Source: an uncultured Staphylococcaceae bacterium
Lineage (GTDB): Bacteria > Bacillota_I > Bacilli_A > RFN20 > CAG-826
Length of the DNA: 64,000 nt
Assembly (NCBI GenBank): GCA_964410505.1
Contig: CAYPGR010000003.1
Span: forward strand, 31,809-95,808
Direction of reading: 5' to 3'
Part shown: piece by piece, positions 1 through 64,000 of the stretch
How the letters are laid out: every line of letters starts with the position of its first letter
Numbering within the stretch: position 1 is the first letter of the stretch
Program-made: the position numbers and the translations under genes
Notes under the pieces: generated by a model
What the model was told of the DNA's origin: nothing
What the model saw: the letters and a program-made list of their open reading frames with translations, nothing else
The model's database searches: none

Positions 1-1560
1 GGGACACTGATCCTTGTTATGATTACCGCTTTATCAATCATTCTTGGTTATTCCCTTAGTAAGTCACTGCAAGACGTTGGACAAAAAATAACCCATGATA
101 TACGCACGGAAGTCTTTGAGCATATTGAAGACTTATCGATCGGTCAAATCAACTTATTACCAGTTGGTAAACTCGTGACCCGGGCCACCAATGATCCCAA
201 TAATATTTCCCAAATGTTTACCGACACAATCGTAAACTTGGTCCGTAACTTCTTAATGATGTTTATTGTTGCGGTCATTTTATTCGTGATTAATCCGTTA
301 ATGGCTTTAGTCACCATGGCAACGATTCCTTTTATTCTTCTTGCCTCATATTTATTTCGAAATTATTCACGCAATGCCTATCGGAGTGTCCGCAATAATG
401 TAAGTGAAGTGAATGCCTTCCTCTCAGAAAACCTCTCCGGGATGCGCATTACCCAAGTCTTCAACCAAGAAGATAAGAAAATAAAAGAATTTAATCGTAT
501 TAACAATCACTTGCGGAAAAGCTACATTCGCGAAATTAATGTGTTTGGTATCTACCGGCCCGTCATTTTCTTCTTGGCCATGGTCGCCACAATTATATCG
601 ATTTACTTTGGCGTAAGCCAAATATTCAAAGGCGCAATTAGTGTCGGTTTATTTGTCTCATTTTATGTCTATATCGGTCAATTCTTCGAACCAATCCAAC
701 AAATTTCCGAACAATTTAATAGCCTTCAAAATGGTTTCGCAAGTGCGGAAAAAATCTTTGACGTCCTTGATACAAGCCCAGACGTCACGGATGCTGAAGA
801 TGCCATTGAACTCACTTCATTTAGCGGGAATATCGAATTTAGACATGTTTGGTTCCAATACATTCCCGATGAATGGGTGTTAAAAGATGTCAGTTTTTCG
901 GTCAAAAGCAATGAAACTGTGGCTTTTGTCGGTGCAACTGGTAGCGGTAAAACAACCATCCTCCAACTCATTGTTCGTAACTATGATATTCAAAAAGGCG
1001 AAATTCTGATTGATGGCATCGATATCCGTAAAATTAAACGCTCATCGCTTCGGAAACATATCGGACAAATGCTCCAAGATGTCTTTCTTTTCTCGGGCTC
1101 CATCCGTGACAACATCACGATGCACGATGATACTGTTGCCGATGAGGATATTCATGAAGCCAGTCAATATGTAGGGCTCAATTATGTGCTTGATAAATTA
1201 CCCGAAGGACTTGATCATATCGTCCGTGAACGAGGCAATAACTTCTCAAGTGGCGAACGGCAACTCATTAGCTTCGCTAGAGCGGTTGTCTATAAACCAT
1301 CCCTCATGATTCTTGATGAAGCGACCGCAAATATTGATTCAGAAACGGAAGCTATCATTCAAGACTCCTTAACTAAAATGATGAACATCTCAACCATGTT
1401 GATCGTGGCCCACCGCCTTTCAACAATTCAACATAGCGACAAAATCATTGTGATGCATAAAGGTGAAGTAAAAGAAAGTGGCAATCACCAAGCCCTCTTG
1501 CGGAAAAAGGGTCTTTACTACAATCTATATCAACTTCAATACGACCCTAAAAATAAATAG
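1..1560 (+). CDS. ABC transporter permease/ATP-binding protein (exporter type), 5'-partial; the frame is open from base 1
   Basis: N-terminal TM helices, then Walker A GATGSGKTT, signature FSSGERQ and Walker B LMILDEAT. No stop in frame upstream of the annotated Met at 19. Confidence 0.85.
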   Translation, partial: GTLILVMITALSIILGYSLSKSLQDVGQKITHDIRTEVFEHIEDLSIGQINLLPVGKLVTRATNDPNNISQMFTDTIVNLVRNFLMMFIVAVILFVINPLMALVTMATIPFILLASYLFRNYSRNAYRSVRNNVSEVNAFLSENLSGMRITQVFNQEDKKIKEFNRINNHLRKSYIREINVFGIYRPVIFFLAMVATIISIYFGVSQIFKGAISVGLFVSFYVYIGQFFEPIQQISEQFNSLQNGFASAEKIFDVLDTSPDVTDAEDAIELTSFSGNIEFRHVWFQYIPDEWVLKDVSFSVKSNETVAFVGATGSGKTTILQLIVRNYDIQKGEILIDGIDIRKIKRSSLRKHIGQMLQDVFLFSGSIRDNITMHDDTVADEDIHEASQYVGLNYVLDKLPEGLDHIVRERGNNFSSGERQLISFARAVVYKPSLMILDEATANIDSETEAIIQDSLTKMMNISTMLIVAHRLSTIQHSDKIIVMHKGEVKESGNHQALLRKKGLYYNLYQLQYDPKNK

Positions 1561-1958
1561 GAAACGAAATCCATCACTTATTGATGTTTCCGTGATTATT
1601 TCACTGAAATGGAAACTTATAATCAAATTTCAGTTTATGAAATTAGTGTAACTTGGCACTATCTTAATCATTTTCAGCGTGATTCAAATGATTCTTGCTT
1701 TTTCTCAACAATTAGATACAGTAGGGTATATTGTGATGAACTCTAAATCACTTAATCTAATTTATCTTTTATATAATAAGAGTAATTTATCAAAAATCAA
1801 AATTTTATTGATTTTAAAATGGTAATTTGATATTATTCAAATGTAATGCATTATATTTTTGAATATAAGAGAAGATACAAATATGTTTCACGTATTTAGT
1901 TTTTATATTAATAGTTTTCTTATCGTTTAATGAATATAAAGGATAATAGGAGGAAACC

Positions 1959-3083
1959 ATGAAGAGAAAGAACTTGATTATACTATCTTTATTTCTAACC
2001 TTAGGCGTTATTGGATTATCACGCCTTTCACCAAATAGCGATAGCTTCTTACCACTTGAAGCAGATGATATTCTTGTACGCACGATCGATTTTGAGGATC
2101 TAAGCTCTGGAAACATGAGCGCACTTGCTTCAAACAATAGTTTTTATGGCGGATTAATCGTCGCCGATGGGAAGGTTACTAAAACTTTATCTGCCGCCAT
2201 CGATTCCAATACTCTTGGTTTGAGAGTAACCCCAATTTCTGACGAAAACCCGTCACCATTTCGATTAATTAAAATCCAAGTTTCTGGTTATTCTAAGATC
2301 GTTTTGGATATTAAACAACAATATACAACAACCATGGTGTCTTCGGGTTGTAACCAAGATATTGTTTCCGCTTCTAATAATGAAATAGTGCGCGATGTTG
2401 TATTACCCACCTATGGTCATCATGAGATCATTCTTACTTTTTATCCTACTTCCACCACTGGATCTAATATGGATTGCGGGATTGACAATATACGGTTCTA
2501 TGGGCCGAGTAGCGGAGAATCAACATCTTCAACATCAGCGAGTACTAGCTCAACCCAAAATTCATTATCAACTGATCAAAGCACGGAATCAGTAGTCTCA
2601 ACTAGCGAAGGTCCGATCCAGACATATGAAATTACCATACGAGACATGTCCAACTTCCTTCAGACCAAAAATACACACTATCCAATCTCAAATGAATTCA
2701 TTGAAGAATATCAACAAAAAAGTGGCGGTTATATAGATTTAGCAAAGAGTCTCGGTCTACTTGTAGATAAAACGCAACATGAACCAAATCAGAAATGGCA
2801 TTTCTTTGATTCATGGATGCAGCCAAGCATTGATCAAGGCACTTTAAGCTGGGATGATGATGCCAGGGATCGTGTTTATATGCGTCTTTTATCTCCAGAA
2901 CTATTACTATGGATATATGAGGCTTCCGGAGTTTCAGAAGAGAAAATACTATTAGCAAAGGATGCCGCCGTGAATGGCAAAATTGAGGGAACACATTCTT
3001 CAACAATAGCAAAAAATATGAGAAGTTGTGTTTCTTGGGACGATATAAGAATCCCCGTCTTGGCCTATAAAAACAGTCTCTAA
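1959..3083 (+). CDS. secreted hypothetical protein with a Ser/Thr-rich linker
   Basis: AGGAGG RBS 6 nt upstream. N-terminal signal peptide MKRKNLIILSLFLTLGVIG. Low-complexity S/T stretch SSGESTSSTSASTSSTQNS. Confidence 0.55.
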   Translation: MKRKNLIILSLFLTLGVIGLSRLSPNSDSFLPLEADDILVRTIDFEDLSSGNMSALASNNSFYGGLIVADGKVTKTLSAAIDSNTLGLRVTPISDENPSPFRLIKIQVSGYSKIVLDIKQQYTTTMVSSGCNQDIVSASNNEIVRDVVLPTYGHHEIILTFYPTSTTGSNMDCGIDNIRFYGPSSGESTSSTSASTSSTQNSLSTDQSTESVVSTSEGPIQTYEITIRDMSNFLQTKNTHYPISNEFIEEYQQKSGGYIDLAKSLGLLVDKTQHEPNQKWHFFDSWMQPSIDQGTLSWDDDARDRVYMRLLSPELLLWIYEASGVSEEKILLAKDAAVNGKIEGTHSSTIAKNMRSCVSWDDIRIPVLAYKNSL

Positions 3084-3237
3084 ATCGATAAGTTTTATTA
3101 CTTTTTTAACAGATTTATGTCTTAATGAAAAACACTTAGTTCTATCAAGCTCAACATATTACTATCACGATAAAATTAAAAAAATCCCCTCAATTTTCAC
3201 CTATTTATGGAAAAATTAGGGGGATATTTTATACTCA

Positions 3238-3314
3238 TGGTGCCGACGACAGGAATCGAACCTGCAACCTACTGATTACGATTCAGTTGCTCTGCCAGAT
3301 TGAGCCACGTCGGC
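3238..3314 (-). tRNA. tRNA-Thr (anticodon CGT), CCA encoded
   Basis: Reverse complement is GCCGACGTGGCTCAATCTGGCAGAGCAACTGAATCGTAATCAGTAGGTTGCAGGTTCGATTCCTGTCGTCGGCACCA. It has a 7-bp acceptor stem, a TTCGATT T-loop and an ATCGTAA anticodon loop. Confidence 0.85.
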
Positions 3315-3351
3315 CTGGTAATTATGATACCTATTTTTTATTCAATATGCA

Positions 3352-3381
3352 ATAAAAACAAGGCGCCTGGCCTTGTTTTTA
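3352..3381. terminator. bidirectional rho-independent terminator, mainly serving the minus-strand aquaporin gene
   Basis: ACAAGGC-GCCT-GCCTTGT hairpin with A-runs and T-runs on both sides. Confidence 0.6.
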
Positions 3382-3404
3382 AGTTCTTCTTTTAAAATTA
3401 TTGA

Positions 3405-4067
3405 CTATTCTTTCGCAAACAGATCAACAAGTCCAGCAAATAAGCCGCCCAATAAAGGTCCCACAAAGTAAACCCAAACATTTTTTAAAGCATCACCACC
3501 CTCAATCAAAGCAGGTCCAAAACTACGAGCTGGATTTAAACTACCACCAGTGATCGTAAAGGCAAAGGAAATAAAGGCAAATAAAGATAGTCCAATTACA
3601 AATGGAGCGATCGATTTTTGCTCTGGTTTCGTTGTCACTCTTAAAATGATAAGAACAAAGATAAACGTAATAATCATTTCAACTAAGATGGCAATGAGCG
3701 CGCCATTTGTATCACCATGAGTACTAATTAAAGTGTTAAAACCATTGGAGCCCAAATTACTTTGATCACCACTAATGAGCCAAATCATTAATCCGGCAAA
3801 AATAGCACCGATTATTTGTGCTAAAACATTAAAGATAAACTCTAAAAATGAAATACGTTCGCGAATCGCAAAAGCAAGGCTGACTGCTGGGTTATATTGA
3901 CCACCACCTACAGCAACAAGGGCGATTACCACTAAACCGAAAACAAGCGGAACTACTAAGCCGACACCAAGTAAAAGACTGAACACAGCTGATCCAGCAC
4001 CTAAAAGCACCAGGATGAATGTCCCAATTAATTCATTTAAGACATTTTTAACTTTAAAACTTCCCAT
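3405..4067 (-). CDS. MIP-family channel (aquaporin / glycerol facilitator-like)
   Basis: Two NPA motifs (GGQYNPAVSLA and SLNPARSFGPA) and six TM helices. Confidence 0.85.
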   Translation of the reverse strand: MGSFKVKNVLNELIGTFILVLLGAGSAVFSLLLGVGLVVPLVFGLVVIALVAVGGGQYNPAVSLAFAIRERISFLEFIFNVLAQIIGAIFAGLMIWLISGDQSNLGSNGFNTLISTHGDTNGALIAILVEMIITFIFVLIILRVTTKPEQKSIAPFVIGLSLFAFISFAFTITGGSLNPARSFGPALIEGGDALKNVWVYFVGPLLGGLFAGLVDLFAKE

Positions 4068-4138
4068 GATAGTACTCCTTTAATATAGATATATTCATTG
4101 TAAAACAAAATAGTAATAATAGACTTAAAACGCCATTT

Positions 4139-4735
4139 TTAGCTGTTCATGTCACTCATTATTGCGTTAATCTGAGTCTCAACCTCAGCCATGGATGTAA
4201 ATAATATGCCGTGAATCTCCAAAGCTTGAGCAGCTTTGATATTCGCCAGATTATCATCAATCATAAATGCGATATCAAATGAAACTGGCGTATTATCTAA
4301 TACATAGCGAAAGATAGCCGGATTTGGCTTTGCCATTTTTAAATCACTAGAAACAAACTTCTTTAAGAAGAGAGAATCAATATCATACATCTTAAAGAAA
4401 TGATTGAGGAAAGTACGACTTGCATTCGATAATAGCACAATATGGTATCGATCCTGATTCATTTTTAAAAAAGTGTACGTATCTTGGTTTAAAACCCCAT
4501 AGTCGAGCCAGCCTTGTTCTACCTCTTGATATGGCACGCCTGTCATCGCTTCAAGTTTCTTAAAGCAATCTTCGGCAGTCATGCGGCCTTCGTCAACGGC
4601 GACAAAGAGGGTGGCGATGACTTCTTTAGCGGTTTTTTCGTCCATATGTCCCTTTAGCCAAAGGTGAGCAACCTCGGCGACAACGACACCAAAGAAATCA
4701 AAAATTAGTAACGGTTTTTTCATATTCTTCCTCAT
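4139..4735 (-). CDS. HAD-superfamily hydrolase-like protein
   Basis: HAD motifs II (LLSNASR), III (KPNP) and IV (IDDN) are present. Motif I reads LIFDFFGVV, so the second Asp of DxD is Phe. Confidence 0.55.
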   Translation of the reverse strand: MRKNMKKPLLIFDFFGVVVAEVAHLWLKGHMDEKTAKEVIATLFVAVDEGRMTAEDCFKKLEAMTGVPYQEVEQGWLDYGVLNQDTYTFLKMNQDRYHIVLLSNASRTFLNHFFKMYDIDSLFLKKFVSSDLKMAKPNPAIFRYVLDNTPVSFDIAFMIDDNLANIKAAQALEIHGILFTSMAEVETQINAIMSDMNS

Positions 4736-4799
4736 TCAATTACGCTTATTACCATCGTAAAATACACTTAAATTCATATAAATAGTATAATATATAATC

Positions 4800-5531
4800 A
4801 TGAATATAACTAAAAAGAATCTCCGACTGGTATTACGAATCGCCATTATCGTGATGGTGATTGCTGGCGTCATCGGGCAATATTTGAGTGGGATCCTCGT
4901 TGATAAAGGATGGAGCTCTTTACTTTTTTACACAACCCAAAGTAATTTACTGGTAGCGGCTACTTACTTATTCCTACTCATATACGAACTTAAAGATAAA
5001 AAGACGCCTCGCCTCATTATCATCTTTGAGCATATTGCTGTCAGTGCCACAACATTAACCTTTATTGTCTTTGCCCTATTCTTAGGACCTTATATCGCCA
5101 ATGTTCGCTATTTCTATTCACTCCAAAATTTGACGCTTCACAACTTAGTGCCAATTCTTTCAATCATCACTTATTTGATTGGGAAAGATACGGGTCAAAA
5201 ACGAATCATTCCCTTTGCCCTTATCAGTGGTTTTTCCTATCTCATCTTTGCATATCTTTTATATTTCCTTAAAGTCCCTTTTGGAAGTTTCGAATTCCCT
5301 TACTTTTTTATGGACTTTAATCAATATGGTTGGTTACGAATTCAAGGGATTAATTTCGGTGTCATATACTGGTGGATCACGATTGCCCTTTTATTATATG
5401 GAATCAGTTTTTTACTCTTCAAACTCAAAGAAAAAACAATCAATTCAAAAAAAGTCCCATTATATGTTTTCATTATTTTATTAGCGTTTGCGATATTGAT
5501 TACTTTAATAAACATTATAATAAAATTATAG
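4800..5531 (+). CDS. polytopic membrane protein, function unknown
   Basis: Multiple hydrophobic segments. No recognisable motif. Confidence 0.45.
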   Translation: MNITKKNLRLVLRIAIIVMVIAGVIGQYLSGILVDKGWSSLLFYTTQSNLLVAATYLFLLIYELKDKKTPRLIIIFEHIAVSATTLTFIVFALFLGPYIANVRYFYSLQNLTLHNLVPILSIITYLIGKDTGQKRIIPFALISGFSYLIFAYLLYFLKVPFGSFEFPYFFMDFNQYGWLRIQGINFGVIYWWITIALLLYGISFLLFKLKEKTINSKKVPLYVFIILLAFAILITLINIIIKL

Positions 5532-5547
5532 TAAAGGGGGTTTTTAT

Positions 5548-7713
5548 ATGAAAAACCGCATCTATAAACTGCTACCACTAAGTTTAGCAACGATATTTTC
5601 ATTAACAAGTTGTAAATTCTTAGCAAATATTCTCAGTAATGTGCTTGTCACGGCCATTATGAATTCACCATTAGTGCTCAATGGAATTGACTTACTCCCA
5701 GAAGGGGCTGATAGTCAACCAGGCCTAATTGAGTGGGAAACATTACCCACGACAGAAGAGGCTCGTACAGGTCTAGAGTACTTTAAAAATGTCCTAGTGA
5801 CTCCAAAAATGTTTGAAACCTCGATTCTTGATAGTCCCGTCCGCATTGACTTTCAAGTCACCGTCACCGGTGAAGACGAAGGCGCAGCAGATAACTTCAA
5901 AATGATTGATGTCTCTAAAGATGATTTACCTGAAGGCTTCGAATTTGATACGAGTGCCCTACCGTTACCGGTCAACTTTGCCCTCAGTGTCATTGTCCCC
6001 GTGGGTGATTCCGACTTGTTTGATAACGTCAACTCCTTCGAAGACTTACAAGGCTTAATGGAAACAACTTCCCAACAAGACTTAATCGAAGCGACCAACC
6101 AAGTTGACCGTGAAATTACCCTTGACATTAAAGCCGTTGCCGGTACCAAGGAAGTAAATAAATCCTTCTTCTTTAACCTTACGAAACCAGGCTTTGGTCA
6201 ACTCATTCTTGATGAAGTATATAAATCTTCATACTTAATTAACGTCTACCACGAAAAAACAAATTCGATTGAAAGTTTATTAAACTTACCAACCGATAGT
6301 AATAATCCGTTACCACTCTCCTACTTCCGTGATTCACTCGCCGTACCAAAACGTGTTGAGTTAAATGACATTGGTCCCGTTGACTTCACCGTCACCGTTA
6401 GCCGCCCTGAATTATTCTTCAGTGCTGAAATGGCCAAACCAATCGAAGAAGTTGATCCCGGTAACACGCTTATCACAGGGGATATTGAAGTGTTTACCTT
6501 CACCCCAGTAGGTACATATAAAGATCAAATTCCAAATGACGTCATCACAATTGAAGACTTCAGCGCTCATGTCCGTGGCATTGATGCCCGTGACTTATTT
6601 AGTTATGTAAGTCAACCCGATGAAACCTTTACCTTAACCATCGCCGCAACGGCAGGTGGCGAAACTATGAGCAAAGATTATTTCTTTACACTTGAAGAAC
6701 CAGTCATTGATGAAGAAATTATTGATTTCTTAATTGAAGAAAATGGGCTCTTAAATGTTGTAGGTTATGAATCAGTCGAAGATGATACGCAAATCCAAAG
6801 TATTGCCAACGCTGCCCGCGACGAAAATAATCCGTATGTCATTAACCACCTTGTCGATACCCTCGTTATTCCTGAATCCATCGTCCTTAAAGACTTTGGT
6901 TCACGACGTTTAGAAATCGACACCGAAATCAATGACTTAACGAATTACTTCAGTGCCACCAAGGAAACGGTGATTAGTGAAAATGATGTCACTGCACGGA
7001 CAATCACGCCTCTCGGTACCTTTGATGCCTCTGGCGTCCCGGTTGGTGATCTTGAAGCCCTTGCTGATAGCTTAAAGGCGCTCCCAACCAAAGATCTTTA
7101 TAGTGCTTCCCAAGCCGCGACCTTTGAGTTCTCACTTGATGTCACGATTAACCTCGTCGACGCCAATGAAAACATTACCGAAAGTAAATCAACCTCCTTC
7201 TACCTCCAAGTTGAAAAGCCAAATCTTGATGAAAAAATTGGTGAAGCGATTATGAATGATTATAGTATCGTCAACTACATCGATCACACCAATCCAAATG
7301 GCAGTGTTGCCAATCCAGTCCAACCAACTGATAGCAATAATCCCGAAACGATTGAATACTTCCGTAAAACCATTATTTTCCCATCGAGCTTCAGTTTCAA
7401 TGACTTTGCGGATAAAGAAATTACGTTTGAAATCACCACGACCGGCGATGAGTTCTTCTTAATTAGTAGTAAGACCCATACCTACGAAGGTCAAGATATT
7501 ACGGTCAGTACTTATAGTCCCGTCGGAACCTATGATACGACCGGCATCACATCCTTCCAAGAACTTGTCGATCACGTCAATAATAATCTCCTCGCCATTA
7601 ATGCCCACAACGCAACTGAAATATCTCGCGATGTGAGCTTCACGGTCGTGGCAAAGATTAATGGCGTAGCGGTGTCTGAAAGAACCTACTACTTCACCTT
7701 TGTCCCGTTTTAA
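5548..7713 (+). CDS. large surface lipoprotein built from about four tandem repeat modules of roughly 170 aa
   Basis: Lipobox LTSC after the signal peptide. Recurring module ends: ...FFFNLTKP, ...DYFFTLEEP, ...SFYLQVEKP, ...YYFTFVPF. Recurring DSNNP...YFR segments. Confidence 0.6.
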   Translation: MKNRIYKLLPLSLATIFSLTSCKFLANILSNVLVTAIMNSPLVLNGIDLLPEGADSQPGLIEWETLPTTEEARTGLEYFKNVLVTPKMFETSILDSPVRIDFQVTVTGEDEGAADNFKMIDVSKDDLPEGFEFDTSALPLPVNFALSVIVPVGDSDLFDNVNSFEDLQGLMETTSQQDLIEATNQVDREITLDIKAVAGTKEVNKSFFFNLTKPGFGQLILDEVYKSSYLINVYHEKTNSIESLLNLPTDSNNPLPLSYFRDSLAVPKRVELNDIGPVDFTVTVSRPELFFSAEMAKPIEEVDPGNTLITGDIEVFTFTPVGTYKDQIPNDVITIEDFSAHVRGIDARDLFSYVSQPDETFTLTIAATAGGETMSKDYFFTLEEPVIDEEIIDFLIEENGLLNVVGYESVEDDTQIQSIANAARDENNPYVINHLVDTLVIPESIVLKDFGSRRLEIDTEINDLTNYFSATKETVISENDVTARTITPLGTFDASGVPVGDLEALADSLKALPTKDLYSASQAATFEFSLDVTINLVDANENITESKSTSFYLQVEKPNLDEKIGEAIMNDYSIVNYIDHTNPNGSVANPVQPTDSNNPETIEYFRKTIIFPSSFSFNDFADKEITFEITTTGDEFFLISSKTHTYEGQDITVSTYSPVGTYDTTGITSFQELVDHVNNNLLAINAHNATEISRDVSFTVVAKINGVAVSERTYYFTFVPF

Positions 7714-7735
7714 AACGCGTTAACACGATTGCCAA

Positions 7736-7766
7736 TAAACCTTGGTTAACTCCAAGGTTTTTTTAT
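7736..7766 (+). terminator. rho-independent terminator after the lipoprotein gene
   Basis: AACCTTGG-ttaact-CCAAGGTT followed by TTTTTTT. Confidence 0.7.
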
Positions 7767-7903
7767 GACTGAATGTCTACTCATAAGAATGAAACTGTGC
7801 CAAGAAAATAAATTTCTATGCATTATAGAATATAGTTACAAATAATTAATTTTATAATGGGAGTGGAAGATGATTTTTGTTATCTTGCCAAAGGAGCAGA
7901 ATT

Positions 7904-8473
7904 ATGAAAAGAATTTATTACTACATAATTGGGATTATTGCCTTACTTGCTGTGGTAACAGGTTCAACCTGGATTGGGGCCACCAATGGTGAGGTTCGTA
8001 AACGCCAAAACGTCATTGAGGCGACTGGTAATGTCCACGCCAAACTAAGTGGCCGCTATGACAAGGTGACCGCCTTTATTGATGCGATTGAAGACGCAAA
8101 TGCGACGATTGAAAGTTATCTCACGATCATTGCTGATGCGCGGACAGCTTTTGCGAATGCCATTGCTGCAAGCGACCTAGACGCTGCCAATGAAGCGGCT
8201 GATACTATCGATGCGACTTTTATCGATTTAGTCTCCTACATGGAAGATAATCCGTCTTCATATAATACAGTAGACCTCTATAGTGGTTATATGGCCGAAT
8301 TTGCAGCTTCTACGAATGCCGTCATCGTCGCGGTGACCACCTATAACAAAGAAGTCAATGCCTATAACACCCATATTGAAACCTTCCCAAACCTCATCTT
8401 TCTTCAAGGGAAAACCCCTTATGAAACATGGGCCATTACCAACTATAATACGACCCTTCCGACCTTTAATTAG
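7904..8473 (+). CDS. lemA: LemA-family membrane protein
   Basis: AGGAG RBS before MKRIYYYIIG. Single N-terminal TM helix. About 190 aa, typical LemA architecture. The ORF track starts at an earlier, less likely Met at 7877. Confidence 0.7.
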   Translation: MKRIYYYIIGIIALLAVVTGSTWIGATNGEVRKRQNVIEATGNVHAKLSGRYDKVTAFIDAIEDANATIESYLTIIADARTAFANAIAASDLDAANEAADTIDATFIDLVSYMEDNPSSYNTVDLYSGYMAEFAASTNAVIVAVTTYNKEVNAYNTHIETFPNLIFLQGKTPYETWAITNYNTTLPTFN

Positions 8474-8481
8474 GACGTAAC

Positions 8482-9294
8482 ATGAAGGCATTCACCCAAA
8501 CACTAAAAAAGTTCTTCCTCATTTTTTTAGCGATATTTTTAACCGGTTGTACGAGTTCTGGATTTTATCAATCCAACGCCTTTTATATTAATGACCGGGC
8601 GGGTGCTTTACTTAGTTCCACTGAATATTTAATTTATACATACTCAAAAAATCTCGATCAAAAAGATTCACAAGTCCAAGCATTTCGTGATCAAAAACTA
8701 AATGGAACGCAACTGGTGGTTGCAACCCACCTCGGAGAACCCGATAGTATCGATACCACCGCCATCTTTGATAAATGGAAAATTGGGACGAATGATCTCG
8801 GCTTCCTAATTATGCTTTATTTTGAAGAATCTCCAACTGAAGAGTATCTTTTTAATTACCTCGGGATGACTTGGGAAATTAGTGATACTTTATCAGGTTA
8901 TATTTCAATGACCCGGGTTGATCAAATCTATCAAGCCACCTGGAATAGTAGCGCTACCCAAAATAACCATCCAGGTGATTACGATTATTGGTTAGCGGAT
9001 TTTTATGTCGGGGTCCTCAAAGAAATATATTTAGAAGTATATGGTTATACGAGTTTTGCCGATGACGACATTATGGAAGCATATGAAAATGATCAATATG
9101 AATCGTTTTATGCTTATTTACCTGATGAAAGTTTTAATATTCACGCGATCCCGTGGTATGTCTACGTTCTCGGTGTGATCATCTTGATCTTAATCTTAAG
9201 CGGTCGGTGGTGGTATGTTTTAATCTTCTTCCGAGTCCCTGGGAGTAATCGTGGGGGCGGCGGCCGTTCCGGTGGTTACCGCTATACGAAGTAA
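8482..9294 (+). CDS. TPM-domain (TLP18.3/Psb32-like) membrane protein
   Basis: N-terminal lipoprotein-like signal, C-terminal TM helix and a Gly-rich tail (GGGGRSGG). Canonical LemA–TPM gene pairing. Confidence 0.55.
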   Translation: MKAFTQTLKKFFLIFLAIFLTGCTSSGFYQSNAFYINDRAGALLSSTEYLIYTYSKNLDQKDSQVQAFRDQKLNGTQLVVATHLGEPDSIDTTAIFDKWKIGTNDLGFLIMLYFEESPTEEYLFNYLGMTWEISDTLSGYISMTRVDQIYQATWNSSATQNNHPGDYDYWLADFYVGVLKEIYLEVYGYTSFADDDIMEAYENDQYESFYAYLPDESFNIHAIPWYVYVLGVIILILILSGRWWYVLIFFRVPGSNRGGGGRSGGYRYTK

Positions 9295-9295
9295 A

Positions 9296-9745
9296 CTATT
9301 CGTTTTCATTTTCATTTAAATAATCATCAAGGTCTCGTTCTCTTATTTTTTGTCGTCTTTTATGAAAAGTTTTAATCTCAGCAGTGGTCGGTTTTTTAAA
9401 GGTCACGGTATTGGTTTTAACCCCGCGGATATTTGTATAATTAGGTTCATTCACTAGCCGATCACGAAATAGATCGACATTTTGCCTTGTTTTCTTATTC
9501 CAATAAGGATCTTTCACTAATTGTTCACGAAGCATCTCATAGGTTTCACGGGTAATTTCGGTGGGCCCTTTTAAACACCAATCGGGATGATCACGTTTAA
9601 CCCCGCCCATTTTCTTGGCTTTGGCACTGGCTTCTTTCTTGCTGAAAGCTTTGACGGGGATATCGAGCGGCAAATATTTGTCACGACCAACATGGCCAAA
9701 TTTACAGGTCACAACATAATGCTTACGGGTAGTAAAAAATGGCAT
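9296..9745 (-). CDS. small basic hypothetical protein
   Basis: ORF only. Lys/Arg-rich. No recognisable motif. Confidence 0.35.
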   Translation of the reverse strand: MPFFTTRKHYVVTCKFGHVGRDKYLPLDIPVKAFSKKEASAKAKKMGGVKRDHPDWCLKGPTEITRETYEMLREQLVKDPYWNKKTRQNVDLFRDRLVNEPNYTNIRGVKTNTVTFKKPTTAEIKTFHKRRQKIRERDLDDYLNENENE

Positions 9746-9964
9746 ATGGCCTCTTTCTATATAAATTTCTTATAACTAATACTTATATCTTACCGCAAAA
9801 GCAACCCTTTGAAAAGATAAGGGGCGACTTTTAAGACTATCTCCATCATTCTTTAATATGCTAATATTAAAAGTAAGAAACATGACTTCTGCTGCATCAA
9901 GTTATTGCTGTACCTTCATGTTCGCTACCATAAAACGTCTATCAAGAAAGAATGAGGATCTTGT

Positions 9965-12900
9965 ATGAAAAAAGGATATCGTAATTTCTTTACCCTCCTA
10001 ATCATTGGGTTAATTGGTTTGGGCGTCCCCCGTTGGACGAAGGATCAATCCATTATCGATACAAAGGCCGCTGAAACAACGACCGTTTACTTTCGGGCGA
10101 ATGAAAACTGGCGTTTAGACAATGCCCGTTTTGCAGCTTGGATTTGGCTTAACGGTGGGATCGACGGGACTTGGGTCAATTTAACCCCCACTCCGGCTGA
10201 AACTGAGATCTATCAAGTAGCGATCCCTAATGTGGGCTATGACCGCATTATCTTTGCGCGCATGAATCGTGCAATCCCAACCAATAGTTGGACCTGGGGC
10301 AAAGATGATGGTCCCCTTTGGAATCAATCCGAAGATATCACGCTTGACTTTACAAGTGGTGACAACATGTACTCGATGTTTGAAGAACGATGGGGCCTTG
10401 ATGGTGACGGCAATAATTATGGACAAGTGATTGGTTATTGGACAAAATATGTGCCAATTATTATTGAACCGCCTTCATCAAGTGAAGAAACGTCTGAATC
10501 CTCGGAAACGCCAGCGATTGAAGCATCAATATACACCATTCATTATTGGCGGAATGACCTCAAGCAAGCCAATTACGACTTATGGCTCTGGAGTGATGGT
10601 CAAGCCGGTCAAGCTTACTCCTTTACGAGTAGTGATGATTATGGTCGTGTCTTCCAAATTGCCTCCACCAACTTTAAAAATCCGCCCTACCTCTATTTGA
10701 TTGTTCGTTTTGGAGACTGGGTCCAACAAACACCAGACATTAAAATTGATGTGCGCGATTATCCAATCGTTGAAGATGGTAGCGGCATCAAACGTCGCCA
10801 CTTCTATTTAGTCGATATGGAAACAACCATCTATAAAAGTGCGGAAGAAGCAAAAGGCGAAAAACTTTTAAGTGCCCGCTTTACAAATACGAGTGAACTG
10901 AGTGTTGAAACGTATAAAGAGCCTTTATCCTACCGCGTCCTTCGTGATGAACTCCCAATCACCAATGGCACTGCCGTCACCACTTATCATCCAAGTGCTT
11001 ATCGGTGGTCGTTTAAAATCAACACCGGAGAAATTGTTGATTTAGTCAAGGATTACGAAGTTGAAGTAACCTTTAAAGCAACCGAAGTTATTAAAATCAA
11101 AACAGCAACCTTTGACGGCCTCTTTGATACGAGTTTCTTTATTGATAATTACACCTATAGTGGCAGTGACCTCGGGGTCACCTACACCTCAAGTGCGACC
11201 ACCATTAAAGCGTGGGCACCAACAACAAAAGACCTTAAACTAAGAATATATAATAATGGAACCCCAAAACGGGTCAGTAGTGCGCTCGGCAATGACGAGT
11301 ATACTGAACACGCCTTTATACGTGGTGACAAAGGGGTTTGGTCAGTAACTTTAAACGGCGACTACCACGGCAAATACTACACATTCTTTGCCACGAATAG
11401 TAGCGGTAGTGATGAATTCGCCGATCCATACGCCAAAGCCAGTGGTGTCAATGGTATTCGCGGCATGATTGTTGATTTTTCTAAAACAAACCCAACAGGT
11501 TGGGATAATGTCGTCCTCTCCACCAAAAAAGCCACCGAAATTGTTCCTTATGAACTTCATGTGAGCGACTTAACCGCTGATGATACATGGAACGGAACTG
11601 AATCGAACCGTTATAAGTTCTTAGGCTTAATTGAAAGTGGCACGACTTATACCGAAGACGAAAAAATGGTCAGAACCGGTTTTGATCATATTAAAGAACT
11701 TGGCATTAATGCCCTGCAAATACTCCCCTTCTATGATCAAGAAAATGACGAGACCAATATGGAATTTAACTGGGGTTATAACCCTAAAAACTATAATGTC
11801 CTTGAAGGGGGTTATAGTAGTGATCCGTATAACGGTCTCGCCAGAATTAATGAATTCAAGCAAGTCGTTCAAGCGTACGCTAAATATGACATTCGTATCA
11901 TTATGGACGTAGTCTATAATCACGTCGCCAGTATTAGTCAGCATAGTTTCTCAAAACTAAATCCTGGTTACTACTTCCGTTATAGCGGTGAATCTCCTAG
12001 TAACGCCAGTGGGGTTGGTAATGACACCGCATCCGAACGGATCATGTTTGAACGCTATATGGTTGATTCAACGTACTTCTGGGCCACTGAATATAAGCTC
12101 GGCGGCTTCCGGTTTGACTTAATGGGTCTTCATACCGTCGATGCGATGAATGCCGTTAAGACAAAACTTAATACGTATCGAAGTGACATTGTCGTCTATG
12201 GTGAACCCTGGGATATGGATGGCACCGTGATGAGTGTCCGTAAAGACTTAGCTAAGCACGCAAACTTATATAAAACCCCTGGTGTTGGCGGCTTTAACGA
12301 TCAAATACGCGACGCCATTAAAGGTGATTCAAGCGGCTCAGGTCGCGGTTGGGTCCAACTTGGGGCCTCGCAAATTGATCCCAACATGCTCGGTAAAATT
12401 AAAGACGGGATGATGGGGAAAGTGACCGGCGGAACCACCGATCCAAATCAAGTTGTAAACTATATCTCAGTCCATGATAACTACGCCATCTTTGATAAAC
12501 TTCAAGTCGCCGGAAGACCAGATTATGATATCGCACGGATCAAACTCCAAAGTGTCCAAGCCGAAGCGATGTCGCTTTTATCACAAGGGATGGGCTTTAT
12601 CCACGCCGGCAGTGAAATCATGCGCTCTAAGCCCCTTAGTCCTGGATTCTTTGATCATAACTCCTATAAATCACCTTACAGTGTCAACTCGATTAAATGG
12701 GATGAAAAATGGGATAACCTCGTCTACCATAACTATTACCGGCAAATGATTGCCCTTAAAACAAAAGCGGGCGCCTTTAACCAAAACAGTCGGACCACAC
12801 TTGATAATGGTGGAGCCGGCGTTGAAACAAAAGCCAATAACCTCATCAAATTAACCTACACTTTAAATAATGATGTCTACACGATTTATCACTTCGGTAT

Positions 12901-13369
12901 TGGTACACGGGCTGATATCACTGACGTGGGCGGTCAAGAAGTCGTCCTTGATACGAGCGGTGTTCTTAAAACCGGAGCCATTGCCCCAAATAGTTTCCGG
13001 ATTAATTCAAACACCACGCTCGTGACCCGTAACGTCCGCGATCGCGGTGCAATTGATCCAACAATCGTCACTGATATTCCTTATCTTGATGGTACCGATC
13101 CAATTGATCCAGGTGACTCTTCTTCTTCAATGCCGACTACAACGTCTTTACCTGATAATCCAACAAGTGGCGATAGTGGCAGTACAAGTGGAAACACGAG
13201 TGATGTCCCACCAAGTAGTGGTAGCAACAGTGAGCCAGGAACGAGTGAACCAGGGAATGACCAACCACTTAGCACACCCGTTATTATTACAGCCTCAGTG
13301 GTTGGGGCCGGTTCAATCGGCGGTATTGTCTACTTGATTGTCAAATTACTCGGCAAAAAACGTCTATAA
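9965..13369 (+). CDS. type I pullulanase / GH13 debranching enzyme, membrane-anchored by a C-terminal TM segment
   Basis: GH13 conserved regions: VVYNHVA (I), GFRFDLMGLH (II), YGEPWD (III), YISVHDN (IV). N-terminal signal peptide. S/T/P-rich linker, then a hydrophobic anchor and a KKRL tail. Confidence 0.85.
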   Translation: MKKGYRNFFTLLIIGLIGLGVPRWTKDQSIIDTKAAETTTVYFRANENWRLDNARFAAWIWLNGGIDGTWVNLTPTPAETEIYQVAIPNVGYDRIIFARMNRAIPTNSWTWGKDDGPLWNQSEDITLDFTSGDNMYSMFEERWGLDGDGNNYGQVIGYWTKYVPIIIEPPSSSEETSESSETPAIEASIYTIHYWRNDLKQANYDLWLWSDGQAGQAYSFTSSDDYGRVFQIASTNFKNPPYLYLIVRFGDWVQQTPDIKIDVRDYPIVEDGSGIKRRHFYLVDMETTIYKSAEEAKGEKLLSARFTNTSELSVETYKEPLSYRVLRDELPITNGTAVTTYHPSAYRWSFKINTGEIVDLVKDYEVEVTFKATEVIKIKTATFDGLFDTSFFIDNYTYSGSDLGVTYTSSATTIKAWAPTTKDLKLRIYNNGTPKRVSSALGNDEYTEHAFIRGDKGVWSVTLNGDYHGKYYTFFATNSSGSDEFADPYAKASGVNGIRGMIVDFSKTNPTGWDNVVLSTKKATEIVPYELHVSDLTADDTWNGTESNRYKFLGLIESGTTYTEDEKMVRTGFDHIKELGINALQILPFYDQENDETNMEFNWGYNPKNYNVLEGGYSSDPYNGLARINEFKQVVQAYAKYDIRIIMDVVYNHVASISQHSFSKLNPGYYFRYSGESPSNASGVGNDTASERIMFERYMVDSTYFWATEYKLGGFRFDLMGLHTVDAMNAVKTKLNTYRSDIVVYGEPWDMDGTVMSVRKDLAKHANLYKTPGVGGFNDQIRDAIKGDSSGSGRGWVQLGASQIDPNMLGKIKDGMMGKVTGGTTDPNQVVNYISVHDNYAIFDKLQVAGRPDYDIARIKLQSVQAEAMSLLSQGMGFIHAGSEIMRSKPLSPGFFDHNSYKSPYSVNSIKWDEKWDNLVYHNYYRQMIALKTKAGAFNQNSRTTLDNGGAGVETKANNLIKLTYTLNNDVYTIYHFGIGTRADITDVGGQEVVLDTSGVLKTGAIAPNSFRINSNTTLVTRNVRDRGAIDPTIVTDIPYLDGTDPIDPGDSSSSMPTTTSLPDNPTSGDSGSTSGNTSDVPPSSGSNSEPGTSEPGNDQPLSTPVIITASVVGAGSIGGIVYLIVKLLGKKRL

Positions 13370-13385
13370 CGAATCGATCAGAAAA

Positions 13386-13407
13386 AAGAAGAGGGTGACC
13401 TCTTCTT
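13386..13407. terminator. hairpin terminator between convergent genes
   Basis: AAGAAGAGG-gtga-CCTCTTCTT, with a T-run on the minus-strand side. Confidence 0.55.
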
Positions 13408-13427
13408 ATACTTTGTAAAAAGTAATC

Positions 13428-15272
13428 TTAACTTAAATGCGTCGTAACGGCATTCTTCATACTATTAATAAAGTTTGTCATGAATGTCGTGTTATTAAAG
13501 GGCGAGACATAATATGCAGGATTATCTTTATCGGCAGGGCGGTCAAGGTCGCTTCCGCTTTTAGTATTGTAAGTCGCCTTATAGGTGTTAAAGAGGTTAT
13601 TGAAGGTGGTGTTCGTATAGAAAGAATCATTATTAAGGGACAGAATATAACTGACGTATTGATCACGGTAGGCTTGATTCATCGTAATATTATGATACGG
13701 GCGTTCATTATTATTTGAGGTAAGAATCGTGTACCAGAAGAGTCGATTTTCTTGCCATCCACTTGTATCCATGAGGTAACGGGTTTCAAATGGTGAGGCG
13801 CCAAACATCCGTGTGTTGCCTGCGTCCCATGTTAAGCCTAATCCCCAGTCATAGTCGTAGGGAATAAAGTAGGCTTTATTATTTTGACTTGGATTAAAGA
13901 AAATATAATAGTTATTGCCCCAGTTACGCATATCATCAATATTACCCATTAAGTAAGAGACAGCGGCATACTTTAAGAAACTATTGATATCAATGACAGC
14001 TTCAAGCGCTGGTGCGAATTCGCCAACTGACTTTCCTTCGTTATCTTTTAAGACTTTCATCAAATTGATCAGTTTCGCAAATGGATTGGCGGCAGTGTCG
14101 TCATATTCTTTCGCGTCATACGCTGGTGTATAACCGCGGAATTTATCTTCTTCGCCGATGACGGCATCGGCGATAAGTTGATCGTCATTCCACCTTAAAT
14201 CTTCATAACGGAGGCTACCTTTTACATCTTGTTCACTTGGCGATGGTTTACCCCAACCCACTTTATAAAGTTCGCCCGCCGCGGCGGCTTTCGGGAAATA
14301 ACGACGTAATAAATGTTTATCAACCGGTTCATTAATCGTCACGAGGCCAAGGCGGGTTCCATTGACATTTAAGGTTGTTAAGGTTGAGTTTTGACTAATA
14401 AGACCATGCTTTTGGAAGAAACTAAAGATGAATGGTTGAATGACTAAAGAGTCATCGCGCGACTTATTCCATTTAATGTCAATCTTTTTAAGGCCAAGTT
14501 TGCCAGATTCGTCACCCATAAAGGTTCGATCATCGCGCACTTTCCATTCTGGGTTAGCGGCTTTTGTCCATGTCTTCTTTAAATTATATGGGATGTATTC
14601 ATCGGTATCCCAAAGTTCATTAAATGATAGTTTAAAGTTCAAGGAATTATAAAAATTGCCGTCATTATCAATAAAATCTTGCCGGGATGTATTACCCTTC
14701 ATCCGCATCCCAACTTCATAATAGACAAATCGTTTTTGATTCATCACGACTTCAAGGGTCACTGGCCAATATAAATCAGCAAGGTTTTGTTCATGAACCC
14801 CATATTGTTCAATCCATTGGAAGATTTGTTTAGACGCTACAATTTTCAAGGCTAAATCCGTTTCCGGATGCCAAAATTCTAAGTACGCATTCGTTGGTTG
14901 AACTTGCGCATCAAGTGGATACGTAAACCCGTTCGGGAATGGCTTCACAGTATAGTCACCCGCAGTGTAGGTGATGAGCGGATCACTGACAATGTCCGTC
15001 GCAAAGGTCGCAATATTGGCCGGGGCGATATCTTCACTTCCGGGTTCACTTGTGGTTGAGATAATGGATGTTTCTTCGGTCCCACTAATAATGGAATCAA
15101 AGATACTCGTTACATCTTCTGAAATGACCTCAGGTTCGGTTACTGATTCACTAGCCGAACCTTCGGAAACTTGTGATGTTGTGTTAGGTTGACTAAGTAA
15201 GTCTTCAAGAGTTGCACATCCCGATAGGATTAAAGCAAAGGCAAGAAGACCCACACTTTTTCTAAATCGCAT
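13428..15272 (-). CDS. CotH-family (CotH kinase-like) secreted lipoprotein
   Basis: Lipoprotein signal MRFRKSVGLLAFALILSGC. The C-terminal half matches the CotH pattern: ELYKVGWG ... FLKYAAVSYLMGNIDD ... NNYYIFFNP ... FIPYDYDWGLG. Confidence 0.5.
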   Translation of the reverse strand: MRFRKSVGLLAFALILSGCATLEDLLSQPNTTSQVSEGSASESVTEPEVISEDVTSIFDSIISGTEETSIISTTSEPGSEDIAPANIATFATDIVSDPLITYTAGDYTVKPFPNGFTYPLDAQVQPTNAYLEFWHPETDLALKIVASKQIFQWIEQYGVHEQNLADLYWPVTLEVVMNQKRFVYYEVGMRMKGNTSRQDFIDNDGNFYNSLNFKLSFNELWDTDEYIPYNLKKTWTKAANPEWKVRDDRTFMGDESGKLGLKKIDIKWNKSRDDSLVIQPFIFSFFQKHGLISQNSTLTTLNVNGTRLGLVTINEPVDKHLLRRYFPKAAAAGELYKVGWGKPSPSEQDVKGSLRYEDLRWNDDQLIADAVIGEEDKFRGYTPAYDAKEYDDTAANPFAKLINLMKVLKDNEGKSVGEFAPALEAVIDINSFLKYAAVSYLMGNIDDMRNWGNNYYIFFNPSQNNKAYFIPYDYDWGLGLTWDAGNTRMFGASPFETRYLMDTSGWQENRLFWYTILTSNNNERPYHNITMNQAYRDQYVSYILSLNNDSFYTNTTFNNLFNTYKATYNTKSGSDLDRPADKDNPAYYVSPFNNTTFMTNFINSMKNAVTTHLS

Positions 15273-15336
15273 TAAAAATCCTCCAATCTTAATTACATTT
15301 TCATTATAACGCATATCAATAACACGTGAAGGAATT

Positions 15337-15364
15337 ATGAAAAGGGGACATTTTAATGTCCCCC
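15337..15364 (-). terminator. rho-independent terminator of the 15382–16959 gene
   Basis: GGGGACAT-ttta-ATGTCCCC, followed by a T-run on the minus strand. Confidence 0.7.
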
Positions 15365-15381
15365 TACATCATTAATCGATC

Positions 15382-16959
15382 TTAGGCATTCTTTTTTCTT
15401 AGTTTAAGGAAGGCAAGCGCGCCAAATGCGAATAAAGAAATGACTACCAATAGGCTGACATTCGTGCTCGTTTTTTGAATCATTCGATAAGGGCTAATCG
15501 ATTCACCACTTGGTAAGGTTGCTGACTTTTGAGCCATTAAGTTGTACTTTGCAAGCGCATCCGTATTTGCTGCTACTTCGCGCACGCCAGTACTATAGGC
15601 ACCAATCGATTCATAGTCTTTAATCATGACCCCAGCAAGGAGTCCTTCCATGTTCCATACACCACTCACACGTGGTAAGAAGTTTTCGTCTAACATTGCA
15701 AACGCCCCATAACCATTTTCAGCATTCGCATCACAAGTTAGATATCCTTCTAATACGCTAGCGAAGAAGGTATTATAAATTCGATCTGTGATGGCGCCTT
15801 TGGTAAAGATCCATTCACTTGCGACATAATCGACTTTCCATAGTTTATTATTATCACCTGCAACATAAGGAACGCCAGGAATTTCTAAATCAACTTTAAG
15901 GAATGAATTAACGATAGAAAAACCAACATTGCCGGTTAAAACTGATTTTGACATATCGTAAAAGGCATAGAAACGATCAACACTTGCAATCGTTACTGCT
16001 TTAATAAACCCGGTTGGTTGGTAAAGTGTTGTGCCAACTTTTAAGGCCCAAGTAAATCCTTCTTCATAATGCCCGGAACGATCAAGCCAAATCCGAACTT
16101 TATTAATATCAATCCCCTCAGCGGTAGGAGTTAAGGTGACAGAATCACGTTCCGTAAAAGTTTTCCATGATGAATCGGCACTATCATAGAGCACTTTCCC
16201 ATGAACTTGAGTAAGATTCCCTGTTTGTGCAACCTTATTTGGCCAATCTGGTAGGTCATCAACCCAAGCAGGCGTCTCATTTAAGCTAGCAAAAATTACG
16301 CGGTCAAAATTAACGCCGACTAAATTTGGAACTAACACCTTATATATGTCTGTATCAACTTCATCCATTACAGTCCATTGTGGGTCTGATCCTGGCGAAA
16401 CATAAAAGTATGCCCCCATTTTAGTGGCGCCAATCTTAAATGCACTAGTTGCCCTAAAATAGACAGCTGAACCGGCGACAAATGAAGGGGGTAAAGGGTG
16501 ATCATTTGGATCATAAGTTCCCCAATTACCAGTAGCGTCATTCCATTCTCCTTCTTTTAATGTAAATAGCGGAGAATCATTTTCATAAGTCAAATTTACC
16601 GTTTGATCATATTTATTATCCCAATTATTTACAGTCGTTGCGGGATTCATTCTCGCAAAGATAAGATTTTGGTATTCAGTAACAGGTGATATTACCTTAT
16701 ATATATCAAGGACATCCGGTTCCGAAACCAAATCTTTCCACTCGTTTCCCCCGCCATCAGTAAAGAAATAAACGGCAAATCGGGATCCTCCAGTTAACCA
16801 GTTTGCATTTGGTTTAAAGTATATTGTGCTACCAGCGGGAATAGCCGCAGCTTGCGTGGTTGTTACACTATTTTGCTTTAAAGAACTGCCAAAACCAAAG
16901 GCTAAGGCAATGGTAGCAAAAAATAGAAGAAAACGATTATTCACCTTTTTTGGTCTCAT
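15382..16959 (-). CDS. cell-surface protein with two starch-binding-like (CBM25/26-type) modules and a C-terminal membrane anchor
   Basis: Signal peptide. Two repeats homologous to the pullulanase N-terminal module (YFKPNANW...IFARMN and VYFRATSAF...VIFASLN). C-terminal hydrophobic segment plus a KLRKKNA tail. Confidence 0.55.
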   Translation of the reverse strand: MRPKKVNNRFLLFFATIALAFGFGSSLKQNSVTTTQAAAIPAGSTIYFKPNANWLTGGSRFAVYFFTDGGGNEWKDLVSEPDVLDIYKVISPVTEYQNLIFARMNPATTVNNWDNKYDQTVNLTYENDSPLFTLKEGEWNDATGNWGTYDPNDHPLPPSFVAGSAVYFRATSAFKIGATKMGAYFYVSPGSDPQWTVMDEVDTDIYKVLVPNLVGVNFDRVIFASLNETPAWVDDLPDWPNKVAQTGNLTQVHGKVLYDSADSSWKTFTERDSVTLTPTAEGIDINKVRIWLDRSGHYEEGFTWALKVGTTLYQPTGFIKAVTIASVDRFYAFYDMSKSVLTGNVGFSIVNSFLKVDLEIPGVPYVAGDNNKLWKVDYVASEWIFTKGAITDRIYNTFFASVLEGYLTCDANAENGYGAFAMLDENFLPRVSGVWNMEGLLAGVMIKDYESIGAYSTGVREVAANTDALAKYNLMAQKSATLPSGESISPYRMIQKTSTNVSLLVVISLFAFGALAFLKLRKKNA

Positions 16960-17114
16960 AAAACTCCTCCGTTTTATATAAAAAATAATTAACTTACTTT
17001 AATTTTTGCGGAAATACGCCGTTTTGTCAATGAAATAAGGTGTTTTATGACTTTAAAAAGCGTGAAAAGATAGAATTCTTAAGATGTATCGATTATTTAT
17101 CAGCTCAAGGAAGT

Positions 17115-19856
17115 TTATGTCTTCGTTACTAAAATACTCCAAGCCGGTAATGTATTGCTAGTTGCCCCTTCAATACTTAAAACGACACTACCACTTAAAT
17201 TAAGACTATTAACCGCATCATTGCGGAGATTAATATAAATCTTAAAAGTGTCATTACCTAATGTTCTTTGGAAAGCAAAGACCGTATTTGAATAATTGTA
17301 TTCACTTAATGGAACCGGTGCGTAACTTCCCGTCTTGAGTGCTTGGTTTGCTTTCTTAAGGGCTGTAATCTTTTTCATTCGCCCAAGCATTGAGGCCTCA
17401 CTTGTTTGTTCAAGAACACCGTCAAGGGTCGTGTTATAGTCGTCCCAACCAACATCATAGGTCTGACCACCAGTAAATGAATAGTTGGTCGTCCGTGCAT
17501 CCGTGCCATTTTTATCCCATTTCATTGGTTGCCGGAAAATGCGGTCAATATTAGGGGTTGCTAAAGTTGTTTCTGTTGGTAAGTTACTGGAAAGTCCTAG
17601 CTCATCCCCGTAATAAATCCATGAGAGACCCGGTAAAAGCATGATCCCCGCCATATAGGCAATCGCCTGTTTTTCAATGAGTGTTTTAGCGGCCGTTGTC
17701 ACAATACCCGGTTTAATAATGTTACCGGCTTCATCAAGATAGCCAATTGCTTGGTTAATAGCACGGGTGACATCATGATTACTCGTAAAATTATTATCAA
17801 TCGCTTCGCCACTTTGGACACTCCCTGCGCTTCGGTAACGGTTATAAGCTTTAAAGGTATCATTATAGTTCCATTTCCCACCATAAGCTAGCCCTGCTTC
17901 ACTAAAGGTATCCCCGCCACTATTCGCGCCACTGACAGTCGCCGCTTTATTATATGAATAGAAAGCAGGTTGGCCACCCATCGAGGTGGCTTGGCTTAAG
18001 TTATAGTACATATAGAAGTTGAGCATCCCGTCAAGGCCTTCATAGTAAGGCGCGACGTGATAAGCATGACCATCAAAGTTTTCGCCCAGAATAAAAATAT
18101 CGGGATTCATCGCTTTAAGTCGGGCGTTTAATTCTTTAAATAAATGTAAGTTCTTGGTTAGGTTACTGGAATAATCTTGTTTTGAGACCGCATCATAGTC
18201 AGTAATGATCTTGTCTCCTCCGACTTGTGTCACTTCTTCCTTCATGTAGGCATGCTTGACGGCGTCGATGCGGAATCCGCGTACACCAAGGGTGACCCAG
18301 TGCCCCATAATATCGACAATCTTATCGCGGGTCTTTTGATAATCAAAATTGAGTTCAGGCATGCTACTTGCGAATTTACCGTAGTAATAATAATTATAAT
18401 TTGAATATTGGTACCAATTATTATTTTCTTTCGTGTTCCGCCAATGATAATAAGCCCGGTATTCAGGATTTAAACTGAGACTTTCTTGGAAGAGTAAATT
18501 ATTGATTGATGTATGGTTAATGACTAAATCCATGACCACACTCATGCCAAGCGTATCGGCCGCACTAATGAGTTCAACATAGTCTTGGTTAGCCGAAGCA
18601 ATTGTGACTTCACCGTCTTCAGCATAAGGACTCGTTCGGCTGCCAAACTTTGGATCAATATTATAATAATCAATCGTGTCATAACCGTGATAAGAATCAC
18701 TCAATTGAACGGGCGTCAACCATAAGGCTTCAACATGAAGACTTGCGAGGTAAGGTAAGCTCAACGTAATCCCGCGAATATCCCCAAAGCCATCACCGTC
18801 ACTATCCGCAAACGAACCGACCATGATTTGGTAACCAACCCCTTTTTGTTTCATTAAAGGTGAGGTCGGACTAATCGGACGGGGATTTTGGCTACTATTC
18901 ACATTGTTATAGTTACTTGAAATACTATTGCCATCATCAGCGGCATATGGATTATCATAGACTTCCCCACCATAGCGATAGGTGAAGTTACGAACATTTT
19001 CTTGCACAACAAAGACATGTAACGAACCGTTAAGGGCATATTCTTGTGCATCGGCGGTCGAAATAAACTTATCCCCGCCGTCACTCGTCCAATGGCCCCC
19101 AGACGTGCGACTACTCTTGTAGGTAATTAAAAATCCAATCCGCGGTACAACGACTTCATCAACACTGAAGTTAACCGGTTCACTTGTTTTACCGCCCGCT
19201 CCGTCATGGCCGCCATCGGTGTAAACATAGTTGAGGTTAATCTCAACCACGGCCCCACCAAAATCATCTTTATAGATGGTGCTGCCTTCTTGGTTAAAAT
19301 CAAAAATCCGTCCCGTTTTATTTGCCGGCCACACCCAAATGTCCCAGTTTGCATATTCAGATGGGGTATTATTAAAGCGTAAATAATGAATATATAAATG
19401 CCCCGGTTTACTGGTTAAGGCGAGGTGATTATTATACTCCGCCACCGCATCAAGGCCAAGTCCTTGCCATTTGGCGTACAAGACGACATCTCGTTCAGGC
19501 ATCGTATTAAACACAAATGGTTCAGTCCAATTGATTTTATCTTCATACCAGTCAATAAAGTTATAACCTTGGCGAACAGGGTTAAGTGGTTTCGTAATAA
19601 TGGCCCCTGCTTCGGCTTTTATACTACTGACTGAAGTCCCACCCTCACTATAAAAAACAATCGTGTATTTTGTGACGACACTTACACTTGTGACAGACGA
19701 ACTGTTTTCACTCGTCACCGTGTCACTCGTTGGGTTTTCACTTTCATTCGTATTAGGTGTTGAAATAGACGGATCACTGCTTGACGGGATCCTTGTACAG
19801 CCAACCAGCATCATGAGGGTCATTAATCCCAAATATAAGCGTTTTGCGTTTTGCAT
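17115..19856 (-). CDS. GH13 alpha-amylase-family lipoprotein with an N-terminal Listeria/Bacteroides-type repeat domain
   Basis: Lipobox LVGCTR. GH13 regions VVMDLVINHTS, GVRGFRIDAVKH, FILGENFD and FTSNHDVTR. Confidence 0.85.
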   Translation of the reverse strand: MQNAKRLYLGLMTLMMLVGCTRIPSSSDPSISTPNTNESENPTSDTVTSENSSSVTSVSVVTKYTIVFYSEGGTSVSSIKAEAGAIITKPLNPVRQGYNFIDWYEDKINWTEPFVFNTMPERDVVLYAKWQGLGLDAVAEYNNHLALTSKPGHLYIHYLRFNNTPSEYANWDIWVWPANKTGRIFDFNQEGSTIYKDDFGGAVVEINLNYVYTDGGHDGAGGKTSEPVNFSVDEVVVPRIGFLITYKSSRTSGGHWTSDGGDKFISTADAQEYALNGSLHVFVVQENVRNFTYRYGGEVYDNPYAADDGNSISSNYNNVNSSQNPRPISPTSPLMKQKGVGYQIMVGSFADSDGDGFGDIRGITLSLPYLASLHVEALWLTPVQLSDSYHGYDTIDYYNIDPKFGSRTSPYAEDGEVTIASANQDYVELISAADTLGMSVVMDLVINHTSINNLLFQESLSLNPEYRAYYHWRNTKENNNWYQYSNYNYYYYGKFASSMPELNFDYQKTRDKIVDIMGHWVTLGVRGFRIDAVKHAYMKEEVTQVGGDKIITDYDAVSKQDYSSNLTKNLHLFKELNARLKAMNPDIFILGENFDGHAYHVAPYYEGLDGMLNFYMYYNLSQATSMGGQPAFYSYNKAATVSGANSGGDTFSEAGLAYGGKWNYNDTFKAYNRYRSAGSVQSGEAIDNNFTSNHDVTRAINQAIGYLDEAGNIIKPGIVTTAAKTLIEKQAIAYMAGIMLLPGLSWIYYGDELGLSSNLPTETTLATPNIDRIFRQPMKWDKNGTDARTTNYSFTGGQTYDVGWDDYNTTLDGVLEQTSEASMLGRMKKITALKKANQALKTGSYAPVPLSEYNYSNTVFAFQRTLGNDTFKIYINLRNDAVNSLNLSGSVVLSIEGATSNTLPAWSILVTKT

Positions 19857-20013
19857 AACTTGTCTCCTTATTCGGATGGGAGGGGCTTTATTAAAACCGC
19901 TTTACTGTTAACATTTTAACAACTCGGTGCACGATTTACAATGTGCGCGTGTTAGGGACCTGAGTGAATTTCCTCATTTTTGAATGAAGGGTGTTCCTTT
20001 GCTATAATCTAAA

Positions 20014-21321
20014 GTGAAAGTGAGAATGAATATGAACCGAAAAAAGAATGTATCTTTGTTACTTTTAAGTGCTCTCCTTTTTAGTGGATGCACCCCTGAA
20101 GGCACTACGTCACTTCCAAGTAGCGAAGCACCGACAAGTCTTGAGACAACATCCGTGACAAGTGAAGGACCGCTTCTTTATCCGCTTGTCGAATTTAGAG
20201 CAATCTTGCCCTTTGAAAAACCTGAAGGCGCGACCATTCGTATTGTCGGAAACTTCACCGCTTGGGATCCCTTTAGTGGGATTGCCCTAAGTCATCTTAA
20301 GGACAATACGTACTATGTGATTCACCCCTTTGAAGAAAGTAGTGTTGGCTCTAAAATCTCTTATAAATTTGTTCTCATCTATGACGATCAACCACCCGGC
20401 ACCGGGTTTGATAACGAAGAAGTCGATAGTGCAGGACTAAGAATGAATAACCGTGAATTAACCCTGACAGCCGGCAAATCACGGATTGATGCCAAAATTG
20501 GAGGATTTAAAGGAATGGGAAAAGGAACGGTGACCCGCGGTGAACTTGTAAAAGTTGTCCTTGATATGCCACAATTCAGTGATGGCCGGAAGCGGACGAT
20601 TCGCATCTGGTTACCAGATGGCTATGAGGCCGCAGACAAAGCCACAAAATATCCGGTCTTATACATGCATGACGGGCAAAACCTATTTGATCAAAATACA
20701 AGTTTTGGTGAAGAATGGCAAATTGATGAAACGATTGGCACGATGATGGATAAAGGGTACGGTGGCACCATTGTGGTGGGGATTGATAATGGTCCTGAGC
20801 GGCTTAGTGAATACACACCAAGTGTCTTCCCGGTTCGGAAAGAAAATGAAGATTTAGGCATTACCGCAAAAGGTGATTTATACGCCGCCTTTGTCGTCAA
20901 CACCGTGAAGCCTTATATTGATCAAAACTTTAATACCTTAACGGCTAAAGAACATACCGGGATTGGCGGCTCAAGCATGGGCGGGATTATTTCCTTCTTT
21001 ATGGCCCTTGAGTATCAACATATTTTTGGTTATGGTCTGATCTTTAGTTCATCGTTCTGGGTCTATGAAGCAAATGCCCCCACAAACTTAATTAACGAAA
21101 AAATAACGGACCCACTCAACGCCCCAAAACTTTACTTATATCACGGCAATGGGGAAGGAAGTTATACATACCTTAACACCCTTGCAAATGCCCTCAGTGA
21201 TAAAGGCGTTGCAACGACGAAGTATACAACCTATCTAGGTCTAGGCCGTGATCACACCGAGCGGTCGTGGTCCTTAGAATTCCCGCGGGCATATCGCTGG
21301 CTAGTCGACTTTACGGGATAA
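20014..21321 (+). CDS. lipoprotein esterase (esterase_D / S-formylglutathione-hydrolase-like fold) with an N-terminal CBM20/48-like carbohydrate-binding module
   Basis: Lipobox LFSGC. RIVGNFTAWDP CBM-like motif. GGSSMGG nucleophile elbow. VLYMHDGQNLFD. Confidence 0.65.
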   Translation: MKVRMNMNRKKNVSLLLLSALLFSGCTPEGTTSLPSSEAPTSLETTSVTSEGPLLYPLVEFRAILPFEKPEGATIRIVGNFTAWDPFSGIALSHLKDNTYYVIHPFEESSVGSKISYKFVLIYDDQPPGTGFDNEEVDSAGLRMNNRELTLTAGKSRIDAKIGGFKGMGKGTVTRGELVKVVLDMPQFSDGRKRTIRIWLPDGYEAADKATKYPVLYMHDGQNLFDQNTSFGEEWQIDETIGTMMDKGYGGTIVVGIDNGPERLSEYTPSVFPVRKENEDLGITAKGDLYAAFVVNTVKPYIDQNFNTLTAKEHTGIGGSSMGGIISFFMALEYQHIFGYGLIFSSSFWVYEANAPTNLINEKITDPLNAPKLYLYHGNGEGSYTYLNTLANALSDKGVATTKYTTYLGLGRDHTERSWSLEFPRAYRWLVDFTG

Positions 21322-21345
21322 AGATTTAATCAGCTAAATGAAAAA

Positions 21346-21382
21346 GGTGCCTCTCATCACAGGGAGGCATCTTTATTTTTTT
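21346..21382 (+). terminator. rho-independent terminator after the esterase gene
   Basis: TGCCTC...GAGGCA hairpin followed by TTTATTTTTTT. Confidence 0.55.
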
Positions 21383-21389
21383 GTTTTAA

Positions 21390-22238
21390 TTATTCGTCTT
21401 TAATCAGGATGAGACTACCATTAAGATCATGGAACATCACATATTGGCCGTCACTTTGGAGTTTAACCCCGCTGGCGACGAGATGATTATAAAACTCAGT
21501 TTTGCGATCATTGGGGAGATGGAGATAATACCCAAATAATCCCGTAGCCTTTTTATTTTGGGGGAGGGGATCGTTACGCCACGTATTAAGACCAATGTGA
21601 TGGTGATAACCGCTGTCACTCGTAAAGATGGCTTGATCGCCATAGGCAAGCATCAACTTAAACCCAAGGGTATCGACGAAAAACTTCTTTGCTTTGGCGA
21701 TGGAGGGGACATGAAGATGAATATGCCCCATAATCGTATCAATAGGGATATCTTTAAAGCCATTTGGATCGCGCTCTTCTAATAGGCGATTGACGTCGAG
21801 GCGCCGGGTATCCATAAAGACCCCAGACCCCATCTTTTTCCATTCGGTATCAGGACGATCAACATAAATTTCAATGCCGTTTCCTTCGGGATCTTCAAGA
21901 TAGAGCGCTTCACTCACACTATGGTCACTCGCGCCAATAAATGTGTAGCCCCGTTCAACATAATGAAGTAAGAAAGTCGCAAGATCACGTCTCGTTGGTA
22001 ATAAAAGCGCAAAGTGGTATAACCCGACGGTACCATTCATAACCGTGGCTTCGGGATCGAGTAATAGACTCACAAGCACCCGACCCGTACTCGTGCCCAA
22101 GTGAAGATAGGCGTCATCTTCTTTAATGATGGTGAGACCAAGGGCATCGGTATAATATTTAAGCATAGCTTCTTTATCTTTGGTGCGTAAAATAACGCTT
22201 TCGACATACATGGTGTTTAAATTGTGATAGGGATACAT
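21390..22238 (-). CDS. VOC-family (glyoxalase / extradiol dioxygenase-like) two-domain protein
   Basis: Two tandem beta-alpha-beta-beta-beta modules. AGGAG RBS precedes MYPYHN. The track ORF extends upstream to 22283. Confidence 0.65.
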   Translation of the reverse strand: MYPYHNLNTMYVESVILRTKDKEAMLKYYTDALGLTIIKEDDAYLHLGTSTGRVLVSLLLDPEATVMNGTVGLYHFALLLPTRRDLATFLLHYVERGYTFIGASDHSVSEALYLEDPEGNGIEIYVDRPDTEWKKMGSGVFMDTRRLDVNRLLEERDPNGFKDIPIDTIMGHIHLHVPSIAKAKKFFVDTLGFKLMLAYGDQAIFTSDSGYHHHIGLNTWRNDPLPQNKKATGLFGYYLHLPNDRKTEFYNHLVASGVKLQSDGQYVMFHDLNGSLILIKDE

Positions 22239-22413
22239 ATTTTTTCTCCTTCTCTTTATGGGCCGTCCTATAAAGCACCCCAATTATAACAAAAGAAAAA
22301 TGAGACCATGTCCCTAATGCCTATGGTCTCACGTTTCTCTTCATCAAAATTGTTGGAATTGTATCGACTTATACGGCTAATACTTCAAGATAAGCCTGGA
22401 TGTTTCGAATGGG

Positions 22414-22776
22414 CTACTTAGCGTCTTCTTCGTTACTTAAAGCATCGAGTTCAGCCTTTGCCTTTGTAAAACAAGCACGGACTTTATCGTGATCACCATG
22501 AATAAAATAAAGATCACTTAGTAAATTTAAGATGTCATGATCTCCTTTTTCAAACGCGAGATCAAGATACTTCCGGGCCATATCATTATCACCTTGAGTG
22601 GCGATACGATGGGTTAAGAGATACGCATAGACGTACTGGGCCCGTGGTAATCCTTCATCGGCTTTCTTTTTGGAAAAGGCGACATCGTCAGTTGAGATTT
22701 GGCGCGACTCGAGTCGATATTGGATGCTAAGCAACCGCCTCAATTCGACTAATTTGACATTACTAGATAAACTCAT
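22414..22776 (-). CDS. small helical-repeat (TPR/Sel1-like) hypothetical protein
   Basis: ORF only. Helical repeat-like composition. Confidence 0.35.
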   Translation of the reverse strand: MSLSSNVKLVELRRLLSIQYRLESRQISTDDVAFSKKKADEGLPRAQYVYAYLLTHRIATQGDNDMARKYLDLAFEKGDHDILNLLSDLYFIHGDHDKVRACFTKAKAELDALSNEEDAK

Positions 22777-23021
22777 GTTCTTTCCCTCAGGTTACAAAAA
22801 TGGTGTAACTTTTCTTTCTTAATAATAGATACATTCTTTTTTTGCACTTTGTTACGAAATTATGCAATTTAACTAGTGATGGCGATGAACTCACATCTTT
22901 TGCTATTGCCCTATCTTAACATGTTAAACGGATATATCCAAGGGAAAGGGGAAAACATCCGTTGATATGAATATTTTTCAACATTTTGGTTACAAATGAA
23001 TATCAATAATTAAAATATATT

Positions 23022-23372
23022 TTACTTAAACAAATAGTCTAGATTTTTCCCTTTGACGAGATCATCGATTAATTTATCACTATAGCGGATCTTTTGCATA
23101 ATAGGATCGGTGATTGTATCAAGCTCAACACCGCAAATACTTCCTTTAATTCGTGAAGCATGGGGGTTAAAGTGACTCGCTTGATCATAAAAGTCATAAA
23201 CCGTTATGTCTTCTTTTAAAAGGGTATCAATCCTGACTGGGTCATAACCCGTTAACCATGAAAGGAGGCGATAGACATCTTGCGCTTGATAACCTTTCCG
23301 TTCTGCTTTCGCAATGTAAAGCAGGGCGATCTGGCTCATTTTCATGGTGTATATTTTGTGATTTTCTTTCAT
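23022..23372 (-). CDS. hypothetical protein (DUF)
   Basis: ORF with a tight 9-nt spacing to the upstream gene. Confidence 0.4.
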   Translation of the reverse strand: MKENHKIYTMKMSQIALLYIAKAERKGYQAQDVYRLLSWLTGYDPVRIDTLLKEDITVYDFYDQASHFNPHASRIKGSICGVELDTITDPIMQKIRYSDKLIDDLVKGKNLDYLFK

Positions 23373-23381
23373 TCTTGATTC

Positions 23382-23786
23382 CTATAATTTGGTGATAAAA
23401 GAAAGCGATAAGGTATCTTTAATCGCCGCTTCCGTTAATGCTTTTAAAACCTCGAGATCAATGTCTTCAAGGCGATTGATGTAAAGACATCCCTTGCCGT
23501 GTTTATATTTTCCTAACGTATGAAGATTCTCAAACTTAGTAATATCATTACTTAGATATAAAGTAAGACCCTGTTTCCTACTTGCAAGACCAATAAGGGG
23601 CATTTCACCCGAATGGCCACTTTCATAAACATAACGCAGCCGCCCAAACCCAATAATAGATCCCCATAGCTTTGGAGTCTCTTGAGTTAGTTTCGTAAAG
23701 AGGGCCACTAAATGAAAAATATCTTGACGCTTCTTCTCATCGATTGTTAAAAGAAAAGGACGAATATCGTGATTTGTAATTTCCAT
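23382..23786 (-). CDS. DUF1801 (YdhG-like) family protein, tentative
   Basis: Size and sequence pattern only. Confidence 0.35.
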   Translation of the reverse strand: MEITNHDIRPFLLTIDEKKRQDIFHLVALFTKLTQETPKLWGSIIGFGRLRYVYESGHSGEMPLIGLASRKQGLTLYLSNDITKFENLHTLGKYKHGKGCLYINRLEDIDLEVLKALTEAAIKDTLSLSFITKL

Positions 23787-23831
23787 AACTTTATTATATC
23801 GGGCGCAGTCCGTGAATAATCATGCCACGCA

Positions 23832-23858
23832 ATAAAAAAACCACCCGGTGTGGGTGGT
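23832..23858 (-). terminator. rho-independent terminator of the AIM24-family gene
   Basis: CCACCC-ggtgt-GGGTGG, then a T-run on the minus strand. Confidence 0.65.
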
Positions 23859-23874
23859 ATGCTACATGTTGCGC

Positions 23875-24588
23875 TTAGCTCTTATGCGGAATCCGTTTTA
23901 GTAATTCAAAAAATGGTGTTGATTGTAAATAGACTTTTCCTGGTCCAGTCACGACGGTATTAAAAAGACCTTCGCCACCAAAGAACATATTCTTGGCCCC
24001 TTTGATCATTTGAATATCCATTGTTACCGATGCGTCCATACCGGCAATATAACCCGTGGACACCACAAGCTTTTCGCCGGCTCGTAATTCTTTAACTGTT
24101 AATGAGCCATCAATTTCAATAAAAGCTTTTCCGTTTCCGGTTAGCTTTTGCATGATAAAACCTTCGCCACCAAAGAAGCCACTTCCAATCTTACGTTGAA
24201 AGTAGATCGACAGATCAACGCCCTTTTGGGCAGCGAGGAATGAACTTTTTTGGGCAATAAAGCCTTGAGTCGGGGTAATATCAATCGCCAGTATCGAACC
24301 AGGAAGGGCATTTGTAAGGGCAATCGTTCCGGCACCACCTTCTGGCGTAAATTCATTTAAGAAAAGTGATTCACCAGAGAAAAGACGGCCCATGACTTTT
24401 CCAAATCCGCCCCCTTTTGTGGTCATCACCATATTTGGGCTCATCCAGCTCATTGCCCCGGCTTCGGTAATCAGCGTTTCACCCCGATTAAGGGTAATCG
24501 TCAAGACTGGTAGTTGTCCGCCATCAATTATGTATTCCATATACTCTTGTTCCTCCTTTAGTATATTGATTGAGTTATTCTTAGGCAC
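23875..24588 (-). CDS. AIM24 / TIGR00266 (DUF124) family protein
   Basis: Characteristic Gly-rich beta-rich sequence: GGGFGKV...GSGFFGGEGFIMQKLTG...NMFFGGEGLF. Confidence 0.8.
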   Translation of the reverse strand: MPKNNSINILKEEQEYMEYIIDGGQLPVLTITLNRGETLITEAGAMSWMSPNMVMTTKGGGFGKVMGRLFSGESLFLNEFTPEGGAGTIALTNALPGSILAIDITPTQGFIAQKSSFLAAQKGVDLSIYFQRKIGSGFFGGEGFIMQKLTGNGKAFIEIDGSLTVKELRAGEKLVVSTGYIAGMDASVTMDIQMIKGAKNMFFGGEGLFNTVVTGPGKVYLQSTPFFELLKRIPHKS

Positions 24589-25759
24589 TAATCCAGAAGT
24601 CCGTGTTCATAAAACCAGTATCTGGATCAATCCGGTAAAGGGTCGATAGGGTCGTGTTACTCACATAGAGCCAGTGATTAATGACCTGCACATACATCGC
24701 ATTCGTATATAGTTCATGCAGGAGACTTAAGGTAGCGGTCATGACATGATAGCGATATAAATTTTGCCCTTTAATAAAGTATACATATTCGCCATCACTG
24801 TTCATACTATGAATATCATCACCCTTACTTATTTCGACTAATTGTTGGTCCCCATTGTTATATAGGTATAAGGCCGTTTCCGTTCCTTTTCGTAAGAGTA
24901 AAGCAAAGGTTAAAACACTTGGTGAATCATTACTCACAGCGTAGAGATGGACCGCTTTCATTTCATCATAGCCAAATGGGGCCGCAGAAAAATAAGTCAT
25001 ATTCGTTTTGCCCATAAATGAATCCGCCATCAAACTTAAGGTCGGACCATAGTTTTCAGTATAGATGACTTTGGTGTCCATGATATTGATGGTTGTGACA
25101 TCCCGCATAAACTTAGTCGTTGCTTCTTTTTTGTCATGGTTATAGGTACCGATACCTAATACTGGTTCTTCACTATAATAGATCTTCTTCATATTGAGGA
25201 ACACCGTCTTATAATAGCCATACACCGCACTGGTTTCATATTCATAAACAAGCGTTTTCTCTAACGTTGCAAGGTTGTAACGAAAAAGAAATTGATTCGT
25301 CGTCGTGACATAATATAAATCATTATCAAGTAGACAAAGATTCCTAATATAGCCGGTATCATCATTCGTAAATAAAAGCGTTGTCTGATCCGTTGATGGT
25401 TGATACACATAAACTGACCGCCCGACAGCGTAATAATGAACCTTTGCTTTATGGTTAAAAACTGCAAGGCCACGATTATTGGCGTTTCCATTTGTATTAC
25501 CGTAAGTCATGCTATTCGAGTGGAAAGCCTTCGTTTTATCTTTTAAGGTTACCACTTCACTCGTCGGGGTTGAAGTTTCAGTCGTAGTCTCACTCATCAC
25601 ACTCGTGGATGCACTTGTGTCATGGTTAGTGGTTGTTGGATAGGCGGATGTGGTTTCGCTGAGGGAGTCCTCATCGTGACTACTGGATGGATTATTCTTA
25701 CAACTTACGAGCACTAAAAGTATTAGTAGAACATAAGTTGTGAGACGAGCCGGTCTCAT
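24581..25759 (-). CDS. lipoprotein with an S/T-rich linker and a probable beta-propeller domain
   Basis: Lipobox LVSCKN. YVY and YY repeat blades. Confidence 0.45.
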   Translation of the reverse strand: MRPARLTTYVLLILLVLVSCKNNPSSSHDEDSLSETTSAYPTTTNHDTSASTSVMSETTTETSTPTSEVVTLKDKTKAFHSNSMTYGNTNGNANNRGLAVFNHKAKVHYYAVGRSVYVYQPSTDQTTLLFTNDDTGYIRNLCLLDNDLYYVTTTNQFLFRYNLATLEKTLVYEYETSAVYGYYKTVFLNMKKIYYSEEPVLGIGTYNHDKKEATTKFMRDVTTINIMDTKVIYTENYGPTLSLMADSFMGKTNMTYFSAAPFGYDEMKAVHLYAVSNDSPSVLTFALLLRKGTETALYLYNNGDQQLVEISKGDDIHSMNSDGEYVYFIKGQNLYRYHVMTATLSLLHELYTNAMYVQVINHWLYVSNTTLSTLYRIDPDTGFMNTDFWISA

Positions 25760-25957
25760 ATCCTATTCCCCCTTATATACTTAAATTATAGCACTCCAAA
25801 ATATATGGGTGTCGATCTATTAAACGGAGTTCGTAACAACATTACTCTCAAACCCTACTAAGACAAGTTTCTTTCCTCTAATGGTTAGAGATACTAAAAA
25901 GATAACATTACAAGTTCAAATAAAGCACTTGCTTACTATCCAGCCTGTAGAAGGCAC

Positions 25958-25978
25958 CTCGCTTCGGCGAGTTTTTTT
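25958..25978 (+). terminator. orphan plus-strand intrinsic terminator (UUCG tetraloop)
   Basis: CTCGC-ttcg-GCGAG followed by TTTTTTT. There is no plus-strand CDS upstream. Confidence 0.45.
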
Positions 25979-26093
25979 AACTTACTTTCATTATATCTTA
26001 GAGAGGTTTAAATAAATACATTAATTTAAAATGCATCTATTTTTGCCATATTAATCTTAAAGAATAATCAGATCATTTTTCGATAAGAGATCT

Positions 26094-27764
26094 TTATGCT
26101 TCACAAGTCGTACATACTTTTTCTTTATTGAATTGCTGAGCGGCGTTCGTACTATGTTGGTAATAGAGTGACTTCACACCATTCTCCCATGCAAAGATTA
26201 ATAGAGCATTCATTTCTTTAGCGGACATTTTCGGATTAATCATCAAGTTTAACGATTGGCTTTGATCAATAAATTGTTGTCTAATCGCGGCTTGTTGAAT
26301 CACACTATATTGATCAAGTTCACTAAAAGTTTTAAAGACTTCTTTTTCTAATTCACTTAAAAAATCAAGATGTTGAACCGAACCATCATGGTCACGAATA
26401 TCATTCCATGTATCACGGTCATTTTTCCCTTTTCGTTCAAGCACTTCTTCTAAGAAAGGGTTCCGGATTGTCACTTTAGTCTTCGCCACATCTTTCACAT
26501 AGATATTCGACCAGACTGGCTCGATACTTTGTGAGACTTGCCCAAGAATAAAGGCGGAGGAAGTGGTTGGGGCAACCGCCGTTAAAGTTGTATTTCTGCG
26601 GCCATATCCTTTTAAGATTTCCGGTTCACCAAATAGGGAAGCAAGCTTTTGGGAAGCTAGGTGTGCTTTGTTGTTAATTTCTTTAAAGATCCTAGCGTTT
26701 AGTTTAGAGGCTTCTAAACTTTCAAAGGGAATCATTTTGGATTGAAGATATGAGTGCCATCCAAGCACCCCGAGGCCTAATGCCCGGTTTGCGACCGCAA
26801 AGTCATAAGCCCGGCGCATAAAGGAAAATGCTAAATTCTTTTCTTTTTCTTTAGCGTCCCGTAATGCTTCAAGTTTATGAATAAAGTCTGTCATCACCGC
26901 ATCAAGGAAAAAGATCATCGTTTCAACCGCGTCAGTATCTTTCCATTCATCAAAGTATAAAAGATTCATCGATGATAAGTTACACACAAAAGACCACGCT
27001 TCGTGATTGGGTAAGGCAATCTCAGAACAAAGATTACTATGTGTAATTTTGAGTCCTTTATCTTTATAGACATCGACAGTCTCACGATTAACGGTGTCAG
27101 TGAAGAAAATATAGGGATAACCGATTTCTACCCGCCTTTGGATGAGTTTCGCCCAGGTGGCTCGTTTTTTCATGTCTCCGGCAATCATTTCACGCATCCA
27201 GTTATCAGAAACCGTCACCCCGTGCGTAATTTCTTGAATGGGATTCCCTTCGGTGCCAATTTGGAGGAACTCATCGATATCTTGATGGTCAATTGGTAAG
27301 TAAGGGGCGAAGCGACCGCGTCTCGTTGATCCTTGGGACACGACATCAATAATCGTTTCAAATAACTTCATAAAATGAACCGCCCCAGATGAGGTGCCGT
27401 TATTAGTGATGACACCACCGCGAGGACGAAGATCACCAAAGTAACCTGACGTGCCGCCACCAAATTTAGACATCATCCCGACTTCACTTTGGGTATAAAG
27501 AATCGAGCCCATATTGTCACTGATATGTGAACCAAAGCAACTGATGGGTAATCCCTTATTCGTGCCAAAGTTAGACCAGACCGGTGACGATAGTGAATAA
27601 TACCCTGCCTTCATGTATGAGATAAACTTATCTTTAAAACCACTGATCCCTAAAAGCTTTTCAGCATAAGTGGCAATATCTTCAATTCTTTGTTCAGGGG
27701 TCATTCCGGGCGCTAAGTAGCCCCGTGATAAAAACAACCGACTATTTTCATTTAACCAACGCAT
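26094..27764 (-). CDS. nrdA: class I ribonucleotide reductase catalytic (alpha) subunit, short form without an ATP-cone
   Basis: Thiyl-radical loop SNLCSEI (N-x-C-x-E). Second Cys motif VCNLSS. C-terminal Cys pair CTTCEA. Confidence 0.8.
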   Translation of the reverse strand: MRWLNENSRLFLSRGYLAPGMTPEQRIEDIATYAEKLLGISGFKDKFISYMKAGYYSLSSPVWSNFGTNKGLPISCFGSHISDNMGSILYTQSEVGMMSKFGGGTSGYFGDLRPRGGVITNNGTSSGAVHFMKLFETIIDVVSQGSTRRGRFAPYLPIDHQDIDEFLQIGTEGNPIQEITHGVTVSDNWMREMIAGDMKKRATWAKLIQRRVEIGYPYIFFTDTVNRETVDVYKDKGLKITHSNLCSEIALPNHEAWSFVCNLSSMNLLYFDEWKDTDAVETMIFFLDAVMTDFIHKLEALRDAKEKEKNLAFSFMRRAYDFAVANRALGLGVLGWHSYLQSKMIPFESLEASKLNARIFKEINNKAHLASQKLASLFGEPEILKGYGRRNTTLTAVAPTTSSAFILGQVSQSIEPVWSNIYVKDVAKTKVTIRNPFLEEVLERKGKNDRDTWNDIRDHDGSVQHLDFLSELEKEVFKTFSELDQYSVIQQAAIRQQFIDQSQSLNLMINPKMSAKEMNALLIFAWENGVKSLYYQHSTNAAQQFNKEKVCTTCEA

Positions 27765-27784
27765 GATTACTCATCCTCTTTTCT

Positions 27785-29053
27785 TTAAAATAAGTCGTCG
27801 CCGGTAATACTCCGGGTCCGCTTGCTGTAATTGATCGACCGTTTGACAAAGAAGTCGACATGTTTGGTGGCGACGACTTCGTCATCAAACCAGTCAGTGG
27901 CTTTAACTGCTTCCTCATCAACGGGGAAAAGCCGTTCATAACCAATACTCACTAATGAGTTATTTAGTCTATTCTTCACAAATTCTTTGACAACGCTTTT
28001 AGGCATAAAGTCAAGATCACCTTTTTCATAGATCCAGTCGATGACAACTTCTTCCGAGCGATACGCTTCTAAGCACGCTTTACGAACCGCTTCTTTCATG
28101 TCGTCATCAAACCATTCTGGATGTTCATTTCGAATAATGTTAATAAGATCAATCCCAAAAAGACCGTGGATTTGTTCTTCTTTTGACGTCGCTTCAATCG
28201 CGTTTGACATCCCTTTAAAGAGGTTTTTAAATTTGTTAAACGCCATGATAATTAAAAACTGGGAAAATAATGAGACATGTTCGATAAAAAGGGAGAATAA
28301 CAGCACCGAAAGTGTAAAATCACGTTCACTGCTTGATTTTGCTAGATGGGTGGACTTCGTTAAGTAATCGACCCGCTGCATTAGTTCGGGAATATCTTTA
28401 AGTTTTAAAAATTCATCATTGAGACCGAGAATTTCTAAAAGGTGGGAATAGGCATCATGATGACGGACTTCACTTTCCGCGAAAGTGTAACCAACCGAAC
28501 CAATTTCTGGTTTTGGCATCTTGTGATAGAGGTCACCCCAGAATGTTTTAACTGCAACTTCCACTTGGGCAATCGCAAGCATCGCATTTTTTATAACACT
28601 TCGTTCGCCTTCGCTGACATTAACCATAAAATCTTGAATATCTGATGTATAGTTAAATTCCGTATGGAGCCAATAAGAATGTTGAATGGATTCTTTATAT
28701 TTAGCAAGTTCAGGATATTCATAAGGTTTTAGATTTAAACGAAATTTAAAAATATCGGGACGCCGGGCTTGGTTTCTTTTTTCGCGGTAGATAATAAACG
28801 CCTTGGCAGTCTTTTTATATGTTGATTCAAGTAGGACTGTTTCTACATAATCTTGAACCTTTTCAACCGTTAAAGTTTCGTAATCATTATTCGTCACGAT
28901 TAAATCTAATACGCGGGCAGTTAAGAGTTCGGTTTCTTCTAACGAAAACTCTCCTGTCGCCATTCGCGCTTTATTGAGGGCAGTAAATATCTTATGAGAA
29001 CGGAAAGGTTCAGTGGATCCATTGCGTTTCACAATGAGGGTTGGTAGTTTCAT
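27785..29053 (-). CDS. nrdB: ribonucleotide reductase radical-generating (beta) subunit with an N-terminal ATP-cone domain
   Basis: N-terminal VKRNGSTEPFRSHKI ATP-cone of about 90 aa. Ferritin-like ExxH metal ligands (ESEVRHH, EEQIHG). Confidence 0.75.
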   Translation of the reverse strand: MKLPTLIVKRNGSTEPFRSHKIFTALNKARMATGEFSLEETELLTARVLDLIVTNNDYETLTVEKVQDYVETVLLESTYKKTAKAFIIYREKRNQARRPDIFKFRLNLKPYEYPELAKYKESIQHSYWLHTEFNYTSDIQDFMVNVSEGERSVIKNAMLAIAQVEVAVKTFWGDLYHKMPKPEIGSVGYTFAESEVRHHDAYSHLLEILGLNDEFLKLKDIPELMQRVDYLTKSTHLAKSSSERDFTLSVLLFSLFIEHVSLFSQFLIIMAFNKFKNLFKGMSNAIEATSKEEQIHGLFGIDLINIIRNEHPEWFDDDMKEAVRKACLEAYRSEEVVIDWIYEKGDLDFMPKSVVKEFVKNRLNNSLVSIGYERLFPVDEEAVKATDWFDDEVVATKHVDFFVKRSINYSKRTRSITGDDLF

Positions 29054-29357
29054 TGATATCTCCTTTTGACACTTTTATTTTTCAATAATAACACGGGTCA
29101 AATAGGGGATGTCAACTCTTAGAGCTTATAAAAAAAAGATAAATATTATCGGTCGAATTGGTAGTTTTTTAGGGCAAAAAAAGGCTGGTTTAGAGACCCC
29201 GTATCACATTACTAAATTGGTACTAATGATATAGCGGCCACTAGCCTTCAATTAAAAGACATATGAAACTCGTTAGAAATTATGGCTTCAAGATTTAAGT
29301 CTATAGCCGAAAAAGTAAATGTGTTGTTTTCTTATTCTATTTTTTCTAAACAAAGGA

Positions 29358-31223
29358 TTAGTTAAATCTCATCATTAATCTTTCTTTTATATAATCGTTT
29401 AGTGCTTTATCTTCACAAAAAATGAAACAACCTTTTTGACCTCGTGATAACAATGTTTTATATGTATTACGAATTATTCGATCAGCTAGTTCATAGTTTT
29501 TTGAAGACTTAATTCCTTTGAGGCTTGCGTCCGACTTAGCTCGCATTTTATAATCTGTGATAACGCGACCTTCTTCAAACCTCATATCTTTTCCGATGAT
29601 AATCCCGACATAGTCAAACTCTAAACCTTGTGCTGTGTGAATGCACCCCACTTCATCAAATGAATCTTCGTCAATCGCCCAAGTGCTTGTGGAAGAAAAG
29701 TTCCATTTAGCTTTAAATCCATTGATGAGATTAATGTCATAGAGTTGGTGAGTCGGTTTATTTTTCGTCACCCACTCATAACAATAGCCTGCAATCATCC
29801 TTGCTTTATTGTTGATATGGTTTAAGTTTCGTAATTCTTCTCTCATCAAAATAGGGTCATCAAAAACACGAATATCATAATCTAAATCGAAACCATCGTA
29901 GTTAGCAGTTTCTCTGATTCCTAGTAAATGATCTAAAAATGCAATATAACCATCACTACCATTACATCTAAATTGTGAGGTGAGTTTAAAGTCATCACCA
30001 CTAAAAACTTTACTACCAAGACGTTGCGCTTGTTTCTTAATTTCTAAAATACTGCCAAAATCCTTCGTAGTAACAATCTGATCCTCGTCGATGAAGAAGA
30101 CACTCACGCGTGCCGCATTAATGATTTCTCTAATTTGGTTTTCGCCTAAATTCATAAACATTCCCGATTTCTCGTTGAGTCGGTGCGCCTCATCTACAAC
30201 TAAGCAATCAAACTCATTTGGTTTCGAATCAACATAAGCTCCTGAGCCCTTAAACATATTTTTAACATAATTTAGCTTGTAATTTCCTTGTCGCATTTTG
30301 TTGAAATAGACATTTCGTGGAGCAGCATTCTTTGTAACATAATTAACCATCATACTCTTAAACTCTGCTAAAAGATTGATCGCAATTACACTTTTACCCG
30401 TTCCAGGTCCGCCCTCAACAATTACCGTATACTTATTATTTGTCTTAATAGCATCTTCAACTAACTTCTTAACGGTTGAAAAGACGACTTTTTGTTCATC
30501 AATCATATAAAATTCTTGATTACCAGCGATCATCGAAACAATCGCATCTTGAAGGGCTTTAGAAGGTCTAATTTTCCCATGATCAATTTGGTAAAGAACT
30601 TCACCATTGTCAGATTTTGAAACATATTTCTTAATGAACTCTCTTAATTTTAATACGTCTCTTTTTAAATACATCGGTGAAACTTCCAAAATATCTTTAT
30701 ATAGATCGTTGTCGAGTTCATGTCTGAACTCTTCTCGAAAGTTATGTAAAAAACAGCAAGGATACAATTGAATTTCACTATTTTGAACGAATTCATTATA
30801 ATTTTCGATTGTCTTGGCGTATGAATAAGCTTGATAAGAAGGATGCGTAACTGCACGCATTGAACCGGCCAGGAATGTCGTTACAATGTCTTTACGACTC
30901 GTTCTTTGAGCTTCTTCCCATTGCTTTAATTCAACAATAACAACATTACTATTATCTGACTCATCTTTTCCGGAAATAATAAAATCGACTCTTTTTGAAG
31001 TAGCAGGAATTTGATATTCAATCGCCACGCGAATGTCTGTATTAATCTCATTAAAATCTAACACATTTTTCATATGTAAAAGAGAGTTGTCCCAAGCACG
31101 AAACTCAGATTCGTTATTGTTTATGATGCTTCGTTTTCTTAGTTCGGATTTAATTAATTCGGCAATAATCCCATTATCAACATCACTACTAAACTTTGCA
31201 ATTGTTCCTGAGTATACAATCAT
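29358..31223 (-). CDS. DUF2075-like protein: an N-terminal PD-(D/E)xK nuclease fold fused to a P-loop SF1-type helicase/ATPase
   Basis: RVDFIISGKD...VVIVELKQW (D...ExK). Walker A GGPGTGKS. Walker B LVVDEAH. C-terminal HTAQGLEFDYV, an SF1 motif VI-like sequence. Confidence 0.65.
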   Translation of the reverse strand: MIVYSGTIAKFSSDVDNGIIAELIKSELRKRSIINNNESEFRAWDNSLLHMKNVLDFNEINTDIRVAIEYQIPATSKRVDFIISGKDESDNSNVVIVELKQWEEAQRTSRKDIVTTFLAGSMRAVTHPSYQAYSYAKTIENYNEFVQNSEIQLYPCCFLHNFREEFRHELDNDLYKDILEVSPMYLKRDVLKLREFIKKYVSKSDNGEVLYQIDHGKIRPSKALQDAIVSMIAGNQEFYMIDEQKVVFSTVKKLVEDAIKTNNKYTVIVEGGPGTGKSVIAINLLAEFKSMMVNYVTKNAAPRNVYFNKMRQGNYKLNYVKNMFKGSGAYVDSKPNEFDCLVVDEAHRLNEKSGMFMNLGENQIREIINAARVSVFFIDEDQIVTTKDFGSILEIKKQAQRLGSKVFSGDDFKLTSQFRCNGSDGYIAFLDHLLGIRETANYDGFDLDYDIRVFDDPILMREELRNLNHINNKARMIAGYCYEWVTKNKPTHQLYDINLINGFKAKWNFSSTSTWAIDEDSFDEVGCIHTAQGLEFDYVGIIIGKDMRFEEGRVITDYKMRAKSDASLKGIKSSKNYELADRIIRNTYKTLLSRGQKGCFIFCEDKALNDYIKERLMMRFN

Positions 31224-31336
31224 TTGGTGTTCCTCTTATTTATTCGCATATAATTGTATTCATTTTATCACCAAAAAACCATTTGGCCTAACATCAAAAT
31301 GATACCGTCCTATTGATGACTATACTTTCATTCAAT

Positions 31337-32527
31337 TTACACTAAAAATCCTATCACTGCCGCTAAAACAATAATAAACGGTGCCGGTATCTTCTTTGAA
31401 AATAACAGCAAGGCACTACCAAGCACAACAACATAATTTAGTATGTTACCCGAAAGGGCAATTGATTGATTAATACCCGTTATCACTAATAAACTGGCAG
31501 CGGTCACACTGACGCCTATTAAAAAGTATTTCACCTGTGGGATAAGGCGACTCTTCTTCCAAAGCGGAAAGATAAAAAATACAAGTAAGGTTCCGGGTAA
31601 GAATATACTTAGTCCACCGACAAGACCTGCAAGGAAACTCAAATTGGTCCCTGCAAAAGACCTCGCACTCACAAATGAAGCAAAGCTAAATAATGGTCCG
31701 GGTATTGCTTGATCAATCGCATATCCAGCTAAAAAGTCATTAAGGCTAATCAAGGATTGACTCACCACTAAATCTTGAATCATTAAAGGGACAACAATTT
31801 GACCACCCCCAATGACAGAGTAGCCGTAACGATAAAATGAGGTATATAAAATCAACCAATCACTTTCGAATAGAAGAATTAAACCTTCATTAAGTAGTGC
31901 TAAGAAAACAACAATCAAAAGAATCATCCAACGGGGCTTTTCAATCTTAAGGGATGACTTTTCGTTTAGATGCGGTAAAAGATAGATCCCGCCTCCTGTT
32001 AATAATAAAAGCGGGACAACCCACATTGAATAGGGCACTAAAAAGAAGCTAAGCGCAATCATCACACCATAAAGGATTAAGTCATATTTTCTTTTTATGA
32101 CTTTAAGCGACAACTTAATAGCGGCATAAACAATAAAGCCAACGGCGGCCGCTGGTAAATAAGTTAAGATTGGTTTCCATGTCTCATTATCGGCTATTAT
32201 CCCAAAAAAGACACCAAATAAAGTCATGATGATAATCGCGGGAAGGGCCCATACTAAAAAAGTTAGTAAGGCCAACACCGGTCCCCCAACATAGTAACCA
32301 GTAGCCGTAATCGTTTGGGTGCTACTCGGTCCAGGAACGAGGGCATATAAGCCGATCATTTCGCCAAGTTCTTCTTCACTCAGATAGTTACGTTTCGTAA
32401 CGAGAATCGACGAAAAGACACCATAATGGGCTTCAGGTCCGCCATAAGAGCCTAGTGAGCACATCATGACGTCTTTTAAGAAAGTTGACCATTTTACTTT
32501 TGTTATTTGATCCATTTTAAATACCAC
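31337..32527 (-). CDS. chrA: chromate ion transporter (CHR family, two-domain)
   Basis: CHR domain signature GGPEAHYGVF...VPGPSS. About 12 TM helices. The start is more likely the second Met (MDQITK, at 32515). Confidence 0.75.
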   Translation of the reverse strand: MVFKMDQITKVKWSTFLKDVMMCSLGSYGGPEAHYGVFSSILVTKRNYLSEEELGEMIGLYALVPGPSSTQTITATGYYVGGPVLALLTFLVWALPAIIIMTLFGVFFGIIADNETWKPILTYLPAAAVGFIVYAAIKLSLKVIKRKYDLILYGVMIALSFFLVPYSMWVVPLLLLTGGGIYLLPHLNEKSSLKIEKPRWMILLIVVFLALLNEGLILLFESDWLILYTSFYRYGYSVIGGGQIVVPLMIQDLVVSQSLISLNDFLAGYAIDQAIPGPLFSFASFVSARSFAGTNLSFLAGLVGGLSIFLPGTLLVFFIFPLWKKSRLIPQVKYFLIGVSVTAASLLVITGINQSIALSGNILNYVVVLGSALLLFSKKIPAPFIIVLAAVIGFLV

Positions 32528-32594
32528 TATCTAAAAGATAGCGGATATCCACGCCTTCAGTGATCAAAATGCATTATCGAAGGTAAGACAAGGG

Positions 32595-33389
32595 TTAACT
32601 CCCTGCACTTTCATAACGGGATAATCCTTTCTTCCAGATGAAGAGAGATAAGATTATCATCGCAGTACTTGCAATAGCCACATAAAGGGTGACAAGCCAA
32701 ATATTCTCATTAAATAAAAGGGCCTTGATTGGTAAGAAGATGACCACCGAGAAAGGTAAGATGTAGGTTAATAGAATACGGATAAAACGGTTAAAAATAT
32801 CAATCGGATATTTAGCAAAATTAGAAAACCCATAAACAAGGGTCATGACTTCAATACTCCGTTTTGTCCAAAATGAAAGTGAACCAAAGATAAGTTTGAT
32901 GGCGAAGAAAAAACCCATCGCGAACATGACACATAAAAGAAGGGCGATGACTTTGCCGAAGGTCCAACTTATCACTAGTTGCGGGGTGAAAATCGAAAGA
33001 AAGATAATCCCTAAGATTAGTTCCCCGAATCCTTCAAGTTGAATCATTTCCGTAACCAGTTGAAAAAGCGGATTAAGCGGTTTAATTAAGTACTTATCTA
33101 GAATACCGCGGGTAATGCCGCCATTCGCGAGCATCCATATTTGATCACTTAAGATATGATCAAGCGCTTTCGGTATAAGATAGAACCCGTATAAGAAGCC
33201 CATCATATTAATGTTCCAACCGTTGAGCGAAGGAATCGCACTAATCGTTAAATAGAGGGTTGAAAAGGTAATCACATTCTCAATAAGGAAGCCAAAAATG
33301 CCGATAAAAGCATCAAATCGGTAGGCGAGACGCGCCTTGATACTACGGGATACATAAAGGGGATATAACTTAAAATATTTTTTCATCAC
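32595..33389 (-). CDS. ABC-2 family transporter permease
   Basis: Six TM helices. Operon with the ATPase below. Confidence 0.55.
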   Translation of the reverse strand: MMKKYFKLYPLYVSRSIKARLAYRFDAFIGIFGFLIENVITFSTLYLTISAIPSLNGWNINMMGFLYGFYLIPKALDHILSDQIWMLANGGITRGILDKYLIKPLNPLFQLVTEMIQLEGFGELILGIIFLSIFTPQLVISWTFGKVIALLLCVMFAMGFFFAIKLIFGSLSFWTKRSIEVMTLVYGFSNFAKYPIDIFNRFIRILLTYILPFSVVIFLPIKALLFNENIWLVTLYVAIASTAMIILSLFIWKKGLSRYESAGS

Positions 33390-34238
33390 TTAACCACCAA
33401 CACTCACAACCCATTTTTTGAGTTTGTTAAAAGAGACGTTGCATAAAAGATTTAGAATAATGACCCACATAATTTGAATGGCGAATGCTTTAACAATCTC
33501 CACGGGACTTAACTTTCCTAAAAAAATCATAATTGGTTTTTCAATCATACTTTGAAAAGGCAAGAAGTTTAATATTTGGGTTAGCCAATCTGGAAAATAG
33601 GATGAGGGTAAAAGACTACCAGAAAGAAATGAAAAGAGAATATTTTTCATGAGCATAAGCCCAAAGAGGGCATTTGTAAATATTGCAATCTCTCCAATTA
33701 AGAAATTAAGGGCGTCGGCAATCACAAACGAAAGCACCGCGCTTAATAAAAATAAACCCGTATATATAAGTCCTGGAAACGGTAACCCTAAAGTCACATT
33801 TAGTAAGATGATTGAAATAATCCAAAGCGGAATAAACATTAAGATTGCACTGCTTAAGAAGTTACCAAAGCTTGACGCCAATAAGCGATAACGATAGTTA
33901 ATGGGTCGAACCAAACTAATGGCAATATTACCTTCGTAGATATCTTCACCAATAATCCAAAATGACGAACTTGCAAATACAAGCGACGTCGCGACCCGGG
34001 CGTAAATAAGATAGGCAATCATATCATTAAACGTCATCCCGTTAATAACATCGGTTGGCGAATTTGAGTAGATGGCTTTCCACAAGAAATACAAGATAAG
34101 AAGCGATATGACATCACCTAATAACCAACCAAGGGCACTAAACTTATAGGCGAAGCCGTCCAAGATCCCAGCTTTAGAAAAGGCCAAATACTTTTTAAGC
34201 TTGTTTCGTTTCATATATTTTTTTAACAATACTTTCAA
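33390..34238 (-). CDS. ABC-2 family transporter permease
   Basis: Six TM helices. Adjacent to the ATPase. Confidence 0.55.
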   Translation of the reverse strand: MKVLLKKYMKRNKLKKYLAFSKAGILDGFAYKFSALGWLLGDVISLLILYFLWKAIYSNSPTDVINGMTFNDMIAYLIYARVATSLVFASSSFWIIGEDIYEGNIAISLVRPINYRYRLLASSFGNFLSSAILMFIPLWIISIILLNVTLGLPFPGLIYTGLFLLSAVLSFVIADALNFLIGEIAIFTNALFGLMLMKNILFSFLSGSLLPSSYFPDWLTQILNFLPFQSMIEKPIMIFLGKLSPVEIVKAFAIQIMWVIILNLLCNVSFNKLKKWVVSVGG

Positions 34239-35196
34239 GCGAGTTTTCTTGGATTTGCATATCCTCCACGCTGTAATTATCTAGAATTGTTTTGAGGACT
34301 TTATTAATATTAATATCTTTTGCTTCAAAAGTAATATGGGCATATCCATTCACGTCTTCTACCGTGCAGTACTTCCCTAACTTTTCACGAAGCATGTCAA
34401 AATCAACTGGGATTGAGCTGAAAAAACTAATATGACGAATATCGCCGAACTTTTGTTTAATTTGTTTTATCGTCCCGTCATATAAGATGACCCCTTCATC
34501 AAGGATAATGACCCGTTCACAAAGATTGGTGATGTCATCCATATTATGGGTCGTTAAGACAATGGTTGTATTATAGGTCTTATGAATTTCTTTAATCGCT
34601 TTAATCATGCGATCTTTGACTAAGACATCTAAACCAATCGTTGGTTCATCTAAGAATAAGATCTTTGGATTATGAATTAAACTCGCCGCGAGATCAGCCC
34701 GCATCCGTTGCCCTAATGACAGCGTCCGCACGGGTTGATTAATAAAAGAATCGAGTTCAAGGACTTCTTTTAAAAAGGTTAGGCGACTCTCGTAATCACT
34801 TTCACTCACATCATAAATTTCTTTTAAAATAAAAAGGGATTCCACGAGCGGAAGATCCCACCAAAGTTGGGTTCGCTGTCCAAAAACAACCCCGATATTA
34901 TGGAGGACACTTCTTCTTTGTTTCGGGTGATATGGTTTATAGCCATCAATGAGGATATCGCCACTCGTTGGGGTTAAGATTCCGCACATCATTTTGATGG
35001 TCGTCGATTTACCCGCGCCATTTGCGCCGATGTAACCAACGATTTCTCCCATCTCTAAGGAAAACGAAATATCTTTAACTGCTTCAATGGTTGTGGACTT
35101 CATACTGAATAGTGTTTTAAACATACCTACAATACCGGGTTTACGGACTGGACGTTTAAAATTCTTTTTTGCTGATTTGACTTCAATAATAGGCAT
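34195..35196 (-). CDS. ABC transporter ATP-binding protein
   Basis: Walker A GANGAGKST, signature LSLGQRMR and Walker B LFLDEPT. AAGGAAG RBS before MPIIEVK. The track ORF extends further upstream. Confidence 0.8.
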   Translation of the reverse strand: MPIIEVKSAKKNFKRPVRKPGIVGMFKTLFSMKSTTIEAVKDISFSLEMGEIVGYIGANGAGKSTTIKMMCGILTPTSGDILIDGYKPYHPKQRRSVLHNIGVVFGQRTQLWWDLPLVESLFILKEIYDVSESDYESRLTFLKEVLELDSFINQPVRTLSLGQRMRADLAASLIHNPKILFLDEPTIGLDVLVKDRMIKAIKEIHKTYNTTIVLTTHNMDDITNLCERVIILDEGVILYDGTIKQIKQKFGDIRHISFFSSIPVDFDMLREKLGKYCTVEDVNGYAHITFEAKDININKVLKTILDNYSVEDMQIQENSLESIVKKIYETKQA

Positions 35197-35393
35197 ATTA
35201 ATACTTCCTTTATTTGGCCATATAATTATATCAAGTCTACTCCGTATTTTAAAAATAGCATTGTAAAATCTATAATAAATATGTTTTCTGTTCTTTGACA
35301 GACCTATTAAAGCAAAACAAACTTCTTTTCTCAACAGAAGGACACTATTTTAGAATAGATGAATCTCAAGATTCTTAAGATTGACTAGGATGT

Positions 35394-36266
35394 TTATTCA
35401 ATTTCTTCGTAATAATATGAAGTATCAACGCCTTTTAAAAATAGTTCTCTATTGTCAATCTCATCAGTCAAAGCGTTTTTAAGTATTCTTTTAATGTCCT
35501 CATCACTATTTGGACTAAGAGTCATCGCATCTAAATATTCTTTTTTCTCAATTTTTGACCAATCAACACAAACGCTCAATTCTTTCTTAAAGATTAAATC
35601 GACCCAAATACGTGTTGCCCGACCATTACCTTCCATGAAAGGGTGTGCAACATTCATTTCAATATATTTATTAACAATTTCATCAAATGTTGATTGCGGC
35701 ATTTTTTCAATTTCTCCTAAAATTTGAGGTAGAAAATCACCATTTGCAAAAACAAAACCACCTTTAGAAATCGTTTTGGTCCTTATCTTTCCAGCGAATG
35801 GGTATAGACCTTCAAATAGAAACGCATGTATTTTTAGGAGGCTGATTGTTTTCCCAATTTCATCATCTTGAATAAGATTTGATTTGAACACTTCATAGGC
35901 TTTTCTTTTGCTTTGCTCATCAAGGGGATCTAACATTCCGGTTAGCCAATTTTGAACAGCTAATTTATGTTTGGATGGCATGATTGTTACAAATAGACGC
36001 ACACCTTCTTCATTCATAACATCCGATAGGTATTTCTTGTTATCAGCAGCATATAATTTCAGTTGTCCACAAAATGAAGTCAACTCAGGATGTCTCATTT
36101 TAAACATGTTCCAATATCTTCTAGCATCACTAGAATCTAAAAGCACTTTTGTTAAATCAACAGCGGAGTACCACCATTGAGATTTGTCATGATCCCAAAC
36201 AGCTCTAACTGGTTGATTATTAAAATAGCGAATGGAATGTTTTATCATAATTAGATGATATAACAA
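35394..36266 (-). CDS. Fic-family protein (AMPylase fold) with an N-terminal Bro-N-like domain
   Basis: Fic motif HPFMEGNGRATR. N-terminus IRYFNNQPVRAVWDHDKSQWWYSAVDLTKVL resembles Bro-N. The annotated start is a TTG; an ATG lies 18 nt downstream. Confidence 0.7.
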   Translation of the reverse strand: MLYHLIMIKHSIRYFNNQPVRAVWDHDKSQWWYSAVDLTKVLLDSSDARRYWNMFKMRHPELTSFCGQLKLYAADNKKYLSDVMNEEGVRLFVTIMPSKHKLAVQNWLTGMLDPLDEQSKRKAYEVFKSNLIQDDEIGKTISLLKIHAFLFEGLYPFAGKIRTKTISKGGFVFANGDFLPQILGEIEKMPQSTFDEIVNKYIEMNVAHPFMEGNGRATRIWVDLIFKKELSVCVDWSKIEKKEYLDAMTLSPNSDEDIKRILKNALTDEIDNRELFLKGVDTSYYYEEIE

Positions 36267-36300
36267 ACATTTTCAGTTGTCCACAAAATGTTGACAACTC

Positions 36301-36336
36301 AAATAAAAAAACAGGCCGATTGAATCAAGCCTGTTT
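36301..36336 (-). terminator. minus-strand intrinsic terminator upstream of fic
   Basis: AACAGGC-12 nt loop-GCCTGTT with TTTTTTTATTT on the minus strand. Confidence 0.45.
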
Positions 36337-36892
36337 AATCTAATGGAATTGTGTGACAGAAACGATTCAAAATCTAATTTGCGTTATTGAGAGTGATTGT
36401 GCTCCTCCCCTGGTCAACCTCCAATGTTTACAGGGGAACAATGTTGATTATGATGGCTATGACTATAGAAAATCGTTCTAGAGTCTAAAAAAATCCTCAA
36501 AAAAAGAAAAAAGTGTCCAAATAAAAAAAGGACTGATATTTATATATCAATCCAATCTCTCATTTTTGGAACCACACGTTTAGTTTGATACTTTGAATAC
36601 CCTAATAATTAACGAGTGAATACCTCTAGAACTATGATTCTTTTTTGACGCTATTTGACATAAGTAACGAATTTACTTTAAGGTGAACTGATACCAAAAA
36701 CCTGTACTTTAACTTCCTTGTAATTACTACATGGTTTATAGATAAATCACTCTATACTCATAAATCCTTTAGCTGTAAATGCCATCATATAAATGTAGGA
36801 AATTGACGGTCGAAAATGTAGGTTTCTTACGGGTATGCTTTTCTTTTTGATAAACTTTTTCTAACTCACGATTAGAAAGGTTTAGAAATTAA

Positions 36893-38095
36893 ATGAGAAG
36901 AGACTTATATGAAAGGATGGTATTTATGAAAAACCATGGTGAAGAGCCAAATTATGCCGAACTAGCTCGCCGCTATAACTGCGACTATCGGACGGTAAAA
37001 CGCTACTTTGAGGGTGACGGATCACTCAAAGAGAGAAAAAAGAATCCGTCGAAACTTGATAAATTTAAAGAAATTATTGAGGATAAACTGGAACTTGGTT
37101 GTACGTATGCTTCAATCTATCACTTTATTAAAAAGCTTGGTTATGACGGTAAGTATACAATTGTTCGTGAATATGCGAATAAAGTGATAGTGATCAAAAC
37201 AAAGAAAGCAACCGTTCGTTTTGAAACGATGCCAGGATTACAAGCACAAGTTGATTGGAAAGAACACCTAACCATGATTAGTCGTGAAGGCGAGGTCTTC
37301 ACCGTGAATATCTTCCTTCTTGTTCTTGGTTATTCACGTTTAAAATTTCTAAAGCTGACCCTTGACCGTAATCAAGACACTCTAAAGGAGGCGCTGGTAG
37401 AAGGGTTCAAGTATATAGGTGGAATTCCAAAAGAGATTCTCTTCGATAATATGAAAACTGTGATTGATCAAAGTCGTTCGCACTTCATGGACGCGGTTGT
37501 TAACGAGGACTTCTACGCCTTTAGTAAGGATATGGGTTTCGAGGTAATTGCTTGTCGCGCTTATCGCCCCGAAACAAAGGGAAAAGTTGAAGCACTCGCT
37601 AAGTTTACAAGCCGCCTTCAACCTTACAACCACGACTTTGTTTCCCTTGATGAATTAAATGAAATTGTCAAAATGGTCAATGATGACATAAATCACGAAA
37701 TATCCCAAGCGACAAACGAAATCCCTCTCACTCGTCATAAAAATGAAAAAGAATACTTATTACCCTTACCACGCGCTGAACTTCTTCTTAACTTCCTTAC
37801 TAAACCACTAACAAGAATCGTTACGAAGGAGTCACTCATTACGTATCAGAATAACAAATATTCCTTGCCCCCTTATTATATCGGAAAAACTTTAACGATT
37901 AAACCATCCGCTGTTAACCTCGATATTTTTGATAACGGTGTCCTCATTATGCGCCACCCCCTCTCAAATAAAAAATACAACTACAAAAAAGAACATTATA
38001 TTGAAATTCTTAAAAGTGATGCCCTCCCCTTTAAAAATGATGATGATATTAATCGCATCGCCGAAAAGAATTTAAAACTCTACGATAATCTCTAA
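36893..38095 (+). CDS. istA: IS21-family transposase IstA
   Basis: N-terminal HTH (ELARRYNCDYRTVKRYF). DDE region typical of IstA. Confidence 0.8.
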   Translation: MRRDLYERMVFMKNHGEEPNYAELARRYNCDYRTVKRYFEGDGSLKERKKNPSKLDKFKEIIEDKLELGCTYASIYHFIKKLGYDGKYTIVREYANKVIVIKTKKATVRFETMPGLQAQVDWKEHLTMISREGEVFTVNIFLLVLGYSRLKFLKLTLDRNQDTLKEALVEGFKYIGGIPKEILFDNMKTVIDQSRSHFMDAVVNEDFYAFSKDMGFEVIACRAYRPETKGKVEALAKFTSRLQPYNHDFVSLDELNEIVKMVNDDINHEISQATNEIPLTRHKNEKEYLLPLPRAELLLNFLTKPLTRIVTKESLITYQNNKYSLPPYYIGKTLTIKPSAVNLDIFDNGVLIMRHPLSNKKYNYKKEHYIEILKSDALPFKNDDDINRIAEKNLKLYDNL

Positions 38096-38112
38096 AAGGA
38101 AAGAACACCAAA

Positions 38113-38868
38113 ATGTCCCATTATAATCAACTTATTAATAATTTAGATAACCTTAAACTCTTGAAAATGCGCGAACTCCTTCCCGCTTATCTTGATGATG
38201 CTATTATTAAAAACAAATCATTTGTTGATATTTTTAAAGAACTAACCGATCAAGAAGTTGCTTTCCGCGAAGAACGCGCACGCCTTATTAATCTTACTAT
38301 TTCGCATTTCCCCTATCACAAACGTCTCGATGATTTTGATTTTGGCTACCAACCGTCCATTAATAAAACCCAGATTCTCGATCTTGCTTCGCTTCGCTTT
38401 GTTGAACAGGTTGAAAATATCCTCCTTATCGGCAACTCCGGTGTCGGCAAAACGCACCTTGCTACCGCGCTTGGCATTGAAGCTTCCAGTAAACGCGTCT
38501 CGACCTATTTTATCCACTTTAATACACTCATGCAAAAGTTTAAAGTCGCCGCGAGTGAAGGTACCGTCGACAAAGTTGTTAAACATTATCTAAAATACAA
38601 ACTGCTTATCGTCGACGAAGTTGGCTATCTTCCTGTTGATAAAGATGCCGCGAATGGTTTCTTTCAGCTTGTCGCCGCTCGCTATGAAAGACGACCGCTA
38701 ATTATTACATCAAATTTACCACTTTCTAAATGGGGCGATGTCTTTGGTGATTATACAATCGCTAACGCTATTATTGATCGCCTTGTTCATCATTCTCACA
38801 TTATCAAAATAACCGGGCAATCCTACCGCATCAAAGGTAAACTCCAATTTGAAAATGACGAGGACTAG
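38113..38868 (+). CDS. istB: IS21-family helper ATPase IstB
   Basis: Walker A GNSGVGKTHLA and Walker B LLIVDEVGY. 17-nt spacing after istA. Confidence 0.85.
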   Translation: MSHYNQLINNLDNLKLLKMRELLPAYLDDAIIKNKSFVDIFKELTDQEVAFREERARLINLTISHFPYHKRLDDFDFGYQPSINKTQILDLASLRFVEQVENILLIGNSGVGKTHLATALGIEASSKRVSTYFIHFNTLMQKFKVAASEGTVDKVVKHYLKYKLLIVDEVGYLPVDKDAANGFFQLVAARYERRPLIITSNLPLSKWGDVFGDYTIANAIIDRLVHHSHIIKITGQSYRIKGKLQFENDED

Positions 38869-39088
38869 TCCTCGTCATTTACCTACATTTTCAACCGCTA
38901 TAAACCAACATAAATTTCTTGACAATTACAAATACGCACAGTTGTATAGACCGTTGGAATGAGCCCCATTAGCAATAAGGCAAGTAGGAGGCGGTAATTT
39001 ATTTTTTTAATTGATTTAGATATATTGCGCATCATTAATCTTTATTTTAGCAATGTATTTAAAGGAAAAATAGATATTTTTTTTATAG

Positions 39089-40084
39089 TTATTCTTGATA
39101 TCCCAGTTTTATTAATAACCCACCAATTAATGGACAGATGTTATTTGAGTTAGTTAACAAACTATTAATACCCAATAAGGAACATATTTTATTTGCTCTG
39201 CGTTTATTAGTATCTATGTAGCAGGTGGATACTCTATCTACATGCAGGGTTATTTTCCACTTGTTATCTGTTGTTTGTTCCTCTTTAAACATAATTTGCT
39301 GTACTAGTTCATGGATTTTCAATTTATATAATATTTCTTTTCCATTATTCTCATTTAAGCCAATAAGAAAATCTTTAATGGCGATTTCTTCTTTATTCTC
39401 TATTATTTTCTCATGGGCTAGGCTAGCGGCTTGTAAGAGTGCATCTACTTTAGTATCAGAAATTCCCTCTATCTCATAATTGCCAAACTTTATTGTTGCC
39501 CTATAAAAACCGTTGCCCTTGTTCTCGAGGAGCTTAAAAGAATAGGTTAACTTATTATGTTTTTTTACTTTGCACCATCTTTTAACATATAAAAAAGAGG
39601 CAAACCCTTTGTAATTAATTTGTGTTCTATGAAACAACAAATTATTCACTAAATCGTAAAGCTTAATTTGATTAAAATTAGAATCAATAGCGATGGAGCC
39701 TACAACGCTCTCGAGTAAATCTCCTCTATAAGATCTTTGGATTTGTTCATTAGGGCTTAATCTAATATAGTGTTCGAACCCCAACTTATGTATGATAGAA
39801 GCGAGATTTTCATTCTCGACAATTAGTGATTTAAGAAATGTCAATTCTCCTGGATTAAATACGCTTTTTAGACCTTGACTATCATTTGACATTATTTGAT
39901 CAAATAGAATTTTTGTAACGTGATATTCGATGACTCTATCACCAATAAATTCTAGTACTTCAGAATTAAGCTCTTTTGATTCATTTGAAAATGAACTTCT
40001 CGTAAATGCTTGTCTCAAAAGCGCTTTATTTTTGAATTCGTAATCTAATTCTTTTTCAATTTGAATAATATCTTTTTCATCCAC
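39089..40084 (-). CDS. RNase III-family protein with two C-terminal dsRBD-like modules
   Basis: RNase III signature ALLRQAFTRSS...EVLEFIGDRV. Second catalytic segment GDLLESVVGSIAID. dsRBD-like segments GNGFYRATIKFGNYEIEGISDTKVDALLQAASLA and NKWKITLHVDRVSTCYIDTNKRRANKICSLLG. Confidence 0.55.
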   Translation of the reverse strand: MDEKDIIQIEKELDYEFKNKALLRQAFTRSSFSNESKELNSEVLEFIGDRVIEYHVTKILFDQIMSNDSQGLKSVFNPGELTFLKSLIVENENLASIIHKLGFEHYIRLSPNEQIQRSYRGDLLESVVGSIAIDSNFNQIKLYDLVNNLLFHRTQINYKGFASFLYVKRWCKVKKHNKLTYSFKLLENKGNGFYRATIKFGNYEIEGISDTKVDALLQAASLAHEKIIENKEEIAIKDFLIGLNENNGKEILYKLKIHELVQQIMFKEEQTTDNKWKITLHVDRVSTCYIDTNKRRANKICSLLGINSLLTNSNNICPLIGGLLIKLGYQE

Positions 40085-40184
40085 AATGACAAATCAATCC
40101 CCTAGAGTAAATTTATTATGATAAAACTATTTTTTAAGGCGACCTTTAAGAATCAACACTTTCGTTAATTTTAAGAACCATCAG

Positions 40185-41213
40185 TTAATTAGTAACTTCA
40201 GGTATCTCCGTTAGTCTTTTTCCATTAAATTTAAAATAAAGAGGGCCTTGATATGCTCCACTACTATTCACCTTTCCTAAACGAGTAAATAGTTCTCTTG
40301 TTAATGGCGATAAGTACCAGAGCCTACCTTCAAACATGACTTTTCGTTCATTTTCAACATAGGCAACAAAGGACTCGTTTTCAGCAAAGACAATCTCCGC
40401 CCCTTTTTTAATACCTCTTTTAAAGAAATTAAAACGCGTATTGACTTCTTCTCCATTCGTCTTATCTACCTGCTCATTGCCGCTATTTTTAATGTCTCTA
40501 GCAGCGCCAGATACAGAAACCTCAGTAATATCTTCAATGATTTTGACAAATTTAGATAATTTAATACCTTTTCCTATTTCAACATTCAAAAAATCTTTAC
40601 CTGTGGCTTCGAAGGCGAGATTTTTAATAGAATAATTTTTTAAATCATCTCCATACCGGATGCCAAACATATGCAGCATAGTCATTTGATAGCCATCAGG
40701 AGCCTCATTGTACATTTTTTTTAAAATTTCCAAGTATTCATTATAGGTCAAATGACCATTTCCTTTTGGGAGGTCTTGGAATAGAAAATTTTGTATTATT
40801 TTCTTGTTTTCTGGCCAGGCTTTAATATCCGTGAGTTGTATACTTTCAGAGTCAAAATCGAAAAATAAAAATGGGAGATTGTCTTTAGAAATCTTGAGTA
40901 AATTGTCAATATTCTTTTTTGTTTTTCGTTTGTTTTCATGGAATTTATTTGATTGCACGCTGGACATTTTCAGCAAAGTATTAAAATCGTTTGTATTTTC
41001 AATGCTAAAGTTGGAATCAAGAAAATGATTAATCGTTTCAAAAATAGCAATGTCATATATCCTATTTGATTTACTCTCCCTGATATATTTTTTGATAATT
41101 TGAGCAACTATATCATCATATGTAATTTTGACAGAATATGGATCCATCCTTTCGTCTATCAGGTCAATCAATGCACTAAAGACGTTTCTTTGGAGCGTAT
41201 TTGCGGTTTGCAT
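40185..41213 (-). CDS. hypothetical protein (342 aa), co-operonic partner of the SMC-like ATPase
   Basis: ORF. 1-nt gap to the upstream 119-aa gene. Confidence 0.4.
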   Translation of the reverse strand: MQTANTLQRNVFSALIDLIDERMDPYSVKITYDDIVAQIIKKYIRESKSNRIYDIAIFETINHFLDSNFSIENTNDFNTLLKMSSVQSNKFHENKRKTKKNIDNLLKISKDNLPFLFFDFDSESIQLTDIKAWPENKKIIQNFLFQDLPKGNGHLTYNEYLEILKKMYNEAPDGYQMTMLHMFGIRYGDDLKNYSIKNLAFEATGKDFLNVEIGKGIKLSKFVKIIEDITEVSVSGAARDIKNSGNEQVDKTNGEEVNTRFNFFKRGIKKGAEIVFAENESFVAYVENERKVMFEGRLWYLSPLTRELFTRLGKVNSSGAYQGPLYFKFNGKRLTEIPEVTN

Positions 41214-41214
41214 A

Positions 41215-41574
41215 TTAAATTATATCCACTATGGTCCAATCTTTATTATTATTGATGATATCCAGTATCTTATCTAAACCTATACTTATTACTGCTCTAA
41301 GTGCATAATCTTCATCTTTTACGTCATCATGATACAACCTAATTAACGTCCTAAAAAATTTGTCACCATCAAAATCTTCCATATGCCATTTGTTGTTTTT
41401 AAAACTGCCTTTGTATTCGTCTAGTGGCTTGTACTGGCTTAAATCAACCCTAGACAAGGCGTAACTAGCTGCAAATTTCGCTGTCGTCTTATCGTCATCA
41501 AAATATCCTTTTTCTTTAAGTTTGGCAATGCATTCATCATTGTCAACTGAAATGTTAATATCTGCTAGTGGCAT
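41215..41574 (-). CDS. small hypothetical protein (119 aa), co-operonic partner of the SMC-like ATPase
   Basis: ORF. 1-nt gaps on both sides. Confidence 0.4.
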   Translation of the reverse strand: MPLADINISVDNDECIAKLKEKGYFDDDKTTAKFAASYALSRVDLSQYKPLDEYKGSFKNNKWHMEDFDGDKFFRTLIRLYHDDVKDEDYALRAVISIGLDKILDIINNNKDWTIVDII

Positions 41575-41575
41575 A

Positions 41576-43600
41576 TTATTTCTCCCTTACATTGGTATTG
41601 AAGGAATTTCCTTCTTGATATATCTCTAATTCCTTTATTAGTTTATTACCTAAAATTGCTCTGGTTTTACTAATATCAATTTTGTCGTTATGAATCAGCA
41701 AAATCAACTGTGGTGCGATTTCATTAAATGTTTTTATTATGTTGTTTGTGTATGAATTTTGAAGAACTGAAAAGGCTGCATCAAAAAATATGGTGCCAAA
41801 TAATTGAGAGTTGTGGTTTAAACCAAAAATTAATGATAATGCTAATAAAGTATTGTATCCCGTTCCGGGAATGGGCATAATTGAATCGTCCTTCATTACA
41901 ATTTTCATGCGATAGTTTTCATTTATATGAATTTGTTTAATATCTTGATTTTCGCCCTCGATAAATTTCATGAAAATATCACTTGAAGAAATTTGAACTT
42001 TTTGTCTCATGGTAGAGATAAACTGTTCTTTAGAATTTTTGTAGGTCGTTCGCACATGATCAATTGTCTTAAGTTCATTTTCAAGATCACTAGTATCAAA
42101 ATCAGTTCCCATTTTCTTTATTAGAGCTGTAATTTTTCCATTTAATCTTTCATAATCTTTAATCAGGTTTTCATTTAGCGTTGTCTCCCATTTGCTGATT
42201 AGATTTTCTGACTGAGTTTTTTTCATAAATGCGTCCTTAAAATAGGTGTTTAAATCTGAGCCGCTTGAACTTAATTCATCACGTGTTTTTTTAGCATCGT
42301 TAAGAAGACTATGTCTTTTATTTTCGTACATGATTAAATCTTCTTGGTAACTTCTTAGCGTTTTGTCGTTAAAAAATGTCAGTTCAGAAAGTATTTTAGT
42401 AAATTTGACTATTTTATTGTTGGAATATTCATATGAAGTCATCTCGTCGCTCGATAAGGAACTTTGAGAGATTTTAAACTTGATTTCATCAACCTTGGAT
42501 TTAAAGAAAACTATTTTTTCTAAGGGTAAGTGACTACCACAATACTGACAAGTATCATTATTCAGTAGATCCTCATATGTTTTTAATTCAACTCTAAATT
42601 TATTAATTATTTGGTGTCGGTCGGAGATAAGAGAGAATTTTTCTTCCATCGTTTTAATCTCTTGTATAATTTTCGAATATTGCAGAGATTTTATATTTTC
42701 TTTTAGAAAGTTTTTAATGTCCGTTTTTCTTGATTTAATCAATGCTTCAGTGGAATTAATCTCTTTTTCAATTTTTTCCAAGTATTTGTAGGCAGCGATT
42801 TTTCTACCATTAGCGTCAAGATCTTCATTTAAACGAGTTAACTCCTCTTTTTCCTTTTCAATTTTCCTGTTTAAATCGTCAATCTCTTTCTTTTTTAAAC
42901 TCAATTCTTGTTGCTTATCCTGCAATTCTTTCTTGTCATTTTCATTTTTTGAATTTCTATTTACGATGGAAGAAATTTGATAATAGGTTTGACTATAAAG
43001 ACTGTCTAAACGAGCAATGATTCTATCAATAAATGGGGTTCCGATAATCTTGTTAATAGCTTCTTTAATTCTTCTATTTTCAGTGCCAGTAGCACTATCA
43101 TTGTTGAGAATTTCAATGTATTTTTCAATGTTTTCTCCATCAAAAAGCATAAATTCAGAGATGTCTTTTGGAATTATTTTATCAATGATATCTTGTGTAT
43201 ATTTCTCTGATTGATATTGACCATCTTCTTGCAATGTCATCGTCATCTTAAAATCATTGTCTGATTTAGGTTTTCCCATCACGTTTGAGTCAAAATTATA
43301 CTCTCTTTTCATCTTGTAAGTTTTACCATTATAGATAAACTCCATATATGCATAGAATCTATAATCTTCATTCTCGTAAGCAATTTTGTTTATAGATAAT
43401 GAAATTTTATAATTTGGGTCGTCGGGATTGTCTTTAAGATAGTTAAAAAGCAAAAACCGAATACCATTGATAAATGAAGTCTTTCCAGTATTATTATTAC
43501 CAAAAATTATAGAGGTTCCTTTATTAGATCCTAAATCAAATTCCTTGACTCCATAGTAGGGAATAAAGTTTTTGAATGATATCTTGAGTATCTGTATCAT
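41576..43600 (-). CDS. SMC/Rad50-like ABC ATPase with a long coiled-coil and a central CxxC hook-like motif
   Basis: N-terminal Walker A GNNNTGKTS. Long K/E-rich helical middle region. CQYC near the midpoint. C-terminal Walker B / D-loop IFFDAAFS. Confidence 0.7.
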   Translation of the reverse strand: MIQILKISFKNFIPYYGVKEFDLGSNKGTSIIFGNNNTGKTSFINGIRFLLFNYLKDNPDDPNYKISLSINKIAYENEDYRFYAYMEFIYNGKTYKMKREYNFDSNVMGKPKSDNDFKMTMTLQEDGQYQSEKYTQDIIDKIIPKDISEFMLFDGENIEKYIEILNNDSATGTENRRIKEAINKIIGTPFIDRIIARLDSLYSQTYYQISSIVNRNSKNENDKKELQDKQQELSLKKKEIDDLNRKIEKEKEELTRLNEDLDANGRKIAAYKYLEKIEKEINSTEALIKSRKTDIKNFLKENIKSLQYSKIIQEIKTMEEKFSLISDRHQIINKFRVELKTYEDLLNNDTCQYCGSHLPLEKIVFFKSKVDEIKFKISQSSLSSDEMTSYEYSNNKIVKFTKILSELTFFNDKTLRSYQEDLIMYENKRHSLLNDAKKTRDELSSSGSDLNTYFKDAFMKKTQSENLISKWETTLNENLIKDYERLNGKITALIKKMGTDFDTSDLENELKTIDHVRTTYKNSKEQFISTMRQKVQISSSDIFMKFIEGENQDIKQIHINENYRMKIVMKDDSIMPIPGTGYNTLLALSLIFGLNHNSQLFGTIFFDAAFSVLQNSYTNNIIKTFNEIAPQLILLIHNDKIDISKTRAILGNKLIKELEIYQEGNSFNTNVREK

Positions 43601-43794
43601 ACGTTTGACCTTTTCTTGTTGTAAGAATCAATTAGTTGCTTAATGCTATTGTTTTTTTCTTGATCGGAGGCATTATTAAGTTCAATATCTAGAATATTTG
43701 TCAACAGCAAAAAATAATTTTCATCAGCATTTGACATTTCCTCCAAAGTTTCTTTAATGTTTTTAATCGTTTTTTCATTCATCTTCAAAACCAT
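43597..43794 (-). CDS. small ORF (65 aa), translationally coupled between the helicase and the SMC-like ATPase genes
   Basis: ATGA overlap with the downstream gene start. Overlaps the upstream gene's stop by 20 nt. Confidence 0.3.
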   Translation of the reverse strand: MVLKMNEKTIKNIKETLEEMSNADENYFLLLTNILDIELNNASDQEKNNSIKQLIDSYNKKRSNV

Positions 43795-46132
43795 CCTCTT
43801 CGTTATTTATTTTTTCAATATCTAAATTGTTTTTTATTGCCAATTCCTCAATACTCAACATAGATGTGGCACTATTAAATGAAGCCTTGGCAAAAATTAT
43901 TGCTCTTTTCAACTCGTACTTTAAAAATGTGAATTCATCTCCGGAAGATTCCAGATTTTCAGGCGAAACAATCGCATCAAAAATATGGGCAAACTGTTTG
44001 TTTTTATGCTTTCTTAATACCCTCCCACGTCTTTGAATAAATTGTCTCTCATTTTGACTTGAGGCCAGCACTAAGGCATGGTCTATGCTGGGAATGTCAA
44101 CTCCCTCATCCAAACAATTAATTGACAGTAAAACTCCTCCATTTCTCTCGAAAACTTCAAGAACTTGGTTATGTAACCCACTCTTTGAATGATAAATAAA
44201 CAAGTCGTTATGAAACAATCTACTAAGTTTTGATTCAAGTTGGTTCTTGATTTCTTCTAACTGTTCAATGTCATCACAGTATATTAACCATCTTTGACCT
44301 GGAAGATAATGGTCTTCAATAATCTTAAGGGTCAACAAAATTTTAGCCTTAGCTTTTTTGATAATTTTTGATCTTTGGATTAGCCATTGCTTCATAATTG
44401 AATCAGATAAAATATCGAAAATTGAGTATTTTTGAGATTTGAGCAATGCAAATCTGCGAGCAATTTTGGTTGATAGTTCTTGATATTCAACGCCCTCTAT
44501 AAGATCAAGTTCAACTTTTTGGGGGTAATAAAGATAATTGCATAAAGATTTATCTCTAATAGCATTTTCTAAAGAATAAGGATAGTCGATAACCTTTCCA
44601 AAAAAATCAAAGATCTTTTTTGTTCCAATTGAGTCTCTATACCTTTTAGGAGTAGCGCTCAACCCTATCTTTGAACCCACATTGATGGTTAATAAATTAC
44701 TGTATTTTTCCGATCCAGAATTATGAACTTCATCAATCACCAGCAACAAATGATTTCCTTGGCAAAGTAAGTTAATAAAATTGTTATTGCTAGCTGTTTG
44801 GATTGTACTTAAAATAATTTTTCTTTTGCCTGTAATTGAGGAAGCAATCTTGAGATTTGTAGTGCTGTCATTTCCATTCCCATATTGATACAAGAATACA
44901 TCGTCGCCGAATACTTTTTCAATTTCTTCTTTCCACTGTTCAAATAAAATGCTCCTTGGCACAATTATAATTGGGATTTGATCATGGAGATAAATGGCAT
45001 CTCTAATTGCGCAAAAAGCAGTAAATGTTTTTCCGCTTCCCGTGGCCATTTCAAAAATTCCGACTCGATTGTTTTTAACCCAATTATCAAGAATGGTCTC
45101 TTGGTAATTCCTTATCTTACGGCGGTTTAGCCCCGGCTCTGCCGCCCATCTAATTACTGTAATTTCTCGCTCGTCCAATGTTTGATTTGTGTAGTTGGAC
45201 TTGAGAACTATTTTTTGATTTCCATAAGAAATAGCTTGAATTGTGTGTTTATCATTATCTAATACAAGTATTTTATGGTCATCAACAAGTTCAATGACTA
45301 CATCATTAAGACTAGAACAATGTAAAACCCCAATTTTAGCAACTTCGCCAAGAACCAAATCAGAATATTGTATGTCAATTCTTGGCGATTTTTCATCAAT
45401 ATGTCCTAACTCAATTGTGACCTCATCGATTAATTCACGGACATTTTTGTCGTTACTGAGCGCACGAAATTTATCTTTCGTAACTTTCGGAATTTCAAAA
45501 GTATGAATACCTTTTTCATCTCCTCGCCAAATGTTATTAAATCTTTCTTTGTAAATACTAACTCTTTTAATCTCTGATGCATCACCCCAGGAAGTATTAA
45601 CCTCAAAGACTTCACTATTGCCAAATTCTGAGACACCTTTGTAAGTTTCATTGATTGATCCACCAAAACTAACTGTGTTCCCATTTACATCATGAAATAA
45701 ACCAACTTTATCGTGAAGCAGTTTGAATGCCAAAGGGTTGTCGCCAAAAACCGCCATTTTTATTTCAAGTATTCCCAATGAGATTAGATTAGAAAGTAAA
45801 GTTGTAGTTTTAGGATATTGCTTGCTCATTTCATCAATAACTTCATTGAATTTATTTGATGAGGAATCTAGTGATTTAAAATACCCGGAAATTATGGCGT
45901 CATAATCCTCGTCAGTTATTATAGGGGAGCATACAATACGTATTTTTCCATTATTTTGAACAAAATCTTTTAAGGCATCCTTGATAACAAGGAAAACAGA
46001 ACTGCCAAAATAGCCCGTGATTCTATCATATTTAATTGAAGATTCTAAACAGGGTTTATAAAAATCTCGATAGATTTCATTTCTAGTTTTGTAATATATT
46101 TGGTGAAAATTATGCTTGTCGAGGGTTTGCAT
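43775..46132 (-). CDS. restriction-type enzyme: N-terminal PLD-family (HKD) nuclease fused to an SF2 (type III res-like) helicase
   Basis: PLD motif LLHDKVGLFHD...GGSINET. Helicase motif I MATGSGKTFTA, motif II LLVIDEVHN, motif III LSATPKR and motif VI QRRGRVLR. The start is assigned to MQTLDK, 7 nt after the methyltransferase stop. Confidence 0.7.
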   Translation of the reverse strand: MQTLDKHNFHQIYYKTRNEIYRDFYKPCLESSIKYDRITGYFGSSVFLVIKDALKDFVQNNGKIRIVCSPIITDEDYDAIISGYFKSLDSSSNKFNEVIDEMSKQYPKTTTLLSNLISLGILEIKMAVFGDNPLAFKLLHDKVGLFHDVNGNTVSFGGSINETYKGVSEFGNSEVFEVNTSWGDASEIKRVSIYKERFNNIWRGDEKGIHTFEIPKVTKDKFRALSNDKNVRELIDEVTIELGHIDEKSPRIDIQYSDLVLGEVAKIGVLHCSSLNDVVIELVDDHKILVLDNDKHTIQAISYGNQKIVLKSNYTNQTLDEREITVIRWAAEPGLNRRKIRNYQETILDNWVKNNRVGIFEMATGSGKTFTAFCAIRDAIYLHDQIPIIIVPRSILFEQWKEEIEKVFGDDVFLYQYGNGNDSTTNLKIASSITGKRKIILSTIQTASNNNFINLLCQGNHLLLVIDEVHNSGSEKYSNLLTINVGSKIGLSATPKRYRDSIGTKKIFDFFGKVIDYPYSLENAIRDKSLCNYLYYPQKVELDLIEGVEYQELSTKIARRFALLKSQKYSIFDILSDSIMKQWLIQRSKIIKKAKAKILLTLKIIEDHYLPGQRWLIYCDDIEQLEEIKNQLESKLSRLFHNDLFIYHSKSGLHNQVLEVFERNGGVLLSINCLDEGVDIPSIDHALVLASSQNERQFIQRRGRVLRKHKNKQFAHIFDAIVSPENLESSGDEFTFLKYELKRAIIFAKASFNSATSMLSIEELAIKNNLDIEKINNEEDGFEDE

Positions 46133-46139
46133 TTTCGTC

Positions 46140-47006
46140 CTACACTGGATTCCGATTTGAAATATTATGAATAGACATCTGACAAAACTCTTCAGAAATT
46201 TCAAAACCGATAAATTTCCTGTTATTATTAAGCGCGACCACTCCAGTTGTTCCACTTCCAGTCCATGGATCAAGTACGATATCGCCCTCCTGCGTACATG
46301 CTCGAATATACCTTTCGGGCAAGTAATTCGGTTGGACAGCTTGATGATTGACCACTTTTCCTGATACTGCACCACTAATCACATTTATCGGTAATGCACC
46401 TAGAGGGTTAGGAAAAATTTTCTTTTCTTTTGTGACATATTGCAATTTATTCTGCCTTGGTTTATAAATCACATTCTCATAGGATTTGATAGAAGATTCT
46501 TTGTAAGGTCTTCTAATCTGATCTATATTGATAACCCATTTTGAGGATTTAGAAAACCACAGGTTATACTCATAAGCATCAATCGTCGCAACTCTTACTC
46601 CTGTGGGAACAGGATTTGTTTTTGCCCAGATTTCAATATCAACACAATACAATTTTAGTACCTTTTTCATATGAATCATTAGTTCTTCGATGACTAACGA
46701 TCGCTCCGATGATGTGGTTTTTGTTCCTTGAACTCGATTTGATTTGACATTAATGACAATAAATCCATCATCAGTTAATTTTGGAATTAAAAACTTAATA
46801 AATGGGCTTATTTCTTTTATATAGTTTTCAATCTTCCATGTTCTATAGTTTCTTTTTGCATTTGGATAAGGAGGTGACCCATAAACTAATTTTATGGACT
46901 TATCTTTCAGATGCTTTATGAGTTTTACACCGTCTCCGTGGGTAACAGAAAAATTACGACTATCTAAATCTTCGTATATGTTGATAGTAGTATTTTGGTG
47001 TAACAT
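46140..47006 (-). CDS. beta-class DNA methyltransferase (N4-cytosine / N6-adenine type)
   Basis: Motif IV GSPPYPN near the N-terminus and motif I LDPWTGSGTTGVVA near the C-terminus. Confidence 0.8.
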   Translation of the reverse strand: MLHQNTTINIYEDLDSRNFSVTHGDGVKLIKHLKDKSIKLVYGSPPYPNAKRNYRTWKIENYIKEISPFIKFLIPKLTDDGFIVINVKSNRVQGTKTTSSERSLVIEELMIHMKKVLKLYCVDIEIWAKTNPVPTGVRVATIDAYEYNLWFSKSSKWVINIDQIRRPYKESSIKSYENVIYKPRQNKLQYVTKEKKIFPNPLGALPINVISGAVSGKVVNHQAVQPNYLPERYIRACTQEGDIVLDPWTGSGTTGVVALNNNRKFIGFEISEEFCQMSIHNISNRNPV

Positions 47007-47364
47007 TTAATTAATACTCCCCACTTTATATAAAAATCTTTTTATGTAATTCAAATTATACCATCATACACGGTATTAAAGAACTGTATACTTATCAAAT
47101 TGATGATTTTGAGTGGTGAATTAAATAGAAAACACAAAATAAACAACAAAAATAAACGCACATTGCACAATGGGACAGTTAATATTCTTACTAATTAACC
47201 CTCTTTTTCGCACTGTTTATTAAGAAATTGAAAAAAATACTCTTTCTATTTAATCTTTGATATCTAACGAATCATAAGAAATATATTATACTTGAATATC
47301 CTAAGAAAAAACCCTTATATCTCAACCTTATTAGGTCCAATATCTTGGGGTATCTTCATTAGTT

Positions 47365-47451
47365 TGGTGCCTCCGGTCGGACTCGAACCGACACAGTATC
47401 GCTACTATTGGATTTTGAGTCCAACGCGTCTACCAATTTCACCACGGAGGC
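47365..47451 (-). tRNA. tRNA-Leu (anticodon CAA), long variable arm, CCA encoded
   Basis: Reverse complement is GCCTCCGTGGTGAAATTGGTAGACGCGTTGGACTCAAAATCCAATAGTAGCGATACTGTGTCGGTTCGAGTCCGACCGGAGGCACCA. Confidence 0.85.
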
Positions 47452-47516
47452 GTGGTTTAATTATAAACCAAAAAGAAAGATATATTAAGAAAAATCACAT
47501 TGAGATTATAAAATAT

Positions 47517-48620
47517 TTATAGATCTAGAATATTTGAATATGAGAGTCCAAAGGCATTGGCGACTTCTTCATTCGTTAGTTTTCCTTTATAGGTATTAAC
47601 GCCTCTTCTTATGGCAAGCGTTTCAAGCGCTTTTTCTTTTCCTCGCGCAATCTTTAAGCCGTAATGAAGCGTCGCGTTATTAAGGGCTTCCGTTGTGGTC
47701 AGGGCGACTGCTCCTGGCATATTCGCGACACAGTAATGGGTAATTCCATCAACTGTAAAGACCGGATCAAGATGCGTCGTCGGTCGACTCACTTCCGTGG
47801 ATCCGCCTTGGTCAATGGCGACGTCGACAATGACGCTTCCAGGTGCCATTGTTTTGTAATATTCTCGTTTAATCAGTTTTGGTGCTTTCGCCCCCGGAAT
47901 AAGAACCGCCCCAATGACGAGATCTTGACTTTTAATCGTTTCACGAATATTCGCTTCACTACTATATAGAGTCGTCACTCGTCCACCGTAAAGGGTATCA
48001 ATCTCCACAAGCCGTTGGAGATTAACATCAAGAATGGTGACCCGTGCTTCAAGTCCGACTGCCATTTTAAGCGCGTTCATGCCGACAACACCCGCGCCAA
48101 TAATCATCACCCGTGCCCTTTTGACGCCCGGAAGACCAGAAAGAAGTAATCCACGGCCCCCAAACGGCTTTTGTAAGTATTTGACGCCTTCAAGAACACT
48201 TAAGCGTCCGGCGGCTTCACTCATCGGTCGTAAGCACGGCAATGTTTTGCCGTCTTCACTGATCGTTTCATAAGCGATACCAGTCACTTTATGTTCAAGA
48301 AGTTTTTTCGTTAGTTCTTCATTCGCCGCCAGATGGAGGAAGGTATAGATAATAAGACCTTCTCGAAAGAAACCGTATTCTTTTTCAAGTGGTTCTTTGA
48401 CTTTGACGATCATATCAACCGTGTCCCATACTTCTTTGGCGGAATCAACAATCTTCGCGCCATAGTGACGGTATTCTTCGTCACTAAAACCAGCCCCTTC
48501 ACCCGCGCCTTTTTCGACAAGGACTGAGTGGCCGTTTAAGATATATTCGTTGACACTACTGGGGGAAAGACCGACCCGATATTCCTGGGCTTTTATTTCT
48601 TTGACAGTACCGATAATCAT
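47517..48620 (-). CDS. ald: alanine dehydrogenase
   Basis: N-terminus MIIGTVKEIKAQEYRVGL. NAD-binding GAGVVGMNA. Typical 367-aa length. Confidence 0.9.
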   Translation of the reverse strand: MIIGTVKEIKAQEYRVGLSPSSVNEYILNGHSVLVEKGAGEGAGFSDEEYRHYGAKIVDSAKEVWDTVDMIVKVKEPLEKEYGFFREGLIIYTFLHLAANEELTKKLLEHKVTGIAYETISEDGKTLPCLRPMSEAAGRLSVLEGVKYLQKPFGGRGLLLSGLPGVKRARVMIIGAGVVGMNALKMAVGLEARVTILDVNLQRLVEIDTLYGGRVTTLYSSEANIRETIKSQDLVIGAVLIPGAKAPKLIKREYYKTMAPGSVIVDVAIDQGGSTEVSRPTTHLDPVFTVDGITHYCVANMPGAVALTTTEALNNATLHYGLKIARGKEKALETLAIRRGVNTYKGKLTNEEVANAFGLSYSNILDL

Positions 48621-48661
48621 ATTGTGCTCCTTAGGGGTCCACCTTAAATGGTGACCCTATT

Positions 48662-49633
48662 TTAAAGTCTATAGTGGTTGGTTAAGTATTTTTTGATGAG
48701 GTTAAGCAAAACACGTAAGTAACGCTCATCTTCTTCATCAAAATAATCATAATCATGAGAATCTAAATCAAGGACGCCAATGAGTTCATCATGCGCGTTA
48801 TATAAGGGTAAGACAATCTCACTATTTGAGCCTTCGTCACACGCAATATGGCCGGGAAATTCATGAACGTCCGGGACAATAAGCGCTTTTTGACTCGAAA
48901 AAGAAGCCCCGCAAACGCCTTTTGTATAGGCAATCGTTTCACAGGCCACTTTGCCTTGAAATGGGCCAAGAAAGAGGTGTTTGCCGTTATCTAGATAAAA
49001 GCCCGCCCATGACACTTTGGTAAAGGTGTCTTTGATGAGGGCGCTCATATTACTTAAAACACTTAAGGGATGCGAGTCTTTGGTAAAAAGAACTTCCGCG
49101 TGCCGTAATAAGTCACTATAAAGCATCCGCTTATTGACTTTCTTTTCTTCGGGCTTTAAATCATTTAATGAGATATGGCAATACCCATAGGGATTCTTCG
49201 TTAAATAGTCTTGATGATAAAGTTCCGCGTCATAAAAGTTTAATAAGGGCTTATTCTCCACGACAATGCGCGCTTTATAATTTTTTTGTTGCTCGGCTAA
49301 GAATTTTTTAATGATGGCTTCGTCGCTTGGATCACTAAAGTAAACCCCAGTTCGATATTGAGTGCCAATGTCGCCTGCTTGTTTATTTAAAGACGTTGGA
49401 TCAATAATGCGAAATAGATAACTTAAGATCTTCTCTAAGGTGATGACTTTGGGGTTATACATTAAGTATGTCGCTTCAACCGCATTTGTCGCCCCACTAC
49501 AAACAGCTTCATAACTTGGGCTATCAATAAGCGAGTTCGCGTAACCGACTTTTGTTTTTTTGACACCGGGGATGAGTTTAAAATAGGCTTCAACGCCCCA
49601 GAAACAACCCCCTCCTGCATAGATTTCTTTCAT
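48662..49633 (-). CDS. msrA: peptide methionine-S-sulfoxide reductase MsrA fused to a GAF-type free methionine-R-sulfoxide reductase (fRMsr) domain
   Basis: N-terminal GGGCFWGVEAYF. C-terminal GAF/fRMsr segment KGVCGASF...VPDVHEFPGHIACD...GVLDLDS. Confidence 0.7.
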   Translation of the reverse strand: MKEIYAGGGCFWGVEAYFKLIPGVKKTKVGYANSLIDSPSYEAVCSGATNAVEATYLMYNPKVITLEKILSYLFRIIDPTSLNKQAGDIGTQYRTGVYFSDPSDEAIIKKFLAEQQKNYKARIVVENKPLLNFYDAELYHQDYLTKNPYGYCHISLNDLKPEEKKVNKRMLYSDLLRHAEVLFTKDSHPLSVLSNMSALIKDTFTKVSWAGFYLDNGKHLFLGPFQGKVACETIAYTKGVCGASFSSQKALIVPDVHEFPGHIACDEGSNSEIVLPLYNAHDELIGVLDLDSHDYDYFDEEDERYLRVLLNLIKKYLTNHYRL

Positions 49634-49713
49634 GAGATTATTTTACTATATCTTTTAAAAAAACGCCTCAGTTTGCCTGAGACGTTAAAGGATGTCTTAA
49701 TAATTAAGAAAAC

Positions 49714-50535
49714 CTAAATAATATACGTCTTATCTTTCTTATTCACAAAGCCAAGCACAAGACTAACAAAAAGACCGGGCCGTTCATACATACTCGCATG
49801 ACCGGCATTTTCAATAATGATGTGATCGTTATGGGGCATCCGTTCTGCAAGATAAACTTGGTCTTCAATCGGTGTTAAGTAGTCTTGACGACTGCTGATA
49901 ATTAATGTGGGAGCGGTAATTGAACTTAACTTATCCCGCACATCATGGTTTTCGGCACTTTTCGTCAGCCGCACAAAGGCATCAACAATCACTTTATTAC
50001 TAAAGATCGGCGTTAAAAATTCTTCGCGCCGCTTCATCCAGGCAAGATTTTTGGTGTAGAAAGCGGGCGAGTAGATCATCGGAATTGACGTTAGGTAATA
50101 GGCTCTGCCGTCCCCCGTCGCCGCGGCTTTATTCCAGGCGTCACCAATATCTTTAAGCCAGGGTGACGTAAAGGCACACGTATTAAGTAAGACTAATCGT
50201 TCGACATATTGCGGGTATTTGGCCGCAAATTGGAGGGCCACTTCGCCACCATAAGAAATGCCAACAATCGGTAAATGAGTGATTTTTAAGAAATCAAGAA
50301 AAGCTTTAAGAAGTTCAACTTGATAATCTTGGGTATAGTTTTCCGTTGCCTTACTACTTTGGCCTTGATCTAGAAAGTCAAAAAGAATTAACGTATTCTT
50401 TTCTTTAAATTCATCAACAAAAGGCGTCCATGATTTAGTTGACATCATCACCCCATTCAGTAAGATAAAAGGGTTTGTCATGTCACCATGCACTTCATAA
50501 TAAAAGTGATAGCCTTGATAACTGAATAACGCCAT
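49714..50535 (-). CDS. alpha/beta-fold hydrolase
   Basis: Nucleophile elbow GISYGG. About 270 aa. Confidence 0.6.
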   Translation of the reverse strand: MALFSYQGYHFYYEVHGDMTNPFILLNGVMMSTKSWTPFVDEFKEKNTLILFDFLDQGQSSKATENYTQDYQVELLKAFLDFLKITHLPIVGISYGGEVALQFAAKYPQYVERLVLLNTCAFTSPWLKDIGDAWNKAAATGDGRAYYLTSIPMIYSPAFYTKNLAWMKRREEFLTPIFSNKVIVDAFVRLTKSAENHDVRDKLSSITAPTLIISSRQDYLTPIEDQVYLAERMPHNDHIIIENAGHASMYERPGLFVSLVLGFVNKKDKTYII

Positions 50536-50537
50536 CG

Positions 50538-51854
50538 TTATTTACCAGGGTGAAGGCCGACTTTAACGGCCTCACGCATAAGTCCTTCACGAAATTTAGG
50601 GTGAGCAATACTAATAAGACGTTCGACTCTTTCTTTAATGGTCGTGCCTTTTAAGTGCACCATCCCGTATTCAGTCACAACATATTCAATATCGTTACGT
50701 GATAAGGTAACAGGTGAACCTGGTTTAAGCATCGGCACGATTTTACTGACTTCTTCGCGTTCACCCGTATCCGGATTACGCACAAGCGCGGTACTATATA
50801 GGGCAATAAAAGAACGTCCACCCTTACTTCGTTGCGCGCCCGTTGCGGTGTCGACTTGCCCGCCGGTACCGCTAAATTGACGCGGACCAATCGCTTCACT
50901 ACAGCATTGACCCGTTAAGTCAATTTCAATCGTCGAGTTAATCGAAACTTGATTATCATTAAGGCCAATCACATACGGATCATTAACGTAATGACCGTCA
51001 AGAATTTGGACCAGCGGGTTATCATCTAAAAAGTCATAAAGTTCTCGTGTTCCTAAGGCAAAACAAGCGACCATTTTACCAGGGTGGGTTTTCTTAAATT
51101 TCCCACTGATGGCGCCAGCTTTATATAATTTCATAAAGCCTGTCGTCAGCATTTCGGTATGAACGCCTAAATCTTTTTTATGCACTAAGGCATTCGCGAC
51201 CGCGTTTGGGATACCGCCGATCCCAAGTTGTAAACAGTCACCGTCGTTAATACGTTCAGCAATAAGGTTACCGATGATTTTATCTTTTTCGGTTATTTCG
51301 CCGTCAGGTAAAACGGGTACTTCGTAATCCGTCTTAATAAGGTAATCGACTTCATCTATATGGATTTCAACATCCCCATGGGTGCGTGGTAAGTTTGGAT
51401 TAATTTCTAAAATCGTAATTTTAGCTTCTTTAATCGTCCGTTTTTCGTAAACGTTAGAAAGAGATAAAGACATAAAACCATTTTTATCAGGCATCGTCGC
51501 ATTGCCAATATAAATATCAGGCTTAACATGGGCGAGCCGGTCGGTGGCCGCAAGGTGCAAGTGATTCGGGATATAACGAATATTGCCGTTACTCATTGCT
51601 TTCCGTAAGGCACCACTTAAAAACCAACTATCAACGCGAAAGCGATCCGCGTATTCCTTTTCTGTAAAAAAGGGCGCATCGAGCATCGGTAAACAGTTCG
51701 TAACGGTCACATTTTTAATCTTCGGGTCAAGTTCATGAAGGCGTGAAAGAAATAGTCTTCCTTCTGCGGCCATCATGCCACTAAAGATTTGATCGCCACT
51801 TTTTACAAGTTTTAAGGCTTCCTCGACAGTGATTAGTTTATGTTGATAGTTCAT
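50538..51854 (-). CDS. acetyl-CoA hydrolase/transferase family protein (4-hydroxybutyrate / succinyl-CoA:acetate CoA-transferase-like)
   Basis: N-terminus VEEALKLVKSGDQIFSG. Family-typical GQCCSEAIGPRQFSGTGGQVD region. Confidence 0.75.
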   Translation of the reverse strand: MNYQHKLITVEEALKLVKSGDQIFSGMMAAEGRLFLSRLHELDPKIKNVTVTNCLPMLDAPFFTEKEYADRFRVDSWFLSGALRKAMSNGNIRYIPNHLHLAATDRLAHVKPDIYIGNATMPDKNGFMSLSLSNVYEKRTIKEAKITILEINPNLPRTHGDVEIHIDEVDYLIKTDYEVPVLPDGEITEKDKIIGNLIAERINDGDCLQLGIGGIPNAVANALVHKKDLGVHTEMLTTGFMKLYKAGAISGKFKKTHPGKMVACFALGTRELYDFLDDNPLVQILDGHYVNDPYVIGLNDNQVSINSTIEIDLTGQCCSEAIGPRQFSGTGGQVDTATGAQRSKGGRSFIALYSTALVRNPDTGEREEVSKIVPMLKPGSPVTLSRNDIEYVVTEYGMVHLKGTTIKERVERLISIAHPKFREGLMREAVKVGLHPGK

Positions 51855-51942
51855 ATATATTTATCTCCCTTGATGTGAACGTTTAAGTAAAGAAAGGGGG
51901 AGGGGAATGCCCTCCCCCTAAATCAGTAAAAGTTTAGTAAGA

Positions 51943-53253
51943 CTAAGCAGCGATTTTAGCGACGATATCGGCTAATGGTTCGGCATCAACGGCTTTAATA
52001 AAGCCATCATAATCAGCAGCTGGGTTTCCTTCACCAAAGGCATCTTTAGGAATAAAGACACGTTCGGTTAAGACTAATTGGTCAATACCCCAACGTTTAC
52101 CACCGGAGAAATCAACACCATTGGTGAATGGAAGGTCGATTGGTCCTTTTTCAAGGGCGGCAATGTAGTTGGCCCAGGTAATTTCATCGTCTTCACCTAA
52201 GGCGTTAAGACCAGCAATAAAGGTTTCAGCAGCGATGTAACCAGCTAAGGCGTAGGCAAAACCAGCACCTAAAGCAACGGTTTCTTCGTCAGCCGTAATA
52301 GCTCCAACAGTTTTGGCATTATTGATGGTTGCGACGAATTCTCCATATTGGACACCGAAGTTTGCACTATAAACGTCGACCCATGCGTTGGCAAAGACAC
52401 GGCGAGTTGCACTGATGTGATCTTTGTTAATTGCCGTGGTATTAGCGTTAACGTAAGATGTAATGACTGGGGCGTCAACTTCTTGAAGTGCTAATGAGGC
52501 AAGGAATTTACCAAATGGGACTTGGTTAGCAGCACCAATAATGGCATCAACATTGGCTTCTTTAATGGCGGTGGCGATTGAGTTGTAGTCAGTGGCATCT
52601 GGTGCCCCTTCAAACTTCACTAAATCAGTCGTCCGACCAAGCGCGGCCATTTGTTGTTCGACACCGGCAAGGATGGAACGGCCAGCATCTTCAGCAGTAT
52701 AGAAGACAGCGACTTTAGAGACTTCACCGAATTGAGCGGTTTCGGCTAATACACGGGCGGCCATAACACGGCCTTCTGTGCGATAAATAGGTTGGACGGC
52801 GAAGACTGGGTTTCCAACTTCTTCTTCTGTATATAAGGCGTTAATACCGGTTGCGGCATAGACCATTGGGACACCAGTTTCTTTGATGAAATCAAGCGTT
52901 GCACCGACTGTTGGGGTACCAAAGTGGCCGACAAGCGCGAATACTTTGTCGTCTTCAACGAGTTTCTTCGTTAAGGTTAAACCTTCAGTGGCACTAAATT
53001 GATCATCATAGTGCTTGAGTTCGACCACACGATCACGGAAGCCACCAGCCTCGTTAAGCTTGGACATCCGGGCTTTGAGTGCAGCGTTGAATGGCACACC
53101 AACGGTTGCAAAGCCACCGCTCGTCGCGGCTGTATTACCAATGATAATCTTCGTCTTGGTAACACCTTGTTGCCCTTTTGGGGCACAGCCTGTTAATGCT
53201 GCAACGCTGAACGCTGAGAGCATTAAGAGGGATAGACCTAATTTCTTCCTCAT
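51943..53253 (-). CDS. branched-chain amino acid ABC transporter substrate-binding lipoprotein (LivJ/K family)
   Basis: Lipobox LTGCAP. Periplasmic-binding-protein type I pattern. Last gene of the liv operon. Confidence 0.75.
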   Translation of the reverse strand: MRKKLGLSLLMLSAFSVAALTGCAPKGQQGVTKTKIIIGNTAATSGGFATVGVPFNAALKARMSKLNEAGGFRDRVVELKHYDDQFSATEGLTLTKKLVEDDKVFALVGHFGTPTVGATLDFIKETGVPMVYAATGINALYTEEEVGNPVFAVQPIYRTEGRVMAARVLAETAQFGEVSKVAVFYTAEDAGRSILAGVEQQMAALGRTTDLVKFEGAPDATDYNSIATAIKEANVDAIIGAANQVPFGKFLASLALQEVDAPVITSYVNANTTAINKDHISATRRVFANAWVDVYSANFGVQYGEFVATINNAKTVGAITADEETVALGAGFAYALAGYIAAETFIAGLNALGEDDEITWANYIAALEKGPIDLPFTNGVDFSGGKRWGIDQLVLTERVFIPKDAFGEGNPAADYDGFIKAVDAEPLADIVAKIAA

Positions 53254-53271
53254 ATTTTCCTCCTTTTTATC

Positions 53272-54003
53272 TTAACCGCCTAGATAGGCGGATATGAGTT
53301 CGTCATTTTGCAGGAGCTCGCTTGGTTTACCTTCTAATTTGATTCTACCAAGTTCGAGCAGGTAGGCATAATCGGCTATTTTCAACGTTTGTAACGCATT
53401 TTGTTCAACGATGAAGACCGAGGTACCTTCGGCAGCAATTTTACCAATAATGGTAAAGATATTTTGAATAATAAGGGGCGCAAGACCAAGACTTGGTTCA
53501 TCAAGCACGAGTAGTTTTGGTTTACCCATCAATGCGCGACCAATGGCGAGCATTTGTTGTTCACCGCCCGATAACGTTGACGCCCGTTGTTTTTTACGTT
53601 CCAGTAAGATTGGGAATAAGTCATAGACTTTGGCCAGATTATCCTTTATTTCTTGACGCATATTATCAACGCGTTTACGAATGGAGTAGGTGCCAACCAT
53701 TAAGTTTTCTTCAACGGTTAATTCCGTAAAGATTAAACGACCTTCTGGAGAAGTAATAATCCCTTTTGATGAAATCACATTGGGGGCAAGTCCATCAATA
53801 CGTTTTCCGTCGAAGAAGACGTTACCGCTACTTGGTTTATTAAGCCCATTAATCGTTTTAATGATCGTTGATTTCCCCGCACCATTCGCGCCTAAAATCG
53901 CAACGATTTGGCCTTTTTTGACTTCCATGTTAACGCCTTTGATCGCTTCAATCGGACCATATTTGACGTGTAAATTTTCAAGTTTTAAGATTGTTTCCGT
54001 CAT
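53272..54003 (-). CDS. livF: branched-chain amino acid ABC transporter ATP-binding protein LivF
   Basis: Walker A GANGAGKST, signature LSGGEQQML and Walker B LLVLDEPS. Confidence 0.85.
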   Translation of the reverse strand: MTETILKLENLHVKYGPIEAIKGVNMEVKKGQIVAILGANGAGKSTIIKTINGLNKPSSGNVFFDGKRIDGLAPNVISSKGIITSPEGRLIFTELTVEENLMVGTYSIRKRVDNMRQEIKDNLAKVYDLFPILLERKKQRASTLSGGEQQMLAIGRALMGKPKLLVLDEPSLGLAPLIIQNIFTIIGKIAAEGTSVFIVEQNALQTLKIADYAYLLELGRIKLEGKPSELLQNDELISAYLGG

Positions 54004-54005
54004 TG

Positions 54006-54839
54006 TTATTCACTCCCCAAATACGCTTCACGAACGGCAACGTTTGCTTGACATTCTTGTGGGGTGCCAACCATCAGCATTTTTCCAAAGTTAATGGCAC
54101 ACACGGTATTACTAATACCCATCACCAGTTTCATATCATGTTCGACTAAAAAGATGGTGGTGTTATACATCGAACGAATCATATCGATTGTTCGCGCGAG
54201 CTCAGCAGTTTCACTATCGTTTAGTCCGGCTGCAGGTTCATCAAGAATAATTAATTTCGGATCAACCATGAGCGTACGAGCTAATTCTATCTTCTTTAGT
54301 ATACCATAGGGAAGCCCATAGGGACTAATGTCTTTGTATTGGAAAAGCCCTAAAAACGCTAGGATATTGAGTGCTTTTTCACGTATTTTTGCTTCCTCTT
54401 TACGGGTATGCGGGAGTTTCAAAATTGAACCGGCAATAATTGCTTTATGATGGGTGGTATGGGTCACTAAAAGGTTTTCAAGAACCGTTAATTCCCAAAC
54501 GAGTTCAACGTTTTGGAAGGTACGAATAATACCATGCTTAATAACATCACTCACTTTGACATCATTTAAGTGAACGACTTTGCCTCCCTCACCTTGGAAG
54601 TAGACATCGCCACTTGTTGGTTTATAAAACTGGGTAATGCAGTTAAAGACGGTTGTCTTCCCGGCCCCGTTTGGACCAATGAGGCCAAAAATCTCGCCGC
54701 GTTTAACGTCAATTGATAAATCATTGACGGCGGTCAAGCCACCAAACTTCATGGTAAGGTTACGGACACTTAAGACGACATCTTCATTAAGGATAGGAAG
54801 ATCTTTTTTCGGTTGCTTAGTTTTGCGCAGTAACTTCAT
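54006..54839 (-). CDS. livG: branched-chain amino acid ABC transporter ATP-binding protein LivG
   Basis: Walker A GPNGAGKTT and Walker B LIILDEPAAGLN. Confidence 0.85.
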   Translation of the reverse strand: MKLLRKTKQPKKDLPILNEDVVLSVRNLTMKFGGLTAVNDLSIDVKRGEIFGLIGPNGAGKTTVFNCITQFYKPTSGDVYFQGEGGKVVHLNDVKVSDVIKHGIIRTFQNVELVWELTVLENLLVTHTTHHKAIIAGSILKLPHTRKEEAKIREKALNILAFLGLFQYKDISPYGLPYGILKKIELARTLMVDPKLIILDEPAAGLNDSETAELARTIDMIRSMYNTTIFLVEHDMKLVMGISNTVCAINFGKMLMVGTPQECQANVAVREAYLGSE

Positions 54840-55899
54840 CTTGATTCCCTCCTTTTTTTAATGCTGTTTTGGCTTTGCGCTCTTTGAGCCAAGCCGTCAC
54901 ATAATATTTTGATTTAAAGTAAAGTTGGCTGAGGCCACCAGGGTAGAATAAAACGACGATAATCATGAGTAACCCGTTAAAGATAAGGGTTAAGCTTGGG
55001 TATTTCACAAAGACATCAATGTTTTTTAAGAAAGCATTAATGCCGAAGATCAAGAACCCGCCGCCAACGATACCCCAGATGGAGGCCGTGCCACCGATAA
55101 CCACCGCTGCCAGAACGTTAAGGGACATATTAAGATTCCATTCCGTTAAGATCGCGAAACGTTGATTAAACATATAAAGGAAACCAGCAACCATCGCTAA
55201 GACGGAGGCAACGACGAAGGCTAAAATCCGATATTTAAGTAAGTTAACACCCATTGTTTGGGCCGCACTTTCACTATTCTTCATTGAAAGCATGGCGCGG
55301 CCAACCGGGCTTTTTGTTAGGTTATAAACAAGCGCCATAATGATCACAAAGAAAATCACGATGACAACAAACATATTTTCAGTTGTCAGCGAAATGAGGC
55401 CAAAGAGAATACTTTTCCTTGGCATCGATACGCCGTTAAAGTTACCGGTTAAGCCGTTAAGGGCAGTTAAACGGAATAACGCCACGACAATTTCGGAAAT
55501 CGCAAGTGTAATAATGGCGAGATACATCCCTTCAATCCGAAGCGAGATAAAGCCAACCCCGACCCCAAGAATAATCCCAATCAGCATGATAAGGACTAAT
55601 CCTATCATAAATGGCATATTAAGGACATGGACAAAGTAACGGGCTAAGAAGGCCCCAAGCCCGATAAAGGATGAGGTCCCCAGTGAGGCAAGACCGCCAT
55701 AACCTAGTAAGACATAGAAACCTAAAACGGCAATCGAGAAGATTAAGAAAATGCCAACTGTATTCACAAAGAAATTATTGAACACAATGCCGCGTAATAA
55801 ATTAACGACCACCAGTAAGAGACCAAAGACGACAAAATGCGCATACGCATTCTTTTTTACAAAGAGACCGATACGGTGCATGGTATTTTTAAAATTCAT
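54817..55899 (-). CDS. livM: branched-chain amino acid ABC transporter permease LivM
   Basis: Polytopic permease. Operon position. Confidence 0.75.
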   Translation of the reverse strand: MNFKNTMHRIGLFVKKNAYAHFVVFGLLLVVVNLLRGIVFNNFFVNTVGIFLIFSIAVLGFYVLLGYGGLASLGTSSFIGLGAFLARYFVHVLNMPFMIGLVLIMLIGIILGVGVGFISLRIEGMYLAIITLAISEIVVALFRLTALNGLTGNFNGVSMPRKSILFGLISLTTENMFVVIVIFFVIIMALVYNLTKSPVGRAMLSMKNSESAAQTMGVNLLKYRILAFVVASVLAMVAGFLYMFNQRFAILTEWNLNMSLNVLAAVVIGGTASIWGIVGGGFLIFGINAFLKNIDVFVKYPSLTLIFNGLLMIIVVLFYPGGLSQLYFKSKYYVTAWLKERKAKTALKKGGNQDEVTAQN

Positions 55900-55903
55900 A
55901 CAA

Positions 55904-56818
55904 TTACACCTTTTTAATCACTTTCTTGCCGAATAAGCCATATGGTTTAATCATCACGACGAGTAAGACAATCCCGTAAATAATAAAGGTACTATATTGG
56001 GATAAGAAATAATCACTAAAGCTACGAGTAATGGTAATAATGAAAGCCGCAACGACTGGACCATGGAAGGTTGAGAACCCACCAAGAACCGCAGCAAGGA
56101 AGCCTTGAATTTGAACGGTTGTCATCATCCCCACTTCACTCGTGGTTAAAAGACTCATCGTTCCCGCAAGGAAACTGGCGGCTAAAGAGCCAATCCCACC
56201 GGCAATCGCCCAACTAACGGCCGTAATCATTTTGGTATTAATGCCCATCATACTCGCCACTTTTTCATTATTAGCAGTCGCCCGGACAGCTAAACCCCAA
56301 CGGGTGAATTTAAGACTGAAGAATAAAATGGCTAAAATGGCTAATGAAATAATGAGGGCTACGAGAGCGTGATTACTAATAATCACCCGGTAATAACCAC
56401 GGACTTCATCATAAATGAGCCGTACACTGCCACTGACAATCGGGGGGACTTGAATATCACCCGCAAACGACACAAACAAGGGAATAATCCCTAATAAAAT
56501 TAAAACAATACCCATCGTAATCATTTGCTTACCGACAGGGGTGACAATTTTAGCCCGGCGAATAATACCGCGATCAACAAACACACCAACTAAGAATCCG
56601 AAGACAACCCCAACGAGGATTGACCAATAAATCGGAATCCCAAATTTTGAAAAGAATAATGCGGTGACATATGCCCCAAATGTTGAAATCATGCCTTGGG
56701 CGAAGTTCGTTGTTGTCGATGTCTTAAAGATTAAGATAATCGCAAACGATGACAACACTAAAAGTGCCGTTGGTAAGAACGCATTCGCTAATAATTGTAG
56801 GAAAAGGGCAAAGTCCAT
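55904..56818 (-). CDS. livH: branched-chain amino acid ABC transporter permease LivH
   Basis: Polytopic permease. Operon position. Confidence 0.75.
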   Translation of the reverse strand: MDFALFLQLLANAFLPTALLVLSSFAIILIFKTSTTTNFAQGMISTFGAYVTALFFSKFGIPIYWSILVGVVFGFLVGVFVDRGIIRRAKIVTPVGKQMITMGIVLILLGIIPLFVSFAGDIQVPPIVSGSVRLIYDEVRGYYRVIISNHALVALIISLAILAILFFSLKFTRWGLAVRATANNEKVASMMGINTKMITAVSWAIAGGIGSLAASFLAGTMSLLTTSEVGMMTTVQIQGFLAAVLGGFSTFHGPVVAAFIITITRSFSDYFLSQYSTFIIYGIVLLVVMIKPYGLFGKKVIKKV

Positions 56819-56819
56819 A

Positions 56820-57854
56820 CTACGCCTTTCCCCATTTAATCACATTTGCCGCCCAAACATAACCAATCCCAGCCGCAATCATCGCAATAACAGTGCCGTC
56901 TTTAATTTGGCCGCTTTGAACGCCTAAATGAATGGATAAAATTTGATCGATCTGACCAATATGGCCATAATCTTCTAAATAGATGCTTTGTTCGGGTTTA
57001 AGTCCGAGTTCAGCGACCATTGCTTCATGGCCACTGCGTTTCATATGAAGAATGGCTAAGAAACCAAGATCTTTACGGGTTAAATGTGATTTCCGTAAGG
57101 ATTCATCGATACATTTATACCAGTTATCCATACTCACGGCATTAAGACGATCCTTCATTCTAACGGGATCCATAAGCCGTAAGGACTTCTTACCTTCTTC
57201 TAAGTTTTCTTTGGTGTATGGTTTCGCGGTGCCGCCAATTTCGACCCCGGCACTACGGGCTAACGAACCATCACTGACAATATGTGAACCTAAGAGTAAG
57301 TTTGAATGGTGATTTTTCTTTAAAAGAATCGCACCACCGCCGGCCCCTAAGTTATACATCATCGACATATTTTTATCAGTGTAATCAACGAAATCACCAT
57401 TCCGGTAGCCACCGACAATGAGGACCGTGTTAATTTCGTCATCGGCTAAAAGCATATCTTTCGCCATCTTCATCGCGGTCACGGTTGTGCAGCAACGATT
57501 GGCGACGTCAATGCCCCAAGCATTGGTTGCACCGATCCGATCTTGAACATAAAGGGCACTGGTCGTTAATGGATATTCTTTCCATTCTTCACCCACACTT
57601 AAAATGACATCAATGGCTTTGGGATCAAAGCCTGTATTTTTCAGTAAGTCTAAAGCCGCCAGGGCGCCCATTTCTTGGGTGCCGTCTTCAGGACCATCAC
57701 CTGGGACAGGCTTTTGTTTAATCCCGAGTTTGGCGATGACGTTTTCTTCACTCCAAATACCATTTGTTGCATCGGCAATTTCTTTGGCGGTCATCACCTT
57801 GTGTGGAAAATAAACACCAGTACCGACTATCCCAACAACGTCTTTCTTCGACAT
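56820..57854 (-). CDS. 3-oxoacyl-ACP synthase III (FabH/KAS III) family protein
   Basis: DVANRCC aligns with the FabH active-site Cys segment. About 340 aa. Thiolase fold. Confidence 0.65.
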   Translation of the reverse strand: MSKKDVVGIVGTGVYFPHKVMTAKEIADATNGIWSEENVIAKLGIKQKPVPGDGPEDGTQEMGALAALDLLKNTGFDPKAIDVILSVGEEWKEYPLTTSALYVQDRIGATNAWGIDVANRCCTTVTAMKMAKDMLLADDEINTVLIVGGYRNGDFVDYTDKNMSMMYNLGAGGGAILLKKNHHSNLLLGSHIVSDGSLARSAGVEIGGTAKPYTKENLEEGKKSLRLMDPVRMKDRLNAVSMDNWYKCIDESLRKSHLTRKDLGFLAILHMKRSGHEAMVAELGLKPEQSIYLEDYGHIGQIDQILSIHLGVQSGQIKDGTVIAMIAAGIGYVWAANVIKWGKA

Positions 57855-58576
57855 TATAGTCTCATGCCTCCGGACACTTCTAGGACGTGACCTGTGACAT
57901 AACTTGCTTCGTCACTCGCTAAGAAAACAGCGGGTCCTGCTAATTCTTCAGGTTGACCAAGGCGGCCAAGCATGGTAAGTTTGGCAAAACCATCAAGTAA
58001 ATCTTGTGGAACGGTTTTAAGAATATCAGTCATCATATATCCTGGAGCAATCGCGTTAACACGGACTGGGACTCCTTTACGAGCAAATTCTTTGGCCCAT
58101 GATTTTGTCATCCCAATGACGCCGGCTTTACTGGCCGCATAGTTTGCTTGGCCGATATTACCGAAGACACCGACGACAGAAGAAATATTAATAATTGAAC
58201 CACCACCGGTTTGTTCCATTAAAGGACCCACTTCACGGGTGAGGTTAAAGACACCTTTTAAGTTAACGTTAATCACACGGTCCCACATGGCATCATCCAT
58301 CCGAACCGTTAATTTATCAGCCGTAATCCCGGCGTTATTGACTAAAACATCAATTTTGCCATGTTTGGCTTTGATCATTTCGACGACTTCTTTGACTTGT
58401 GCGACATCGGTGACATTTAAAATGACACCTGAGACATTCTTTGCATCATAGGCAAGTGGGGCCATATCAGCAGCGTAAACAACTGCGCCTTCTTTTGCGA
58501 AAGCTTCCGCCATCACTTGACCTAATCCTTTAGCAGCACCTGTCACTAATGCGACTTTTCCTTGTAATCTTCCCAT
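57854..58576 (-). CDS. short-chain dehydrogenase / 3-oxoacyl-(ACP or CoA) reductase, FabG family
   Basis: GKVALVTGAAKGLG Rossmann motif. YAASKAG catalytic Tyr-x3-Lys. AAGGAG RBS before MGRLQGK. The track ORF extends upstream. Confidence 0.8.
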   Translation of the reverse strand: MGRLQGKVALVTGAAKGLGQVMAEAFAKEGAVVYAADMAPLAYDAKNVSGVILNVTDVAQVKEVVEMIKAKHGKIDVLVNNAGITADKLTVRMDDAMWDRVINVNLKGVFNLTREVGPLMEQTGGGSIINISSVVGVFGNIGQANYAASKAGVIGMTKSWAKEFARKGVPVRVNAIAPGYMMTDILKTVPQDLLDGFAKLTMLGRLGQPEELAGPAVFLASDEASYVTGHVLEVSGGMRL

Positions 58577-58599
58577 AAATTTATTTCTATCTCCTTTAT

Positions 58600-59808
58600 T
58601 TATGATACTCTTTTTACGATGACGGCTGTTCCCATCCCGCCACCAATGCACAGGCTTGCAAGCCCTAATTTTGCATTTCGTTTTGCCATCTCATGGACCA
58701 AGGTCACGATAATTCTTGAACCACTATTACCAACCGCGTGGCCAAGGGCAATCGCACCACCATTGACATTTGTCCGGGACATAATGTGTTCAATGGTATC
58801 GCCATGTTCTTCTGATAATTCTTTGACAACGCCTAAGCTTTGCGCGGCAAAGGCTTCATTTAATTCGATTAAATCAATGTCTTTTAAGGATAATTTAGCG
58901 GCCTTAAGCGCATTGCGTGTGGCTGGCACTGGACCTAAACCCATGAGTAATGGATCGACCCCACCTTGCCCAACCCCAACAATTTCCGCAAGGGGTGTTA
59001 AGCCGTATTTTTTAATGGCTTCTTCACTCGCCAGTAAGATGATGCTCGCGCCATCATTAATGCCGCTACTATTACCAGCAGTCACGGTCCCATCTTTTTT
59101 AAAGGCAGGCCGTAATTTCGCTAATTTTTCTAAATTGGTTGTCCGGTTTGGATATTCGTCTTTATCAAAGACTACTTCATCACGGCCCACCTTGACGGTA
59201 AGCGGGACGATTTCGTCTTTAAAACGATCGGCGTCAACGGCAGCGATCGCTTTATGTTGTGAATTGAGTGCGAACTGATCTTGTTCTTCACGGGTTAAAT
59301 GATGTTTTTCGGCAATGTTTTCAGCGGTAATACCCATATGGACATTGTTGAAGGCATCAGTTAAAGCATCAACAAGCATATGATCTTTTGCGACCACATC
59401 ACCCATTTTAATCCCACTACGGACATCATTATTTAATAAGTATGGCGCGCGGCTCATACTTTCAACCCCACCCGCTAAGACGAGATTGTGAAGGCCTACT
59501 TTAATATTTGTATAGGCGGTGATGACGGCTTTCATGCCTGAACCGCATAACATGTTAAGGCTATAAGCTGGAATACTTTCGTCAACCCCACCTTTGATGG
59601 CGATTTGACGACCAATGCCTTGACCTAAACCGGCACTTAAAATATTACCGATGATTACTTCATCGATTTCTTTACCACTAAGTTTATTACTACTTAGAAC
59701 GTCTTTGACTAAAACGGCTCCTAAATCGGCTGGATGGACATTTTTGAGTGTACCCAAAAAAGATCCTACTGCCGTTCTTTTGGCTGCGACAATAAAGACT
59801 TTATTCAT
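58600..59808 (-). CDS. acetyl-CoA C-acetyltransferase (thiolase II)
   Basis: N-terminus VAAKRTAVGSF. Cys nucleophile in NMLCGSGM. C-terminal GHAVGNSGSRI...CIGGGMG. Confidence 0.85.
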   Translation of the reverse strand: MNKVFIVAAKRTAVGSFLGTLKNVHPADLGAVLVKDVLSSNKLSGKEIDEVIIGNILSAGLGQGIGRQIAIKGGVDESIPAYSLNMLCGSGMKAVITAYTNIKVGLHNLVLAGGVESMSRAPYLLNNDVRSGIKMGDVVAKDHMLVDALTDAFNNVHMGITAENIAEKHHLTREEQDQFALNSQHKAIAAVDADRFKDEIVPLTVKVGRDEVVFDKDEYPNRTTNLEKLAKLRPAFKKDGTVTAGNSSGINDGASIILLASEEAIKKYGLTPLAEIVGVGQGGVDPLLMGLGPVPATRNALKAAKLSLKDIDLIELNEAFAAQSLGVVKELSEEHGDTIEHIMSRTNVNGGAIALGHAVGNSGSRIIVTLVHEMAKRNAKLGLASLCIGGGMGTAVIVKRVS

Positions 59809-59913
59809 GATTTTCCCCCTCAGTTTAGTGCCACTGAGACGTCTGTGACACGATTCTAATTACATTTTGTCAAAACCTGAAAGCGCTGTCAAGTAGAATG
59901 TGAATACTTCTTC

Positions 59914-59950
59914 ATGTTTGCAAACATTCCGTTTTCTTTGCTATAATAAA
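59914..59950 (+). promoter_or_regulatory. candidate tetR promoter with a perfect 14-bp palindromic operator
   Basis: ATGTTTGCAAACAT palindrome (59914–59927) overlaps a -35-like TTGCAA. TATAAT sits at 59942–59947, only 8 nt before the tetR ATG, which suggests a leaderless transcript. Confidence 0.45.
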
Positions 59951-59955
59951 ACCCA

Positions 59956-60567
59956 ATGAATGGCATTACCAAACCGTTAACCAAACGTGGACAAAAAACC
60001 TTTGACGCATTGGTTCGCTCAGCGACCACCCTTTTTCATACGAAAGGGTATCACCAAACGACGATTGCCGAAATCGCCAGCGATGCCGGGGTCGGGGTTG
60101 GGACCTTTTATATTTACTTCTGCGACAAATATAGTCTTTATCGTTTTGTGTTATTAGAACTTGGACATGTGATTCGGACCCATACGACCAAAGCAATCCA
60201 AGCCGCGAAGACGAGACGCGAAGCCGAACGGGCCGGGATGAAAGCCTTTATTAAATATATCCGTGATTATCCGTATGCCTATACCGTTATTTGGCAAGCC
60301 TTGCAAGTCGATAAGTCCTTATTTGTGAACTACTATAAAGATTTTAGTGCTCGCTATGTGCGTGGTCTAAGAGAAGCTTTAGGAGAAGGCGAAATCGTGG
60401 ATATCGATTTAGAGACCCTTAGTTATGCCTTAATGGGTATTAGTAACTTTGTCGGGCTCCAAATCACAATGTTTGAACCCCATTTACAAAAAGACGAGAT
60501 GATTGATCACCTCGTCGATAATTTGTTTGACGGTATTGAAAAAGGCTTATTCGTGAAGAAAGTCTAA
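59956..60567 (+). CDS. TetR/AcrR-family transcriptional regulator
   Basis: N-terminal HTH TLFHTKGYHQTTIAEIASDAGVGVGTFYIYF. About 200 aa. Confidence 0.8.
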   Translation: MNGITKPLTKRGQKTFDALVRSATTLFHTKGYHQTTIAEIASDAGVGVGTFYIYFCDKYSLYRFVLLELGHVIRTHTTKAIQAAKTRREAERAGMKAFIKYIRDYPYAYTVIWQALQVDKSLFVNYYKDFSARYVRGLREALGEGEIVDIDLETLSYALMGISNFVGLQITMFEPHLQKDEMIDHLVDNLFDGIEKGLFVKKV

Positions 60568-61455
60568 AATATCTTTGGTTAATTCATTTGGTTTATCAAC
60601 AAGCGGGCTATGTCCGCATTTTTTATAGGTGATAAGCCGTGCTTTATTGCCTAACGCCCCCACGGTTTCACGGGCCATGAATTCAGGCACGACTTTATCA
60701 TCAAGGCCATAAATTGCTAAAAGCTTAGCGCGCATATTGACAATCTTCTTATCGCCTTCAATGCCCGAGTAACTCAGGCCAACGCCTAAATTAAGTTGGG
60801 TTAAGGCCCAGTCAAGATCAACAAGGCACCGTTGTTTAAATGTTTCCGTCATGTAGAGATCATTTTCTTCTGGGGTTGGTTTATTGACGTTATAAATCGT
60901 TAAGTTCCACACATAATCCATAAAGGCGCGGTCTTTGCCTTCGATTGCTTTTAGTAACGGGGCAACTTGAATCGGGTCTTGCGCCATTTTTTCCTTACTT
61001 TTATATGGGGCAGTGAGGATCATTTGCCCTTTGGCGTCTTTTTCGTAAATCGGCAGTCCACGATAGGACATGCTATCAACAAGAATTACTTTTTCAACTA
61101 GTAACGGATGATGGCTCGCTAGGCTCAGGGCGACACCGCCCCCTGCTGACCAGCCGGCGACACTAAGGGGGGTCTTAAGTTTTAACGTTTCAATAAAAAG
61201 CACGACGTCTTCGGCTAATTCATTAAGGTGATTAAAACCTTTAACATAAGAACTGTCACCAAAGCCACGTAAGTCGACGGCGATGACATGGAGGTCATCT
61301 GGTAAACGGTTAATAAGCGGTAAATAATGAACACTGCTACTCATATTGCCGTGAATTAAGAGGAGGGTTTTGTCCCCACTTCCTTTTTCAAGATAGGCAA
61401 GGGTTTCCCCATTACTTAATTTAATATATTTCTTATCTAGATTTTGCTGCATCAT
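60547..61455 (-). CDS. alpha/beta-fold hydrolase
   Basis: AAGGAG RBS before MMQQNL. HG oxyanion motif LLLIHGN. Nucleophile elbow GWSAGG. Confidence 0.65.
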   Translation of the reverse strand: MMQQNLDKKYIKLSNGETLAYLEKGSGDKTLLLIHGNMSSSVHYLPLINRLPDDLHVIAVDLRGFGDSSYVKGFNHLNELAEDVVLFIETLKLKTPLSVAGWSAGGGVALSLASHHPLLVEKVILVDSMSYRGLPIYEKDAKGQMILTAPYKSKEKMAQDPIQVAPLLKAIEGKDRAFMDYVWNLTIYNVNKPTPEENDLYMTETFKQRCLVDLDWALTQLNLGVGLSYSGIEGDKKIVNMRAKLLAIYGLDDKVVPEFMARETVGALGNKARLITYKKCGHSPLVDKPNELTKDILDFLHE

Positions 61456-61526
61456 GATTTCTCCTTGGTTAGATTTTAAACGAAACATGAAAGCCATGCA
61501 AATATTCCTATATCGTGATGGCTTCT

Positions 61527-62546
61527 CTATTTATTATATGCTTCAAATGAAAAAGGAATCGTTTTATATAAGGCGTGAAGTTTCTTAATGACGTCTTCAT
61601 TTGGTTTATGATTCATTGATGAAACATTATTAAGAACTTCTCTAATCAGAGTCCCCACCGCGTAGCCCTCATTAAAGAAATCCTTGTGACGAATAATCAT
61701 GGATTGTTCACTCACATTTAATGAATTGAAATAAGATGAAGCTTTTAAAACTGTTTCTAAAGACAATTCGTCATTAATAAGTGAAGCCGTCTTAAAGTAA
61801 GTTAATGGAAATGGCAAGTGATCACGTAAGACTTCGGGATGATAACGGGCGACAAATGAAGGTAGATAAACGGGTGTTTCGTTTCCCTTATAAACGAGAT
61901 GATAATAAAGGCTAATAAAATCATGCGGATTAAGAAGTAAGATAAAAGCATCCGTCTCTAAGTTCGAGATGTATTTATAAACCCCTTCATAGTTTTGAGT
62001 ATCTTGTTCAATTTTTATGGGGCTATATAAAAGCGTTTGATACGTGATGACATCCGCGACAATTGCTTCAATCATTGGTTCATCACTATAAAGAATAAGT
62101 GGGCGTGACACACCTGTTTCTTCCACCAGTTGGATTAGTTCCTTGACATCATTTTTCATGCCTGGGCTCATTGGGAAAAGTGGGGCTTCCGTATCATAGC
62201 TAACATCTAACGGTTTGAAGTAAGGACTAATCACAGGAGTCAAACCATACTTATCAAACTCATGAGACGCAATGACAATATCTATTTTTTCTTGATTTAA
62301 GTCTTGCTTAAGAAGGTGGTATCTATTGTAGTATTCAAAAGAAAAATTGAGGGTTTTATTATCCGATAAGAGATAATCGATGCCGTGCAAATAGGATCTT
62401 ACCACTTCACTTTGTGCCATATTTGCGGGGATATCGATATATAAAGAGACTTGAAAACTTTGTTTACTACAACTAATGTTGCTGCCAAAAATAAAAAATG
62501 AAGCAATGAACAATTTCACTATTTTCTTAACAAATTTATACTTCAT
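61527..62546 (-). CDS. hypothetical lipoprotein
   Basis: Signal plus lipobox FGSNISC after MKYKFVKK. The track ORF starts earlier. Confidence 0.4.
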   Translation of the reverse strand: MKYKFVKKIVKLFIASFFIFGSNISCSKQSFQVSLYIDIPANMAQSEVVRSYLHGIDYLLSDNKTLNFSFEYYNRYHLLKQDLNQEKIDIVIASHEFDKYGLTPVISPYFKPLDVSYDTEAPLFPMSPGMKNDVKELIQLVEETGVSRPLILYSDEPMIEAIVADVITYQTLLYSPIKIEQDTQNYEGVYKYISNLETDAFILLLNPHDFISLYYHLVYKGNETPVYLPSFVARYHPEVLRDHLPFPLTYFKTASLINDELSLETVLKASSYFNSLNVSEQSMIIRHKDFFNEGYAVGTLIREVLNNVSSMNHKPNEDVIKKLHALYKTIPFSFEAYNK

Positions 62547-62753
62547 GACACTATAGTGACCATTATGGCCATTAAGTGCGACAAATACAACCTTTACTAT
62601 AGTTCCAGGGTTTTCGCATGCTTTCCCGTTAATGATAGGTTGATCACCGGGCATATGCTCAAAGTATCCTTTTTTATTCTTCGTGAATCGATGAAGAATT
62701 AATAAAAAAACGCCAGTCAGCATGTTGATGCCGCTAGCGATTGAAATAAAAAA

Positions 62754-62830
62754 TGGTCGGAATGACAGGATTCGAACCTGCGACCTTCTGGTCCCGAACC
62801 AGACGCACTACCAAGCTGTGCTACATCCCG
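62754..62830 (-). tRNA. tRNA-Pro (anticodon CGG), CCA encoded
   Basis: Reverse complement is CGGGATGTAGCACAGCTTGGTAGTGCGTCTGGTTCGGGACCAGAAGGTCGCAGGTTCGAATCCTGTCATTCCGACCA. Confidence 0.85.
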
Positions 62831-62925
62831 ACTGCAAATGATATTATACTCCAATTCATTATTTTGCAAAAGAAAATCCTCTAAAAAAGGCGGAATGAAG
62901 CGGTTATTAATGATACAATGGTGTC

Positions 62926-63849
62926 ATGAAACAAAAGGCATTAAACGGGACACTTAATCTTGGTGATTACTTTTTATCGCTTTTAAATGATCTCAATCAC
63001 TATGAAGGTTCATCCCTTCATTTTGACCATATTAACATCGACTTCATCAATTACCTTAAAGTCTCTTTTATCTATTTAGATAACCAAGCAAAAAAAGATA
63101 TTCTCGCTAAATTTACAAAAGAGACAATCTACAAAAAACATCCCTTCCTTCCGATTATCATCGATATTCTCGACGGAAAACATATCCGAGGTGGAAAGTG
63201 GGATCTTCTCCAAACCGCCATTAATCAAAACAAAAAGTACCCGTTAGTGCCTTTTATTAATCTCATCACCAAATATTTGTCTAACGATAAGTCCTCAATA
63301 AAAGTCATCCACCGTGAACTCAAAAAAGGTAACCTTCTCCTTTTCATCTATTGCCTCAATCATCATTTCATTGGTTTTAAGCATGAAGAAAAAATCAGTC
63401 TTCTAACCTTTTATAGTGCTTCGGGTTTAAGTTACGCGACCTATCTTTTAGCCGCCGAAGCGGTGCGAAAAGGTGATGTTGATGACGCCAAAAGAAAACT
63501 CGTCCTTACCGCCCGCCAGTCCGGGAAAAACGCCATTGATTTCGTTGGCGAAGAATCTTATCGTTTAGCAAAAAAGTTTGCCCATGAAAATAAAATTAGT
63601 GGTGAACTACTTAAACTAGCGGCAGATCTTGATTATGAAAATGCGTTTATGCCGTTAATTGAGTATTATGAAAATGCCCTTGAACTCGGTGAAGACCGTT
63701 TTGCCTATGCTTTTTATTATCTTTCGATTGCGAGTTTTAAATATATTAAGGCTGCGCAACGAAAACTCATCACTTATTACGAAAAAGGCATCTACATTCC
63801 AAAGAGTAGACGCCTTGCCCAAGATTTTAAAGATATTCTTAACGATTAA
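62926..63849 (+). CDS. hypothetical protein (307 aa)
   Basis: ORF only. Helical-repeat-like composition. Confidence 0.4.
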   Translation: MKQKALNGTLNLGDYFLSLLNDLNHYEGSSLHFDHINIDFINYLKVSFIYLDNQAKKDILAKFTKETIYKKHPFLPIIIDILDGKHIRGGKWDLLQTAINQNKKYPLVPFINLITKYLSNDKSSIKVIHRELKKGNLLLFIYCLNHHFIGFKHEEKISLLTFYSASGLSYATYLLAAEAVRKGDVDDAKRKLVLTARQSGKNAIDFVGEESYRLAKKFAHENKISGELLKLAADLDYENAFMPLIEYYENALELGEDRFAYAFYYLSIASFKYIKAAQRKLITYYEKGIYIPKSRRLAQDFKDILND

Positions 63850-64000
63850 TAATCGCCAAAGTCGAATAAACTAATTTGGTTGCTTTCAGGAAGGTCATTT
63901 AACGCCCCTAACTCTTTTAAACTTTCAATGTTTGAAGTGTTAAGGCGGGTCCGACTAACGAGATCTTCAATACTTAAGAACGCGCCATCTTTACGCGCTT
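63846..64000 (-). CDS. 3' end of a longer gene running off the window; the C-terminus ARKDGAFLSIEDLVSRTRLNTSNIESLKELGALNDLPESNQISLFDFGDY resembles the PolC-type DNA polymerase III C-terminus
   Basis: Hand translation of the minus strand is open to the window edge. Identification is from remembered PolC C-terminal patterns only. Confidence 0.35.
   Translation of the reverse strand, partial: ARKDGAFLSIEDLVSRTRLNTSNIESLKELGALNDLPESNQISLFDFGDY

Follow-up and report, generated by a model that had tools for sequence, protein, structure and literature searches.

The window (the whole stretch of 64,000 nucleotides that was analysed) encodes on its minus strand the two subunits of a ribonucleotide reductase (RNR), with an ATP-cone on the radical-generating subunit NrdB and none on the catalytic subunit NrdA. 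The features of the locus are as follows:

27785..29053, minus strand: nrdB, 422-aa radical-generating subunit, ATP-cone fused to an NrdBi (class Id) core (ORF, Pfam, match to 5OLK)
28772..29035, minus strand: ATP-cone domain (NrdB residues 7-94; PF03477), predicted allosteric activity site for ATP/dATP
27917..28741, minus strand: ferritin-like R2 core (NrdB residues 105-379; PF00268) with dimetal site
27788..27874, minus strand: C-terminal tail of NrdB (about residues 394-422, ending ...SITGDDLF), predicted NrdA-binding peptide (homology)
26094..27764, minus strand: nrdA, 556-aa NrdAi-type catalytic subunit without ATP-cone (ORF, TIGR02510, PF02867)
29054..29190, minus strand: putative nrdBA promoter/leader (reading by eye and strain conservation; no NrdR box)
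29176..29248, minus strand: long imperfect hairpin followed by a T-run (RNA fold, stem then UUUUUUU; strain synteny breakpoint)

The nrdBA operon and its flanking regions

Both ORFs were found exactly where the preliminary description of this DNA had placed them, and the order reported there, beta before alpha, was confirmed: nrdB lies 5' of nrdA on the same strand with an intergenic gap of 20 nt. Each ORF has a Shine-Dalgarno sequence (AAAGGAG and AAGAGGA), that of nrdB located 6 nt 5' of the ATG. The upstream neighbour is a gene for a DUF2075/Schlafen-type helicase, and downstream lie genes for a 392-aa putative lipoprotein and AIM24. Neither flanking intergenic region contains an ORF of at least 60 aa, which, given these neighbours, means that nrdI and nrdH are not adjacent, as had been stated. 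Searches of this window with tblastn detected no second RNR and no nrdR gene, and a six-frame search with the cone as query matched the nrdB copy only. A mobile-element or phage origin of this operon was considered and rejected, as its GC and GC3 agree with those of the neighbouring genes, the downstream gene is kept across strains and no phage genes lie nearby. Plasmid matches to NrdB were all below 60% identity and none of them covered residues 1-63 (most of the cone), so that no close plasmid copy was found.

Upstream of nrdB, a putative promoter was read by eye, with a -35 element TTGACA (29115-29110), an extended -10 element TGtTATTAT (29093-29085) and a 19-nt spacer, followed by the ribosome binding site AGGAG (29064-29060). 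A consensus promoter/terminator scan gave nothing specific, did not report this promoter and found fewer promoter-like sites than in shuffled sequences. In an alignment of strain variants that differ in the upstream gene, 29054-29190 is 100% identical. The hairpin at 29176..29248 probably terminates transcription of the upstream helicase gene and marks the upstream edge of the nrdBA unit, a reading preferred because strain synteny breaks at this point. The idea that a riboswitch or a leader RNA precedes nrdB was rejected: at the gathering threshold the only Rfam matches in the window are three tRNAs, permissive scanning of 28950-29450 returned only chance matches of snoRNA type (E of at least 0.25) and no family for the hairpin, and the fold z-score of the region is -0.58.

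The preliminary description had pointed to 29054-29357 as the place to look for NrdR boxes, and none was found there. NrdR boxes are 16-bp elements (acaCwAtATaTwGtgt) that stand in tandem about 31-32 bp apart; no stretch of 29054-29357 comes within 3 mismatches of this pattern, and over the whole window the degenerate pattern gave, at the same tolerance, a single unrelated match at 54899, fewer than chance would produce. With a weighted scan, the best score in 29054-29357 was 15/22, at background level. When the upstream regions of the window and 35 relatives were scanned in this way, the Gracilibacteria control locus L064 alone had convincing tandem boxes (21/22 and 17/22, 32 bp apart). On both the pattern and the weighted scans, membership of the window operon in an NrdR regulon was rejected.

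Domain architecture and subclass of the two subunits

Domain searches placed an ATP-cone and an R2 core on NrdB and the catalytic barrel on NrdA, in agreement with the preliminary description. The N-terminal segment of about 90 aa that had been proposed as an ATP-cone matches PF03477 over residues 7-94 with 72.0 bits (cutoff 25.8; E 6.2e-20), far above the cutoff, and its VKRNG string begins at residue 8. The proposed ferritin-like core with ExxH ligands is evident from PF00268 on residues 105-379 (192.6 bits, E 1.2e-56) and from the motifs E195-H198 and E293-H296. No glutaredoxin domain was detected on NrdB in Pfam or NCBIfam and only six residues precede the cone; the protein is thus not a Grx::ATP-cone::NrdB triple fusion of the Facklamia ignava type.

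NrdB residues 7-422 align with 5OLK, the dATP-bound NrdB tetramer of Leeuwenhoekiella blandensis (E 2.4e-169). The top eight PDB matches are all class Id betas (5OLK, 6SF4, 8DQ3, 6CWO-Q, 8DQ4/5; E 2e-169 to 5e-87), after which there is a sharp fall in scores, with E going from 5e-87 to 2e-22 and class Ic at about 1e-10. By these ranked PDB matches the R2 core is assigned to the NrdBi subclass. Membership in class Ib finds no support in the family models (TIGR04171 NrdF, 46.9 bits vs a cutoff of 355; TIGR04170 NrdE, 158 vs 750), nor do small ORFs that could be its partner genes nrdI and nrdH flank the operon. E165, E195, H198, E258, E293 and H296 of NrdB align with the L. blandensis metal ligands E170, E200, H203, E263, E298 and H301, and K169, W172 and Y202 with K174, W177 and Y207, the class Id-type Lys/Trp/Tyr positions, of which K174 and W177 lie on the distorted first helix (PMC5794259).

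The C-terminus of NrdB is nearly identical to that of L. blandensis. In class I RNRs the tail of NrdB docks onto NrdA, the role predicted here for residues 394-422. The L. blandensis C-terminus is disordered in 5OLK and has been described as typical for NrdB/F proteins (PMC5794259).

NrdA is recognized by the NCBIfam model TIGR02510 "NrdE-prime" (745 bits vs a cutoff of 602), and PF02867 detects the barrel with 316 bits. Both motifs ascribed to the 556-aa subunit were located, SNLCSEI at 243-249 (N244, C246, E248) and the C-terminal CTTCEA at 551-556 (Cys pair C551/C554), and the catalytic residues C76, N244, C246, E248, C261 and Y534-Y535 are present. The statement that NrdA starts directly with the barrel and has no cone held in its second part, as PF03477 has no match on NrdA; the first part did not, since a short N-terminal helical segment is kept, to which the all-alpha domain PF00317 gives a sub-threshold match at residues 4-71. 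A hidden cone on NrdA was rejected as well, because nrdB occupies the DNA upstream of it and the ORF has the same starting point as the class Id alpha structures. Among solved structures, the closest to it are 6DQX (E 2e-210) and 6DQW (E 2e-183), which we take to be those of the alpha subunits of Actinobacillus ureae and Flavobacterium johnsoniae. Both species have been named as sources of characterised class Id NrdAi enzymes (PMC9669993).

The NrdB-borne cone as a predicted activity switch

The L. blandensis NrdAi/NrdBi system (PDB 5OLK, 6SF4; eLife 2018, PMC5794259) has the same architecture as the window pair, from the N-terminal cone through a short linker and the class Id core to the C-terminal tail, and shares with it the cone-less NrdA and the order nrdB then nrdA; the hosts differ, Flavobacteriaceae in one case and a Bacillota lineage of Acholeplasma-Erysipelothrix type in the other. 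F. ignava has a Grx::ATP-cone::NrdBi protein that forms β4 with dATP, uses Mn(III)/Mn(IV) and binds one ATP in its cone, not two (JBC 2018, PMC6187632). It shares with the window a Firmicute host, a cone on NrdBi and an nrdA located 3' of nrdB, and differs in the glutaredoxin domain, which the window protein lacks. The earlier characterization of NrdB-borne cones as known but unusual, with Leeuwenhoekiella and Facklamia as precedents, is correct (PMC5794259, PMC6187632). The cone-less class Id enzymes of F. johnsoniae and A. ureae (6CWO-Q, 6DQW, 6DQX) belong to the same NrdAi/NrdBi subclass, as seen in the match of the NrdB core to 6CWO (E 7e-95) and in the minimal alpha architecture common to both; their betas have no ATP-cone, and hence no overall activity regulation, whereas the window NrdB carries one. 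The class Ia NrdA of Pseudomonas aeruginosa (5IM3) bears a cone of the same type, matched by the window cone over 5IM3 residues 34-133 (E 1.9e-4). That cone binds two dATP and pairs via helices α3 and α4 (PMC5794259); it sits on the catalytic subunit and drives the assembly of α4, not of β4.

In an alignment of 13 diverse cone-NrdBs, K9, R10, F17, E64, Q67, V70, E71, K84, I87, Y89, R90 and R97 are invariant, and K21, I22 and D68 are conserved in at least 90%. Although overall identity across phyla is only 30-40%, 16 cone columns, among them those of the KR and YR motifs, do not vary, which indicates purifying selection on nucleotide binding. The motif residues are invariant in homologues from Bacillota, Bacteroidota, Patescibacteria and gammaproteobacteria, and all of these share one cone-core junction (...YRxxRxxxR(K/R)xx(I/L)F...), which favours one fusion event over several. 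Equivalents of the L. blandensis cone-interface residues are retained in D68, K84, I87, I88 and R90, with M80 replaced by L75, in a residue check that is partial, the exact list of dATP-contacting residues being published only in a figure. As judged from these alignments, the nucleotide-binding motifs of the cone and most residues of the β4 interface are conserved.

Altogether, this evidence makes it very probable that nrdB and nrdA form a bicistronic operon encoding an aerobic RNR of class Id (NrdAi/NrdBi) whose on/off switch is the NrdB cone, working as in L. blandensis. Such an enzyme joins the observed domain architecture, subclass, conservation of ligand and cone residues, gene order and cone-less NrdA with a metal identity, a nucleotide stoichiometry and a β4 mechanism that are predicted by homology. 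Sequence alone does not reveal which metal is bound. NrdA would reduce ribonucleoside diphosphates via thiyl-radical chemistry at C246, and its oxidised active site would be re-reduced via C551/C554 by a thioredoxin-like protein encoded elsewhere; it is expected to have a specificity site and no overall-activity site. By analogy with the Mn2(IV,III) cofactor of class Id (PMC6754362), the oxidant of NrdB would be a dimanganese centre, Mn(III)/Mn(IV), formed without need of NrdI and with no stable tyrosyl radical. With ATP in the cone, NrdB would remain β2 and assemble into active α2β2, as in L. blandensis, and upon dATP build-up each cone may take up two dATP. The dATP-loaded cones of two dimers would then pair via helices α3 and α4 into an inactive β4, to which NrdA could still bind (α2β4 or α4β4), lacking the asymmetric geometry required for radical transfer. 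Loss of activity through a dATP-driven transition from β2 to β4, and reactivation by ATP, have been described (PMC5794259, PMC8350387).

The main alternative is the same enzyme with the same cone and allosteric details unlike those of L. blandensis, such as one ATP per cone, other adenine nucleotides or an inhibited oligomer different from that in 5OLK. Identity to L. blandensis is 40% in the cone vs 67% in the core (61% for the whole protein), and among the relatives L001-L023 (Acholeplasma, Haploplasma, Erysipelothrix, Paenibacillus) it is 53-66% vs 76-88%; by these values the cone is the fast-evolving part of NrdB, which is in line with such a divergence. The window cone also has a 3-residue deletion in the α2-α3 loop, and it carries the substitutions D13N (N11), D77T (T72) and M80L (L75), of which the latter three speak in the same direction. 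Moreover, the single ATP bound by F. ignava indicates that stoichiometry varies within NrdBi cones (PMC6187632) and is not safely readable from sequence. Against this, most salt-bridge and hydrophobic residues of the 5OLK interface are conserved or conservatively replaced, and F. ignava still forms β4 with dATP; a differing allostery is thus considered unlikely. About as doubtful is the joint proposal that the cones of the Acholeplasma/Erysipelothrix/Bacillales clade have diverged to another stoichiometry or inhibited oligomer and that the beta-borne cone is also the sole dATP feedback on aerobic dNTP supply. The bases named for that proposal are the 40% cone identity to L. blandensis, N11, T72 and L75, and the lack of NrdR boxes.

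Still less credible is a cone that persists as a non-functional relic, with no overall activity regulation, as in cone-less class Id enzymes. Many NrdBi proteins function without a cone (loci L075-L080, PDB 6CWO) and degenerate cones occur in other RNRs, for instance the partial cone in class Ib (PMC9669993), but here the Pfam score of the cone is almost three times the cutoff and the sixteen columns with the KR and YR motifs have stayed invariant across phyla at 30-40% identity, leaving this a very improbable reading. Finally, an artefactual fusion, through chimeric assembly or through a miscalled start joining an NrdR-like or NrdA-derived cone to nrdB, is effectively refuted, with nothing found in its favour, by a continuous ORF with a Shine-Dalgarno sequence 6 nt before the ATG, an identical protein on 13 independent metagenome contigs, an N-terminus (MKLP.L I.KRNG) also found in an Acholeplasma MAG, and the same junction in at least 70 genomes and in the solved structure 5OLK.

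Distribution of the cassette and significance

Of 80 related genome loci, about 70 have the cassette of cone-nrdB followed by nrdA, with hosts in Acholeplasma, Haploplasma, Erysipelothrix, Bacillales, Flavobacteriia and Patescibacteria, and the cassette is also found in phages of Staphylococcus and Sporosarcina; loci L075-L080 encode an NrdBi without a cone. Several of the phage homologues are currently labelled "class Ia". With members in Patescibacteria, in many Bacillota and in large Staphylococcus phages, beta-borne cones have a far wider distribution than was apparent from the 93 sequences, mostly flavobacterial, of a 2018 report. The link between the beta-before-alpha gene order and beta-borne cones has already been published.

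The window pair belongs to a known family and is unremarkable within it; its arrangement has already been solved and characterised in L. blandensis. Its importance beyond a correct annotation, as class Id NrdAi with ATP-cone::NrdBi, is slight, and it opens no new question. It extends a family at first regarded as chiefly flavobacterial to a Bacillota/Acholeplasma-like host, and it agrees with the published view of ATP-cones as evolutionarily mobile domains that move together with the beta-before-alpha cassette, which phages carry too.

Gene organization and domain composition of the nrdBA pair

The ribonucleotide reductase (RNR) genes were recovered as two open reading frames (ORFs) that agree exactly with the coordinates in the preliminary description, are separated by 20 nt and are each preceded by a Shine-Dalgarno sequence:

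27785-29053, minus strand: nrdB, radical-generating (beta) subunit, 422 aa
26094-27764, minus strand: nrdA, catalytic (alpha) subunit, 556 aa
NrdB residues 7-94: ATP-cone (PF03477; Pfam, 72.0 bits vs gathering score 25.8, E 6.2e-20)
NrdB residues 105-379: ribonucleotide reductase small chain (PF00268; Pfam, 192.6 bits)

The PF03477 match bears out the ATP-cone predicted at the NrdB N-terminus. In NrdA, Pfam detected the barrel domain (PF02867, 316.5 bits) and, only below threshold, a match of residues 4-71 to the all-alpha domain, with no ATP-cone, as had also been proposed. All the motifs quoted earlier were located, namely VKRNG at NrdB residue 8, the two NrdB ExxH motifs (195-198 and 293-296), and SNLCSEI (243-249) and CTTCEA (551-556) in NrdA. 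A tblastn search of the whole window gave no second copy of the cone, the R2 core or NrdA.

The catalytic set of NrdA is complete (C76, N244, C246, E248, C261, the Y534-Y535 radical-transfer pair and the C-terminal C551/C554 shuttle). The protein belongs to TIGR02510 “NrdE-prime,” the short class I alpha family (NCBIfam, 745 bits vs cutoff 602), and among solved structures it comes closest to 6DQX (E 2e-210) and 6DQW (E 2e-183), the alpha subunits from A. ureae and F. johnsoniae. Both species have characterized class Id NrdAi enzymes, of median length 564 aa (PMC9669993).

The pair is flanked upstream by a DUF2075/Schlafen-type helicase gene and downstream by genes for a putative lipoprotein and an AIM24 protein. 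With these neighbors, and with no ORF of at least 60 aa in the flanking intergenic regions, the operon has no adjacent nrdI or nrdH, in line with the earlier claim. The reductant for the C551/C554 shuttle must be encoded elsewhere. In work on F. johnsoniae the subclass cofactor was reportedly assembled with superoxide and without NrdI, which fits the lack of nrdI in the window. The cofactor of the NrdBi subclass is Mn2(IV,III) (PMC6754362).

Correspondence to the Leeuwenhoekiella blandensis enzyme

Except for its first six residues, the whole of NrdB aligned with 5OLK (E 2.4e-169), the L. blandensis NrdB tetramer with dATP bound (PMC5794259). Hits 2-8 below it were class Id beta structures only, after which the E value falls from 5e-87 to 2e-22. 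Overall, the two proteins share 61% identity, with 40% in the cone against 67% in the core. Positions named in the eLife 2018 paper (PMC5794259) were transferred to NrdB by alignment.

Table. Residues of L. blandensis NrdB and their counterparts in the window
Role; L. blandensis; window NrdB
Metal ligands; E170, E200, H203, E263, E298, H301; E165, E195, H198, E258, E293, H296
Lys from the distorted first helix, directed into the metal site; K174; K169
Trp invariant in the subclass; W177; W172
Non-radical Tyr; Y207; Y202
Cone-cone interface and internal salt bridge; D73, K89, I92, I93, R95; D68, K84, I87, I88, R90
Cone-cone interface, substituted; M80; L75

Among 13 aligned cones (Acholeplasma, Haploplasma, Erysipelothrix, Paenibacillus, Oceanobacillus, Lysinibacillus, Flavobacteriia, Patescibacteria and a Pseudomonadales MAG), 16 columns are invariant, including the KR and AKAxIxYR motifs, and the cone-core junction is identical in every one.

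In L. blandensis, NrdB with ATP stays dimeric and competent for the active alpha2beta2 complex, while two dATP per cone cause the cones to pair, producing a beta4 form to which NrdA dimers bind non-productively as alpha2beta4 or alpha4beta4 (PMC5794259). SAXS and cryo-EM data point to steric exclusion of the asymmetric active complex by the tetramer (PMC8350387). By homology, the window NrdB would switch in the same manner, to beta2 with ATP and to beta4 with dATP.

Upstream DNA and surroundings in the window

The approximately 135 nt preceding the nrdB ATG are 100% identical among strain variants that differ in the upstream gene. The breakpoint falls at a long hairpin with a T-run behind it, most plausibly the terminator of that gene, and strain identity restarts exactly at the T-run. 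By eye, the conserved stretch contains TTGACA and an extended -10, TGtTATTAT, a promoter candidate missed by a consensus scanner because its spacer is 19 nt. No Rfam family matched the leader. The search for NrdR boxes advised in the preliminary description was performed, and none were found upstream of nrdB or of its Acholeplasma, Erysipelothrix or Bacillales relatives. As a positive control, the same scoring recovered tandem boxes (GCACTATATATTGTGT and TTTATATATTTTGTGT, 32 bp apart) upstream of the cone-NrdB gene of Candidatus Gracilibacteria HOT-871 (L064:3900-4000). Read with code 11, the latter gene has in-frame stops, which may reflect the alternative genetic code of this lineage.

The slot directly upstream of nrdB differs between the window and other contigs with identical NrdB (L081-L086). 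It is occupied here by a full 621-aa DUF2075/Schlafen-type helicase (29358-31223, minus strand; weak PADLOC matches to PDC-S41, AbiO and Nhi), and elsewhere by a 265-aa piece of the same helicase plus an FGase gene or by an unrelated 399-aa NTP_transf_2-like protein. Other features of the window are:

9965-13369 (plus) and 17115-19856 (minus): two large pullulanase/alpha-amylase-type glycoside hydrolases, the pair carrying PUD, CBM48 and Listeria-Bacteroides repeat domains
13428-15314: CotH kinase-like protein
35394-47451: low-GC (0.30-0.36) stretch adjoining tRNA-Leu(caa) (47365-47451), which looks like a defense island, with IS21 istA/istB (36893-38868), PbeC/DndD-like protein (41576-43600), PbeA (43775-46375), DNA methyltransferase (46140-47006), Fic protein (PDC-S04), RNase III-like protein and HTH_73/PDC-S57 protein
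48662-62723 (minus): gene run with thiolase (58600-59808), intracellular short-chain-length PHA depolymerase (60547-61497), SDR reductase, FabH-like protein, branched-chain amino-acid ABC transporter and acetyl-CoA hydrolase/transferase

The last run hints at metabolism of polyhydroxyalkanoates or short-chain acyl-CoAs, which would be surprising in a reduced Acholeplasma-like mollicute, should the organism be one.

Distribution and gene order

The identical NrdB protein occurs on 13 metagenome contigs, and the top 120 database clusters (72-99% identity) each carry both Pfam domains. Across GTDB species representatives, NrdB identity is highest in an Acholeplasma MAG (82%), followed by Haploplasma modicum (79%), Erysipelothrix (74-79%) and Paenibacillus (about 73%), and then by Flavobacteriia, Patescibacteria and others (about 56-61%). 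The cone was present in about 70 of 80 loci compared; wherever nrdA was visible in a cone-bearing locus it followed nrdB in the same orientation, and the reverse order occurred in three cone-less Deinococcota loci. Full-length cone-NrdB followed by NrdA is also encoded by Sporosarcina phage Lietuvens (L087; 69.5%) and by Staphylococcus Herelleviridae-type phages (about 62-64%), including UHP46 (L088), in which a thioredoxin-domain gene lies directly upstream of the cassette. The “class Ia” annotation of several of the Staphylococcus phage cassettes looks like a misannotation. The nrdA genes of Paenibacillus pini (L021:6013-7010) and Oceanobacillus sp. (L026:6196-7073) are interrupted by inserts of about 0.9-1 kb at the position of the thiyl-radical cysteine (residue 246 in window NrdA), probably an active-site intein or group I intron.

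In 2018, NrdBi cones were known from several bacterial phyla and viruses (93 RefSeq sequences; PMC5794259), the F. ignava case was put down to horizontal transfer (PMC6187632), and beta-borne cones were later found almost only in beta-before-alpha operons, especially with NrdAi (Burnim et al., 2022; PMC9669993). The distribution and gene order seen here are consistent with this record. Both the initial observation and its interpretation are correct, and the window nrdBA is orthologous to an already known system with characterized structure and biochemistry. What it adds is limited to one more host lineage, new for the system, and a distribution far broader than originally described.

What the first reader, a model, noticed from the sequence alone, without database searches (positions are those of the whole stretch)
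29358..31223. Stand-alone PD-(D/E)xK nuclease / SF1 helicase (DUF2075-type) wedged between the nrd operon and chrA
The N-terminus has a restriction-endonuclease-like D...ExK core (RVDFIISGKD...VVIVELKQW). The C-terminal two-thirds is a P-loop SF1 helicase (GGPGTGKS, LVVDEAH, HTAQGLEFDYVGII). Single-gene nuclease-helicases of this family recur in defence islands. Here it is flanked by roughly 300-bp and 110-bp AT-rich gaps, and neither neighbour is functionally related.
Basis: partly seen in the sequence, partly recalled or inferred. Interest (0 to 1): 0.5.

Follow-up and report, generated by a model that had tools for sequence, protein, structure and literature searches.

The report
Stand-alone nuclease-helicase phage-defence gene
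This is an intact single gene that fuses a DNA-cutting domain to a DNA-unwinding motor; it is a distant relative of the proven "Nhi-like" anti-phage proteins, sits in a variable stretch of an Acholeplasma-like genome, and is a fairly ordinary new example of a known kind of bacterial immune gene.

Summary
Window 29358-31223 (-) is an intact 621-aa ORF. Residues 265-605 match Pfam PF09848 (DUF2075 / Schlafen group-3 helicase, E=8e-94). Residues 1-255 carry a conserved E69...D80...E98-x-K100...Q131xxxY135 nuclease signature on an alpha-beta-beta-beta-alpha-beta core.

The protein aligns over its full length with the experimentally validated Nhi-like defence protein of Bacillus cereus (PADLOC PDC-S41), at about 21% identity (hhalign probability 94.8%). 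It therefore belongs to a separate subfamily.

It is an accessory gene, not a housekeeping one:
- Homologs at 66-82% identity lie in unrelated contexts, mostly defence islands or mobile elements.
- None of 80 related nrdB loci carries it.
- The closest relative found (L174) lacks the whole chrA-DUF2075-nrdBA block.
- GC3 is 0.29, against 0.37-0.43 in flanking genes.
- dN/dS is about 0.04.

One result was unexpected. In 33 of 45 well-flanked homologous loci the gene forms an operon with a ~105-aa MazG-like NTP pyrophosphohydrolase. The held literature did not mention this pairing. The window copy, and apparently its 87%-identical relative, lack that partner.

Best reading: a solo Nhi-like nuclease-helicase that degrades invading DNA. 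It is a new member of a known kind and of moderate interest.

The parts
29358..31223 (-). Complete CDS, 621 aa: nuclease-helicase (DUF2075/SLFN-g3 type)
   Evidence: ORF list. PF09848 E=8e-94. An identical protein is on record as P0001, 'DUF2075 domain-containing protein [Bacilli bacterium]'. AF2 model pLDDT 81, pTM 0.81.
30459..31223 (-). N-terminal domain (aa 1-255): PD-(D/E)xK, RecB/NERD-like nuclease core. Catalytic candidates are E69, D80, E98, K100 and Q131xxxY135. A beta-hairpin insert lies at about aa 105-126 and a helical linker at about aa 164-255.
29358..30458 (-). SF1B-type helicase/ATPase (aa 256-621). Motifs: Walker A GGPGTGKS 271-278, motif II DEAH 344-347, IDEDQ 378-382, SQFRC 416-420, HTAQGLEFD 529-537, TLLSRGQKG 590-598.
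   Evidence: PF09848 covers aa 265-605. These motifs are invariant among 30 homologs. Foldseek PDB hits: DSH9 8jx6 at 1.4e-11, SLFN11 7zel, RecD2 3gpl, Dna2 5ean, nsp13, Upf1, Dda.
31261..31291 (-). Promoter-like element TTAGGCCAAAT-N9-TGATAAAAT (extended -10), 38 nt upstream of the ATG
   Evidence: Read from the sequence. It is conserved upstream of the 87%-identical homolog in L167. It is also present in L174, where the gene is absent. The generic promoter scan did not list it because its -35 is weak, so function is inferred.
31231..31237 (-). Ribosome-binding site AAGAGGA, 7 nt before the ATG
   Evidence: Sequence. Conserved as TTAGAGGA in L167.
29175..29249 (-). Terminator-like long hairpin followed by U7, downstream of the stop codon and upstream of the nrdB promoter region
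   Evidence: The MFE fold of the gap contains this hairpin; coordinates. The gap as a whole is not unusually structured (z=-0.35), and no Rfam family matches. A terminator role is inferred.
25912..31250 (.). 5.3-kb block (DUF2075 + nrdB + nrdA) that is absent from the corresponding site of the closest relative found (L174)
   Evidence: L174 3073-3116 aligns to window 31294-31251. The next bases, L174 3119-3192, align to window 25911-25838. Gene order in L174 is ABCatp-ABC2b-ABC2a-lipo392 homolog.
31295..32594 (.). chrA segment, a second indel. It is absent in both L174 and L167, where the ABC-2 permease is followed directly by the promoter-like element.

Best explanation
The gene encodes a self-contained anti-phage/anti-plasmid nuclease-helicase of the Nhi / Nhi-like class, acquired horizontally and kept in a variable chromosomal site.

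Proposed mechanism:
1. The C-terminal SF1B (DUF2075) motor uses ATP to load on and translocate along or unwind invader DNA.
2. This delivers the N-terminal metal-dependent PD-(D/E)xK (RecB/NERD-like) nuclease, which nicks or degrades that DNA and stops replication of the invader.
3. By analogy with S. epidermidis Nhi, the full-length enzyme is probably auto-inhibited until it meets a phage-specific DNA state. Candidates are replication intermediates (as for Nhi) or modified DNA (as for B. cereus Nhi-like).
4. It is transcribed on its own, from an extended -10 promoter to a hairpin/U-tract. It works without the MazG-like partner that most of its subfamily carries.

Shown here:
- an intact ORF with this domain architecture and SF1B fold;
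- conservation of all catalytic motifs;
- full-length homology to a validated defence protein;
- accessory, patchy, island-associated distribution;
- strong purifying selection.

Inferred, not shown: enzymatic activities, polarity, trigger, auto-inhibition and the defence phenotype.
For: Architecture and motifs:
- PF09848 at E=8e-94.
- E69/D80/E98xK100/Q131xxxY135 and all SF1 motifs are conserved.

Link to validated defence proteins:
- PADLOC hits PDC-S41 (6.8e-18), AbiO (3e-14) and Nhi (1e-13).
- PDC-S41 is the model of the validated Nhi-like protein. Its 97%-identical ortholog scores 7.6e-113 full length.
- BLASTP against Nhi-like gives E=5e-11, collinear over aa 4-348.
- hhalign gives probability 94.8%, E=5e-8, 512 aligned columns over aa 38-612.
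- Nhi has biochemically shown nuclease and helicase activities, and both are needed for defence (bioRxiv 10.1101/776245).
- Nhi-like defends as a single cloned gene (10.1101/2022.05.11.491447).

Accessory status:
- 110 plasmid records carry a homolog, including archaeal ones.
- 0 of 80 nrdB loci carry it, and it is absent from the L174 site.
- GC3 is 0.29, against 0.37-0.43 in neighbours. That resembles the window's other defence genes: Fic 0.25, PbeC 0.28.
- The window also has a defence/mobile island 4 kb away: Fic/PDC-S04, IS21, PDC-S57, PbeC, PbeA, MTase.

Selection: dN/dS is 0.04 against the 87%-identical L167 copy.
Against: - No experiment exists on this subfamily.
- Identity to the validated Nhi-like protein is only about 21%. 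The PDC-S41 and Nhi HMMs each match only part of the protein.
- Most subfamily members are paired with a MazG-like gene, so a solo copy might be incomplete.
- The immediate neighbours (nrdBA, chrA, an ABC-2 transporter) are not defence genes.
- dS is near saturation (1.85), so the dN/dS value is rough.
Confidence: 0.72

Rival explanations
1. Orphaned half of a two-gene system. The subfamily normally acts with a co-transcribed MazG-like NTP pyrophosphohydrolase, and the window copy, having lost it, is non-functional or has only residual function in defence.
For: MazG-like (PF12643) lies within +-3 genes in 51 of 80 metagenomic loci and in 33 of 45 well-flanked ones. It is always on the same strand, with a median gap of 11 bp. 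It also sits immediately downstream in six of the seven closest homologs (73-82% identity) whose downstream flank was read (L001, L002, L087, L088, L096, L168/L169) and in 66%-identical L004; 72%-identical L003 has an AIPR gene there instead. No MazG-like sequence exists anywhere in the 64-kb window, and there is no remnant in the 304-bp gap.
Against: The ORF is intact with every invariant residue. dN/dS is 0.04 since the split from L167, which also seems to lack MazG: it has 70 nt downstream with no start. About a quarter of well-flanked members are solo. The validated Nhi-like protein defends as a single cloned gene and is solo in its native plasmid.
Confidence: 0.12
2. Housekeeping or stress-related DNA repair/replication nuclease-helicase (Dna2-, RecD2- or HelD-like role) of the host, unrelated to defence.
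For: The structure resembles Dna2, RecD2 and Upf1. It lies adjacent to the nucleotide-metabolism genes nrdBA. Purifying selection is strong. NCBIfam gives faint Walker-A-only hits to HelR/HelD and RecD.
Against: It is absent from the same site in the nearest relative found and from all 80 related nrdB loci. Near-identical-length homologs at 45-49% identity occur in archaea, Bacteroidota and Proteobacteria plasmids and in a cyanophage, a patchy HGT pattern. Homolog contexts are dominated by defence genes. GC3 is deviant. No NCBIfam housekeeping model comes near its cutoff.
Confidence: 0.08
3. Mobile-element cargo that serves the element rather than the host cell, for example exclusion of competing elements, or a replication or anti-defence function.
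For: One 80%-identical homolog lies inside an element with two serine recombinases, an excisionase-like HTH and a DnaD-like gene. Many homologs are on plasmids. A few are on phage records.
Against: No recombinase, repeat boundary or other element gene flanks the window copy. The IS21 is 5.7 kb away, beyond four unrelated genes. The family is rare in viral contigs: 4 remote hits in 2.9 million contigs. Exclusion of competing elements is mechanistically the same as defence.
Confidence: 0.06

Closest known systems
Nhi-like (Millman et al. 2022, Bacillus cereus FSL H8-0482 gene 2729017301; PADLOC model PDC-S41)
   Same: Same two-domain order and size (611 vs 621 aa): an N-terminal E...D...ExK...QxxxY nuclease plus a DUF2075 SF1 helicase. 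The two proteins align over their full length (hhalign probability 94.8%, 512 columns; BLASTP E=5e-11). Both occur as a single gene with no MazG neighbour.
   Different: Identity is only about 21-22%. The PDC-S41 HMM matches only the N-terminal about 285 residues at 6.8e-18, against 7.6e-113 for a true ortholog. The window subfamily has an extra beta-hairpin/HPSYQ insert (aa ~105-130) that Nhi-like lacks. It is usually operonic with a MazG-like gene. Defence is untested.
Nhi (SERP2475, Staphylococcus epidermidis RP62a; Bari et al. 2022)
   Same: PD-(D/E)xK nuclease N-terminus plus a DUF2075-overlapping SF1 helicase. It is a single-protein immunity system and spreads by HGT, often on plasmids or in defence neighbourhoods.
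   Different: The PADLOC Nhi HMM matches only aa 253-423 (E=1e-13). No similarity to the Nhi N-terminus was detected. The window protein has no C-terminal glyoxalase/bleomycin-resistance-like domain.
AbiO (Lactococcus abortive-infection protein; PF09848 is listed among Abi pfams in PMC10121019)
   Same: It shares the DUF2075 helicase core (PADLOC AbiO E=3e-14, aa 236-449).
   Different: The match is limited to the ATPase N-terminal half. The nuclease domain is not covered.
Schlafen group III C-terminal helicase (human SLFN11/SLFN14; Pfam PF09848)
   Same: Same Pfam family (E=8e-94). There are structural matches to 7zel and 9nyy.
   Different: Eukaryotic Schlafens carry an N-terminal Slfn-core RNase, not a PD-(D/E)xK domain. 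Identity is about 10%.
Dna2 / RecD2 / Dda SF1B helicases
   Same: The motor-domain fold matches (Foldseek E 1e-9 to 1e-11). Dna2 also combines a RecB-type PD-(D/E)xK nuclease N-terminal to an SF1B helicase.
   Different: No sequence-level family membership: NCBIfam recD scores 17.7 bits against a 310-bit cutoff. The protein has no Fe-S cluster motif, and its distribution is accessory.

Membership tests
Pfam PF09848 (DUF2075 / SLFN-g3 helicase) | Full-length match to the family HMM above the gathering score | tested here: met
   315.2 bits against a 24-bit cutoff; aa 265-605 cover profile positions 2-354 of 354.
SF1B helicase | Walker A, DExx, and motifs III-VI on two RecA-like domains, with fold similarity to SF1B members | tested here: met
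   The motifs are invariant in 30 homologs. Foldseek hits DSH9, RecD2, Dna2, Upf1, nsp13 and Dda at E 1e-11 to 1e-7.
SF1B helicase | 5'->3' ATP-dependent translocation or unwinding | not testable with these tools
   Needs biochemistry. Nhi itself was reported to be bipolar.
PD-(D/E)xK (RecB/NERD-like) nuclease | Conserved E / D / (D/E)xK catalytic residues on an alpha-beta-beta-beta-alpha-beta core, with QxxxY in RecB-like members | tested here: met
   E69, E98, K100 and Y135 are invariant; D80 and Q131 are >=90% conserved in 25 diverse members. The secondary-structure order fits.
PD-(D/E)xK (RecB/NERD-like) nuclease | Significant structural or HMM match to a known member | tested here: inconclusive
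Nhi-like (PADLOC PDC-S41; Millman 2022) | N-terminal nuclease plus DUF2075 architecture in one polypeptide | tested here: met
Nhi-like (PADLOC PDC-S41; Millman 2022) | Full-length, high-scoring match to the PDC-S41 HMM | tested here: not met
   Only profile positions 5-258 of 657 match, at E=6.8e-18. A 97%-identical ortholog of the validated protein scores 7.6e-113 over positions 6-632. Homology is nevertheless supported by hhalign (probability 94.8%), so this is the same superfamily but a different subfamily.
Nhi-like (PADLOC PDC-S41; Millman 2022) | Confers phage resistance; escape by loss of a phage DNA methylase | not testable with these tools
   Literature only.
Nhi (SERP2475 family) | Sequence homology over both the nuclease and helicase domains | tested here: not met
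   The PADLOC Nhi HMM matches aa 253-423 only.
Defence-island / accessory gene | Variable presence among relatives and enrichment next to known defence genes | tested here: met
DUF2075-nuclease + MazG-like operon (subfamily module seen here) | Co-oriented MazG-like gene within a few genes of the nuclease-helicase gene | tested here: not met
   No MazG-like sequence occurs in the window (tblastn). It is present in 33 of 45 well-flanked homologous loci.

The most novel reading that the evidence does not exclude
The window protein belongs to a large, untested subfamily of Nhi-like nuclease-helicases (1650 representatives at 50% identity). Its ancestral and predominant form is a two-gene operon with a ~105-aa MazG-like NTP pyrophosphohydrolase. 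Under this reading the operon is a not-yet-described defence module. The MazG-like enzyme would remove (modified) dNTPs while the nuclease-helicase destroys the (modified or replicating) invader DNA. The window copy would be a naturally occurring solo derivative that still works, which implies that the MazG-like partner is an accessory or specificity factor rather than an essential subunit.
Probability: 0.4. Interest if true: 0.6.

Novelty: new member of a known kind. Interest (0 to 1): 0.36.

Why it matters
For this window, the gene marks a variable, horizontally filled site in an Acholeplasma-like genome. It adds a probable single-protein DNA-targeting immune gene to a lineage whose defence repertoire is little studied.

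More generally, the subfamily is abundant. The homolog search saturated at more than 8000 hits, spanning bacteria and archaea. It is only weakly caught by the PADLOC models and is untested. The tight operonic link to a MazG-like pyrophosphohydrolase suggests a testable coupling between control of the nucleotide pool and nuclease-helicase immunity. A natural solo/paired contrast, like the one offered by this locus, is a convenient experimental handle.

None of this overturns current understanding. Nuclease-DUF2075 proteins are already established defence proteins.

Tried and rejected
- PDB sequence search with the whole protein found only a Walker-A match to HelD.
- A profile of 25 N-terminal domains against PDB sequences gave only spurious designed armadillo-repeat hits.
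- Rfam found nothing in 20-42 kb at gathering score, and only chance snoRNA hits in the 304-bp gap at E<=1. The gap is not unusually structured (z=-0.35), so the idea of a riboswitch or other ncRNA in the gap was dropped.
- I looked for a decayed MazG-like gene in the gap or elsewhere in the window and found none.
- I looked for flanking direct repeats or a recombinase that would define a discrete cassette. There is only one copy in the window of the GTAATGTTATCT-type repeat seen twice in L174, and no clear target-site duplication at the indel junctions.
- The generic sigma-70 and terminator scans gave counts no better than shuffles and missed the conserved extended -10 element.
- The NrdB-based scan of 80 species gave no synteny beyond nrdBA. 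It shows non-conservation but is not a strict empty-site test. The ABC-2 permease route supplied the empty site.
- Literature searches for DUF2075+MazG, PDC-S41, MazG-like+defense island+helicase, and MazG+Nhi returned nothing relevant. The library lacks most subscription journals, so absence of a report is not proven.
- Membership in Nhi proper and in AbiO was rejected because only the ATPase half matches.
Full report
OBSERVATION. An AAGAGGA ribosome-binding site lies 7 nt upstream. The quoted motifs are at aa 78-102 (RVDF...ELKQW), 271-278 (GGPGTGKS), 341-347 (LVVDEAH) and 529-542 (HTAQGLEFDYVGII). The flanking gaps are 304 bp (GC 0.316) and 113 bp (GC 0.301), in a window of GC 0.389. The neighbours are nrdB (with an N-terminal ATP-cone) and nrdA downstream, and chrA followed by a three-gene ABC-2 transporter upstream. 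An identical protein is on record from a 'Bacilli bacterium' MAG, and the closest relatives are Acholeplasma, Paracholeplasma, Peloplasma and Izemoplasma-type genomes.

WHAT THE PROTEIN IS: HELICASE PART. Residues 265-605 match Pfam PF09848 (DUF2075, now 'Schlafen group 3 helicase') end to end at E=8e-94. An AlphaFold2 model built on 30 homologs has pLDDT 81 and pTM 0.81. Its best PDB matches are SF1B helicases: DSH9, SLFN11, RecD2, Dna2, coronavirus nsp13, Upf1 and Dda. Walker A, DEAH and the later SF1 motifs are invariant among homologs.

WHAT THE PROTEIN IS: NUCLEASE PART. Residues 1-255 have no Pfam hit above threshold. They nevertheless define a large family that is always N-terminal to a DUF2075 helicase. 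An exhaustive HMMER scan of 1.84 billion cluster representatives found 1650 at E<=1e-3 and 173 at E<=1e-30.
- Conservation: across 25 diverse members, including the validated Nhi-like protein, E69, R78, E98, K100, Y135 and N161 are invariant. D80, Q131, H127-P128 and H160 are >=90% conserved. This is the classical E...D...ExK set plus the RecB-type QxxxY motif.
- Topology: the domain model (pLDDT 82) has helix 38-55, strands 65-70, 79-86 and 92-100, helix 128-142 and strand 152-159, with a hairpin insert at 105-126. That is the alpha-beta-beta-beta-alpha-beta nuclease core.
- Foldseek gave nothing significant; its top hit was the PD-(D/E)xK enzyme EndoMS at E=0.05. A profile search of PDB sequences found nothing real.
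- Weak Pfam hits recur to NERD (9 of 25 members), PDDEXK_9 and HSDR_N.
I take the nuclease assignment as well supported by motif conservation and topology, and only moderately supported by structure comparison.

RELATION TO KNOWN DEFENCE PROTEINS. PADLOC gives partial hits to PDC-S41 (6.8e-18, N-terminal about 285 aa), AbiO (3e-14) and Nhi (1e-13); the latter two cover the ATPase half only. I recovered the first 399 residues of the validated 'Nhi-like' protein (Bacillus cereus FSL H8-0482) from the Millman et al. supplement. I then found a 97%-identical full-length ortholog on a B. cereus plasmid. That ortholog scores 7.6e-113 over the whole PDC-S41 model, so PDC-S41 is the Nhi-like family.

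The window protein aligns collinearly with Nhi-like by BLASTP (E=5e-11, aa 4-348, including E-D-ExK, QxxxY, Walker A and DEAx). It also aligns by profile comparison (probability 94.8%, E=5e-8, 512 columns, aa 38-612), at about 21% identity. It is therefore a homolog with the same architecture but in a different subfamily.

Published work supplies the functional precedent:
- S. epidermidis Nhi has a PD-(D/E)xK N-terminus with exonuclease and nickase activity, is apparently auto-inhibited in the full-length protein, and has a bipolar helicase. Both activities are needed for immunity, and phage SSB modulates sensitivity (10.1101/776245).
- Nhi-like protects as a single cloned gene (10.1101/2022.05.11.491447). 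Phages escape it by losing a DNA methylase (10.1101/2022.08.27.505566).

ACCESSORY OR HOUSEKEEPING? Homologs of 66-82% identity sit in completely different places:
- Peloplasma: next to DndB-like and MazG-like genes.
- Izemoplasma B36, with MazG-like, HNH and two methylases near ThsB.
- An HNH_4-DUF2075-MazG-like trio near TIR and RelA/SpoT genes.

Full-length relatives at 43-49% identity occur on plasmids of Methanosphaera, Halalkalicoccus, Halomonas and Hymenobacter and in a Microcystis phage record. The family is almost absent from IMG/VR, with 4 remote hits. None of 80 nrdB loci from related species, 65 of them with >=3 kb upstream, has a DUF2075 or chrA homolog nearby.

The ABC-2 permease gave the decisive comparison:
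- In the closest relative found (L174; ABC ATPase 94% and permease 85% identical), the transporter is followed after 353 nt by the homolog of the window's lipoprotein-like gene at 24581-25759.
- L174 3073-3116 matches window 31294-31251, the element just upstream of the DUF2075 start. The next bases match window 25911-25838.
- So a 5.3-kb block (DUF2075-nrdB-nrdA, 25912-31250) and the chrA segment (31295-32594) are both missing there.
- A second relative (L167; DUF2075 87% aa identical) has the permease directly followed by DUF2075 without chrA.
- Two more distant relatives have an APH gene or a secreted endonuclease at this position.

The site is thus a variable spot, and the gene is an accessory gene that has persisted in one sub-lineage. 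Composition agrees: GC3 is 0.29 against 0.37-0.43 for nrdA, nrdB, chrA, the permease and the lipoprotein gene, and it is similar to the window's other defence genes (Fic 0.25, PbeC 0.28, PbeA 0.30). The gene is under strong purifying selection (dN/dS 0.04 against L167, with dS near saturation). The window also carries a defence/mobile island 4-16 kb away: Fic (PDC-S04, 1e-117), IS21 istAB, an HTH_73 protein (PDC-S57), PbeC (4e-79), PbeA (3.5e-183) and an N6/N4 methylase.

UNEXPECTED FAMILY FEATURE. In 80 metagenomic loci with full-length homologs (50-79% identity), a ~105-aa MazG-like NTP pyrophosphohydrolase (PF12643) lies within three genes in 51 loci. In the 45 loci with >=1.5 kb on both sides the count is 33. 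It is always on the same strand, the median intergenic distance is 11 bp, and the genes often overlap. Pfam scans of all +-1 and +-2 neighbours confirm 37 and 13 MazG-like genes respectively and no other recurrent family; the rest are scattered defence-type genes such as Abi_2, Mrr_cat, nSTAND3, Csm6-HEPN, HNH and methylases. The same triad, MazG-like, HNH and DUF2075, occurs on a B. thuringiensis plasmid with a 24%-identical relative.

The MazG-like sequences keep the EExxE...EExxD acidic motifs (read by eye). The window has no MazG-like gene, nor a remnant of one, and L167 has no room for one in its 70 downstream bases. The papers I could search do not mention a DUF2075-MazG link. A 2026 preprint infers MazG-like domains as NTP-targeting effectors in other conflict systems.

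EXPRESSION SIGNALS. A TTAGGyCAAAT-N9-TGATAAAAT element (extended -10) lies 38 nt upstream of the ATG. It is conserved in L167, and also in L174 where the gene is missing. A long hairpin followed by U7 (29249-29175) lies between the stop codon and the nrdB promoter region. Both are consensus-level inferences; the generic scans were uninformative.

MECHANISM (best estimate, confidence 0.72). A single-polypeptide, ATP-driven SF1B motor carries a RecB/NERD-like metal-dependent nuclease onto invader DNA and nicks or degrades it. It is probably held inactive until it meets a phage-specific DNA state: replication intermediates as for Nhi, or modified DNA as for Nhi-like. The association of the subfamily with MazG-like, HNH and methylase genes makes a modified-DNA trigger attractive, but this is untested. 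Architecture, motif conservation, homology, accessory distribution and selection are shown here. Activities, trigger and phenotype are inferred.

RIVALS.
- An orphaned, non-functional half of a MazG-paired system (0.12). This is countered by intactness, purifying selection, frequent natural solos and the single-gene activity of Nhi-like.
- A housekeeping repair helicase-nuclease (0.08). This is countered by the empty site, the patchy HGT-like distribution and defence-island contexts.
- Cargo serving a mobile element (0.06). No element features flank this copy.

NOVELTY AND VERDICT. The gene is a new, divergent member of a known kind: Nhi/Nhi-like nuclease-DUF2075 helicase defence proteins. It is not a member of the Nhi or PDC-S41 families as defined by their HMMs. 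Interest is moderate (0.36). The most novel element is the subfamily-wide operon with a MazG-like pyrophosphohydrolase, which this locus lacks.

Noticed in passing
L087-L166 (e.g. L087:7868-8185, L168:9889-10206, L004:9870-10199); absent from the window: A ~105-aa MazG-like NTP pyrophosphohydrolase (PF12643) is co-oriented and usually within 0-70 bp of the nuclease-helicase gene in 33 of 45 well-flanked homologous loci. The searchable papers do not mention this pairing.
   Followed up: yes
P0124, P0128, P0240 (about 795-812 aa family members): Some family members carry a ~170-aa C-terminal extension that, by eye, has an S24/LexA-like peptidase motif (G-x-S-M-x-P...DGD). This hints at RecA/ssDNA-triggered self-cleavage as an activation switch. 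I did not run it through Pfam.
   Followed up: no
P0170 (1068 aa): One family member has a second, C-terminal P-loop helicase module (GEGGTGKS... RecD/Pif1-like by eye) fused after the DUF2075 helicase.
   Followed up: no
window 35394-47006: A defence/mobile island lies here: Fic protein (PADLOC PDC-S04, 1e-117), IS21 istA/istB (36893-38868), an RNase III-like gene (39089-40084), an HTH_73 protein (PDC-S57), PbeC-like (41576-43600, 4e-79), PbeA-like (43775-46375, 3.5e-183) and an N6/N4 DNA methylase (46140-47006).
   Followed up: partly
window 43775-46375 and 46140-47006: The mechanically called PbeA-like and methylase ORFs overlap by 236 nt on the same strand. The PbeA-like start (a GTG) is probably further downstream than listed.
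   Followed up: no
window 26094-29053; L007-L086: The nrdBA operon (NrdB with a fused N-terminal ATP-cone) is itself part of the block missing in relative L174. Its closest homologs (73-82% identity) are spread over Acholeplasma, Erysipelothrix and Paenibacillus, and homologs at about 60% identity occur in CPR bacteria and Flavobacteriia. This suggests the operon is horizontally mobile.
   Followed up: partly
window 25893-25911 (-); L174 about 3119-3150 and 3195-3235: A ~30-nt motif (GAGTAATGTTATCT(A/T)TTTAGT.TCT.TAAC) occurs twice upstream of the lipoprotein-like gene in L174. The window has one full copy plus a partial copy. It abuts the indel junction, so it may be a regulator binding site or a recombination substrate.
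   Followed up: partly
L121 and L132 (same human-gut contig ORKV01000022.1, about 57 kb apart): Two full-length copies of the family lie on one contig. In addition, 6 loci have a second DUF2075 gene within two genes of the first (Pfam counts). Paralogous pairs therefore exist.
   Followed up: no
window 24581-25759: A 392-aa protein with a lipoprotein-like signal sequence, a Ser/Thr-rich linker and no Pfam domain is conserved at 64% identity in L174. It is the ancestral right-hand neighbour of the ABC-2 transporter.
   Followed up: no

What the first reader, a model, noticed from the sequence alone, without database searches (positions are those of the whole stretch)
39089..47451. AT-rich island at the 3' end of tRNA-Leu(CAA), capped on the far side by an IS21 element, packed with nuclease, helicase, methyltransferase and ATPase genes
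The tRNA-Leu gene is on the minus strand, so its 3' end (47365) points into this block. This is the classic integration geometry for genomic islands. The block (39089–47006) is visibly more A+T-rich than the flanking ald/msr/liv genes; this was judged by eye, not computed. It contains no housekeeping genes. An IS21 copy (36751–38950) sits at the distal end. No integrase is present, so the island is probably old or was mobilised in trans. Its contents are the R-M-like pair, an SMC-like ATPase module and an RNase III-like gene, each described separately below.
Basis: partly seen in the sequence, partly recalled or inferred. Interest (0 to 1): 0.7.

Follow-up and report, generated by a model that had tools for sequence, protein, structure and literature searches.

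The report
Defence island beside a tRNA-Leu gene
The AT-rich block next to tRNA-Leu is a real, strain-specific insertion at a site where related bacteria carry other cargo, and it mainly holds one six-gene, methylase-linked Pbe-type anti-phage system, a kind already predicted in the literature.

Summary
tRNA-Leu(CAA) lies at 47365-47451 on the minus strand. The block to its 3' side has 31.5% G+C against 41.4 ± 1.25% for same-sized backbone windows (z about -8).

In six contigs from close relatives, homology to the window stops exactly at the tRNA 3' end. Beyond that point they carry different cargo, or only a terminator and spacer. A spacer motif that sits 163-164 nt after the tRNA in four relatives lies 10.7 kb away in the window, about 150 nt beyond the IS21. 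The island is therefore about 36.77-47.36 kb.

The interpretation needs correcting in four ways:
- The "R-M pair" and the "SMC module" are one operon: SPPY methyltransferase, PbeA (HKD nuclease plus SF2 helicase), PbeB, PbeC (CxC ABC ATPase), PbeD (DndE fold), and a winged-helix sixth gene. This is the methylase-linked form of PbeABCD/CxC-DndE.
- The RNase III-like gene is a neighbour, not a component.
- The sixth gene is a recombinant chimera.
- IS21 has no target duplication and truncates a transporter gene.

No integrase or tRNA-derived repeat was found, so cassette exchange at a hotspot fits better than a decayed integrase island. This is a new member of a known kind, of modest interest.

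The parts
47365..47451 (-). tRNA-Leu(CAA). Its 3' end at 47365 is the proximal boundary of the island.
   Evidence: ARAGORN; Rfam tRNA, 57.2 bits. Homology of six relatives' contigs ends at 47365 or 47361.
47007..47364 (-). Island-specific leader between the tRNA and the methyltransferase gene. It replaces the ancestral terminator and spacer from the first base after CCA.
   Evidence: Post-tRNA sequences compared. The ancestral terminator is absent from the window. No convincing small ORF. Promoter-like matches are no more frequent than in shuffled sequence.
46140..47006 (-). Beta-class DNA methyltransferase. Motif IV is SPPY and precedes motif I, DPWxGSGTTG. Predicted to make N4-methylcytosine.
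   Evidence: Pfam N6_N4_Mtase, 1.2e-42; PADLOC MTase_II. YGSPPYPNAKRNYRTW is invariant in 4 loci. It is always the first gene of the operon.
43775..46132 (-). PbeA: an HKD (phospholipase D-type) nuclease domain fused to an SF2 helicase, 785 aa.
   Evidence: PADLOC PbeA, 3.5e-183. NCBIfam dnd_restrict_1, 2.4e-96, and phospholipD_antiphage, 6.4e-23. H140/K142/D148, GSINE, MATGSGKT, DEVH and QRRGRVLR are invariant. The start at M82 agrees with gene calls.
43597..43794 (-). PbeB-like small protein, 65 aa (or 60 aa from MNEKTI). It overlaps the end of pbeA and the start of pbeC.
   Evidence: Called in L081. A 64-70 aa gene sits at the same position in 4 loci, with a conserved NxKxIxNIK...LDIEL pattern. 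No family match. PbeB is 66 aa in Xiong 2019.
41576..43600 (-). PbeC: a DndD-like CxC-clade ABC ATPase with a coiled coil and a CxxC zinc hook at its apex.
   Evidence: PADLOC PbeC, 4.1e-79, and DndD, 5.9e-29. NCBIfam DndD, 5.3e-18. Walker A GNNNTGKT and C351/C354 are invariant.
41215..41574 (-). PbeD: a DndE-fold protein (tandem ribbon-helix-helix), 119 aa.
40185..41213 (-). Sixth operon gene, 342 aa. It has a winged-helix N-terminal module plus HTH_73 (residues 1-227). After a disordered linker it is fused to an 89-aa C-terminal domain that in a close relative belongs to a T5orf172 protein. The recombination junction is at about 40452-40465.
39089..40084 (-). RNase III-like gene with two dsRBD-like modules. 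It is a neighbour of the operon, not a component, and is shared at 96% identity with a relative that lacks the Pbe cassette.
   Evidence: Pfam RNase III, 5e-15, and dsrm. TIGR02191 scores 103.6, below its 166 cutoff. Catalytic E42/E45/D49/D122/E125 are invariant. Genomic contexts. Absent downstream of the operon in L088 and L089.
38931..39035 (-). The 5' remnant (about 35 codons) of a MatE-like transporter gene, cut by IS21.
   Evidence: tblastn of the 438-aa L087 protein: residues 1-41, 80% identity. Weak Pfam MatE match. Homology to L086/L087 ends at 38930.
36774..38930 (+). IS21-family element (istA and istB, 50-nt imperfect inverted repeats) at the distal end of the island. It has no target-site duplication.
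   Evidence: Pfam rve, Mu-transpos_C_2 and IstB_IS21, 3.7e-74. Inverted repeats. Flanks CCTTTAGC and AATACGCA differ, and there is a single copy in the window.
36537..36700 (-). Remnant of the ancestral spacer that follows tRNA-Leu in relatives. It includes the motif GGTATTCACTCGTTAATTATT at 36604-36624. This is the distal landmark of the island.
   Evidence: The motif lies +163 or +164 nt after the tRNA in L002, L095, L099 and L101, in the same orientation as in the window. Chance expectation in the window is 0.03. L093 has three direct copies.

Best explanation
The segment from about 36.77 kb to 47.364 kb is accessory DNA. It occupies a variable insertion hotspot immediately 3' of tRNA-Leu(CAA) in an uncultured Bacilli lineage.

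**Main cargo (40.2-47.0 kb).** This is a single six-gene operon, the methyltransferase-linked form of the PbeABCD / CxC-ABC-ATPase-DndE defence system.

**Inferred mechanism, by analogy with published work.**
- The SPPY beta-class methyltransferase marks host DNA, probably as N4-methylcytosine.
- PbeC (Rad50/DndD-like ABC ATPase with a zinc hook) and PbeD (DndE-fold ribbon-helix-helix protein) scan DNA for the cognate unmodified sites.
- PbeA (HKD nuclease plus SF2 helicase/translocase) then attacks incoming phage or plasmid DNA, or blocks its replication.
- The small PbeB and the winged-helix sixth protein act as regulator or adaptor.

**How the cassette arrived (inferred).** It came by recombinational replacement within the hotspot, not by a resident integrase.
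- Its distal junction lies inside a coding sequence. This made an in-frame chimera of the sixth gene with the 3' end of a resident T5orf172-type gene.
- The RNase III-like gene and the MatE-like gene belong to the older layer of the island.
- IS21 later cut the MatE-like gene and deleted the DNA between it and the ancestral spacer.

**Shown versus inferred.**
- Shown: boundaries, composition, gene families, operon conservation, the chimera junction and variability among relatives.
- Inferred: methylation specificity, defence activity, order of events and mode of transfer.
For: **Composition.** G+C is 31.5% against 41.4 ± 1.25% (z = -8). Tetranucleotide distance is 0.39 against 0.11 ± 0.017.

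**Proximal boundary.** L096-L101 keep thiolase...liv...msr-ald-tRNA-Leu synteny at 80-92% DNA identity. They lose homology exactly at the tRNA 3' end.

**What follows the tRNA in relatives.**
- L096/L097: an SF1 helicase plus type I R-M.
- L098: IS256, MatE and a Zn peptidase.
- L094: an IS3.
- L093: 11 kb of acyltransferases and other genes.
- L002, L099, L100, L101: only a terminator and spacer.

**Distal boundary.** The 21-nt spacer motif lies +163/164 nt after the tRNA in four relatives and +10.74 kb in the window, in the same orientation.

**Operon.**
- PADLOC gives PbeA 3.5e-183 and PbeC 4.1e-79.
- Catalytic motifs are invariant.
- Gene order MTase-A-B-C-D-HTH_73 is the same in L088, L089/90/91 and L092.
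- Genes are separated by 1-7 nt or overlap.
- The L088 cassette is also AT-rich relative to its flanks, 0.318 against 0.44.

**Literature.**
- PbeABCD defends against virus SNJ1. 155 of 320 solitary pbeAC pairs lie near MTase genes (PMC6459918).
- PbeABCD is the CxC ABC-ATPase-DndE system. Some members pair with permuted cytosine-N4 methylases in place of phosphorothioate (PT) modification (PMC10853773).

**Recombination junction.** L086/L087 are 95.9% identical to the window only over 38930-40452. The fused architecture is unique among 1.84 billion representative proteins.

**Independent support.** A Logan contig is 100% identical over 38888-47394.
Against: - No experiment supports defence activity for any methylase-linked Pbe system. 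This holds for the held literature searched.
- The sixth protein has lost the C-terminal 170-300 residues present in its orthologues, so the system here may be impaired.
- The distal landmark is a short motif within only about 65%-identical surrounding sequence. It is repeated three times in L093, so it is not strictly unique.
- The genes beyond it (Fic, ABC-2 transporter, ChrA, SLFN helicase; G+C 35.7%) are also not syntenic with L101. The variable region may therefore extend to about 29.1 kb.
- The window comes from a metagenome-assembled genome. The join across IS21 to the left flank has no independent support.
- The nearest relatives are about 91-92% identical in DNA, not the same strain, so some differences could be older rearrangements.
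Confidence: 0.8

Rival explanations
1. This is a classical integrase-mobilised tRNA island. A tyrosine-integrase element integrated into the 3' end of tRNA-Leu and later lost its integrase and distal att repeat, perhaps through the IS21-associated deletion.
For: - The insertion begins at the first base after the tRNA's CCA.
- The window and the unrelated island in L096/L097 both start with AACT.
- The IS21 has deleted DNA at the distal end, which could have held an integrase or att site.
- L093 shows direct repeats of 115-130 nt at segment borders, as expected from site-specific accretion.
Against: - No integrase or recombinase lies in 29-47 kb, and none was found among the genes I scanned downstream of the tRNA in L093, L096 or L098.
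- The 64-kb window has no repeat of the last 20-25 nt of the tRNA at up to 3 mismatches.
- The repeats in L093 derive from the spacer, not the tRNA.
- The Pbe cassette's distal junction lies inside an ORF shared at 96% identity with a relative. That is the signature of homologous or illegitimate recombination, not of att recombination.
Confidence: 0.2
2. The block holds three independent systems: a type II/III-like R-M pair, a separate SMC-like ATPase module, and an RNase III gene. They are merely adjacent in a defence island.
For: - Pfam alone names only N6_N4_Mtase, ResIII/Helicase_C and AAA_23.
- Defence islands do commonly juxtapose unrelated systems.
- The RNase III-like gene is indeed separate. 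It sits after a 100-nt gap and is not conserved with the operon.
Against: - Six genes keep the same order in four independent loci from different samples.
- Their spacing is 1-7 nt or overlapping.
- PADLOC assigns the helicase and the ATPase to PbeA and PbeC of one system.
- The 119-aa gene has the DndE fold that pairs with this ATPase clade (PMC10853773).
Confidence: 0.05
3. This is not horizontally acquired DNA. It is a native, fast-evolving AT-rich region of this lineage, or a chimeric MAG contig that joins unrelated pieces at repeats.
For: - The window comes from a MAG.
- IS21 is a repeat at which assemblers misjoin, and it lacks a target duplication.
- Distant relatives (Ald 78-85% identical) show general loss of synteny after the tRNA.
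Against: - An independent 8.5-kb Logan contig matches 38888-47394 at 100%, including the tRNA junction.
- Relatives 91-92% identical in the flank lack the block.
- Deviation in composition and tetranucleotide signature is extreme.
- The homologous cassette in L088 is equally AT-rich inside a 44% G+C context.
Confidence: 0.05

Closest known systems
PbeABCD, also called the CxC-clade ABC-ATPase-DndE counter-invader system (Xiong et al. 2019, PMC6459918; Aravind-lab reappraisal 2024, PMC10853773)
   Same: - PbeA: an HKD nuclease plus SF2 helicase.
- PbeB: a protein of about 65 aa.
- PbeC: a DndD-like ABC ATPase with a CxxC hook.
- PbeD: a small DndE-fold protein.
- The gene order A-B-C-D and tight operon packing also match.
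   Different: - No dndCDEA phosphorothioation genes are found in the island, or next to the cassette in L088, L089/L090 or L092.
- Instead, a beta-class SPPY methyltransferase is always the first gene. Both papers predicted this subset; neither tested it.
- A conserved sixth gene (winged helix plus HTH_73) follows pbeD. It is not one of the four Pbe genes and is not the MTaX1 protein the 2024 paper mentions.
- In this window that sixth gene is a truncated chimera.
Core defence hotspots / tRNA-adjacent defence islands (for example cDHS1/2 of Pseudomonas aeruginosa, PMC10250203)
   Same: - A conserved core flank (thiolase...liv...msr-ald-tRNA-Leu) is followed by different cargo in different relatives.
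- Two of the occupants are defence systems: Pbe here, and an SF1 helicase plus type I R-M in L096.
- No dedicated integrase is seen.
   Different: - It is defined here from only about 8 metagenomic contigs of an uncultured lineage, not from hundreds of genomes.
- Several occupants are not defence genes: L093 acyltransferases, and L098 IS256 plus MatE.
- The distal core flank is identified only by a short spacer motif.
Type I/III ATP-dependent restriction-modification systems, and helicase-methylase-ATPase systems such as Hma
   Same: All combine a methyltransferase for self-marking with an SF2 translocase-nuclease. An ATPase is also part of the system.
   Different: - There is no HsdS or Mod specificity subunit.
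- The nuclease is of the HKD type, not the PD-(D/E)xK type.
- Recognition is predicted to come from the PbeC-PbeD pair.
- The PADLOC HmaA match is only 6.2e-07, against 3.5e-183 for PbeA.
IS21 family insertion sequences
   Same: It has IstA (an rve-domain transposase) and IstB (an AAA+ helper) in tandem, with terminal inverted repeats that begin TGT and end ACA.
   Different: It has no target-site duplication, and the interrupted gene is not continued on the other side. This implies an adjacent deletion or recombination between two IS copies.

Membership tests
PbeABCD / CxC ABC-ATPase-DndE system | PbeA: HKD (PLD-type) nuclease fused to an SF2 helicase | tested here: met
   PADLOC PbeA, 3.5e-183. 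NCBIfam phospholipD_antiphage, 6.4e-23, and dnd_restrict_1, 2.4e-96. The HxK...D...GSxN motif and helicase motifs I, II and VI are invariant in 4 orthologues.
PbeABCD / CxC ABC-ATPase-DndE system | PbeB: a small (about 66 aa), fast-evolving protein encoded between pbeA and pbeC | tested here: met
   A 65-aa ORF at 43597-43794. A 64-70 aa gene occupies the same position in 4 loci at 38-56% identity. It has no family match, as expected.
PbeABCD / CxC ABC-ATPase-DndE system | PbeC: a DndD-related ABC ATPase with a Cys-x-x-Cys type zinc hook at the coiled-coil apex | tested here: met
   PADLOC PbeC, 4.1e-79, and DndD, 5.9e-29. Walker A is present. C351 and C354 are invariant at the midpoint of the 674-aa protein. 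Zinc binding itself was not tested.
PbeABCD / CxC ABC-ATPase-DndE system | PbeD: a DndE cognate (tandem ribbon-helix-helix) encoded next to the ATPase | tested here: met
   [not shown]
PbeABCD / CxC ABC-ATPase-DndE system | Linkage to dndCDEA and dependence on phosphorothioate modification, as in the experimentally characterised archaeal system | tested here: not met
   No Dnd modification gene was found in the island or in the homologous loci. A methyltransferase takes that position. This places it in the methylase-linked subset that was predicted but not tested (PMC6459918, PMC10853773).
PbeABCD / CxC ABC-ATPase-DndE system | Protection against viruses or plasmids | not testable with these tools
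   This needs an experiment.
Integrase-mobilised tRNA genomic island | Insertion at the 3' end of a tRNA gene, deviant composition, absence from relatives | tested here: met
Integrase-mobilised tRNA genomic island | An integrase gene next to the tRNA | tested here: not met
   The only recombinase-type genes in 29-47.4 kb are the IS21 istA and istB.
Integrase-mobilised tRNA genomic island | A direct repeat of the tRNA 3' end at the distal border | tested here: not met
   No second copy of the last 20 or 25 nt was found in 64 kb at up to 3 mismatches, and no short blast hit beyond chance. IS21-associated deletion could have removed one.
Core defence hotspot | The same core-gene flanks with different cargo, including defence systems, in different genomes | tested here: inconclusive
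   The proximal flank and variable cargo are clear. The distal flank is seen only as a 21-nt motif plus about 65%-identical spacer. Only 2 of about 5 occupants are defence systems. Sampling is small.
Beta-class N4-cytosine DNA methyltransferase | Motif IV S-P-P-Y/F lies N-terminal to the AdoMet motif I (the circularly permuted order) | tested here: met
   GSPPY at residues 43-47 and DPWTGSGTTG at residues 246-255, both invariant. That SPPY indicates m4C rather than m6A rests on my knowledge of the family. The modified base was not determined.
IS21 family | istA plus istB, terminal inverted repeats, and a 4-8 bp target-site duplication | tested here: inconclusive
   The genes and inverted repeats are present. 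The target duplication is absent: the flanks are CCTTTAGC and AATACGCA.
Bacterial RNase III (rnc equivalog) | Catalytic signature plus a dsRBD, with a score above the TIGR02191 cutoff | tested here: not met
   The catalytic residues are conserved, but the score is 103.6 against a cutoff of 166.25. The protein is 331 aa with a second dsRBD-like module. It is a paralogous family, not rnc.

The most novel reading that the evidence does not exclude
**Proposed reading.** The 331-aa RNase III-like protein is itself an anti-phage or abortive-infection effector, or a dedicated accessory to neighbouring systems. It would not be a passive flanking gene.

**What the evidence shows.**
- It has an intact catalytic site and two dsRBD-like modules, and its composition is island-like.
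- Its close homologues sit immediately downstream of at least four unrelated cassettes, at least three of them defence-type:
  - the Pbe system here;
  - Eco57I-UvrD-SLFN helicase in L085;
  - a T5orf172 gene in L086/L087.

**Further unresolved point.** The conserved 45-nt element after tRNA-Leu could be a recombination site for integrase-free cassette exchange.
Probability: 0.15. Interest if true: 0.6.

Novelty: new member of a known kind. Interest (0 to 1): 0.35.

Why it matters
- The finding adds a cleanly delimited, naturally occurring example of the methyltransferase-linked Pbe/CxC-DndE system. Two papers predicted this variant and, as far as the held literature shows, nobody has tested it.
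- It has a defined six-gene composition, including a conserved winged-helix sixth gene, that could be cloned directly.
- It documents a tRNA-Leu(CAA) insertion hotspot in an uncultured Bacilli lineage related to the Izemoplasmatales. It also gives a concrete case of cassette replacement whose junction lies inside a gene.
- None of this changes current understanding.

Tried and rejected
**Searches that found nothing.**
- megablast of 39000-47400 against the plasmid and phage collections: no match.
- PbeC against JGI metagenome contigs (single protein) and against viral contigs (alignment): no relatives.
- Exact-protein look-ups of Ald: no record, twice.
- PADLOC, Pfam, NCBIfam and PDB sequence searches for the 119-aa and 65-aa proteins: nothing. 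The fold search was needed to place the 119-aa protein.
- Repeats of the tRNA 3' end: none.
- The ancestral post-tRNA terminator in the window: none beyond chance.
- Rfam on the island, its flanks and the conserved spacer element: only the tRNA.
- RNA folding of the spacer element: z = -0.18, so an RNA role is not supported.
- Promoter and terminator scans: counts equal to shuffled sequence, so they are uninformative.

**Ideas considered and dropped.**
- Distant relatives from GTDB (Ald 78-85% identical) were too rearranged to serve as an empty-site test. The closer Logan and ENA contigs found through Ald homologues were decisive instead.
- The Hma, type I/III R-M and DISARM/BREX labels were dropped. 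PADLOC matches to them were weak next to PbeA and PbeC.
- The break in Logan contig L081, exactly 30 nt into the tRNA, could reflect strain heterogeneity. It could equally come from shared tRNA 3' ends, so it is not used as evidence.

Full report
**1. The observation**

ARAGORN and Rfam place tRNA-Leu(CAA) at 47365-47451 on the minus strand, so its 3' end faces lower coordinates.
- 39089-47364 has 31.5% G+C. For 293 windows of the same length taken outside 29.1-47.4 kb, the mean is 41.4%, the sd 1.25 and the minimum 38.1. That gives z = -8.0.
- The tetranucleotide distance from the backbone is 0.39, against 0.11 ± 0.017 (maximum 0.15).
- GC3 of the island genes is 0.27-0.31, against 0.38-0.41 for ald, msr and their neighbours (profiles).

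The IS21 element is real. It carries istA (rve, Mu-transpos_C_2) at 36893-38095 and istB (IstB_IS21, 3.7e-74) at 38113-38868. Fifty-nucleotide imperfect inverted repeats set its ends at 36774 and 38930. No integrase is present anywhere in 29-47 kb.

**2. What the genes are**

All genes between 39.1 and 47.0 kb are on the minus strand. PADLOC assigns the 785-aa helicase to PbeA (3.5e-183) and the 674-aa ATPase to PbeC (4.1e-79; DndD 5.9e-29). NCBIfam agrees, with dnd_restrict_1 at 2.4e-96, phospholipD_antiphage at 6.4e-23 and DndD at 5.3e-18.

- **PbeA start.** The long ORF that seemed to overlap the methyltransferase gene is an artefact of an upstream GTG. Gene calls on an identical contig, and alignment with orthologues, put the start at M82 (46132).
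- **PbeB.** A 65-aa gene at 43597-43794 lies between pbeA and pbeC.
- **Agreement with the literature.** Xiong et al. 2019 describe PbeA, PbeB (66 aa), PbeC and PbeD (152 aa) in that order (PMC6459918). The 2024 reappraisal equates them with an HKD-SF2 nuclease-helicase, a small disordered protein, a CxC-clade ABC ATPase and a DndE cognate (PMC10853773). The window matches both descriptions.
- **Catalytic motifs.** In four orthologues the following are invariant: HxK...D...GSINE, MATGSGKT, DEVH and QRRGRVLR in PbeA; Walker A and C351/C354 (CxxC, mid-protein) in PbeC; and GSPPY followed later by DPWxGSGTTG in the methyltransferase.
- **Methyltransferase type.** That motif order is the permuted beta-class order. 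From my knowledge of the family, SPPY indicates N4-cytosine methylation.

**3. One operon, not three modules**

Homologues of the 119-aa protein are rare: five clusters among 5.8 billion. Every contig that carries one has the same six genes in the same order: N6_N4 MTase, PbeA (784-792 aa), a 64-70 aa gene, PbeC (673-678 aa), the 119-aa gene and an HTH_73 protein. This holds for L088, L089/L090/L091 and L092.
- In the window the genes are 1-7 nt apart or overlap.
- None of these loci carries dnd genes, and the methyltransferase is always first.
- In L088 the cassette has 31.8% G+C inside 44% flanks and sits beside phage-type ANT and Lin1244_N genes. The cassette therefore looks foreign there too.

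Both papers noted that many Pbe/CxC systems lie next to methyltransferases. The 2024 paper specifies permuted cytosine-N4 methylases. Both suggested that methylation can replace phosphorothioation. I found no experimental test of this in the held literature.

**4. The sixth gene is a chimera, and the RNase III-like gene is a neighbour**

The sixth protein is 342 aa here but 512 and 638 aa in L088 and L089. The proteins align only over residues 1 to about 235.
- **Origin of the last 89 codons.** Two Logan contigs, L086 and L087, are 95.9% identical to the window over exactly 38930-40452 and nowhere else. That stretch holds the last 89 codons of the sixth gene, the RNase III-like gene, and the first ~35 codons of a 438-aa MatE-like gene. 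In those contigs the 89 codons are the C-terminus of a 213-aa T5orf172 protein.
- **Uniqueness.** A full HMMER scan of 1.84 billion representatives found proteins matching the N-terminal part, the HTH_73 part or the C-terminal domain. None other than the query itself spans both halves.
- **Conclusion.** The distal junction of the Pbe cassette lies at about 40452-40465, inside a coding sequence and within a linker. This is the signature of recombinational replacement.

Homologues of the RNase III-like protein (41-59% identical) sit downstream of quite different cassettes:
- Eco57I-UvrD-SLFN helicase in L085.
- A T5orf172 gene in L086/L087.
- An MPN635_N gene in L084.

No such gene follows the Pbe operon in L088 or L089. 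It is therefore not a component of the system. Its catalytic residues are conserved, but it scores below the rnc equivalog cutoff.

**5. Is it an island, and where does it end?**

GTDB relatives (Ald 78-85% identical) keep msr-ald-tRNA-Leu but are too rearranged to be informative. Ald homologues at 93-97% identity led to six contigs, L096-L101.
- **Proximal boundary.** These contigs are syntenic with the window from the thiolase gene through liv, msr and ald to tRNA-Leu, at 80-92% DNA identity. In every one the homology stops at window position 47365 or 47361.
- **Unoccupied state.** After the tRNA, L002, L099, L100 and L101 have a terminator (TATTGAAACGTAAGGTTTGATAC...CCTTTTTTT) and then a spacer.
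- **Occupied states.**
  - L094 has an IS3 inside that terminator.
  - L098 has IS256, MatE and a Zn peptidase.
  - L096/L097 have an SF1 helicase and a type I R-M system starting at the first base.
  - L093 has 11 kb of acyltransferases and unknown genes.
- **Distal boundary.** The ancestral terminator is not found in the window. However, a 21-nt spacer motif, GGTATTCAYTCGTTAATTATT, lies +163/164 nt after the tRNA in L002, L095, L099 and L101. The same motif lies at 36604-36624 in the window, in the same orientation, 10.74 kb from the tRNA and about 150 nt beyond the left end of the IS21. Its chance expectation in the window is 0.03.
- **Extent.** Surrounding similarity is only about 65% over 88 nt. 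The island is therefore about 36.77-47.364 kb, with the IS21 as its last element.
- **L093.** It contains three direct copies of 115-130 nt of this spacer, delimiting segments of 5.3, 6.2 and 1.9 kb. This suggests repeated insertion at the site. It also shows the motif is not strictly single-copy.

**6. The IS21**

Its flanks (CCTTTAGC and AATACGCA) are not a target duplication. On its right it abuts codon ~35 of the MatE-like gene, and the rest of that gene is absent from the window. On its left it abuts the ancestral spacer. The simplest reading is an IS-associated deletion, or recombination between two IS copies, that removed the distal part of the older island. This is inference. The window comes from a MAG. 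The independent Logan contig covers only 38888-47394, so a misjoin at the IS cannot be excluded.

**7. Mechanism and mode of acquisition**

*Inferred function.*
- The methyltransferase marks self DNA.
- PbeC and PbeD scan for unmodified sites.
- PbeA translocates and cuts foreign DNA, or blocks its replication.
- PbeB and the winged-helix protein regulate or bridge the complex.

Only the archaeal phosphorothioate-dependent system has been tested. In that system viral DNA replication was blocked without detectable cleavage, while the 2024 analysis argues for cleavage by the HKD domain. The truncated sixth gene may impair the copy in this window.

*Acquisition.* No integrase and no tRNA-derived repeat were found. 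No integrase was found in the occupied sites of L093, L096 or L098 either, within the sequence held and the genes scanned. One junction lies inside an ORF. Together these favour exchange by recombination at a hotspot, comparable in concept to core defence hotspots (PMC10250203), over a decayed integrase island. The latter remains possible because the IS21 event deleted distal DNA.

**8. Surroundings**

Left of the spacer motif lie:
- A Fic protein (PADLOC PDC-S04, 1e-117).
- An ABC-2 transporter.
- A chromate transporter.

The nrd genes follow at 26-29 kb. This stretch has 35.7% G+C and is not syntenic with L101. The variable region may therefore extend to about 29.1 kb.

**9. Verdict**

The contents were misparsed: they are one methylase-linked Pbe/CxC-DndE operon plus an unrelated RNase III-like neighbour. 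This is a new member of a known, bioinformatically predicted kind. It has a well-resolved natural history but no surprising biology.

Noticed in passing
[not shown]
   Followed up: partly
window 36604-36624 (remnant 36537-36700); L002 11423-11443; L099 11420-11440; L101 1737-1757; L093 571-591, 2446-2466, 8645-8665: A conserved non-coding element, TTTACTCGTTAAGGATACATAGGGGGTATTCACTCGTTAATTATT, contains two ACTCGTTAA repeats. It lies about 163 nt after tRNA-Leu in genomes whose coding flanks are only 72-92% identical. It has no Rfam match and no RNA-fold signal. In L093 it occurs as three direct repeats of 115-130 nt bordering inserted segments. It may be an operator or a recombination site.
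   Followed up: partly
window 40185-41213, junction about 40452-40465: An in-frame chimeric gene. The N-terminal 250 residues come from the Pbe-linked HTH_73 protein. They are joined through a disordered linker to an 89-aa C-terminal domain found in hundreds of other architectures, including T5orf172 proteins. This combination was not seen in any other representative protein.
   Followed up: yes
[not shown]
   Followed up: partly
window 35394-36266, and repeats at 36050-36087 and 36264-36301: A Fic/DOC protein matches the PADLOC defence candidate PDC-S04 at 1e-117. A 38-nt direct repeat with an internal palindrome (AGTTGTCCACAAAATG..GACAACT) lies at the gene's 5' end and just upstream. It looks like an operator, and the annotated TTG start may be too far upstream.
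   Followed up: no
window 36774-38930 and 38931-39035: The IS21 has no target-site duplication, and next to it is a 35-codon stump of a MatE-like gene. This implies an adjacent deletion or recombination between IS copies. It is also the one join in this MAG contig with no independent support.
   Followed up: partly
L081 (= window 38888-47394): An independent Logan contig is 100% identical to the island. It starts exactly 30 nt (k-1) inside the tRNA 3' end and stops 43 nt inside the IS21 inverted repeat. So the assembly graph branches at both island borders in that sample.
   Followed up: partly
L096 11481-21104: In a relative with 97% identical Ald, the same tRNA-Leu site carries a 914-aa SF1 helicase followed by a type I R-M system: an HsdM-Eco57I fusion, HsdS and HsdR. 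Like the window's island, this one begins with AACT directly after the tRNA.
   Followed up: partly
window 43775-46132, PbeA residues about 250-320: A poorly conserved segment lies between the HKD and helicase domains. In the L088 orthologue it gives a weak match to an Ig-like family (Ig_NUP210_5th). It may be an inserted beta-sandwich domain.
   Followed up: no
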